A stretch of DNA of 64,000 nt. Source: Amphiscolops sp. MND2022. Its lineage: Eukaryota. Location: contig OZ076409.1 of assembly GCA_964187785.1 (NCBI GenBank), forward strand, positions 70,000,001 through 70,064,000. The letters run 5' to 3'. The notes under the pieces are model-generated. The model did not search any database and had not been told where the DNA came from. It saw only the letters and a program-made list of their open reading frames with translations. Below are positions 1 to 64,000 of the stretch, piece after piece. Position numbers and translations under genes: made by a program. Position 1 is the stretch's first letter. Each line of letters starts with the position of its first letter.

Positions 1-116
1 GCTTTCTACAGAATAATGACACGATCTATGTCATCTGAGAAAAACTTTCAAATCTCATCATCTCTTGATACGATTAATATCGCAGTGTCACTGCGCCTTC
101 TGTATGTTTTTATTCA

Positions 117-539
117 TTGTCTGATGGCAAACGCCCAGACGGTGTTACCATGATTCCTTGGGAAATCGGTAAACAGCTAGTGTGGGATGTCACGGTTGTG
201 GATGCTCTTGCACCCAGTCGCCTGAATCAAGGCTCTTTATGCAACCCGGGAACCACTGCCCCCGAGGCCGAAGCGCGTAAAATTGAGAACTTTTGCGAAT
301 TATTAGACAATGGATACATTTTTCAGCCGGTGGCCTTGGAAGTACAGGGTTCTTTAGGCAAGAGCGGTGAAATTTTCATCCCGCGTCTCTGTAAAATGCT
401 CGGTCGTTCTCACGACGATCAACGAGCTGGCAGCTTTTTGAAGCAACGGATTTCAATGGTTCTTCAGATCGGCAATGCGGCCTGTGTCCTAGGAACTGTG
501 AGCGACAGAGATGCATTCGAAGCAATTTATTACATATAG
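117..539 (+). mobile_element. 3' fragment of a non-LTR retrotransposon: restriction-like endonuclease (RLE) domain, CRE/NeSL-like
   Basis: ORF has RPDG-x-T-x-IPW...LVWDVTVVD...AEARK...FQPVALE...QRISMVLQIGNAACVLG, typical of C-terminal PD-(D/E)xK RLE domains. No RT upstream in the window. Confidence 0.7.
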
Positions 540-1080
540 CCTATTTTTTTACCTTTATATCATAGCAGCTTTATAAACAATTCTACCGGTTGAGTGCATA
601 GTGGCTGGTTTGAGTAGTCTGTTGGTTGTTTTTATTTTGTTACTGGTCTACTGGTATGGTGGCTGGTATGGGGTCCCCTATTTTCGTTGCAGACCACAAG
701 TGTGTGTCTTCCCCCCCCCCCCCCCCAACATGATGATACACATGGCACTTGATTGATGACGAAGATCCATGATATCTGATATAGGAAAAAACTTTCCTAA
801 GTCGCTTTTTTACGAACACGTTTTTGCGCCCAGATTATGTGCTGAGTTAAGTTCCCAAAGTGGACACAGCAACATCTGGAAAGATCATTGCTTTCTTTAC
901 GCAAAGGGTTTCGAATGCTTATGTGTATACCGATCTCAGACATCTGTGCAACATTTTGTTCCTATCATATTTTATGGTTACTAAAGCATGTTTTTTTGGA
1001 CTAAATGTTAGGTAACTTTTGAAGTAAAAAAAACGTAAATTACAAATTTCTATCATTTTAATTGGGTCGCTTTTTTCTTG

Positions 1081-1575
1081 AACAAGACGAGAACGTCTAA
1101 AGTCGGCGCCATATCTAAGGCTCAAAAAGTGTAAAACACTTTTTTTGGAAAAAAAATTGAAATTTTTTGAAAAATTTTTTTTTTCAAAAGAAGTCGCATA
1201 GTGCCGAAAAATGTAAAAGGGGGACCCTTCTGGATTTATTAACAAACATTCCGTTGCAAAATATCAAAAAACTCAAAGGGGGGACCCTTTGGGGACATTA
1301 AAAAATTTTCGAAAAAAAAGTCGCACCGTGCCGAAAAAAATCCAAAGGGGGGACCCTTTGGGCACGTCCGGTTTTGTATGCTTCCTTGAAAAAGTAAAAA
1401 ATGAAAGGGGGGACCCTTTGGAGTAAAGTTTGCCTTGGGCAGACTTGGCCTCAGGTGCTCTGCTCAGGATTGTAAAAAGTGGACCGATCAGTGTGAGGAT
1501 TGTAGTCTGAAGAAAAAAAAGGTCACTGCTATAGTCGGGCATTTTTCCTTAAAAGGAAAACGCGCCGACTAAAAA
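1081..1575 (+). mobile_element. Helentron-associated (HINE/DINE-1-like) non-autonomous element, family A
   Basis: Starts AACAAGACGAGAACGTCTAAAGTCGGCGCC and ends TAGTCGGGC...GCGCCGACTAAAAA. Subterminal inverted repeat AGTCGGCGC/GCGCCGACT, terminal hairpin, internal GGGGGACCCTTT repeats, no TSD. Confidence 0.7.
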
Positions 1576-1701
1576 CACTCTAGTGATCGGTCAGTTACGT
1601 CACGGAAAGGGGGACAATAAATATATCTCCATTGTATATAGGAGATTCTCACTTTGAGAGTTTCAGATTTTTTGAAAACTATCCAGTTATCCATCTGAAA
1701 A

Positions 1702-2097
1702 ATGTCTGGCAAAGGCGGTAAATCTAAGAGTGGTAAAGTTGGCGCAAAGTCGGCAAAAACACGGTCAAGCCGAGCTGGGTTGCAATTTCCTGTTGGACGA
1801 ATTCATCGATGTATTCGCAAAGGCAATTATGCCGAACGAGTAGGAGCTGGAGCCCCAGTGTATCTGGCTGCTGTATTGGAATATTTGACTGCTGAGATTT
1901 TGGAGCTGGCTGGAAATGCCGCAAGGGACAATAACAAACGAAGAATCATTCCTCGACATTTGCAATTGGCTATAAGAAATGATGAAGAGTTAAACAAACT
2001 GCTGCAAGGCGTTACTATTGCTCAAGGTGGCGTGCTACCCAACATCCAAGCTGTTTTGCTGCCAAAGAAGACATCTTCCCAGAACAAAGCTAAGTAA
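1702..2097 (+). CDS. H2A: Histone H2A, intronless, 131 aa
   Basis: [15 protein letters not shown]...[35 protein letters not shown]...[20 protein letters not shown]...[24 protein letters not shown]-like sequence at ~1617-1640. Confidence 0.98.
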
Positions 2098-2524
2098 AGC
2101 ATCTGGTCGCGCTGCGACACTAGATGCCATCGTATGGCTAAACTGTCGAATTTCAAGTTTTTGTTCGAAAGACCCGAAATCAAACTTCGAAAATGAATGC
2201 AAAATTGAATGCAACCTGTGGTCAAACTTAGCAAGCCAACACTGAGTTGAATCATTATTTGTTGGTATTCCTAATTGCATCAAGCATATGCAAGTGTTGG
2301 CTTGAAGTGCTATGGCCCTTTAGATTTAGTTTGTAAAAGTTACTGTTAATTTATTCACAATGCTGTAATCTTCTGTTGATAGCTTGATATAGTTCGTTTC
2401 CTGATTTGCTTCCGTTCATTCGAGGCAGAAAAGAAAGATTTTGAAAAATGAACTTCTCACACTGAAATCTTTGTGGCCAATTTTCTTTCTAACTCGAACC
2501 GGTAGTGCTTTTCAGATTTCTACC

Positions 2525-21853
<19,329 letters not shown>

Positions 21854-23769
21854 TCTCACAAACAACTGTAGTGCCTTCTAAGCTTGCTATCTTCAACTCT
21901 GACTTGTGACTTGCGAGATGCAAATGCGCGCCCGCCCACCTAACAAGAATATCTCTTTTCTACAATTAATTACAAACAAGTCTTCAGAAAACACTTAATC
22001 ACCTGTGAAAACTTCTCTTAATCTCTTCATACTTTCTGAGAAAATTACTTTCTAATTGTTTGATTGATGTACTGTAAATACCCCCTTATACACCCGGCTT
22101 GTACCAACTTCAGTTGCATTTTAGACCTGTCGTCTTTCATTTTTGTGATTGGCGGACCTAAGATTCCTTCGAATCCAACCTCAACCCCCTTTCCCGAGTT
22201 CGCCGAACAAAAAACAAGTCCACGACTATCTCCCCTGCCTTAGAAATGATTGGCTTCTAGTTGGATATGATGGAATGCTTGATATTTGATTGCAATACGT
22301 TTGTAAAATTATTTTTGAGGATGTGATCTTTTCAAAGTCGACCGCATGATGAAGATGGTATTTTACGGATACTACTATTTTCAAGCCAGAAACGTTCGGT
22401 TTGAGCGGTTTTACTTGTTAACAAACATTACTGCAATTTTCAGCTTTCTGTTAACTTGATACGAGTCATTGGAATTTTGAATTCAGAATGTGCTCTAATT
22501 TATACTTGTTTGAATATCGTATTCAGAATTCACTTGCTTAAAATGCCGGTTAACCAATGCTTTCACTAAAATGTAAATTTCTATTTTCAGTTAATTAGAA
22601 TTCAATTCATCGAAACAAACTGTTTTGAATCATGTCAAGCGAAATTGTATTCTTTCTTATCGAAAAGCGCAGCCAAATTATTTAGAGTCGAATTTGTAAA
22701 ATGATAACCCCTTCACTTCGCTCATGCATTTAGGGCCCTATAGGTATGGTGTAATAATAATGAAGTTTTCACCTCTTTTGATCCTAGAGAAAAAGTGTCA
22801 ATTCGGTCCTAGATAATTTTGGAAACCATTCGATCCTACATAATTCGACGTTTCACTGCAATCCCTCTTTAACTACTTCATGAATGGAGCTTGTGAGGGG
22901 AAGTTTCACAGCCAATGAGAGCTACGTCAAAAATACTCTGGAAATACACCAATGACAATTATCTTGGCGCGTGAAAACGAAGTTTGCTCGGCTTGCGAAC
23001 ATCCGAAATTTGCTATAAAAACATTTTCAATCCTTGGTTTGTTGATGGAAGTACCGGCTAAGAATGAGTACGGCATCTTCAGTCTCAAAAGCAGTTGTTT
23101 TTCAGCCATTCTTTGTTGGTCGCGATGATTATTTAATTGGCTTAATAGAAGCCACGGAGGCCGAACGAACTTGAACCCCCGGGCCATTGTTTTGAAAATA
23201 TTAAGACCCATTGATCAAAGAATGTAGACTAGACCAGAGGAGTGACAGCGGTAGCGTTAGCGATAATTTAGCATAAATCAGCGATAGTTAACAAATTAGG
23301 CGTAAGCGATGATTTTTTTGCTAAAAATAATGGTAAAATTAGCTAATGCAATAATTTGCGAATAATTTGACATCATGATGGCTCTGACTTGGTTTTTATT
23401 TTCTTTGTATATCCTTTTGTAATTACGCACGTACTTGTAGTGCCTCAATCGTAGTTTCACGTATAAAAAATTCCCCGATTATCCATTTTGGTACAATGAT
23501 CATTCCGAAAATGAAATCTGTCACAAAGAGTGACATTATATTCATTTTCAAAAAAAGTGAAAATTGCGAAAACATTCATGGAAAATTATCTCGAATTTAA
23601 AGGTGATAAATCGCCCCGAAAATCAAAGAAACCTAACGCTCACTTTTTATTTTACTAAAATGGAGATACCCAAATCTACTATCACATCTGAATGCTGTCA
23701 ATTCTATAAACGCCATTGTCAAACATTTCTGCTGAAAAACGGCCCGTGGGTGCCCAATCGCCCATGACA

Positions 23770-23880
23770 TTTTTGATCCAGAGAGATTTTGCTGGCTTAC
23801 CCAGTACAGCTTTGGTCGAACGCTTATTCAGTGTGGCCGGCAATGTGCTGAACCCAAGGCGAACCAGATTTTACCCGAAA
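23770..23880 (+). pseudogene. hAT transposase C-terminal (dimerisation domain) remnant
   Basis: Translation LPSTALVERLFSVAGNVLNPRRTR matches the hATC SxxxERxFS...R motif. Surrounding frames are disrupted. Confidence 0.65.
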
Positions 23881-25066
23881 AGTTCAAAAATTTGTTACTT
23901 TCAAAGTACAATTCTGAAATTCAGTTGAATATCTTGACAATCAGTTTTTTGCACCAAACATTGCACTGTTCTTCCTTCACTAGCAAATTTATCGGCCGTT
24001 TCATCAGGCGAAGTCTCCTAATCAGGAAGGACTGTCTTCATTTGAATAAATGAAGCCGAGCTACAAAACGTTCAGCAAAATATTCAAAGTCCTCGTCGTT
24101 CCCAAAAACAGCCCGTTTCTAACTTAGACTGTAGAGTACGATTTGTCATTTTATGTCGAAATGTTTATATCACCAAAGGCACTCAAATTTCCAAAGGCTT
24201 ATGAACCTGACCTTGTGCTCCTTGACTTTGTGATAATGTTTTATATATAGTTGTTTTGCATATAACGAGCCTTCTCTGAATCGCAAAAACAACTTACAGA
24301 AAATTCAATTTCAAACTCAATTCTACTTAGCCTAGAAAAAACAGCAAGGAAGTTTACAAAAGCATCAAGAAAGATTGAGTCTGAGTTTTGAAAAGTTTAT
24401 CCGCTTCTGATTTCTGAAACGTGATTCCAGACTGCATGACGTAGTGATTCAATGAAAAAAAATGCTTCTTTCTGCTGGACTTCTTTTGCCGTCATTCAAT
24501 TTTTTTTTCAGTGTAACTTCGACAAGTGATCTTTCGTCATCAATTGACAGCCACCTTTATTTCAGATTATTGCTTAAGGGCGCATAACCTCGACTTTTGA
24601 GGCTGAGTGAGACAAAGAGTTGATAGTTTCAATTCATCTGTATTCAGAGAAGTATCCAGCTCAAGCATTGGTTTGAAACCAAATAGGCCAAGCGGTGTGA
24701 ATAAAGTTTGTCCAAAACGTCGACCATTCAAATACAATTTGTAGTATGACAGAAAAACTAGTCACAAAAAATATTTGCCAGAAACAAAATGTGCTGACTA
24801 ATAACAGTTGCTTGGGTAAAAGCCTTGATTTCAGAATGAAAAACATACGGAAAATTTGAACAATAGAGTTCGTTTTTTCTAAAGTATATCACAAAGTAAC
24901 TGTTATAATTGAAAACATTAATTTTATTGACATTTAAAACAAATTAAAAATAGGCTGTTGTTACATTCAACCATCCGCATTCAGAATTAAAAGACGTTGC
25001 AATACAAGCAAAATGCGCTATATACGAAATTGTTACATAATATCCTATCTATTCATGGTAAAATCA

Positions 25067-25534
25067 AACAAGCCGGGAACGGCCCAAGTCGGCGCCATAT
25101 CTAAGGCTCAAAAATAGCAAAAGGACTTCAAAGTGTCAAGTAGTATCTTCTAGAGTACCCGCGTGAGGCAAAAATTGAAAAAAAATCCGATTTTTTTTGA
25201 GTTTTTTTCGAATTTTTTTGGTATCCGGTAAGTCGCATAGTGCGAAAAAAATGTCAGAGGGGGCCTTTTGCAAACATTAAAAATTTTGCGGAAAAAAGTC
25301 TCACAAAGCCGAAAAAACCTGCACAAAAAATTTTTTGGCCATGGGGGGACTCGAACTTGTCCTTCCGTTTGGCAGACCTCAAAAAATCCTCAAAAAATTA
25401 GAAGCAGAAGAAGCTACATTAGTGTGTCAGTTAGTGGAAGCCAGTTTATAAAGGTTATAAAATCTGTCACTTCGTTGGTCTTGAAAAAAGAAAAGTCAGT
25501 GCTATAGTCTGCGTTTTCTACGAAAGAGCCGACT
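25067..25534 (+). mobile_element. HINE/DINE-1-like family A copy
   Basis: AACAAGCCGGGAACGGCCCAAGTCGGCGCCATATCTAAGG ... CTATAGTCTGCG...GAGCCGACT. Confidence 0.65.
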
Positions 25535-25910
25535 CTTGTTTGGCTCAATTTGAAAAGCTGATGTTTTAGAGCTTCAACGGGGTTTGATTTGAGCTCATGA
25601 CCATTTATCTACCAATTTGATCTGAGTTGTGTGGCGGGCCTTCGACCCTCGCTGTCGCCATACTTTTTTGCAATACGAATGTGGTGGAAAATATCCCTGA
25701 CCATAGCGGGCATGTCGGAAATTTATCAAAGTGGCAACATTTTATCTCGTTTTTTTATACTTTTGAAATTCATGAGTAGACGACCTAGGGAAAATGAATA
25801 ATTTATGCTCTGAAGTTGATGTTGTGCAAAACATCCCAATTTAAAGCTATCAAATTCGATGCACTTCGAGATTTGACAAACCATTCGAAATTTTTTATAC
25901 AACCTTCTAA

Positions 25911-26350
25911 TTAGTCGGCGCTTTATAAGTGAAACGCGACAATACTAGCGGCTTTTTTAATCCACACAAATTGACCAGAATATTTCTTAAAATTCATGGT
26001 GTAAAATTGAACCATTTGGCCTAGCGAACTGAACCAAAAAGTTTTTTTTCCTTTTTTTTCGCGTAACATACAATACCGGGCGAGACTAAAGGGTCGCTCC
26101 TTCCAGATTTTTTTTCGACATTGTGGGACTATTTTTTTTCCATCAAATGATCCCGCTTCACTTTTGTTGATGTTTTGCGACAGAAATAATGAAGAATCCA
26201 AAAGAGTCCCCACTTATGTGCGCCAATTCGGTCCAACTTTCGGGTTTTTCGGGTACTGTAAAAGAGAATACTTGACACTTTGAAGTCCTTACGCTATTTT
26301 CGAGCCTTAGATATGGCGCCGACTTATTCCGTTCCCTATGCCGACTTGTT
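25911..26350 (-). mobile_element. HINE/DINE-1-like family A copy, reverse orientation
   Basis: TTAGTCGGCGCTTT at left end; GAGCCTTAGATATGGCGCCGACTT...CTTGTT at right end. Confidence 0.65.
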
Positions 26351-27043
26351 TATTCTAGTACTCTGAAAACAAAAGCTTTACTGCCTTTTTACGGTTGGGA
26401 AAGAAACAAGATTTTGAGAAAATCGTGTTTAAAACGTTTAAAACACTATTTTTTTGTTTGTAACATGTTCAAATCTCTAGATCTGTCACAAAAATATGTC
26501 TAACACTAAACGTCCTAAAAACTGAGTTCCCTGCAGTATGCGAATACAGAAAGCAAGTTCGTTGGCTTTCTCAATTTAGAGTCGATTCCGTGTTTGATTG
26601 TGGACGAAGTCCAGGGTGCTGGAAATTGGTTCCAAGCCTGCCGAACTTCGAATAAAAACCAGAAGCGCATCTGCAGTTTTCTTGATGTCTTCCGCCAAAT
26701 TACCCAAGATTATTTGCGATTTTAGGAACTTGAAAATATCTATAACTGAAATAAAAACAATTGATAAAAATGGAGGTTTTTGTCATGTTTGAAACTCTGT
26801 TTAAAATATGCTTAAAACATGTTTAAAACTCGTTTAAAGCACATGTTTTAAACGGCATGTTTTAAAATGTTTATGCGAACCCTAATTTTTACTAGGCAAA
26901 CAAACATTCAAAAAGAAAAAATAATATGTTTATTTAGCCCAATCACTTGCTGACAATTTTTGAGAGATGATTTCAAAATCCAAGATAAGTATAAATTTGG
27001 AGTGTATGTGTTTTGATAGAAATGACTCTTTCGAGCTGTTGAT

Positions 27044-30000
27044 TTATGCCCGTTCGATCTGACCCTTCAAGTCTTGGCCTTGACTCTTAGCCTTGTTGGC
27101 CTCTCCTTTGACGTCAACGTTTCCCGCGTTTTTGATGATGGCGATCATCTTGTCACATTCATCAGGACCATCCACGCCGGCTTCGTGAGCTGCCTGAAAC
27201 GAGATTAGTTGGAAAAAGTATTTCACGATGAAACTTGCAGGAGCTTCAACTTTTCAAAAACGGAAACCAAAAAGCACGAACATATTTCAGTGTGTAGTGT
27301 CTTTTACTTTGATTCAGTTTCAAACAACAGCGAAAAACTTATGCTCAATTTTTATTTCAAAAACAGACTGGGTGGTCCATTGATTTATAACTATTTTTCA
27401 AAATATTTTCTCAGCTGCAAATTCAAATTCATTTGACAAACTGAAGATTAAATTCAAATTTTTCGTGGTTTGACAAACGGATGTTTGAACCTTTGAGGTT
27501 CAAATAATTGCCACGACGTCACGTGACATCTAATGACGTCATTGAGATTTTAGAGCGCTGACCTGGAAGATGGAGCAGCAGGGACAGCAGTAGGTGGCGA
27601 GGCAGTCGAAGAAGATGTTTCCATCGACCCCCTTGGCTTCTCTAATGGCCCTCCTCCAACAGCAGAGGAAGCAGATGCTGATGAAAGGCAGTCCCGCAAT
27701 CGAAATGCACCTGACCCCATCCCCACTGCTCATTGTCTTCTCCGCCGCCAAACCTGAAAAATCACCGATGCATTTGAAGTTTGTACCCCCAACATTCAGG
27801 TTTCATTTTGATGAAACTTTAGTTTACAATTTTAAAAAAATCATTCACAAGTTAGCTTAGCGACTACAGGGTGAATCAGAATTTCAAAACATAACCTTAC
27901 GATAGCAAAAGTTAGCTACAGTTCATAAGATTATCGTTATCAAGTTTTGGGCGAAATGAAATATGTGTTGCTAAATTGACATGAGTGTAAATTAAAGTTA
28001 ATATTGGAATCGTAATTTTGGGTTATCGCATTGCATAGGAAATCATCAAAGATACAAATTGCTACTATTGCTTTTAATAGAAAGCGATCAAATCAGATAT
28101 GACATTCGGGACGTGCATAAGGCCCGGTGACGCAAGAAATATGTAACATTAGTGTCACGTTTCAATTGAGAAATTCCTCGCAAACTATTTCGCAAAAAAA
28201 AACATATTTCATGCTGCAGAGAAATCATTTACCGTTTCAAAAAGTATCTTATCATACACTCGCTCATTTCCTGCACTACTGGTGCCACAAAAGTTGTAGC
28301 TGTTAATTGAAGGCCGCGCTTTTAGCACGGGCGGTATGGTAAATTCGGAGAAGTCAATCACCGAAATCTAGAACGGTTATTCTGAAAATCTGTCACAATA
28401 GTTAGCAGTAGTTATTGAGTTAACTGCTGTTAGAATTACTCCGAAAAAGTCCAGGATTTCAAAAAGAGAGTCTTCACTTCTGCGTTTGCCCTAACAACAA
28501 TTTCTGATATTTTATGAAACACGCCTCTAAAGCTCAAATAAGACAGGAACGTCTAAAGTCGGCACTATACCTAAAGCTCAGTTTCTTTATGAAAACCTCC
28601 TGTTTTGAACCTTCGCCTCCTCCTTACTGAAACGCAATATAGTTCGGACATAACGTCAAAAGATATAGCGCTTAACTCCGGCTATTACGAGGGGGGGGGG
28701 GCTTCAATAAAATCGAAGGGGGATCCTATGAAGACAAAAAAACTTTTTCGAAAAAAGTCTCACAGCGCCGAAAAAAATTGGAAGGGGGGCCCTTTAGTCT
28801 CGTCCGGTTTTGCAATAACTCGAATGCGTTTCCCAGGTATTCGTTTAGTTGAACAAACTGAACAAAAATTTCGTCGCATTCGAGTCTGTCTTGAACAAAA
28901 AAACGAGTGACTGTAATAGTTGTGCTTTTTTAACATATAAAAGCGCCGACTAAAAACGCAGAGTCTCATAAAAACGCTTTTGGGAAATTTTCAAAACCTT
29001 CAGAGAGGTAAACATATCCAAAGGGCGACTTGCGAGCTCGAAAAACTCTTTTATCTCCTTGAAGAAATCAAAAAATACCCAAATTGGTGAATAAAATTTT
29101 TCAAGAAAAAGTTGCGCAGTGCCCAACAAAACCCAAAGGGGGACCCTTTGGCACGTCGAGGGTTTGCAAAGAAAGATAATTAGTCCTCGACGGCCATCTG
29201 CTCGGGAAGCGCGCATCCTCACTATTGAGTGCGAGAACAAACGGGCGGCGTGAGCAAGCAAACTCTGTCGAAAAGTTGACCATTTGAATACAAGATGTGG
29301 TCTCGCGGAAAAAAAAACAAAAAAAATAGTCACTGTAACAATCGGGAATGTTTGTCTACGGTGTGTGCCAACCAAGAGGTTAGAAAGTTACTCAATAATT
29401 GTGACAGTTTGGGCCACGAAATCCTCTGTGGATACACTTATATGCTAAACTTTGCAAACGTTACTTTATTTTAGCAAACAGTGAGGTATGTAACCTGGCA
29501 TTTTACTTCTCATTCAAAAAATTTCTGCAACTCACAGCTTACACAATTTGCGTAGATTAGTAAAAAAAGGCACCACTTGAGAAAATATTTATGACACTTT
29601 GATGAGCTGGAATAAAAACACATAATTGATAGAATTATTAGAGTCTTTTAGCAACACAGAAAGAATAATCCAAAACTCTATTCAGTTGGTCTCAATCTCA
29701 AAACATAGCCAAAAGTCAAGTAGTTCCTATTTTATCTTGTTTGTAATTGAGTAAGGTGCCGCGTTTCCTTGCGCGTAGTGGTTGCGAACATTGTGTGAAT
29801 ACCTCACCAGATCCACCCATTTTATCACGAAAAAAGGAACAAGACGGGAACGTCTAAAGTCGGCGCCATATCTAAGGCTCAAAAAGCTCTAACTTTTTGA
29901 AATTGTAAAAGGGGGGAGGACCCTTTGGGTTTTTTGAAAATCCAATTTGTTGCGGGGTGTAACGTCTCAAACTTCGGATATAGCGTGCTGGCCCAGATGG

Positions 30001-32942
30001 GAGCGCTTTTTGAACCTCCGCCTCCTCCTTGGTAAAACGGAATATAATTCGGATATAACGTCAAAAATTCGGCCATAGCGCTTTACTCAGGATATTACGT
30101 CCAAGTTTCGGATAGTTTTGGAAAAATTATTGGTAAATATATACTGATAAAACCTAATTTCAGACGAAAAATGACAATTTTGAACAGTTTCATAGTGCCG
30201 AAAAATCTAAAATAGGGGACCCTTTGGGATTGTTTAATATCTATTATGTTACAAAATATTCAAAAAATTGAAGGGGGACCCTTTCGAGACATTAAAAAAT
30301 ATTCGAGAAAAAAACGAAAAATCGAAAAATAAGAATTTTGAGCCAGTCTCATAGTGCCGAAAAACTTGAAAGGGGAGACCCTATAGTCTCGTCCGGTTTT
30401 GTATCTTACGATAAAAATGGAGTAACTGAAAGGGGGGACCCTTTGCACTATCCTAAATGCGCTCCCCGTTTGCCGGTCCAGTAGTTTAGTACTGTAATTA
30501 GTAGTTGAACGTCAATTTTAACGTTCGTCGCTTCGACTCTGTCTTAAAAATAGAAAAAAAACGAGTGTCTGTAATAGTCGGGCTCTTTTATTAATAAAAG
30601 CGCGGACTAAAAACAGGATGCAGAATAATTGAACTTGAAGAAGCCGCGTTTCCGTGCGCGTAGTGGTTGCGAACTTTGACTGAATACCTCACCAGCACCA
30701 CCCATTTTATCACGAAAAAAAGGAAAAATAGGATGCAAAATAATTGAAATTGAAGAAATCCATCTGGGATGATTTCGGAACCAATGTTTCGTGGTCAAAA
30801 AATTCATCACATTTTTCTCGTTGCAGACTTTTTGAGTGATCAAGTTAACTGCTTGTTTTAGATAAAATTTCATCATCCACAGTATGAAAATTATTTTTGA
30901 TCCGGGCACTTAAGGGTTGTTGTATTCTAACTTTTGAGCTGAGAAAGAACAAGATTTGTGTAATAAGAATTTTTTCTATGATTATTCTGCATCAAATCTC
31001 AATGTATTATCAAAATAAAACAGTTTTCTGATTCAAGTTTGCTTACTAACAACTAGCTAGTATTCTGGACCGAAACTCGGTAGAAGTCAGGATGGATGAA
31101 CCGTATAACAAGGATTTCTTTTGCATTTTTGCAAACTAGGAATATACAACATGCGCACTAGGTACAGTAGGATTGCTGCAAGGATTGTGAAAGGATAACT
31201 TTCAACAAGCCGGAAATAGCCCAAATCGGCGCCCTCAAGGTTCAAAAAAGTAAAAAATTTTTACATATGCAAAAGGACACTTTTGTTAAAATTTCATCAA
31301 TTTTATAGTGCCAAAATATACCTCAAGGTATACGTGGAAGACTCAAAAACCACTTTTTCCCAACTGGAGACAACAAAACCTCTCAAAAAACTAAAAAATG
31401 AAAAAAAAATTATGAGGTCTCCGGTTTGATGTGGCAGTTGCAGTAGGTAGAAGGAACAGAATATAAACCTTATATAATCTGTCACTTCGTTGGACTATAA
31501 AAAAATTTTAAAATGAAAAAAGCTGTTGCTATAGTCTGCGTTTTCTGACGGAGAGCATCGCCAAAAACTACACTTTAGTTTGTTCAAATTGTTGCAGAGC
31601 ATGGAACCATTCTTAATGTATATAAAGCATTACATTTGCATTCGATGGTGTCAGGACATTTAATCCTATGCAATTTCAACCTATGCAATTTCAACCGTGG
31701 CCATTTCAACCGCTCACAATTTCAACCTATTGCATTTTCAACCGTTTGCAATTTCGACCTAAACTAATTTTGGCTATCTAGTCTTAATTCGGTTGAGCTA
31801 TTCTACCGGTGTAATAATTACTAATGAATCAAACAGCCTTAATTATTTGTAATAATCCATGAAGAAGCCAAAACGTACCGAAACTGGCGTAAAAATTAGC
31901 ACATTTGAATTTAGAAATGTATGAAAGTGAAAACCACCAAAATAATTATGTAACTAATTAGGAGTAGTTATCCAAAATTAGTTTAGGTCGAAATTGCGAA
32001 CGGTTGAAATGCCAACGGTTGAAAGTGCATGGTTGAAATTGCATAGGGCGAAATGTCATGTAACCGCATTCGATGTGCTATGTTCATTTTTGGAAAAGTT
32101 TTCTTTGGATTTTGTAGATTAATCTGAAACAATTCTTGCAGATCAATTTAGAAAACGAAACTTTGAATAACTTTCCAAGTAAAATGTTTAATAACTTTCC
32201 AAACAATTTGAATAACTAGTTAGGGATAGGTATGACAATAAGTTACTGATTAGGTTTTTGAAACAGTTTTAGTGATTTCTCACGTGTGGTGGAACTGAAC
32301 GAAAAAAAGTCAAGATTTGCTTTGAATTTTCTCATCAAACTTTTTGGGTTGTTTTTTGCCTTCCAATGTGTTGAAGTTTCAGTGTTTGATTTTCATGCTG
32401 AGTTACCCGTACTGCATTATTCAGGTGCAACGTTCTTTCAATTGGGATTTTTTTACAAGTTTTACCTTTCCTCTTGATGTTTGCTTTTTTGAGTTACTAT
32501 CTATTTTAACGAAAGAGTCCTAAAAAGTTTGTATGATTGAGGAAAAAGTCGGTCTCACTGACTCGGGCTCGCTTGCTTTATTCCGTGGAAGACGCCCTGT
32601 TTTTTGAGAATAACAGTGGAACATATCAAAATATAAAAAGGATTAAATTTCTTTTCACCAATGGAATATTTGCGAAAAATAAAATTTGTTCGATGTTTGT
32701 TGACCCAGTCCAAATGTATCTCAAGTTTCCAACCTTATTAATGCAAAAATCATCGGGTCCGTTGAATATTTTTATCGAATATTTTTACGCGCGTCAATTC
32801 GTGCCGGTAGTCATTATTTCTGAATGGTAACTTGGTGTAACTTACCAACTGGCAATACTGGGAGGCAGTAAGCGAAAAGACATAGCTTCCAGTCAGAAAT
32901 ACACGGCTGAGGTGCGAGAAGACCGTAGTCCCAGTTTCCCAT
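27044..32942 (-). CDS. PLAC8/cornifelin-family cysteine-rich protein, 3 exons, 145 aa
   Basis: Minus-strand exons 32942-32846 (MGNWDYGLLAPQPCISDWKLCLFAYCLPVLPV), 27753-27563 (...CCWRRAIREAKGVDGNIFFDCLATYCCPCCSIFQ) and 27193-27044. GT-AG boundaries, phases consistent, 438 nt. W-x2-GL...C-x2-D and R-x2-IR...G...DC...CCPCC-x3-Q motifs. Confidence 0.85.
28537..28956 (+). mobile_element. HINE/DINE-1-like family A copy; more degenerate family sequence continues to ~29350
   Basis: AATAAGACAGGAACGTCTAAAGTCGGCAC ... AAAGCGCCGACTAAAAA. Confidence 0.6.
29838..30613 (+). mobile_element. HINE/DINE-1-like family A copy inserted in a ~110-bp tandem duplication
   Basis: Full termini present. It interrupts the GGAA^AAA junction, which is seen uninterrupted in the next repeat unit (~30722), and there is no TSD. 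Confidence 0.7.
31647..32065. mobile_element. Mutator-like (MULE) MITE
   Basis: 9-bp TSD GCATTCGAT at 31638-31646 and 32066-32074. Long imperfect TIRs GG...CC built of TGCAATTTCAACC repeats. Confidence 0.8.
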
Positions 32943-35900
32943 TTTGCAAATTTGGAGTTATGACTACAACTGAACTTGTGATGAATGACTATTAGATGAA
33001 ACAATCAGAGGCTTGCGAACTTTTGATAAAGTCAATAAAACTTTAATACTGGTGTATCTCCAGCTTTGTTTATGCTTTTGGTAAAGTTCTCAAACTAGTT
33101 TTCGAACCAGAATGAAATGGTATCACCAGCAACAAATGAATATACAGCAAATAAATTATTTATCAAGTGTTAGAAAGTATTCTTGCGATGTTTGGATAAT
33201 TACAAACTCTGTTGTGAATTGTAAACTTAGTCAATGGTCAGTAAAGCCGATTAGATGCGGAAATTTACTGTCAAAAACTTGTTTACCATAATTTATCTTC
33301 AGAAACAGGCTCAGAGCGCGCTTTGGCATCAAGGGATGTGAAAAGCATAAGTTTTTCTTTCTGTTTTTTCGGCAAAAGCAGACGTTCAGAGCAAAAAAAA
33401 TTATCAATATAGGTCTGATTTTCGAATTCTCCGTTCTATTTCTCTGCTATCTTGTGATATTGGTGTAATCAAGTTTTTTTGCATTACTATAAATGGTAAT
33501 ATTTTGGATAGATAACATGTTTTCGAAAGTGACCCAAATTCAAACTTCAATCAATACAAGCTTGCAAAGTAGACCTATGAACTTTTAGCGTTTTGTACGC
33601 GCCTCATGCAATCGGCTTGCCTGGTCAACGGTTCAGCATCGGATGTAAATGATTCCTATTGATAAAATCCCTTCTTGGTAGTATAGTCCACTAAACTTAA
33701 AAAGCATATATCTTGACCGATAAGCTTTTTCAATTCAATCCTCGTTGCAAAAAACTAGTCAAGCTCGGAATGACAGGAATATGAATAATAACAGCCTCTC
33801 AGTTTACGTAATAACAAAATTTTCGATAACCTTGCTAAGCAAAAAAGAATAAGAGAACACTTTCAAAGCGTCAGCACGTGGTACCGTAATAAACTTTGGA
33901 CAGTTCTATGAGATTTGGAATGCAGTGTTTCAGTTATCAATGGAAATTTCTATTGAAATATTATCTGCCTGTACTCGACGAATTTGTTCACGCCAAATGT
34001 ACATGTAAAAACGCTCACATGTATAAGAGAACTGTTTTTGTCACTCCAACGCACAAAAATTTACACTCTGAAAAAAATGTTCAATTTGAACTGATAAAAC
34101 AACAGCTGTATTCCAATTGGTTTAGTCTTGTAATCGAATAAGCGCTAATTCAAGCCTGGTGGTAACGGTTTATTTGGCAAGGAATTCGGTTACCGTTGAA
34201 TAAATTTGAACATCCGGAGGTGAACGTTTTTCATCTTGCTCTTCAATAAAAGGTTAAAACGTCATGAAAAGACGCTCTGGAGTGGAAGTTTTTGAAGCAT
34301 TATTGCGTACTAGTCATGGTACATGTATTCAGCGCCAATGACCACTTCCGTTATTTTCATCTAGAGTGGCTCCTCAAACTTAATGACACTTTGGTTACCG
34401 GATAAAAGAGGCAATAAATGTGAAATGGAAGTGCATTTTAGTCTCAGGATCATGTTGGACTCCAATAGCTAGCGAATTGCTGTTACATGGTAATTTGATT
34501 CTAGCAAAATATCCCATTGATGGTTCTATTCAAAAACCTTGCGGTTGCCTACGTCACAATTGGATCGTCAGAGCTGCAGACAGAGTTGTTGCATCGACGA
34601 AACGCCTTGTAGAACGCGTCTTTAATCAATACCAATCAAACCAAACATAGTGCGAAATTAGCTGATAAAGAACTGCGATGTATCATCATGATTAGCGTTC
34701 AAACCTTAGCAACCCTTTCGTAGTTTTATACAAGGAAGTAGTAGTTTTCAACCACCTATGGGGCGCAAGCGCCTTGCCAAGATTTTGTGGAAAATAGCTG
34801 ACAACTGACATCTCCATAAGCGTGCATTTAAGAATCCATGGTGATGGGCAATTCTGAGTGATGACACCGCCTGTTTGTGTTATCCTGACGTGATCATTAT
34901 TATTTGAGACAGCGAACAGCTCTATGGGAATTTTCGTTTCCCACTCGAGAGCCGAGTACTTTTCAAGTCAGTCTGAATCATCGCCTGAAGTTGAAACTTG
35001 AAACATCAAATCTGCAGCTTGAAGAGAACTCCCCTGTCAATGTTCTTGAAGAAGCACTCATCCCTCGTACTTATTAAACTCGCAGAACATAACTTGGCCT
35101 ATATCCATAGCTGTACTGTAGAACTGAACAAACAACAACTGGTTGAAAGTTTTTGACCTCATTTCCAGTGCCAACTTGAACTCAGCTTAAACAAGTTCTT
35201 ACGTGAAGAAAGTTTAGTAAACGTGCTGCCGGAAGCAATGACGTAAAGATAACTTTTACGCACCCCGATAAACTACCTTCTGAACAATGTTGCATTGCAA
35301 AAACCAGCTCACTTGCTATGTTTTTAACATAATTTTATAAGTAGTCCTCAATGAAGTCAACAAACTTGTTAACTGATTTTTGGTTGCGCACTGTCATTTG
35401 GAAGATTTTTCTAACATGAATCTACAGATGTCTCTTCAAACATAAGCCTTCTGGACACCGAGAAACATTTTGCTTTGGAAGGTGTGCATATCTAGTAATT
35501 TTGCTTGGAGGTTTTTGAATAATAAATATTGGACAAATGAGGTCGAAATTTACGTTTTCCCATATAGAGTTTTCGAAAGTTGTGCAAATAAACTTGTCTT
35601 ATATCTTTTCGAAACTCGAAACACAACCGATAACTAAACGTTTCAAAACTGAGCCTTTGGTATTTCTGATTGAACTAAATTTTCCGAAAGGGTCCAAAAT
35701 TGGGACTATGTTGCCGAAAATATGAAAAAGTTTGGAAACTTTGACACCATTGTTGTAAACCCGATGAACTTCATCCCACTTTTCCCCAATTGCTTTGTGA
35801 ATACCTTATTGTTTCAACGCTCAGGCCATTGGAGATTCTATTATTCAAAAACTTTCGTGGCTTGAACAAAAATAGGGATTAGTTTGTCAAACAACGTGCT

Positions 35901-35949
35901 TTTTTGTTGTTTAGTGGATTTTTAGGTGTTTTTGAGAACAATTCCAGCA

Positions 35950-37700
35950 AAAAAGGCAATTGACTCTTCAAAACTGCCTACTGGAAAGACCCGGATCAGT
36001 CATTTTTGAGTTTTCAAACAATCTAATGCAAAGAAGTAGCACAAAAATTGTCCAAAAACGTCCTAAATATGTAAAAAATTCTAAGTTTTTCAATATTTTG
36101 TCTTTCTGAGGAAACTTTTGACGATAAATTAGGCCATTTTTCAAAAAACGTGCTTCGATTTTAATTTTTATTATCAAGACGTTTTCGAAGCTTTCATTCT
36201 ACCAAACTTTTCCAATATCACATAAAACCTCACTGAACCTGTCAGAAATTGATAAGAAAAGTTTCGTTATTTTCGACTTTTTGCGATCAACTTTGAGAAT
36301 TGTTTCCGAACGAAGTCTGCAAATATTCCTTCAAAAGCTTACTGGTTTATGAGTTTAGTCTTTGTTGAACGTTTGCTAACTTGATGACTCCAAATCGGTT
36401 CAAAAACTACACAAATTGCACAAAAACGAAGAGTGTTGAAATTCTTTGACTGCTTTGGAGTCATTCTGAAGACTTTTTGAAGTAAAGCAAAACGCTGCAA
36501 CGTTCACTTCAAAAAGCATTGCTATCTTCTTTAGTTTTTGAGTTGCTTGTATTATAACTTAGAACGAAATCATTCGGAAATAAGACAAAAATTGCATCAA
36601 AAATGACAAAACTTTAATTTTTTCGACAATTCGTTGTCATTTTTCTCTTGCAAATTGAACTTATCTTGTGAAGAAAGTTCATTGAAAAAACAAAGTTGCC
36701 CATGCTTTACGCGTTTTAACGTTCCAGTCCGCGAAGTTTATCCATATTTTGACAAAAAAATCAAAGAAAAATAGTGAATTTCGGAATGTTTTTGATTTTT
36801 TGTTTTTTTTTGCGATGCCAATCCGCACATTTTTTTTTGAAAAACTGCATTTGACTCCTTTTTAGGCGTAATGGACAACACATTTTTTCCTAGTTCACCC
36901 TTTTCATCGTTCCGATTGACGAAGTCTGTCAAAAACTTGGAAAAAACGCATAATATCTTTGAAAATTAGAAAGGTTTGGGAGTTTCGTCATTTTCGGTGT
37001 CAATTTAAGACCTTTGCATTCAGAAAAGTCAATTATCTCTTCCTAAAAGACTACTGGACAACCAATTTTTCCTTGTTGACGCTCTAAATTATTCCAAAAC
37101 ACTATGTATTTCGAAACTTTAACCACAAAAAATGCATAAAACTTTGAAAATTGGAAAAAGTTGTATCAATTTGAGAATCTTTCAATTGAAAAACTGCAAT
37201 AAACTTTTCGGAAAAGGCTACTGGACAACCAATACTTTCCTTGTTGACCATTTAAAGTTTTCCAATCCACGAAGTCGGTCAAAAATATGACGAAAAAATT
37301 GTAAAAACTTCGAAAAAAGGGGAAATTCCAAGATTTTTGTCACTTTTGGTGTCAATTTGAGATTTTTTCATTTAGAAAACAGTAATTATCTCTTCAAAAA
37401 AGCCTACTGGACAACGAATTAGTGCCATGTTGAGCATTTTCAGCATTCTAATCTACGACATTTATCGAAAATTTGACAAAAATTCAAGAAAAATGTTTAA
37501 AATTACGAAATTTTTGATTCTGTCTTTCTTGGGTCTTTTTCTTTCCGAATGAACTGCATTTATCTGTTCATAATCAACTACTGGTCAACGAATACTTGCT
37601 TCTTTGAACCTTTTCAACATTCTAATCCATGACTTTCATCGAAAATTTGACAAAAACTAAAATTGCCCTAAAAGGTTAAAAAAAATGAAATTTTCTCTTT
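35950..37700. repeat. Degenerate ~170-185 bp tandem repeat (satellite-like)
   Basis: CTACTGGACAAC-like anchor at ~36869, 37051, 37218, 37404 and 37578, with weaker copies upstream. Boundaries approximate. Confidence 0.6.
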
Positions 37701-38132
37701 TTTGCGGTCATTTTGGGGACTTTGGGGTCATCTAAAAAAGTCCAGAAATATCCACAAATACAAATCGCACGAAGCTAAATTTATGTGAGTTGATTTCTTT
37801 GCTTAATACCCTTAAAGTTAAATTTGAATTTGGTGCTTGGTAAATTTTGTAAAAAAACCGTTTGATTTAAATACTTTCCTTTCGCATGTGAATTTTTGGC
37901 GGTAAATAACAAGTGACACAGTGTGGAAAAAACCGATGGTTCGAAACTGATTGTGAAAGCTGTCATCCCGCAAGACCAAAAATAACAAAATATTCATCCT
38001 TAAGACTCTGAACACGGTTTTCCGTAACAGATTCTTTCAACAAACTAAAAATTGTGAAAATAGGGACCCTACATGCTTGCAAAACGCTATTTTCCTTCTA
38101 AAACCGAAAGGTTTTCTGTGAGGTATATTAGG

Positions 38133-38726
38133 ACAAGCCGGGAACTCCCAAGTCGGCACCATATTAAAGGCACAAAAATAGAAAAAGGACTTTAAAGGGT
38201 CAAGTATTCTCTTTTAGAGTAAATCCTCTGTTGCAATATGTCAAAAAAATGAAGGGGCGACACTGTGAAGATTATAAAAATTTACCAAAAAAGTGTCTCA
38301 CAATGCCGAAAAACTGAAAGGGGGACTCTGATATTTTTCAACATCCATTTTGTTGCAAAATATCAAAAAATTGAAGGGGAGCTCGAAGTAGAAAAAACAT
38401 TTTTCGAAAACAAAGTCTCACAATGCCGAAAAAAACTGAAACGGGGACGTTTTAGTCTCGACCGGTATTGTACGTTCTATCCGAACTTTGAAAACGTTAT
38501 ATCCGAACTTTAAAAACGTCATATACGAACTTTGAAAACGTTATATCCGAACATTGCAAACGTTACATCCGAACGTTGAAACGTTATATTCGAACTAAAA
38601 TCCGGGTTAATCACTCGGCTAAGAAGTTGAACAATTGAACGAAAATGTGGACCGATCGCGTTGAACTGACGAAAACAACTAGCCACTGAGGAGTCGTGCT
38701 TTTTCTTCGAAAACGCCGACTAAAAA
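38133..38726 (+). mobile_element. HINE/DINE-1-like family A copy with an internal 22-bp minisatellite (about 6 x CGTTATATCCGAACTTTGAAAA, 38473-38597)
   Basis: ACAAGCCGGGAACTCCCAAGTCGGCACC ... AAACGCCGACTAAAAA. Confidence 0.65.
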
Positions 38727-39860
38727 TGAGAGTCGAACTCACTTACTTCTCAAGTCCCCTTGCCAAGCCTAGAAATCCTCGTTAAGTAAGCAAGTAAGGT
38801 ACAAGTTTTACAAATGAATTTATAAAACTTATAGAAATGTATCCGTTTGCTGGCCTTAATAAAGTCACTACTATAGTCGGCTTAATCTAACGGAAAGCGC
38901 CGACTGATAATTAAAATATATCATTATTTTGACGAAGAATGCCAAACTGGAAAGCAGAGTTCGAAGCGGAAACATTTTACCTGTGTAAACATTTTACCTC
39001 GGCCGAATCTCAAGACATCAGAAGCAATGACTGTCCATGACCTAAAAGTGTAACCTCAAAGTCAGTTACTCTTTTTTTCACCAAAAATTAACACATGGAA
39101 TATACACATGAAAAATCGTCGAGAGAAAGAGTTTGATGCACTTACGGTTAAATCAATTTTAAAAACAGCCATAAACTTTCATAAAAGTTCATTTATAATG
39201 GAAACTTCCGAACTTGAAAGTTCAACCTCTTCAGTGGCGGAATGAGAAATGAAAGCGTTGTAAAAACGATTAATATAAGATTTAGATTAAATAATAAAAG
39301 GACCAGTAGCACTGCGAGAATTTTCTATGCTGTTTCAAGACCGCTTCAGGAAGAAATCAATTGTTTGATAAAGAAAAAAACGGACTAATTACAAATAAAA
39401 ATACCAAAAGACAATTTCATGTCTTTAGGGTTCCAAAACGGCAATTTCAGCATAAAATTTCACACTTTATCGCCTTGACAAAACCTAATAAAAACAGCAA
39501 TAATTCGGTATTATCATTATTTTCAATGAGAAACAAGCCGGAGCGACCCAAAAAGGCGCCCGCTTAGAGCAAAGTCTTTTTAAAATGAGATTGAAAAATA
39601 TTCAAAAAAATTATTGTGACTACCAAAAAATATCCAAAGAGGGCACCCTTGAAACACGAAAAGCGTTTTTACTGAGAACTGAAAAACTTGACTTTGTGGG
39701 AAACAAAATGGGATTAAGTCACACTGTGCAGAAAAAAACTCAAAGAAGGACTTTTGCTTTTTTACTTTTTCATTTTCTTGAGGGTACGAAAAATGATGAT
39801 TGTAGAAGACCCTGAATTCATTTATTCTCGGAAGAATGTAAAATCAAGATTTACAGAAAG

Positions 39861-42015
39861 TGTCACGACCCGCTCCCGGTCGGGATTTCACCTGCTGTGG
39901 GGGAATACCCAAATTCGCTAGAGGGAGAGGTCACGGAAGACCAGCGGGACACTAAAGTAACAAACACTTTTAAATCTTACCTTTATCTAAACCGCAGCAC
40001 GAGTTAAGTTAAGCGGAAATGTAACGTAAAATATCCAAAAATGTTTTCTGACAAATAGAATTTCCGGTCCAATGTTTTCACATGCAACAGTTTAATTTAC
40101 TTCCGGTTTAACTGTTGAAAATTCCATGACAACCTAAATACTAAAGATGAAAACATTCTTAACATTGGGATCAATTTTTCTCTTTTCCACACTAAAAAGA
40201 AAACATTAAAACATTATCCAATTCCGTGATCCCAACGGAACGCATACAATCTAAAATGAAAAGAACATAAAAACAGTTAAGAAGATTTGTTTTCAGAGTT
40301 TGAAGTAGTTGTAAAAAGTCACTCAAAATACAGTCAAGTAATTTGAATAAACCTTTACAACGTTATGACAGCGTCACTCAAATATCTAAGTTGCTGGTAT
40401 TTCTAACTTACGGACCAATAGCGTTGTAGCTAATACCAGCAAATTTGCGCTCAAGCTAGTTAGAACCATTCCTAATGACGTCATTAAGAATGAATTTAAA
40501 GATGGCGAATTACTCCGAGCTTGCTCCGCTAACAGCTAAGAAAGCTATACTCAATCTTAATATGTACAAAGTGCTTACGGAACAAATTGTAAGCCGAGAA
40601 AATTATAGCCAATCTTAATACGTAGGGAGCATTTACGGAGCGTTTACGGAGTGAATTGTGATAGGTGAAGTTATACCTAATGTTAATACATGTAAGACAA
40701 GCGTGGAAAATTCTAAAACTCAGAAGCTACCCAAACACATTAGGATGTTCCTGAGGTCATGTAGAATTATTTTGAGATATTTAGATTATCATAAGGCTTT
40801 ACTTTTTCCATCCGGATTCTCCCCGTTTAGTGATTAGATTAGAATGTTCGTGCTGTTAGTTAAGATAAAGGTAAATCACTTAATGAAGGAGCTTTGTATT
40901 ATATTTTCGCAAAAGAAGTCACCTAATTTTGCTACGTTGGTATAACGTTGCTGGATGTAATGCAATATTTTGTTATTTTGATTATTCGCTATAAAATCGA
41001 ATCATGTAAAATATTGTTAGATGTTTCTGTCATGTTGCCAGATATTCTTGTTTCTTCAATAATCAGAATTCTTGTTTATGTTTATCACTTTTTCGGCATC
41101 ACTTGTTCCTTGTCAATTATCTCACTTCATTAATCCGAAATTAGTCCGAGGTATTTCCGTAGCAAATTTTGCTTGTCATCATTTTTATAGCGAGTTGAAA
41201 ATTTCATCGCACGCAAACTGAATCATCGTTCACGCCAGCGTGCCTCTCGCGATGAAAATCTAACTAGACTTTTATTTTGCCGCCTTTTCCGTGATTAAAC
41301 CGGAAACGGGACGACTGAACAAAAATGATTTCAACAAGTACTCTGTAAGATTGCCGTAACTAGGAATTTTAAATTATGAACTATTAACTGAAAGGCTGAA
41401 ATGATATGAATGATTAAGCATTTTTTATGAACAAAACGGATTTTAGGGATTCCTAGGAATTTTTAGGTGAGGAACAAATGATGCTGAGAGGGTATATATA
41501 GTTAGAAATCTCATGTAAGAATCAATCAACCCTTTTGTTTCACTGCGATCAATTTTGTTCCGTTATAATAACGAAAACTCATTCTTCGACGAATTCAAAT
41601 ATTTTCCGAAGACCTTGTTCTTGAACTCTGAAAATGACTACTAGAAGCCAAAAGAGAAAAGCAGCTGAAGAGCTCATTTCAACTGAAATAGAAACCCCTC
41701 TACCCGAAAATACTACGGGCGAAAATCCTATAGTAGGTACAAGCAAATCTCCTAAAGTCACTACTGACAGTTTAGAGAATATAAAATCTGTACTGAGGAA
41801 AGAAATCATGTCTGATCTTACTAAAATCTTGGCTGAAAATCAAAAAGAAATGCTAAAACTAATAGCTCCTCCTGTTAAAAAGCAGACTGTCATAGCTGCT
41901 ACCGAAGAAACTGATTCTGAATCCGAAAACATCCCGGAAAATGCAACATCAACACCGATCAAAAATAAAACCACTGCGACTAATCGTAAAATCACCCCGG
42001 TAAATAGTCGTAACA
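39861..42015 (+). repeat. 5' LTR (2155 bp)
   Basis: TG...CA ends with an 8/9 terminal inverted repeat. Contains palindrome TAATGACGTCATTA (40473-40486), a TATA-like TATATATA at ~41493-41500 and the first 382 nt of gag. Confidence 0.97.
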
Positions 42016-43046
42016 TGGTGACAGGAGTCCTCAATGACTCAACGAACCTCGGAAAGAAGAAAACACGACCGCATCGCCCACAAAGTTTGCCACCCAACGA
42101 ACGTCCTTCGACATCACGACTACTCTTCGCTCCCCAACCGGAAATACACCAGCCGCCCCACCTACCCTCAATGCCCAAAGCACTCACTGCATCATTGCCT
42201 GTATTCGATGGTAAGTCAGAAAAATTCGAACTTTTCGAGGACTTATTCCGGAACAACATAAAAATGTACCCACATCTAACAGAAATCCAAAAAACCAACT
42301 ACTTCCATTCGCTACTACGAGGCAATGCACTACAAGCATATTGCAACTTAGACGATGCCAAAAAAGATAACTTAGAGGAGGTAATTACGGCGTTTAAACG
42401 GCGCTTCGGAGACTTTCAATCTTCTGCCAAAGCGAGATGCGAATGGGACTCGCTACATTTTGACCCAACCAAACAAAAATTACATGAATTTTTGGATACA
42501 CTGCAAAAAATGGCTAAAGAAGCGTTCGGCTCTGAAGCACAAAAATTTATAGACAAGGCCATATACGCCAAAATGCCGGACCACGTCAAAAAGATTCTTA
42601 ACCGAGCCTACCTCGAGGACAAACCCTATAACGATATTGTCCTACATCTCGAACGAGAGATGCGCCTTAATGGCCTGGGCGCCCCAGACGAAACAATACT
42701 AGTTCCACTAAACACGGTTGACGTCGCTCCCCCGGAACCGAAAAAAGAGCCCACCCAACGAGGAAACTGCTTCCACTGTGGCAAATACGGCCACTACAAA
42801 GCCCAATGTAGAAAACTCCGCAAAGAACGCTACTACGAGACTAAGGCGCAAAACGGTGCTACCAATACAAATGACCCGCCCAAACCTAAATGTGACACAT
42901 GTGGAAAACTTCACAAAACTGAAAACTGCTGGTACGGAGCTAATGCGGCAAATGACCCCAGAAAGAAACGACATGAATTTGCCATACCTACCAGCCAAAT
43001 CAGTGAACAACCGATCCCCACTGTCGAAATTCAGCCAAAAAACTAA
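41634..43046 (+). CDS. gag: Gag, 470 aa
   Basis: LPVFDGKSEKFELFEDLF capsid-like region; CFHCGKYGHYKAQC knuckle plus a variant CDTCGKLHKTENC. Confidence 0.92.
   Translation: MTTRSQKRKAAEELISTEIETPLPENTTGENPIVGTSKSPKVTTDSLENIKSVLRKEIMSDLTKILAENQKEMLKLIAPPVKKQTVIAATEETDSESENIPENATSTPIKNKTTATNRKITPVNSRNMVTGVLNDSTNLGKKKTRPHRPQSLPPNERPSTSRLLFAPQPEIHQPPHLPSMPKALTASLPVFDGKSEKFELFEDLFRNNIKMYPHLTEIQKTNYFHSLLRGNALQAYCNLDDAKKDNLEEVITAFKRRFGDFQSSAKARCEWDSLHFDPTKQKLHEFLDTLQKMAKEAFGSEAQKFIDKAIYAKMPDHVKKILNRAYLEDKPYNDIVLHLEREMRLNGLGAPDETILVPLNTVDVAPPEPKKEPTQRGNCFHCGKYGHYKAQCRKLRKERYYETKAQNGATNTNDPPKPKCDTCGKLHKTENCWYGANAANDPRKKRHEFAIPTSQISEQPIPTVEIQPKN
42016..42028 (+). promoter_or_regulatory. Primer-binding site, possibly tRNA-Leu
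   Basis: TGGTGACAGGAGT directly follows the LTR-terminal CA and differs at one position from the remembered tRNA-Leu PBS TGGTGTCAGGAGT. tRNA identity unverified. Confidence 0.7.
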
Positions 43047-43080
43047 AAACGCCGCGCCTCCGCTTCGGGGAAACGGTAGA
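43037..43080 (+). promoter_or_regulatory. Predicted -1 ribosomal frameshift site (A AAA AAC plus downstream stem-loop)
   Basis: Heptamer at 43037-43043 lies just before the gag TAA. The -1 frame is open from there into pol. GC-rich GCCG..CTCCG-CTT-CGGGG..CGGT hairpin starts 7 nt downstream. Confidence 0.8.
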
Positions 43081-46000
43081 CGCAAGGGCGTACACAATAG
43101 AAGACCCCCCAAATCGCTACGAAGAAGACTTCATGACCGAATGCAACGAAGAACCGACACAGGATTGGCAACGTCGTTGGAACGTCGGCATGATACTTAG
43201 ACACAATGCACGACACCCAGAAGACCCAACACCACTACCCCAATGGATAACAGAATCACCCGATAACTACGCGACACTAAAAAGACCCTTACCAGAATCA
43301 AAGACCGAACGCATTTACATATATGATAGAGACTATAGATGTGATCCTTGGGATGAACCAACCATCTATGACACAAACAAACTCTCTTTTAAGATCCAGG
43401 TTTCAAATCCTCAAGCTCAAGTCACCGAGAGTACAACCCTACCAACACCTTTGTCACCAATCCTAAAAAAGACAACACAGTCCTCGCCAACACCCGTCAC
43501 CACCACGTCCACACCAATAGATGCAGAGAATATTATCTGCATTGAGGATAAAACAATATGGTCACAACAAGCAAAAGAACAACGCGGAGTAGCCGATCAA
43601 ACAGTATCACCCCCAACAACAGCATCCGAATTGGCAACCCAGAACAACAATCATGAAGACGACGAAGTAACGGAATGCCCACAACAACTGCCATACGATC
43701 TCAACATCATAAAAGAATTCATACAACATGATAAAGACGACGACTACATTCCGTTAATGTCGGCAATTACCCTCAAAAAGAAGAAAAGAATGCTCTTTAT
43801 TCCTCTCGACTTTGAAAACACTAGAATTGATGCATTAGTCGACTCGGGAGCCTACATCAACGTCATCAGCGAAAGAGACGCAGACAAGATACAAACTGAA
43901 GCCAACGCAACCATAATCGCGAAGGCACCTCCACCCCCTTTCAAGATACAATATGCCAACACAGAACTCGAAAAAGCCCGTGCAACATACACAATGCAGT
44001 TCAAAATCGGTAACTACGCGTTCGAGGAGACTTTCATCACCATGACCAAAACATCTTACCCAATCATCGGCCTGGCATTCCTCCGGAAACATTCCGCAAT
44101 CCTAGATACCGCACAAGGAACAATAGACTTTCCTAAAATACAAATCACTCTAGCCCTAAAAGATGAAAGACAAAAGTGCAACCCCAAACCCATCACTATC
44201 AAGACGGAAGAAAAACACACCATACCAGCCCAAGCCACACGGATCATCCACGCTTCCATCACCACAAGCAATGACCACTCAATAACTGGGACAGTCCAAC
44301 CTTTGCCACAGTTCGACGAAAATGCAAAACTCATAGTAGCCCCAGCAATAACAACAGCCCGAGACAAACGAGTCGCGATAAAAATAGCGAACACCACAGA
44401 CTTCCCCTACACAGTAACGCCACATACGAAACTAGCAGAATTACAAATACTGAAACCCGAAGAAACGAAATTGATACGAGCAGTAGACATAGCAGCCCTC
44501 AATCTACTCACCGAACACGACGATGTTGTTGCGTACGTTAATGCACTGATGCAAGTTGATTCGTCAGAACAAACAGAAGAGAAATTCTGGTTCCCAACTC
44601 CCGAAAATCCCGGAGATGAATCGGAACACACACCCATCCAACAACGCATTCTACGAGAACTACGCGAACTACAAAGATTAGAAGAACTGGACCCCAAACA
44701 AGACGAAAAATCCAGAACACAATTCCTCTCGCTATTCAAATAGAATAATTCACTCATAACGGGAGAAGACCGTGAAAACCTAGAGTCCACCCTAGTCGAA
44801 TTCAATGACATTTTTGCACGTCACCGACTGGACATCGGAATGAACAACCAGTTCAAGGTATGCCTAACTCCCAAAAACGACAAACCGGTATATACACAGA
44901 GTCTCCCTGTACCCATCAACCTCAAAGACGACCTCACAGTAGAATTGGCACTGATGCACAAATACGGGATCATCACAACCCTCCCATTCTCGAAATATGC
45001 CAGCCCCATCTTCGCGCAACGCAAACCCAACGGCAAACTACGGCTCCTAGTGGACTTACGGAAGATCAACGCCCTCATCTCAGATGACTACATAAACAAC
45101 AACCACCCCATCAGCACCCTCTCAGATGCCGCACAACACCTAGCGGGGAAGCAGCTGTTCTGCAAACTAGATTGATCACAAGCCTATCACTGCCTCCAAA
45201 TGGCAGATCAAAGGTCAGTAGAACTCCTTGCATTTAATTTTGCTAGTAGAACGTTTGCCTATCGTAGGCTAGCCCAAGGACTTAGTAGAGCCTTGTCAGC
45301 CTTTTCGAGCTTCATGCGGGAATATCTTGACACCGTCATCAAAGCAGACCAGTGTGCCCAATACGTGGACGACATTGGAATCGCCGCCAACACAACGGAA
45401 CAACTCATTAAGAACATCAGAGCAGTCTTCAAATGCATCCGCAAGGCAGGAGTAAAACTCACAATTGAAAAATGCCACTTCGGTGTCACCCAAATCGAAT
45501 TCCTGGGAAGAACCATCACACCTCACGGAGTAGCACCGCAAGACCACAAAATCACCAGTTTCTTGTCAAAAATCAGATTTCCCCGGTCAAAGAAACAAGT
45601 CCAGAAATACATTGGATTCATCAACTACTACAGAAACTACATACCAAGACTGTCCGAAAAAATGATTGGAATGTACGAACTCCTAAAAGCAGATGCCAAA
45701 ATCACCATAACTGAAGAACTAGTCGACAACTTCAAAGCGATTAACGCGAGCCTAGCGGAAGCCTGCGGAATTGCACTCAGACAGCCGATTGCAGGAAAAC
45801 AATATGTACTGATGACGGATGCTAGCTTCCGAGCATCCGGATATGCGCTCATGATCGAAGAAAACGACGACAAAAAACTACTCTCCAAAAGAAAAACCTT
45901 CGCCCCTGTAGCTTTCGGATCACGCGTGTTCTCTCCGTCACAACTGAAGATGTCGATATACTGTAAAGAATTCCTCGCAATATATCATGCATTCCTTGAA

Positions 46001-48252
46001 TATAGTCACATTCTCTGGGAAACAACACTACCTACACTAGTACTGACAGACAACAGATCAGTAACGAGATTTTTCCAGACGAAAACAACGCCACCCGCTC
46101 TCTGGAATGCCTGCGACTATGTACTCCAGTTCAAATTCCGCATCATGCACGTAGCTGGCTCGCAAAATACAGCAGCCGACTTCCTGTCTCGCCTCGAATT
46201 AACTCCAAAAGAGAGAATCCAAATCAAATTGCGAGACGACATCATAACGGCACCTATCGAGGTTAACCTACAGTCTACAGATGTTGCAGACGAAGAACAA
46301 CTCTTTTTCCTGCCAAACGAAGAAGAGGAATCAGAACAAGAAATTTTCGCCAGGAAAGCCCTTAGCAAACAACGAGCAATAGACGAAAAGGAACAACAAA
46401 ACTTAACAACGGAAGTCACAGAAACAGTGCACATACCTCTCAACTCAGCAGTATACGCCTTTGGAGCCATCAAGGAAAACGCCCGCATCCGCAACGAACA
46501 GGACTCGGACCCGATATTGAAAGCATTGAAACTACGGCTGCTTCACGAAGAGTACGACAAACACCTTCTCAAGACCGAATCCAGAGGACGAAACCTACTA
46601 CGTCACGAAGAAAGAATAATAGTCAAAGACGGAGTACTCATGCGTAAATACTACGGAGAAGATGGCACAGTAACACATCACCAAATCCTCATACCGAAAC
46701 ACATAGTACCAGAACTCCTATCGACGCTACATGGAAAAATGAACAAACACCCAGGAATAACCAAAATGATTCAGGAAAGCCGAGCAAAGTACTACTATCC
46801 GGGACTAGCGCGGACAATTAGAGCCTGGGTAATCAACTGCCCAGATTGCATAGCCAACAAACGAATCGACACGCGCCAAATACGTCCTAAAATGCTGAGT
46901 AATACAGAATTCACATTCGGACCAGAAGATTGTCTAGAAGTCGATATTCTACCCAATCTACCCTCATCAAATGGCTACAAACACATCATAACCATGATGG
47001 ACGTTTTCTCCCGTTATTTGTTCGCATACCCCACTCAAGACATGACTGCCAGAACAGTCGGACGATGCATAATTGACGTTATGACACGTCACTGTTATCT
47101 GCCTACAGTGATTCTGACTGATAAAGGATCACAATTCCGATCAGATGTCGTGAACCAAATAGCACAAACACTAGACATACGGATTAGCCACGCATCGACG
47201 AAACATGCACAAACGATTGGAATACTCGAGAGAACGCATGCATCCCTAAAGACTTCCCTCAAAATATCAACGGGAGAACGCCGTTCGATGTGGCACAAAT
47301 ACGTACAAATCGCAGTAATGAACTACAACACTAGTTACCACGAAAGCCTAGGATAAAACCAACAACCGTATTTCACGGACGCATTCCGTACAACATTCTG
47401 GATATCAAGCTGGGACTCAAGCCAGAATGGAAAAAAGACGCTAACGAAGACCTTACGGACGAATTACAAAAGCAAATCGCTGAAATCCACCAGTCAGCCA
47501 AGGACAACCTCATGCAATCATATTTGAAGTATAAGCGATATCATGATAAAAAAGCGACAGCAACGCCATTGAAAATCAATGACTATTGCTACGTCCTGAA
47601 CCCGAAGGCTGTTAACCAGTCAATGAAATTCGCTTTCAAAGATTGCATTTGGACAGGACCATATATAGTGGTCAAAGTCCTTTCCAATAACAATTACGTC
47701 GTAAGACGGACGGGAACAAGATATACGCAAACCCTCCATAGAATTCGCCTAAGGCTATACGCGCCCAATCAACGAGTACCTGACGTAACAGTCAAAGTGG
47801 AAGATCAACTTCCAGATCCCGAGGTTAAAACAACCCATGATGATTGGTACGCGCAAGATTGGGAAACCGAATTCGGAGAAGTTCTGTTCGGCAACTCATC
47901 GGAAAGAGAAAATGAAGAAGCTAACATCACAGAGCTGCCAGCGGAAGACGCAAATACAACGGAGCAAGAAACAGTTATAACAACTGCAGACGAAACTTCA
48001 ATAGCAGAACAAATTCCACCCGGAAATGAAACGTCGCTCAACCTAGATGTCAGCGATAACCCTTTCATAATGACCCCACCGCCTACGGAAAGCCCTCCCA
48101 TACCGCCTACACTCCCGCCTATAGTTGTCGGATACAACCCGAGAAAAGCAGGAAGATACAACTTACGTCCTAACCCTAAACCTAATGCACATCCCGATTT
48201 CCGGATGCTTGATGCAGTCACAACAGAAGAAATACCTCAAACTCAATATTGA
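43043..48252 (+). pseudogene. pol: pol (protease, RT, RNase H, integrase with GPY/F motif), disrupted
   Basis: LVDSGA, QYVDD, MTDAS, HHCC zinc finger, ILTDKGSQF, WTGPY. In-frame stops at 44741-44743 (TAG) and 45173-45175 (TGA), plus a stop and 1-nt frameshift at ~47354-47358. Confidence 0.93.
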
Positions 48253-48425
48253 ATGAAAACACTCAACGGGCTGAACCGAACCGGAGTAGCTACGTTAAAT
48301 TTTTGCATCAGATCTCTAAAACTACGTAAAACAAAAGAAAGCTACGCATTAGCCAAAGATACAACAGCAGATAAAACAATATACAAAGGAAACTATCCAT
48401 CGATGAAATAGCATCACAGTTTACA

Positions 48426-51400
48426 TCACTTATAAGAAGGCTTTTTCAATTTATGGACTACGTCCGGATCTTTATCATCCTTCTTGCTCCCTTTCTTCGG
48501 CTTCTTCACTCCTCTGGCACCACCCTTCTGCGGTACTACAGACACTTCACGTGTCGGCTTAGGTCTCTTCGCATCAGAAGTGGTCGCAGCACTCTTTCCA
48601 ATAGATAAACCACAAGAAAGCTTAGATGACCCCGAACGCCCACTCCCAGCATCACTACCAGCAGTTCTAGTACATTGGTCCATACGAGCCAGCCGGTTGG
48701 TCTTATTACAATCAACATAATGCGCCTCGTACTCTTTCCGGCGCTGCAACAACAATTTGTGACACGACTCATTGTGGGAAGAAACAAACGAGTCATACGT
48801 TGGGCCCACGAAATCCTTCCACAAATTGATCTCACCACACACAAAGAAAACCCCAGCTTCATCTACAGCGGCTCGAACTGCATCCATAGTCTGACCGGTG
48901 AAGAAACGTTGATGACAGTAACCAGGACTTAACACATATGACTGCACCAACTTGATACAATTCTGCAACGCGTCCTCACGCAGTGAACTACCACTGAGGC
49001 TGATAGATACAGATGGATAAACCACATCCAGGGTCTCGATCGTCAAACAACAGAGCTTAAAGATACGCATCAAACGCTCTCGAGACTGAAAACTAAAATC
49101 GCCCAACAAATACTCCACTATATCTTTGACACTGCTAGCAGACTGCCCGGAACTACGGTGCTGACCCCGCCTCTCAATCACAGAACTGCTAAACTCGTCC
49201 ACAGCACAGCGGGACTCCTCAGCAGTTATCAAATTACACGTCTTCAATAAACGGCACAAATCTGCAAACAAGGCAAATACACCATGGTCGTCGCCTTCGA
49301 ACAAGATCTCAGGGCAGAAACTGTATAGACAACGTGACACTCCCGATGTCACACTCACACTACCAACAATCACGACGATCAACCTGTCCAGAAACTGTCG
49401 ACATCGTGAACGAAACTCTGGCAGCTCTCCGGTCGTTCTAACCATCAAAGTTTTTCCGAAGTCATCATTTGCCAAGAAAGCGTCTGGAGCCACTACGGGA
49501 AAAGATGAAATCGCCTCACCCGACATATATTTTTCCCACTCGTGAATGCCCGGAAGAGTTCCAACAGCGCGAGTCTTCAGCAAAAGGCAATACACGAAAT
49601 TACAGAGCTCTCCGTATGAATGAAAACTGTAATCTCTACGGCTCTGTCGCAACTTCGTGAAATTGTTATAGACTAAAACACAAATGACACTAACCAACTG
49701 CTACGACTCCAAGACATACTCACAATTCAACGAAAACGCAAAGGCTACAAGAACAATCCATCAGGTGAATCTTCAGTCAACACAAGCACAATCAATCATC
49801 ACGAATATCAAACGGAACTCAACAGCCCTTACTCACATGTATCAAGTATCAGACGTGAAAGCCCGAGACGATGAAAAAACATCTCATCAGCAATGATGTT
49901 CCAATCAGTGCCTCTCAGCTAAAAACAACAAAATCACCGCCATCAAAATAACGAAACACACAATACCAAGAGAATTTATGAATATCCAGCTTACTTTATC
50001 AGCAGTATCTTTAGCATGAGGAAGCCCGGTACAACGAATATACGGCTTTATCGATGACCACAGCTCGATCAACTCGCACACTAAATCGCGAAGATCTTCA
50101 AAAGCCACAACTCCTTTGCTGATACACCGGCGCAAGACAACCTTATCCTCCGTCCACTCCTCGTACATGGCACTCTTCATCCGAACCACAATGTATTCAA
50201 CCAATGTGACCAACTCCACCATCCCGAACACATCCTGATGCGCTTGGCGAAAGCACTGGAGAAAGACATCGCTGCTGAAAGTGGACACAACCACAAATTG
50301 GCGATTATCGGCCCGGCTTTCACACAGCTCTCGGAATAACAACGGACTACAACCACGGATCGAAATTGGCAGAGGCCCATCAGTCAAACTACACAGGACC
50401 CGAGCAAGAGGAACCAACTCAGCATCAGGGAATTTCTGGTCCAACGGCTGTTGATCCACGCAGATCCTTTTGAAATTCTCATCCTCCCAGTAGACTACGT
50501 AGCAACACTCGAGATCATCGCGCTTTACAAACTCCACACTGTATTCACGTGACAAAGACACATTGCCCAGAACGGCACGCAATACCCGCGGAGCGAGACC
50601 CTGACAAAGGAGGGCCTAAAACACATACCAAATAAGCCAATTTGCTGATACAAACACTAAAGCAGTCAGTCATACAATCAGAGGAAAGATAAAAATACAA
50701 AACGAAACAACCATATACCAGAATATATATGGTATACCATATACCATATACCAACCAAAATACAGTCTACGAAACAACCATAAACCAGACTAACCACAGT
50801 CTCAGAGCGGCTCCAATTCATCGAGAATTGGGGCTCCCGGAAGCCCAACGAAGACGTGAAGTGGCCCCAGAGATGTCGCAACAAGACAAAGTCGCCACCC
50901 CTGCCAACCAGTTCACAAACACTTGACACTAGGGTCATCAAAGGCACTTTTGAGTTTGGATGTGAATGCTTCAACAAATCCTCAGGGAAAGGAAATTCCA
51001 CACCAAGATCTTCAAAAGGCCACGCACGATAGTCAGCCAACTGTGTCTCGGTGAGAATCATTGGCTCCAGAATCTTGTTATACACAGGCAGATCCATATG
51101 TACCCTGTACGTAACATCACGCCGCCAATGTCCAACTGACCCGAAATGACGGATGATCTCGGACACCCCGTGAGCACGTATGGCAACGTCTCGCTTGCAC
51201 ATCCGACAGAAGAAGTACTCATCTGACCCACTTTTGGCACCAGTCACGAAGTCATTGAATGTAGGATGTTCGCCAAGCATCCGTCGACTCAGAAGATTCC
51301 GCTTACTGTACTTGCGCTTCTTAGGACTCAACTTTGCGGACAGATCCCGAAATCCTATAACAACACCATGAAAAATATCAAGTAAAGGCCACCACCATAG

Positions 51401-52396
51401 AGATAACTAATACTACACAACGCCCACCATACAATAAGAAGAACTTACCACTTTGGATAGCCTCAGAAGTGCGTGTTTCCACCTCGTTCACTAACTGGCG
51501 ACCCAATGCTACCCAATCCTGCGGCCCAAACGTAAAACCTCCGGTGTCATCTTGACCTATCAATACACAATCATAAACAATAAGAGAAAAAAAACACCTC
51601 TCCCCCATTACACAAATACAAAGGCCAACTAACTCAACCACTCCTTCAGATCCGCAGCCAGTTCAACGCCAAAAGAACTCTCCTCCACTCTCTTGGCACA
51701 CGTAGGACTGACTCCAAAGCTAACGGACATACCCCGTGATACACCAGCCTTCCCTGCAAACGACACCCAAAGCGTAAAAACCACCCACCACAAAACAAAC
51801 ACCAAGAAAATTATATCAACCATGTTAACCTTTCTTCCTGGCGGGGGTAACAGTCCCACCTCCATGGGACTCAATACTGGAATCATCCCCATCCGAATCA
51901 TCGTCGGAGTCTCCAGCATCTACTGTAGGCACACTTTTGGACCCACTAGCCTCACCCTCAGGAGGGAGAACATTTACTGCCGGAGAAGATGCAAGTTCAG
52001 CCTGTCCGAGAGTAGACGTTAATATGTCGTTGATAACAGCATTGGGAATAACAGGCAAGATAGAGGAAACTGCGGGCAACAATGATCCAGAACAAGACGT
52101 CACTACTGCGGTAGTTGCAGAAGCAGCAACAACAGACGTTGTATCAGGTTGAGCTACTGAAAATCAGAATCTGGATTCAGACGCGTCAGAGTTACGGGTA
52201 GGACTATAAAGGCTGATCACCAAAATAACAAGTCCCAATACCCATGGAAATCAGAAAGATTTTACCAACCTGAAGTAGCCCGAACAAACTCTATGTCAGA
52301 CACGCCCAATTCGCACTCAGAATGTCCATAAACCGTTTCGTTCCCACTGATGAAACCACCAGGTGGAATGGGGGGACGCACACTTTCTTCATCCAT
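48426..52396 (-). CDS. Antisense 8-exon accessory gene inside the Gypsy element; 1063-aa hAT-transposase-like protein with zinc finger, predicted catalytically inactive
   Basis: Minus-strand exons 52396-52270, 52156-51830, 51753-51634, 51556-51449, 51354-50795, 50615-49995, 49918-49837, 49672-48426 total 3192 nt. All seven introns are GT-AG (76-179 nt) and phase-compatible, joining separate track ORFs into one stop-free frame. Contains SPKKRK NLS and a CRMC...H-x5-H finger. Confidence 0.8.
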
Positions 52397-52857
52397 GATT
52401 CAACGGCAATCTAAAAATAAAAAGAAACGATCAGGAAAGAGAAGATTACGCGAGGTGAACGCAAACCCCCTAAAGGAACGAAACGTCCCCAAAATCCTAC
52501 GGGCGAATCAAAACCTACAAGGAGATCCTCAAAAGACTTAAAGAAAAATCATTTGGAAATTACGAAGTATAAACGTAGTTCCCCTAAAGAAGCATCAATG
52601 ACGTCATACGGACAATCTACGGAAAAGAATTGGTGACGCCATGATGAAGTTCAAAATTAGAAACTTTATTTATATCGGTTCAGCCAATCACAGCGCAGAT
52701 GGAAACGAAACGTTTCCGAAGAAAAACGAACCGGAATAAAAGAAAAATAACAGCCAATAGGAATGCAGGAAAATTACAAACGAAAAGAAAATTGACCTTT
52801 TCATTTGCTGCATCCCAAACGTGAAGTTAAGTTAGCTGAAATCTTCAGAATTCAAAA
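52397..52857. promoter_or_regulatory. Candidate bidirectional internal promoter
   Basis: TGACGTCA at 52599-52606, ATTGG at 52629-52633, CAGCCAAT at 52681-52688 and 52751-52758, lying between divergent start codons 52396(-) and 52858(+). Confidence 0.5.
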
Positions 52858-53586
52858 ATGAGCAATTACGAACTCGTAATTGATATCTCTTCTGATGAAG
52901 AAGAAAACGAAGTCAGGCAAAGCACACCCATCAAAACCCTTCCACTAAATGGGATCACAGTTCTGAACCTCTCCGAAGCCTCCTTAGAAGCTACAAAAGG
53001 CAGCGCAGAAGAGATGATGGACTCTATCAATAGTCTAAATTTATCCGGCATCTCAGCGTCTACGTTTGAGACTATCGGTTCACCAAGAAAAATAAACTTC
53101 GGCACTACAAGCCCTGGAGAAGCTTTCATAGTGGAAGGGCATAGTACTGAAACGTCTGAAGAAAGCTACTTTGAAGAGCCGGATACTCCCCGTCAACTAC
53201 CGCCGCTGCAGCCCGCCCCAGTGTTACGAGACGTGTCTAATAAAGAGCTTCAGTACAACGGACCGCCTGCAAAAGCCGACAAACTCGACGACTTGATGGA
53301 GTCAGCAGTAGAAGAAATCGAAAACGCATACGGCATAGATCTACAAAGCAGACTAGAATACAGCCCGTTGTGCGGACGTGGGACGAGATTCACCTCAGCC
53401 AGGCTGGTAAGGACGCGTAAGCAACCCGTGCTCATCACGAGAGAGATTCCTAATTGCCCCAGACCGTGGGAAACAGGCTATAGAGGCGCCCTGTCACGAC
53501 CCGCACCCGGTCGGGATTTCACCTGCTGTGGGGGAATACCCAAATTCGCTAGAGGGAGAGGTCACGGAAGACCAGCGGGACACTAA
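52858..53586 (+). CDS. Accessory ORF of unknown function, 242 aa, acidic and Ser/Thr-rich, running 95 nt into the 3' LTR
   Basis: Intact ORF with AAAAATGA start context and N-terminal LVIDISSDEEE. No signal peptide or TM helix apparent. Confidence 0.65.
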   Translation: MSNYELVIDISSDEEENEVRQSTPIKTLPLNGITVLNLSEASLEATKGSAEEMMDSINSLNLSGISASTFETIGSPRKINFGTTSPGEAFIVEGHSTETSEESYFEEPDTPRQLPPLQPAPVLRDVSNKELQYNGPPAKADKLDDLMESAVEEIENAYGIDLQSRLEYSPLCGRGTRFTSARLVRTRKQPVLITREIPNCPRPWETGYRGALSRPAPGRDFTCCGGIPKFARGRGHGRPAGH

Positions 53587-55641
53587 AGTAACAAACACTT
53601 TTAAATCTTACTTTTATCTAAACCGCAGCACGAGTTAAGTTAAGCGGAAATGTAACGTAAAATATCCAAAAATGTTTTCTGACAAATAGAATTTCCGGTC
53701 CAATGTTTTCACATGCAACAGTTTAATTTACTTCCGGTTTAACTGTTGAAAATTCCATGACAATCTAAATACTAAAGATGAAAACATTCTTAACATTGGG
53801 ATCAATTTTTCTCCTTTCCACACTAAAAAGAAAACATTAAAACATTATCCAATTCCGTGATCCCAACGGAACGCATACAATCTAAAATGAAAAGAACATA
53901 AAAACAGTTAAGAAGATTTGTTTTCAGAGTTTGAAGTAGTTGTAAAAAGTCACTCAAAATACAGTCAAGTAATTTGAATAAACCTTTACAACGTTATGAC
54001 AGCGTCACTCAAATATCTAAGTTGCTGGTATTTCTAACTTACGGACCAATAGCGTTGTAGCTAATACCAGCAAATTTGCGCTCAAGCTAGTTAGAACCAT
54101 TCCTAATGACGTCATTAAGAATGAATTTAAAGATGGCGAATTACTCCGAGCTTGCTCCGCTAACAGCTAAGAAAGCTATACTCAATCTTAATATGTACAA
54201 AGTGCTTACGGAACAAATTGTAAGCCGAGAAAATTATAGCCAATCTTAATACGTAGGGAGCATTTACGGAGCGTTTACGGAGTGAATTGTGATAGGTGAA
54301 GTTATACCTAATGTTAATACATGTAAGACAAGCGTGGAAAATTCTAAAACTCAGAAGCTACCCAAATACATTAGGATGTTCCTGAGGTCATGTAGAATTA
54401 TTTTGAGATATTTAGATTGTCATAAGGCTTTACTTTTTCCATCCGGATTCTCCCCGTTTAGTGATTAGAATGTTCGTGCTGTTAGTTAAGATAAAGGTAA
54501 ATCACTTAATGAAGGAGCTTTGTATTATATTTTCGCAAAAGAAGTCACCTAATTTTGCTACGTTGGTATAACGTTGCTGGATGTAATGCAATATTTTGTT
54601 ATTTTGATTATTCGCTATAAAATCGAATCATGTAAAATATTGTTAGATGTTTCTGTCATGTTGCCAGATATTCTTGTTTCTTCAATAATCAGAATTCTTG
54701 TTTATGTTTATCACTTTTTCGGCATCACTTGTTCCTTGTCAAATATCTCACTTCATTAATCCGAAATTAGTCCGAGGTATTTCCGTAGCAAATTTTGCTT
54801 GTCATCATTTTTATAGCGAGTTGAAAATTTCATCGCACGCAAACTGAATCATCGTTCACGCCAGCGTGCCTCTCGCGATGAAAATCTAACTAGACTTTTA
54901 TTTTGCCGCCTTTTCCGTGATTAAACCGGAAACGGGACGACTGAACAAAAATGATTTCAACAAGTACTCTGTAAGATTGCCGTAACTAGGAATTTTAAAT
55001 TATGAACAATTAACTGAAAGGCTGAAATGATATGAATGATTAAGCATTTTTTATGAACAAAACGGATTTTAGGGATTCCTAGGAATTTTTAGGTGAGGAA
55101 CAAATGATGCTGAGAGGGTATATATAGTTAGAAATCTCATGTAAGAATCAATCAACCCTTTTGTTTCACTGCGATCAATTTTGTTCCGTTATAATAACGA
55201 AAACTCATTCTTCGACGAATTCAAATATTTTCCGAAGACCTTGTTCTTGAACTCTGAAAATGACTACTAGAAGCCAAAAGAGAAAAGCAGCTGAAGAGCT
55301 CATTTCAACTGAAATAGAAACCCCTCTACCCGAAAATACTACGGGCGAAAATCCTATAGTAGGTACAAGCAAATCTCCTAAAGTCACTACTGACAGTTTA
55401 GAGAATATAAAATCTGTACTGAGGAAAGAAATCATGTCTGATCTTACTAAAATCTTGGCTGAAAATCAAAAAGAAATGCTAAAACTAATAGCTCCTCCTG
55501 TTAAAAAGCAGACTGTCATAGCTGCTACCGAAGAAACTGATTCTGAATCCGAAAACATCCCGGAAAATGCAACATCAACACCGATCAAAAATAAAACCAC
55601 TGCGACTAATCGTAAAATCACCCCGGTAAATAGTCGTAACA
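53492..55641 (+). repeat. 3' LTR (2150 bp)
   Basis: Matches the 5' LTR. By eye, 8 substitutions and one 5-bp indel (about 99.6% identity). Confidence 0.97.
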
Positions 55642-55889
55642 GAAAGTTGTGCAGTGCCACTTTGCTTCTTTTTTAAAGCACGCTAAGTTTACTATCACCC
55701 TGAAAATTGTTCTCAGTAACCGCAGAATTGCGTGGGTTCAATAGGTAAGTTTCAAAATGTACTGAGAAGAAATTTTTAATTATGATCTTTAATTATCATC
55801 TCATTCAGTGCTATAACATTGTTGCAATAAATTTTGTTCATTGTATAATCTATAAATTCCTTCCACAAGGTATTGGATGTGAAGTGTCT

Positions 55890-57424
55890 TCAAGGTTTCC
55901 ACGTGACGACCTTGATTGCAACATCCACTGCAGTTTGTACAGCCAGATTCCGGTCGTTTCTCATTTCTTCCAACTTGAACAAAAAACAAGTTGATAATTT
56001 AAAATTTAATTGAAAAAGCGCCCGTAGTCGTGAAACTTTCGGCAACGAGCAGTAAATGCAAAAAAAACGAACAGTTAAATATCAATTTTTACGATCATGA
56101 CGAAGTTGACTTCTTTTGAAAATTCATTTCATCAGTGAAAAACTTTTTAAAGAACTTTCTAAAAGATAATTTTCAGGGAGTGCAATTGGTACTACGTTAA
56201 GGTTGAGAAGCTTGAGAATGATTTACTATTCTTCTCCATAATTCCTATAACAAGCCGGGACCGGCCCAAGTTGGCGCCATATCCAAGGCTCAAAAATAGC
56301 AAAAGGACTTCCAAGTGTCAATTTACAGTACTCGAATATCGAAAACCCAAAAAAATTGACCGAGTGGCGCGCCTAAAAGGGGGACACTTCCGAAATTGTC
56401 AACATTTTTGTCGCAGTTGAAGGGGACCCTTCGGAGAAAAAACAAAGTTTTGAAAAAAATCTCACAAGGCCGAAAAACTGAAAGGGGGACCCTTTGGGAT
56501 TTTAAACACCCAATCTGTTGTAAAATATCAAAGAAATTGAAGGGGGAACCCTTTGGAGGAAAAACAAATTTTCGAAAAAAAGTCTCACAATGCCGAAAAA
56601 CTGAAAGACTGAAAGAGGGGACCCTTTGGGATTTTTAAACACCCAATTTGTTGTAAAATATCAAAGAAATTGTAGGGGGGACCTTTTGGAGAGAAAAAAT
56701 TTTTAGAAAAAATGTCTCACAATGCCGAAAAACTGAAAGGGGGGACCCTTTGGGGTTTTTGAACATCCATTCCGTCGCAAAACAGCAAAATAATTGAAGG
56801 GGGGACCCTTTGGGGAAAAAATTTTCCGAAAAAAAGTCTCGCAGTGCCGAAAAAATTGGAAGGGGGACCCTTTGGTCTCGCCCGGTATGGTATGTTACGC
56901 GGGAAAACAGGAAAAACCTTTTTGGTTCAGTTCGCTAGGCCAAATGGTGCAATTTGGTGCAATAATATTTTGTAGAACTTTTAAGAACTATTTTGGTCAG
57001 TTCGCGTGGATTGAAAAAAAATGAAAAAAAGAGTCACTATAATAGTCGCATTTCACTTCATAAAGCGCCGACTAAAAAGATGAGCCTCATTTATACGCTT
57101 CAAGCGCTTTGAAAGCAGAAGGAAAACAGAGCAATGTGTCAATTCTGGCCTAGTGAAAAGATCAAACAAACGAGGATTTAGATGATAATTTTCTGAATTG
57201 AACGATTTTGACTTTCATCTTTGTTTTAGATAGCAGTAGGTGAGGTCACCTTTTCGACATCCTTGGTCAGTCTTTTTCTTCCCTCGGGGGCTTCTGCGAG
57301 ACAGGTGAGGGCCTTCACGGCATTCAGTCTCACGGCATCCTTGTCATCTTTGAGGGTGAGCAACAGGGTGTCAATGGCCATGCACTCTATCGCTTGGTAT
57401 TTGCCTTTCGTCGTCACTGCAATG
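55890..57424 (-). CDS. RSPH14: Radial spoke head 14 homolog, last two coding exons (57424-57250, 55973-55890); upstream exons not found in the window
   Basis: TTKGKYQAIE...VRLNAVKALTCLAEAPEGRK and C-terminal AVDVAIKVVTWKP* resemble the RSPH14/RTDR1 ARM-repeat C-terminus. Splice phases fit; the last acceptor is AAG. Confidence 0.85.
56249..57078 (+). mobile_element. HINE/DINE-1-like family A copy with expanded ~120-bp internal repeats
   Basis: AACAAGCCGGGACCGGCCCAAGTTGGCGCC ... AAAGCGCCGACTAAAAA; in the last RSPH14 intron. Confidence 0.7.
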
Positions 57425-58665
57425 CTAAAACACGAAACTTCATGGTAAATAAGAACTCAACGTATTTTCCAGTGGATACACCCAGTTTTTGTATTGTAGT
57501 TTCAGCAGCCAATGAAGGGGGGGGGGTTGGCTGATGATTTACACCCAGTTTTTTCTATTCTAGTTTCTGCAGTCAATGTAGATTGGGTGGGGGTGGGGGG
57601 ATTGTTTAGCTGATGATTTCATGAACTGAGCTTAGGGTTGAAGGTTTATCGTTGTTGTATTCATAGCTTGTTGTTATATTCAAAGTTGCGCTTGAATATT
57701 CATTCCTCCAATAAACGAACAAAATGAAGTTTGAGCTCTAACTTCTGAAATGTGATGGTTTCATCAATTGATTACTCTATTGAAACAAAACTATTGATTA
57801 TTCGTGCATTACAGAGTGCACTAAGTCTCGATAAAAATACGAAAAGTTTCTCAGAATTAAAAAGCACTTACTTGTGATTTGATAAAAAAATTGATGCAAT
57901 CATAAGTTCGGAAGTTTGCGACGTGCAAATTTACATGTCTTAGGTCACCATTGTGCTTCAAAATGACTATTAGCGATCAATTTTAGGGTCAAAACCTGCT
58001 TCAATATCAGCATTTTATTATGTACCAAGATGCCAATCACGTAGTAAAAAAATCTTCGAAGTTTTGAGCTCTATAGTGATTGTAAATTCAATTTCTATAA
58101 ACACCTGAATCGGAGACAATTACCTTCAATATAAAAAAGAACAGTAGTAGGAAATATTATCCGCACTTTTGTTTGTGAAACATGCTTTAGGACGTAACAA
58201 TTTGGGGTAAATACTGGAAAACCACCCAAACTTTTGGAGAAGTTTCGAACGAAAGTGTCGCGGAATTTCATCTAGTTTACATTCGTTCTTTCTAGAAAAT
58301 GCTACGATTAAAATACGACATTACATCAATTAGAACTTAACGTTGTTTTGAGATTATAATTCGTTACCTTTCGGTACTAAAACCGGCTTCAATATTTACA
58401 TATTGATGTTTGTCACAATAGCGTTAATCGCATTCCAAGATTGATGATTGCAAAATTCTGAGAAAATATACTTGATAGAATTATTTACTTTTACATTTTA
58501 TTAATTCTTGATTTTCTCGAATACACGGTAGGTTTTGAGTATTCGGGCAGAATATCTGTGGTCGTCAACATTGTCACAAACTGGTGTGAAACTTTTCTCC
58601 CACTACTGTAGAAGAAATGCAATATAAGTTTCAAGAAATTATAATTTCTTCTGGAAGAATAAATT

Positions 58666-59085
58666 AACAAAACGGGAACATCTAAAGTCGGAGCTATATC
58701 TAAGGCTCAAAAAGCGCAACGTTCCTAAAATTGTAAAAGAGGGAACCCTTTGGGCTTTTTGAAAATCCAGTTTGTTGCAAAATATCAAAAGAAGAAGGGG
58801 TACTTTTGGGAAACAAAAATTCAAAAAAAGTCACACAATGCTGAAAAAAATTCAAATGGGGACCCTATCGTCTCGTCCGGTTTTGTATCTTACGTTAAAG
58901 ATGGAGTAAATGAAAGGCTGGACTTTCTGCAATAACTTCGATGCGTTTCCGGTGGCCGGTGTAGTAGTTTAGTAGTTCTGTAGAAAGTGTCCACTACGCA
59001 TACCTTTGGTTGCCTGACGAGAAAAAAACTAGTTACTTTAATAGTTGGGATTTTTTCCTTCAAAGGGAAAGGCGCCGACAAAAAA
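58666..59085 (+). mobile_element. HINE/DINE-1-like family A copy
   Basis: AACAAAACGGGAACATCTAAAGTCGGAGC ... GGCGCCGACAAAAAA. Confidence 0.65.
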
Positions 59086-59258
59086 TAGCACAAAAGTTAT
59101 GTGTTATATTTCAAAATCGGGAATAACATCTGAAAAACGGGAATAACGTCTGAATCTTTAGACGTTATTCCTGAAAAAAGAGTAAACTTTAGACGTTATT
59201 CCCTTAGACGTTATTCCTTAGACGTTATTCCCGCCCCTAGAGTTGACTGTAGTTTAAA

Positions 59259-59543
59259 TGGAAGAAGGAATAAAATCTAACGCGTAAGATCTAAGACACC
59301 TAATCGGAATAAGATCTAACTGAAACACGTTGCGTTTCCGTTTCCCTTCAATTATTTTGTAGTTAGGCATCACAAACCTGAAAAAAGTAAAAGTTTTTGC
59401 AGTTTGATCATTTTCGGTCTTAGATCTTAGGCGCAAGTCGGATGTCTTGAATAGATCTTAGGCGTAAGGTGATTATTGAGCATGTTAGATCTTTAGATCT
59501 TATTTCGTTAGATCTTAGGCGTTAGATCTTATTCCGTCCTCCC
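59259..59543. mobile_element. Mutator-like MITE
   Basis: 9-bp TSD TAGTTTAAA at 59250-59258 and 59544-59552; long TIRs made of TAAGATCTAA repeats. Confidence 0.7.
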
Positions 59544-59750
59544 TAGTTTAAAATGGCGATGGGAAATGAACTCAGGAACTTCAAAAATTTTTCTTTCCAA
59601 TTCGAAATTTTCAAAAAAAATTCGAAGATTTTCATCATCAAAAGTGACAAAAATTTGATTAATTGCAAACAATTCGAATGAAAATGCTCAAAAAAAGACT
59701 GTAATAATGTTTTTCTCAGTGAAAGGAATATAACTTTCGACAGCTATATC

Positions 59751-60092
59751 TGTTTGAAAAAGGGAAGAATATCAACTTCTATTCAAATGCTTTTTGGTCC
59801 CTAATAACGGTAATGAATATCAAAATAATATGTACGAACATGCAAAAGAACAATAATTGTTTACAAATATTAATAAACATATTTGAAGTTTCGAGATAGC
59901 AAAGTTCGAAGGTCAAAAGCAAAGTTTCTTACTATGCATTTTTGCGAAATATAATTTTACAAAACATTTATCGGTTGCCGGGATTCGAACCTACATCCTA
60001 ATGGTTGATAGTCTACCGCGCATCCTCTATGCTATCGCTACTTGATTTCCGTTAATTTAATCTTATTTGTAAACTTTATTTGCTTTGCAACA
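59751..60092 (-). repeat. Probable 3' LTR of the BEL/Pao element (~342 bp)
   Basis: Minus strand reads CCCGGAGGA (PPT-like) then TGTTGCAAA... to ...TTCAAACA. The partner LTR is outside the window, so the left boundary is tentative. Confidence 0.6.
59971..60041 (-). other. tRNA-like Pol III A/B-box sequence inside the BEL LTR
   Basis: Minus strand box A TAGCATAGAGG (60034-60024) and box B GGTTCGAATCC (59991-59981) at tRNA spacing; stems imperfect. Confidence 0.6.
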
Positions 60093-60242
60093 TCCTCCGG
60101 GCCCGAGAAGATGTGACGAAGAAAACTCAAAAAATTAAGGGAACTTTTTTTTCAAATTCATGAAGTATACATGCAATGTTTATTGTTTAATGAGTACATG
60201 TTATCAGTAACGAACAAAATGGGTTGAGAATGAGACAGTGTT

Positions 60243-63200
60243 TCATTCAGGAATGGGAAGGACGGGAGAGAGCTTGACGATGGGACGGGTGAGGTTACCA
60301 GATGATGTCTTTACTTCCGCTGACCGAGCGACGGAATCGGCGCCGTAGTTTAACTTGACCACACAGGCCAGTGGATAGTGTCCTCTCGGTGTGGTGGGCT
60401 CCACTATCCAGACTAGATCTCCCGTCTTGAGTTCGCGGTCAGAGGGAGTCATCCATTTAGAACGGCGGTTGAGAGTCGGAACGTACTCCTTAAGCCATCG
60501 GTTCCAAATTGCGTCTGAATACGCTTGAGCTCGAAGGTACCGCTTTCGATGATCTATTTCAGCCTGAAAAAGGGTCGGTAATGTAGAAATAGGAGTTCCC
60601 AACAAGAAATGGTTCGGTGTAAGTGCATCCAGGTCCGAAGCATCAGTGCTTGCGGCAGTTATTGGTCGAGCATTGAGGCATTGTTCCACAAGGCAGAACG
60701 TTGTCGACAAAATTTCGTCGGTCAGGCGGCGGTTCCCCAATACCGCGTAAAAAACGTGTTTGAAACTACGGACTACGCGTTCCCAGACACCTCCATGGTG
60801 GGGACCACTCGGTGGGTTAAACTTCCACTTAATTCGTTTCTTCAAGAGTGCGTCGTTGAGGACTTGCTGGTTCCAATTGTTGATGTTGTACATGAGTCCT
60901 TTTTCGCTGGCTACGAAGTTTGTGCCGTTGTCAGACCAAATTACGGATGGGGTGCCCCGGTGGGCGCAAAACCTTTCAATCCCCATCACGCAGCTACTCG
61001 TGTCCATGCTCGGGACCACCTCGAAGTGGACAGCACGAGTCGTGAGGCAGGTAAAAAGAAAGCCCCATCTTTTCTCCGTAGATCGTTTGACCGATACAAA
61101 GAAAGGTCCGAAATATTCAATTCCCGTGTTCGAAAACGGGGTTCTTTGAAAGCGAGTCTTTCACGAGTAGATCTGACATCATGGGAGTCAATGTTTCGGC
61201 TCTTCGTTTTCGACAGGTTACGCATCGGGAAACAATTGTTCTCAGGGTGGTTCTCAGTTTGACTACAGCAAATCTCTGCTGCACCAAAGCTCGTAGGTAG
61301 TCGACACCCTGGTGGTAATGGCTTTTGTGCAGATGCTCTAGAAGAAGCTGCACCAATGGATGACGACCATCTAGAACAAAGGGATGTTTAACATCAAATG
61401 TGGCAACGTTTAGTTGTTTCGTGCGCCCAGAAGCTCTTATCAGACCATTCGGTCCAATGAAGCGGGAAAATTGCGCTATTTTGGAGGTTCTGTTGAGTGG
61501 CGAGGATTTCAGTAGATTAATTTTCTCTGAAGGAAATGATTCGGATTGGGCGCTATGAAACAGTCGTTGTTCGGCATGTTCCAGTTCCGCCGGGTCGGTG
61601 ATTGCAGCAGAAGAGCACCTGTAGAAGCAGTTCTTTTTCAATAGTCGTAACATGTAGGCTACAATGCGCAGGAGTTTCTCGTATGAGCAATACTTCTGCC
61701 ACTCGAAAGTTTGTGCAATTGTAGACTGAGTTGTGGATACCATCACAGTTGCCGATTCTGTTACTGGTGACGGACTGGAATCTTTTGGCTTCTTTAGCTT
61801 CCATCGGAAGTCTTCGGATAGCTCAAAGGGCCATTGGGGCGTTTTCAGGAACTCAGGTCCTTTCAACCAACTGCTCTCCACTAGAGCGTTTGCTGACAGA
61901 CCTCTGGTGCCTGCATCTGCTGGGTTATTGCTCGATTGAACGTAATTCCACTCATCTGTCGTAGTTAGCTCCAAGATCTCCGCCACACGGTTATCTACGA
62001 AGACTGGTTGCTTTTCGAGGGAGTGAGTCCATTGTAGGACAGTGGTGCTGTCGGACCACATGGAAGTCCTGCTTATGTCGAGCGTCAGAGCCTTTTGGAC
62101 GTCCTTCCTTAGTCTTGCTGCAAGCAACGAGGCTTGGAGCTCGAGTTTTGGTATGGTCAAGGCTTTCATGGGAGCCACTCTGGCTTTTCCAAACACGAAT
62201 GCGAGTTTTGTTTGCGGGCAACTGTTTCCACTGATAACGTTTCCTCGGAGGAAGACGACCGCACTGAACACTTCTTGTGAACTATCACCAAAGATGTGAA
62301 GTTCTAGTGCTTCGACTTTTCCTTGGAAGTAGGTTCGCGCGATTGCGATGTCACTAAGCGCTGGTAACTCTTGGGTCCAGTCGATGAACTTGGTTACAAT
62401 ATCTGGCGGTAAGTCGTCATCCCACTGCTGCCCACTTAGTTTCCAGATATCTTTGAGTAGCAGGCGCGCTTTGACAGTATACGGTGCAAGTAGCCCAATG
62501 GGATCGTATACTGAAGAGACAAGGCTCAGAACTACCCTTTGTGTAACAGCTGGTTTGATATCAGGGTTTGTACCGCGGCTGACTACAAGGGTATCGGTAG
62601 CGTGGTTCCATTTCAACTCAAGCACATGGGACAATTCTTCACCACTAGGGAATTCTTTCACTTCGGTTGCTGGCGTCGGATCGGTTTCCAGTTGCGCAGG
62701 GATTGATGGTACGTTTGACACGAACTTGGTTAACTTGAAGCCTCCCAGCGAAAGCAGTTTCACCAGGTCCTCAGCTTTGCGTGTCGCTTCTTCAACCGTC
62801 GGGCACGACTCTAGGTAGTCATCCATGTAAAAATTACTGAGAACACGTTGAGCGGCTTCCGGGAACGTTGACTGGTTGTCCGTTGCTGTTCTCCTCAAAG
62901 CATAGTTCGCACAAGTGGGGGAGTCTTTAGATCCAAAGATATGACGGACATAATGGAACACAGCAACATCGGATGCTGGATCTTCGCGCCACAGGAAACG
63001 AAGTGACGGCCTGTCTTCTGGAATTACTCCAACTTGTAGGAACATTCCTTCAATGTCTGCCGACACGGCATACGGGTATTGTCGGAATCGAATCAAAATG
63101 TGGATGAGACTCTGCAACAGGTCTGGTCCAGTCAAGAGTGAATTGTTCGAGGAATGGCCTTGGAACTTGGCGGCGCCGTTCAACACTCGTCGAACTTTAC

Positions 63201-64000
63201 CCGGTTTGTGTGGATCAACGACCGGATGGTGCGGAAGCTACCACTCGCGGGCATTACTCACTTTGAAACAATCGGCTTTGTTAACGTTCACTATGTAACC
63301 TTTGGAGTGATCTTCATGGATGGTTTTGGAGTATCGCTCTTTCAACTCAGCATCTTTCCCGAGACGACGTTCCAGGGACTTCAGCTGGACTAGAGCCGAA
63401 AAGTAGTTATTCGGCAAACTACTCTCGTCCTCAGCCCATAGCATACCCACTTGGTATTGCGACTCATCGTGGTATGTCGTTCGTTCAAGTAACTTTTCCG
63501 CTCTCGCGTCGGCAGTGGAACGGGGGTCTACTTGTTTGAATGCTCCGTATGATTCCATTTCATACCAGCTGCGGAGTTGGTCGCCTAGTTCGGAATCGGC
63601 ATCTTTGTTGGACGTGACAGCCTTGAAACACGTTGAAAACAATCCAGAGGTCGATGGAAGAGGTCCACTCAGTACCCAGCCCAACGGGAGACGGACGGCA
63701 ACTGGAGCTTTCTTACTGTCGGATTCGAAGTACTCCAGTGGGAGGATAAAGTGAAACACGTCCTGACCCAGGATCATGTCGACGTCAGCGTAGCTGTATT
63801 TGTTCAAAGATATTGGTTCTAGGTGAGGATACTTGGTTTTCAGGTGGTCAACTTCGATGGTGTCGGTACGCTAAGGTTTTCTCTCACGTATGGTTTGATG
63901 GCAAAGGTTGAGCAAGAGCCACTCGAATGAACGGGTGTCAACTTGAGCTCGACCATTTGCGTTTCAACAACTTGATGGGAGTTGATCCCATGTACGGTCA
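60243..64000 (-). mobile_element. BEL/Pao LTR retrotransposon pol (PR-RT-RH-IN), disrupted, running off the window end
   Basis: ILGQD, LLTGPDL, ADIEGMFLQV, FYMDDYL, IFGDSS, TIPKLELQA, NPADAGTRG, WSDNGTNF, LTPNHFL. Stop at 63238-63240 and frameshifts near 61140-61170. Confidence 0.93.

Follow-up and report, generated by a model that had tools for sequence, protein, structure and literature searches.

Architecture of the locus

A single Ty3/Gypsy-type LTR retrotransposon of 15.8 kb, target-site duplications (TSDs) included, occupies positions 39856–55646 of the window, the 64,000-nucleotide stretch of Amphiscolops sp. MND2022 DNA that we analysed (Table 1). It has the features by which such elements are defined: two LTRs with TG...CA ends, a TSD in the 4–6-bp range, a PBS-like sequence, whose start position is common to most copies, and a pol that reads protease, RT, RNase H, integrase. 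The LTRs differ by eight substitutions and one 5-nt indel (99.4% identity). The initial annotation had described one insertion bounded by LTRs, TSD and PBS, in which the roughly 5.2 kb between the pol stop (48252) and the 3′ LTR (53492) are filled by two non-env genes, pol and the antisense gene converge with 173 nt between their stops, coding sequence overlaps the LTRs at both inner ends, and no TIR or TSD surrounds the cargo. This description was borne out throughout: the GAAAG duplications and the near-identical LTRs delimit one insertion, gag starts 127 codons inside the 5′ LTR, ORF4 runs 95 nt into the 3′ LTR, and a single 11-nt inverted match around the cargo of the window copy has no TSD and is absent in 20 other copies.

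Table 1 Features of the element, in positions of the window
Feature	Position	Strand	Remarks
5′ TSD, GAAAG	39856–39860	.	
5′ LTR, 2155 nt	39861–42015	+	TG...CA; last 382 nt code for the gag N-terminus
gag	41634–43046	+	DUF1759 (E 3e-9); weak Retrotrans_gag and zinc knuckle
PBS-like sequence, TGGTGACAGGAG...	42016–42033	+	Within the gag frame
pol	43007–48252	+	Protease, RT, RNase H, integrase
Gap between convergent stops, 173 nt	48253–48425	.	Motif at 48273 kept in 21/21 copies
Antisense exon 8	48426–49672	-	Helical core and basic tail
Antisense exon 7	49837–49918	-	
Antisense exon 6	49995–50615	-	Helix, three-strand hairpin sheet, helices (modelled with low confidence)
Antisense exon 5	50795–51354	-	C2H2 finger, CxxC-x16-H-x5-H
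Antisense exons 1–4	51449–52396 (52396–52270, 52156–51830, 51753–51634, 51556–51449)	-	Acidic Ser/Thr-rich N-terminus
Intron 1, conserved non-coding island	52157–52269	.	113 nt; 79% identity, against 25–36% for other introns
Spacer between two start codons, 461 nt	52397–52857	.	Predicted bidirectional promoter; CCAAT box at 52682
ORF4, 242 aa	52858–53586	+	Acidic, then basic; runs into the 3′ LTR
3′ LTR, 2150 nt	53492–55641	+	
3′ TSD, GAAAG	55642–55646	.	

At the end of gag lies the sequence A AAA AAC, which we take to be a slippery site, ahead of pol in the −1 frame. The window copy's own pol is broken by two in-frame stops and one frameshift, none of which occurs in the ten copies compared. 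Among solved structures the best relative is Ty3 (149.9 bits; 99 over the RT stretch, with foamy virus RT at 98), and in a quick RT tree a branch of length 3.26 separates 23 rows of the lineage from nine other Gypsy-like rows at 24–30% identity, which do not form a curated reference set. The element's family is a deep, long-branched lineage of Ty3/Gypsy type. Membership in Troyka, which is marked by a 3-bp TSD and CG...CG termini (PMC12440569), was ruled out by the 5-bp TSD and TG...CA ends found here. An env-bearing element, whose third sense ORF would carry a signal peptide and a membrane anchor, was likewise ruled out: ORF4, the third ORF in sense orientation, has no Pfam match and no transmembrane stretch that could serve as an anchor (highest 19-residue hydropathy 0.77).

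A predicted eight-exon antisense gene

On the minus strand after pol, our model predicts a gene of eight exons, running from 52396 to 48426, that encodes 1,063 aa with no stop. The GT/AG borders of introns 1, 4, 5, 6 and 7 are kept in 20–21 of 21 copies; those of introns 2 and 3 are less certain, owing to poor alignment in divergent copies. Identity among 13 divergent copies is 53–61% in exons 5–8 and 25–36% in introns 2–7. By the logic of LTR replication, a backward orientation lets introns persist in the sense genomic RNA.

When 1.84 billion representatives were searched with a profile, 477 matched; among the 150 of these that were listed is P0258, a single, intron-free frame of 890 aa that is collinear with exons 5–8 across their junctions (E 1e-102). 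All 51 scored genome matches to P0258 are also single frames, of 862–918 aa. In the RT tree this intron-free sub-clade is nested among clades that bear introns and share the positions at which their frames break, and because of this nesting loss of the core introns is the simplest reading; since intron loss needs a spliced RNA, the pattern would imply that the antisense gene is spliced.

The layout recurs throughout the lineage

We annotated 36 further loci, chosen by cargo DNA (5), the ORF4 end (5), antisense proteins (18) or pol alone (8). Together with the window, 37 of 37 carry an antisense homologue after pol, the aORF-3R layout, with pol identities to the window from 98% down to 42%. The homologue is present at all eight loci picked by pol alone, a sample drawn from outside the window's own pol family. 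Where similarity to the cargo or to the antisense gene guided the choice (23 loci), the gene always lies downstream of a pol, with no free-standing copy among them. For the clade at 42% identity, the antisense evidence consists of four frames in order, with E values of 2e-7 to 4e-3 against the locus's own segments. At the ORF4 position, 33 of the 37 loci have an ORF, the exceptions being L083 and three loci of the 42% clade; the ORF4s of deeper clades have no BLAST similarity to that of the window.

Of 1,532 candidates for the 5.2-kb segment 40 were scored, and these include 14 near-full matches with 93–100% and six with 76–77% identity, and exon 8 has 6,971 candidates, of which the 110 scored span 40–100% identity with mostly open frames. 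Database clusters of the two genes are of the same order of size, with 1,131 members in two pol clusters and about 630 in 63 exon-8 clusters. LTR pairs are 96–100% alike in the 33 copies measured, and many lineages have therefore inserted recently. Beyond this genome, the matches listed hold only unnamed proteins, whose best match to genome copies is 53% or 39%.

Both extra genes are under purifying selection

The antisense gene and ORF4 are under purifying selection. Median dN/dS (NG86; pairs with dS 0.1–1.5, which are not independent, and with copies carrying stops or poor coverage left out) was 0.06 for exon 5 (11 pairs), 0.16 for exon 6 (8 pairs, highest 0.63), 0.09 for exon 8 (12 pairs, highest 0.69) and 0.14 for ORF4 (42 pairs, highest 0.97), alongside 0.04 for both RT (99 pairs) and integrase (70 pairs). 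Alternative frames contain stops and lack the signal, except that one opposite frame echoes it, as expected. For 26 copies, the RT tree and the antisense tree, the latter built by a quick method, agree on three deep clades.

These data bear on whether the antisense gene is a mere passenger, a host gene or nested transposon caught by chance and carried without function. Individual copies do carry stops or frameshifts, exons 5–8 being all open in 10 of 21, a point in favour of such a passenger; the strong purifying selection and the kept splice sites already contradict it, however, as do the presence of the gene at 42% pol identity, the lack of a free-standing copy among the gene-picked loci and the missing TIR and TSD, and we consider it extremely improbable. 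The initial annotation, which preferred long evolution within a lineage to capture by chance, is thus upheld by the layout common to 37 loci at 42–100% pol identity, the congruent deep trees and the selection on both extra genes.

Antisense alleles are exchanged between pol backbones

Within the youngest clade, members of each of the two pol groups fall in many parts of the antisense tree, and holding pol group A together on that tree was rejected (p-AU 3.6e-49). Antisense alleles of about 42–60% protein identity are shuffled across pol backbones: copies whose RNase H–integrase DNA matches the window at 99% identity reach only 58–64% in the antisense exons. The swapped block extends from just after pol to about 52650–52700, so that its boundary lies inside the spacer; L021 has U3 and ORF4 97–98% like the window, yet carries a different antisense allele. 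At least seven deep allele lineages occur among 18 youngest-clade elements, most of them in insertions with LTRs 98–99.9% alike. Either selection keeps the alleles, or pol backbones have swept across old lineages.

So many deep lineages in young insertions would suit a selfish exclusion or addiction module, whose alleles repress or poison competitors or cells without them and are kept numerous by frequency-dependent selection. We found no toxic or enzymatic domain in the antisense protein, though, and a sweep of successful pol backbones over old lineages gives the same pattern without allele selection, leaving such a module very unlikely.

The antisense protein and its possible hAT ancestry

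From N- to C-terminus the predicted protein comprises an acidic Ser/Thr-rich region, a C2H2 finger, about 700 residues of folded type and a basic tail (26% K+R). The zinc ligands C, C, H and H are present in 19, 18, 19 and 19 of 19 rows, respectively. Searches returned no Pfam, PDB or fold match and no known family or functional domain was recognised, Pfam zinc-finger matches being sub-threshold and non-BED only; identity with Retand TRP28 was rejected, as no TRP28 (PF04195) domain match was obtained.

Compared by eye, the motif order recalls hAT transposases and their dead derivatives (DUF4371, ZBED5/FAM200 and ZNF862 types), in which an N-terminal C2H2 finger is likewise followed, with comparable spacing, by helices, a sheet of three strands and a further helical region. 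The named language-model atlas neighbours of P0258 are hAT-type, eight of ten in one clan, with scores of 0.79–0.82 that fall below the 0.9 line. The antisense protein has no significant profile or fold match to hAT proteins: in a profile–profile test of low power, in which a true divergent hAT subtype reached only E 0.004, the best E was 0.05–0.19, no better than shuffles, and an unbiased tiling test gave p 0.50. It also differs in an extra C-terminal 150 aa, and neither hAT-type TIRs nor an 8-bp TSD were found around its gene. At two DDE sites aligned by eye Asp is absent in 19 rows, while a third site could not be placed. Possibly, at about even odds, the folded core derives from a catalytically dead hAT transposase; were this origin true, the enzyme would be dead, to judge from the two sites that lack Asp.

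A transposase-like DNA-binding body might also be reused to assist or tether integration, directing the integrase complex to particular sites in chromatin, as the zinc finger, the basic tail and the hAT-type neighbours would allow; we think this improbable, because alleles at 42–60% identity pair freely with near-identical integrases and TSDs differ between copies, with no common insertion site.

A candidate regulator of its own element

Two non-coding regions flank the first antisense exon. The spacer is a predicted bidirectional promoter and would provide an internal start for the antisense transcript; its CCAAT box is kept in 19 of 21 copies by aligned columns and in 13 of 21 by a cruder scan. 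The intron-1 island is more conserved than any exon, is present in 23 of 23 youngest-clade elements and contains the palindrome GACGCGTC in 11 of 12 copies.

Such conservation could mean that the antisense protein acts on RNA, like Rev or CERV, binding the genomic RNA, perhaps at this island, and driving its export or packaging; CERV, an accessory protein that is spliced and nuclear, is required for export (PMC10309623). Against this, the island folds no better than shuffles (z −0.9 and −1.2), has no covariation and could not be detected in 14 elements of deeper clades, although these retain the antisense gene, and we regard an action on RNA as unlikely.

We favour, at a probability of roughly 0.55, a nuclear zinc-finger regulator of its own element, carried since before pol diverged to 42% identity, that keeps the element expressed against host silencing; a regulatory role for the two extra genes is what we infer from their composition and the zinc finger. 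Transcription of the antisense gene, acquired before the lineage's pol genes diverged that far, would start in the internal spacer, and its spliced message would yield a nuclear protein whose likely target is the DNA or chromatin of the element itself, thereby sustaining expression. ORF4, a disordered acidic protein whose expression likely starts at the opposite side of that spacer, would be a likely co-factor; its N-terminal hydrophobic–acidic motif we take to resemble a SUMO-interacting motif. The antisense cassette would pass as a unit from one pol backbone to another when reverse transcription switches templates between co-packaged RNAs. A lock-and-key model of allele and target is weakened, because alleles travel without a matching LTR (L021) and the intron-1 island is common to all alleles of the youngest clade. 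Other observations also run against the favoured regulator: no functional domain was recognised in the protein, the profile tests gave a hAT origin no backing, ORF4 is missing from the most distant clade and in deeper clades lacks BLAST similarity to that of the window, and no tandem target array was found within the element.

A more extended history, in which an inverted, intron-bearing hAT transposase lost catalysis and has since served thousands of Gypsy elements as a permanent accessory gene, with exchangeable, anciently diverged alleles, an arms race with host silencing and a SUMO-binding ORF4 partner, is tentative and, taken whole, rather doubtful.

Relation to known accessory genes

Antisense ORFs after pol are known from plant Retand, Grande and RIRE2 and from fungal Boty, their origin and function being open questions (PMC7264820); these are closer precedents than the complex retroviruses to which the initial annotation had likened the element. 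Among the plant Tat/Retand aORF-3R elements, Grande gene23 localises to the nucleus and is equipped with a promoter of its own (PMC7264820), and Retand ORF4/TRP28 belongs to the same antisense-after-pol layout (PMC11963269). The element described here differs from them in having no TRP28/PF04195 or other Pfam match and no tandem array, in its eight predicted exons and 1,063 aa, in a second, sense ORF that enters the 3′ LTR, in deep alleles shuffled among pol backbones and in an unrelated RT lineage. Botrytis Boty/BcGypsy1, also a non-plant Gypsy element, carries brtn as an antisense aORF (PMC7264820), termed an additional ORF in 10.1101/2021.04.13.439636; set side by side by description, that fungal element has no second ORF or allele exchange in the section of the source consulted.

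Other accessory factors are alike in part. CERV of C. elegans Cer1 (PMC10309623) is a spliced nuclear non-env protein of an LTR retrotransposon, as predicted for the gene here, although its role in RNA export is demonstrated and the present unit is antisense, after pol, with a zinc finger. VANC proteins of Arabidopsis VANDAL, a family-specific anti-silencing precedent, are also transposon-encoded and differ between related families, but VANDAL is a DNA transposon that depends on tandem target motifs, none of which were found here, and we found no homology (PMC6719617). Bdelloid rotifer LTR elements, also from animals, have extra non-env ORFs that are shared among lineages; their ORF3s are env-like or GDSL or DEDDy enzymes, whereas no such Pfam match was obtained here (PMC5408684). 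Plants and fungi thus already provide cases of antisense accessory genes after pol, from which the present one differs in its size, its introns, the second ORF and the exchange of cassettes. The literature searched, with subscription journals, Dfam, Repbase and GyDB outside its scope, contained no report of this lineage, nor of Gypsy elements in which a gene of hAT derivation has become fixed.

Within a single genome, an antisense accessory gene can here be traced through the whole span of a lineage, together with the loss of its introns, the strong selection on it and the swapping of its alleles in recent insertions; because the swapping occurs among recently inserted copies, allele-matched functional tests are possible. 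If the hAT origin is true, it would give a source for such an antisense accessory gene, and if the protein is an anti-silencing factor, retrotransposons would share a strategy whose best demonstration comes from a DNA transposon of plants.

An intronic island within the cargo

Across 13 divergent copies, the highest conservation within the segment between pol and the 3′ LTR falls in intron 1 of the antisense gene (79% identity), which contains the palindrome GACGCGTC. This island was present in 23 of 23 elements of the youngest clade and in none of 14 deeper elements; it had no Rfam match and gave no folding signal.

The most distant clade (L121–L126; 42% pol identity) retains the antisense gene in elements of about 18.9 kb, with about 2.6 kb of non-coding DNA 3′ of pol, and no ORF4 of at least 90 aa was found there. 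Internal tandem duplications spanning pol and cargo, each seen in a single copy, measure 4.5 kb at locus L021 (L021+L022 positions 2285–11363) and 1.8 kb at L047.

Mosaic pol and its relatives

Between the window element and loci L011–L049, pol is itself a mosaic: L011 and L013 are 99% alike to the window copy across RNase H–integrase, but 80–88% across protease and RT. Precomputed annotation places a dUTPase domain (PF00692) on two related pol proteins, P0084 and P0122.

Surroundings of the element

The element's insertion site adjoins one copy of the dispersed composite repeat built of GGGGGACCCTTT units; other features of the window are listed below.

Features of the window
Feature	Position	Strand	Remark
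Composite repeat, GGGGGACCCTTT units	1072–59066		at least nine occurrences
Intron-free reading frame	1699–2094		beside dispersed repeat; presumably histone H2A
Inverted repeat	8145–8319		87 nt, perfect, arms 1 nt apart
gag start	41634–42033		
Pol, region compared	42020–48200		
Antisense-gene intron 1	52157–52269		
BEL/Pao pol-like frames	60246–63870	−	taken as such from motifs

A gag start inside the LTR

The first 127 codons of gag lie within the LTR, from which the frame continues across the PBS, an arrangement also found in clades with 56–76% pol identity; each 3′ LTR and each solo LTR therefore bears the gag N-terminus.

Follow-up and report, generated by a model that had tools for sequence, protein, structure and literature searches.

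The 64,000-nucleotide stretch of Amphiscolops sp. MND2022 DNA analysed here (contig OZ076409.1, positions 70,000,001 to 70,064,000; hereafter the window) contains a Gypsy retrotransposon that houses, on its opposite strand, a gene interrupted by introns. This raises the question of where such a gene comes from, whether it belongs to the retrotransposon, and what it could do there.

The Gypsy element and its antisense gene

The host element is 15.8 kb long and lies at 39861-55641. A pair of LTRs with TG..CA ends, a target-site duplication in the 4-6-bp range, a primer-binding site and the order aspartyl protease, reverse transcriptase, RNase H and integrase, as recognized by Pfam, identify it as Ty3/Gypsy. 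In the gag frame Pfam gave a DUF1759 match (E 3e-9), with Retrotrans_gag and zf-CCHC under the cut-off. The LTRs are 99.4% identical, differing by 8 substitutions and one 5-bp indel, and the element is a recent insertion. The pol of this copy is disrupted: two in-frame stops end at 44743 and 45175, and the frame changes near 47335-47356. The features are the following:

39856-39860 and 55642-55646: target-site duplication GAAAG (5 bp) flanking the element
39861-42015, plus strand: 5' LTR, 2155 bp, TG..CA ends
41625-43046, plus strand: gag frame, starting within the 5' LTR and crossing the primer-binding site at 42016
43007-48252, plus strand: pol, with protease, reverse transcriptase, RNase H, integrase and a p58-like C-terminus
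48426-49672, minus strand: exon 8, with a helical insertion domain, a degenerate third catalytic region, C-terminal helices and a Lys-rich tail
49837-49918, minus strand: exon 7, 82 nt
49995-50615, minus strand: exon 6, 621 nt, with RNase H-like strands; first two catalytic Asp and CxxH replaced
50795-51354, minus strand: exon 5, with SPKKRK (aa 237), a BED-like C2H2 finger (aa 277-303) and a helical dimerization-like domain
51449-52396, minus strand: exons 1-4 (52396-52270, 52156-51830, 51753-51634 and 51556-51449), with a Ser/Asp-rich low-complexity N-terminus and four introns
52397-52857: gap of 460 bp between two divergent start codons, with TGACGTCA, three CCAAT and a TACGGA pair
52858-53586, plus strand: small acidic ORF of 242 aa, extending into the 3' LTR, N-terminal LVIDISSDE
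53492-55641, plus strand: 3' LTR, TG..CA ends, five TACGGA sites

The accessory gene (48426-52396) has eight predicted exons totalling 3192 nt, which encode 1063 aa and a stop with no internal stops; read without splicing, its three frames hold 59, 91 and 33 stops. An earlier reading made from the sequence alone had joined this frame through seven GT-AG introns, and this was borne out: each of the seven donor/length pairs fits a minus-strand GT..AG intron, and a single ordered combination is possible. The introns are T-rich (39-51% T), with phases 1, 1, 1, 1, 0, 0 and 1. Antisense introns survive retrotransposition since they are not spliced out of the genomic RNA, and because this RNA keeps them they are recopied at every round. 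The gene would have an internal promoter of its own, and its transcript would be spliced; by its sequence, the gap at 52397-52857 is probably a bidirectional promoter. The SPKKRK of exon 5 is presumably a basic NLS-like motif.

Relationship to hAT transposases

The homology with hAT transposases proposed by the sequence-only reading found support in structure and none in sequence profiles. The fold was modelled not on the window protein but on P0175, a distant, intron-poor member of the family (AlphaFold; pLDDT 80.4, pTM 0.71). With this model, Hermes filled ranks 1-10 of a Foldseek search against the PDB (best E 9.5e-5, probability 1.0), and in a second PDB search (VIA) Hermes scored Z 12.7 (rmsd 5.2, 402 aligned), the next match reaching 6.7. 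In a third structure library the top match was a hAT-annotated viral protein. Residues 197-699 of P0175 superpose on Hermes 133-609, and in the model, which has a Hermes-like fold, a helical insertion divides the RNase H-like core. Exons 5, 6 and 8 of the window match P0175-type loci in order (E 1e-19 to 1e-25), and P0090, 49% identical to P0175, reached 98.3% when aligned with the exon-6 profile and 99.1% with that of exon 8. Exon 8 of the window folded alone gave a low pLDDT of 48.5 and no meaningful structural match.

On the side of sequence profiles, Pfam showed no hAT family match (PF05699, DUF4371, DUF659) in the exon pieces and their homologs, hhalign against six Ac/Hermes-type hAT transposases of the same genome gave a probability of 0.1%, and the PDB sequences searched with four family profiles yielded no match. 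Longer homologs of exon 8 were sought and none was found, and an ESM Atlas search with exon 6 returned nothing. The leads that the Atlas did give were weak (0.81-0.85), eight of the ten best named matches falling within one hAT-related clan. The narrower ZNF862-type label was not confirmed, having only these leads and no match in a DUF4371 search of the genome, in which a control search was equally silent. Overall, the modelled fold supports the descent of the accessory protein from a hAT transposase. More such genes may hide in other large genomes, since annotation by sequence profiles misses them completely.

The catalytic residues had been described as replaced, and the family alignments agree. 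In these, the catalytic columns were located by motif and predicted secondary structure, not by residue-level superposition. The first Asp column holds R, K, Q, H, L, V or E, and D in 0 of 33 rows; the second holds R, L, E, V, Q, C, M or H, and D in 0 of 34. CxxH is absent from all family rows aligned, and ExxFS, the ERxFS of the sequence-only reading, from 35 rows. The distant lineage is also without the catalytic residues. Alignments and predicted structure thus support a catalytically dead protein, devoid of the DDE triad and CxxH throughout the family, and comparison shows that the triad was lost before the lineages split. Among the most distant genome matches, a search for a source family still bearing the triad found none. 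The zinc finger claimed earlier holds up, its Cx2C..H..H being intact in all 16 copies compared; its BED label is weak because zf-BED scored in only one homolog out of 22, and there under the cut-off (E 0.013).

Conservation and exchange within the family

The genome contains at least hundreds of matches to the accessory gene. In 51 of 51 loci examined, which were chosen by the presence of the gene, it lies antisense and adjoins a Gypsy integrase, and these loci span lineages with pol just 50-57% identical. A single copy bounded by its own TIRs and an 8-bp duplication, the finding that would speak for a one-off nested insertion, was looked for: around the window copy no TIR pair exceeded chance 9-11-mers, and all 51 loci are Gypsy-borne, so that the gene behaves as cargo of the element. 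Related loci in viral and metagenome contigs were searched for, none being confirmed. The homologs P0092, P0143 and P0149, with best genome matches of 39, 35 and 35%, may come from other species.

Splice sites proved to be conserved beyond chance. Introns 5, 6 and 7 lie at identical codon positions, begin with GT and end with AG in all nine of the most divergent clade copies (L031-L039; exon 7 of L033 and L039 placed by eye on the sequence), whose exon 8 is 41-48% identical to that of the window. Exon 6 measures 621 nt in all nine, and the lengths and sequences of the introns differ. Introns 1-4 are present again in both other subfamilies checked (L057 and L058, the exon-3 acceptor of L058 being off register in the extrapolated placement). 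Where protein identity has fallen to 42-50% the splice sites are still retained; a few members of the L001-L030 set (L005, L025, L029, L030) show a shifted or lost site. No variant-specific intron motif stood out on inspection of the introns.

The expectation of dN/dS below 1 among family copies also held, with about 0.06 overall. Between subfamilies, dN/dS was 0.057-0.11 in exon 6 and the exon-8 core (exon 6, 0.057-0.071 in the six scorable pairs; exon-8 core, 0.06), and 0.2-1.2 in the Lys-rich tail; the integrase is comparable, with 0.06-0.17 in 13 of 14 pairs. Furthermore, 78 of 102 scored exon-8 matches are stop-free. Rows with stops were excluded from the alignments (L038 for exon 8; L022, L027 and L028 for exon 6), and the domain tree leaves out the five most distant loci, which the finger pattern did not capture. 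As judged by these substitution patterns, the gene is under strong purifying selection over several deep lineages, under which zinc finger, dimerization domain and the entire fold have been retained.

The history of the gene departs from that of its carrier. Nearly one backbone carries ten or more variants that are 48-68% identical; L031, L032 and L049 agree in 93-95% of the LTR but in just 53-58% of exon 6. Between the window copy and L032 the integrase dS is 0.047 and the accessory dS is saturated, whereas between the window copy and L002 the accessory dS is about 0-0.02 and the integrase dS 0.31. These comparisons indicate that gene variants swap among Gypsy backbones. In the near clade this mismatch between gene and LTR excludes a strict pairing of one variant with one target.

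Candidate binding sites, function and known systems

The motif TACGGA, selected after viewing the sequence, occurs 5-8 times per LTR in all eight near-clade LTRs compared, where about 0.6 copies would be expected; for each LTR the count was reached in 0 of 200 shuffles. The eight LTRs are not independent for this statistic because they are related. Pairs spaced 11 bp apart stand in the promoter gap (52607/52618), in the 3' LTR (54265/54276) and at the 5' LTR counterpart (40634/40645). ACGG pairs with this spacing number 1-4 per near-clade LTR and zero in 39.9 kb of flank. The enriched TACGGA repeats sit 550-900 bp within the LTR, away from its ends, and the pair is not retained in nine other promoter gaps (0-1 site each). 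Two distant lineages, with one LTR or promoter examined in each, differ from the near clade in both finger and repeat pair: L065 has three GGAC pairs 12 bp apart (GGGACAACC-type), and L066 five [AG]CGG pairs (T[AG]CGG) 10 bp apart. Three deep lineages, then, each carry their own paired short repeats in LTR or promoter. Repeats of this kind are common features of LTRs and may serve host factors as binding sites.

The small ORF beyond the gap has no Pfam match. Its LVIDISSDE, which we take to be a SUMO-interacting-like motif (SIM), recurs in 8 of 8 near-clade copies (in L034 the frame is broken), although these ORFs are only about 33% identical overall, and a similar motif is seen in the most distant lineage.

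We propose, with about even confidence, that the accessory protein is a DNA-binding self-regulator, an activator or anti-silencer of its own element; among the three functions suggested by the sequence-only reading, DNA-binding transactivator or anti-silencer fits best. The protein would most likely be nuclear, oligomeric and sequence-specific, and would bind the paired short repeats of its own LTR and promoter in the manner of hAT transposases with subterminal repeats. Once bound, it could sustain transcription of the element by activation or by blocking host silencing. More speculatively, the SIM-bearing small protein might be a partner acting on SUMO-dependent silencing. If the protein does de-silence or activate the LTR, this bears on the high copy number of LTR elements in animal genomes, and the lineage-specific candidate sites make binding and reporter tests directly feasible.

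Further points against a DNA-binding regulator should be mentioned. The whole RNase H and insertion domains are conserved without an obvious need for them in a regulator, and the fold was modelled on a distant member.

Conservation of the entire fold, together with the SIM-like partner ORF, would also suit a factor of host conflict or element competition that works through protein contacts, as a decoy or antagonist of silencing or restriction or in self/non-self exclusion, with old variants under balancing selection. The ten or more variants on nearly one backbone and the dS contrasts with L032 and L002 point in this direction, but template switching of co-packaged genomes gives the same swapping if variants are interchangeable, the core shows no positive selection and the finger is invariant; we consider this explanation unlikely. 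A self-limiting repressor, which would bind the same repeats and dampen the element as a control of copy number, possibly with antisense RNA, has identical binding evidence, and antisense transcripts are described as able to pair with genomic RNA as dsRNA (PMC7264820). However, the family has reached great abundance and was active recently, and a pure repressor should often be lost, yet most exon-8 matches are free of stops, which makes this quite improbable. If anything a shade less probable is a cofactor of integration that binds either LTR DNA within the pre-integration complex or the target chromatin, and so serves nuclear entry or site choice. A transposase fold is suited to holding DNA ends, the protein has basic NLS-like motifs and the integrase adjoins the gene in every locus; against this, a separate antisense transcription unit has no obvious path into particles, the enriched repeats are not terminal, the gene swaps freely relative to the integrase, and the target-site duplication is an ordinary 5 bp and not the 8 bp of hAT. 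Finally, a nested hAT insertion, or a neutral passenger that does nothing for its retrotransposon, is excluded for the family and very improbable, for although the genome has many genuine hAT elements (150 scored PF05699 matches), the window copy lacks TIRs, place and orientation are identical in 51 of 51 loci, dN/dS is 0.06, splice sites are conserved and no member has the DDE triad.

Returning to the DNA-binding self-regulator, the ZBED family and DAYSLEEPER are host-domesticated, dead or repurposed hAT proteins that serve as DNA-binding regulators. They were domesticated by the host at single loci, whereas here the domesticator is another transposable element. With Hermes and other hAT transposases (PDB 8edg, 4d1q) the accessory protein shares the order finger, dimerization domain, split RNase H-like core and C-terminal helices. 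Unlike them, it has no DDE triad, CxxH or ERxFS, is 8-12% identical, carries a long acidic N-terminus and a basic tail, and rides inside an LTR element without TIRs or an 8-bp duplication. The BED domains of Hermes are reported to bind subterminal repeats (PMC10368747), and Ac to bind AAACGG repeats (PMC3260210).

VANC proteins of Arabidopsis VANDAL elements (MULE) are described as lifting silencing from members of their family by way of a short motif that these carry repeatedly (PMC6719617); here, too, the non-coding DNA of the element has such a repeated motif. VANC resides in DNA transposons and is family-specific, whereas here variants swap among backbones with one motif and anti-silencing is putative. 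The examples of TE-encoded anti-silencing taken from that source all come from plants. It is possible, though we put this forward only tentatively, that the dead hAT protein, which would bind lineage-specific paired LTR repeats, and the divergently transcribed, SUMO-interacting small protein form a two-gene, swappable anti-silencing cassette. An animal retrotransposon clade would then have domesticated a DNA transposase along with its mode of binding, so that one class of transposable element had domesticated another, and the cassette would be an animal, retrotransposon-borne counterpart of VANC. The plant mobile domain is likewise a silencing-linked accessory domain common to Gypsy elements and DNA transposons (PMC5418596), but is described from plants only and is not a transposase core. 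Bdelloid rotifer ORF3s (DEDDy exonuclease, GDSL esterase) are, like the present gene, captured non-env genes of animal Gypsy-like elements common to TE types; they differ in having intact catalytic residues and in being shared among retroelements rather than derived from DNA transposons, and PMC5408684 contains neither the word "transposase" nor "intron".

The closest parallel in placement is offered by the antisense accessory ORFs of plant Retand, Grande and RIRE2 and of fungal Boty, matched here in the 51 loci selected by the gene. The Grande gene is reported to possess a promoter of its own, and its product to be nuclear (PMC7264820). The plant ORFs encode TRP28 (PF04195), described as confined to flowering plants (PMC7264820, PMC11963269), for which Pfam gave no match in the accessory gene or its homologs; the word "intron" is absent from PMC11963269, whereas here there are seven introns together with a hAT fold. 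The same sources describe the origin and function of antisense accessory ORFs as unknown, without resemblance to other transposable elements (PMC7264820, PMC11963269). Such ORFs are already known, and tracing one to a DNA transposase is new as far as precedents were found: our search of the openly accessible literature met no LTR element with a hAT-derived gene, although a Repbase entry could exist. In this family the origin of an accessory ORF can be traced, to what appears to be a disarmed class II transposase selected across hundreds of class I copies.

The Gypsy family and its antisense gene

The genome studied measures 1.07 Gb and includes 13 large contigs, and the window contains the following features.

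Features (window coordinates)
39861-55641: Gypsy element, delimited by LTRs, TSD and pol domain order
48426-52396, minus strand: accessory gene, hAT-like, between pol and the 3' LTR
52858-53586, plus strand: small acidic ORF, in divergent orientation to the accessory gene
60243-63870, minus strand: broken BEL/Pao retrotransposon with Peptidase_A17 (E 1.6e-39), DUF5641 and rve

The Gypsy element is flanked by a GAAAG TSD and has LTRs of ~2150 bp each, distinguished by 8 substitutions and one 5-bp indel; its pol follows the order protease-RT-RNase H-integrase. The seven-intron antisense gene of 1063 aa proposed by the sequence-only reading was recovered by the only joining possible, with 8 exons and zero stops. 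Antisense introns are not spliced out of genomic RNA. In the window copy the gene is intact although pol (43007-48252) carries two stops and one frame change; these three lesions, set against an LTR difference of only 0.4%, may point to mobilization of this copy in trans, with an intact accessory gene retained.

Exon 8 gave at least 102 scored matches across the genome (identity 43-100%), 78 of them stop-free, and other queries at least 100, 54, 135, 146 and 140 in overlapping lists. We examined 51 loci, picked because they bear the gene (L001-L041, with L001 denoting the window copy, L048-L052, L060-L064), and in 51/51 of them it lies tail-to-tail with an opposite-strand Gypsy integrase. The gene is thus a family trait of these Gypsy elements, the cargo that the sequence-only reading had taken it for; a hAT element, including the nested insertion named there as the refuting alternative, is rejected by this constant Gypsy-borne position. 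In the near clade, pol is mostly 88-100% identical to that of the window; the L048 lineage shows 67%, and two further lineages 50-57%, with accessory exons only 14-33% identical.

Splice sites were also conserved, introns 5-7 keeping position, phase and GT/AG ends in 9/9 divergent near-clade copies and introns 1-4 being present again in two other subfamilies. The lineage of the long relative P0175 and loci L040 and L041 is without introns 5-7. The 10 rows of this lineage group as one clade of the domain tree (100/97), placed within rows showing intron-5 read-through, which indicates a derived loss. Loss of 3' introns would be the outcome expected from recombination with reverse-transcribed spliced mRNA, and is therefore an indirect hint that spliced accessory RNA exists.

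Other observations concern the elements and their surroundings. Intron 5 (50616-50794) has 179 nt in the window, with short TATGG-type repeats, versus 122 nt in 97%-identical copies. Two or three copies of exon 8, spaced 2.4-4.5 kb apart, stand at each of G000:C5:67566642-67573396, C3:85616525-85622320 and C3:70052786-70056512, where the accessory region has been duplicated locally in tandem. The gag frame (41625-43046) begins ~380 bp within the 5' LTR and continues across the primer-binding site, so that the 3' LTR repeats its start; in a distant-lineage LTR (L065) an ORF also starts near the LTR end. Match pairs 13.6 kb apart (G000:C1:90758096 and 90771690; C11:34834768 and 34848384) are probably head-to-tail elements sharing an LTR, since this spacing equals the element length minus one LTR. 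BEL/Pao is a mainly metazoan group, and the element of this type in the window makes an animal source probable. An abundant interspersed repeat occurs nine times in the 64 kb (1081, 3567, 15628, 25067, 28537, 29838, 38131, 56249, 58666); one end of ~45 bp is conserved, and the interior is built of ~120-130-bp units in which GGGGGACCCTTT occurs. There are also two perfectly matching 87-bp inverted arms separated by 1 nt (8145-8319), either a hairpin element or an assembly artefact, MITE-like elements whose inverted ends are nested or long (31647-32065, 25075-26336), and a tandem array of a 22-bp unit (38456-38600).

A hAT-derived protein and its catalytic positions

Sequence-library searches of the accessory protein gave no clear match to hAT or any other family. 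With an exon-5 profile, 405 proteins were retrieved. One of these, the 890-aa homolog P0090, has no interruption and aligns collinearly with exons 6 and 8 (98.3% and 99.1%); it led in turn to 30 long relatives. Among the long relatives, P0175 is identical to a Gypsy-borne locus of the same genome, and its structure was predicted from a 52-row alignment including the window exon peptides (pLDDT 80.4, pTM 0.71). With this model, Foldseek placed chains of the Hermes transposase at all of ranks 1-10 (best E 9.5e-5, against 4e-2 for the first unrelated match), an independent structural aligner gave Hermes Z 12.7 with rmsd 5.2 across 402 residues (next 6.7), and the sole match under 1e-3 in a viral structure library was a hAT-annotated protein. 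The relationship to hAT transposases suggested from sequence is therefore upheld by structure.

The C2H2 finger is intact in 16/16 copies representing all lineages. The catalytic columns, located by predicted strands and by the motifs found in six hAT transposases that are intact in the same genome, rather than by superposition, agree with the catalytic death suspected earlier: strand 1 ends in Val444 in the window (Glu in 7/9 near-clade rows, Asp in none), strand 4 in Arg501 (Asp in 0/34 rows), CxxH is absent from the aligned rows, and the region of the third catalytic residue (about aa 859-870) is a predicted loop without Glu. The triad is also absent in the distant lineage, which indicates that the loss of catalysis preceded the divergence of the lineages. 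The accessory protein is hAT-derived and not an active hAT transposase. The six reference frames (L042-L047, 496-697 aa) retain their catalytic motifs intact and demonstrate that ordinary Ac/Hermes-type elements inhabit the same genome; none of the six is close to the accessory gene.

Selection, exchange and candidate binding sites

Purifying selection is shown by codon comparisons (Nei-Gojobori, between subfamilies, most wider pairs being saturated), as the dN/dS below 1 looked for: 0.057-0.071 for exon 6 in six scorable pairs, and 0.06-0.11 in three pairs and 0.18-0.29 in three others for the exon-8 core, with 0.2-1.2 in the basic tail. Furthermore, the gene recombines against its Gypsy backbone. 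Window and L032 have an integrase dS of 0.047, with accessory protein identity of 51-55% and saturated dS; for L002 the accessory dS is 0-0.02 and the integrase dS 0.31. Loci L031, L032 and L049 are alike in LTR (93-95%) and integrase DNA (92-98%) but merely 53-58% in exon 6, and L014 shares 85% of exon 6 and 67% of the LTR with the window.

TACGGA, a motif chosen by eye, occurs 5-8 times per LTR in 8/8 near-clade copies, whose LTRs are related, versus about 0.6 expected (0/200 shuffles each), often in direct pairs 11 bp apart; no enrichment was found in pol, accessory gene or flank. With one stretch per distant lineage, the LTR by L040 has zero TACGGA and three GGAC-core pairs spaced 12 bp, and five [AG]CGG pairs spaced 10 bp lie immediately upstream of L062. 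Finger residues differ among lineages with different repeat pairs. At sequence level, lineage-specific paired repeats are shown to accompany the gene.

The accessory ATG and the divergent 242-aa acidic ORF are 460 bp apart, and this gap contains TGACGTCA as well as CCAAT boxes; other gaps keep TGACGT-type sites (9/9) and CCAAT (7/9), and the TACGGA pair in 0 of nine. The ORF begins LVIDISSDE in 8/8 near-clade copies, which resembles a SUMO-interacting motif, and the remainder falls to about 33% identity. The counterpart in the most distant lineage (L066, by L062, reverse strand from 1209) has IIDVSSDSGDE; the L040/L041 counterpart gave no clear match.

Binding of subterminal repeats by Hermes BED domains (PMC10368747) and of repeated AAACGG by Ac (PMC3260210) is described in the parts available of these sources. 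We give an even chance to a nuclear, oligomeric protein that would bind the paired repeats and so keep the element expressed; if the near clade has one motif in common, this would account for the swapping of variants among its backbones. A protein-level antagonist, its diversity maintained by conflict, is an unlikely alternative; a repressor controlling copy number seems more doubtful still, followed by an integration cofactor, and a mere passenger is highly improbable.

Comparison with known systems

The accessory gene is real, conserved and surprising. The available parts of PMC6431247 and PMC13524379 contain no LTR element bearing a hAT-derived gene, and literature searches confined to openly accessible papers listed none. 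As far as the accessible text of PMC7264820 goes, plant Grande, RIRE2 and Retand, as well as fungal Boty, carry antisense ORFs located between pol and the 3' LTR, their origin being stated as unknown, without similarity to other TEs. That of Retand has a Pfam domain named transposase 28, reported from flowering plants only (PMC11963269, in part). Gypsy-borne PMD (PMC5418596), the rotifer ORF3 enzymes (PMC5408684) and VANC (PMC6719617, PMC12859917) are, from the sections available, partial parallels. The gene described here belongs to this antisense accessory kind; its class II origin can be traced, and its candidate target sites can be tested.
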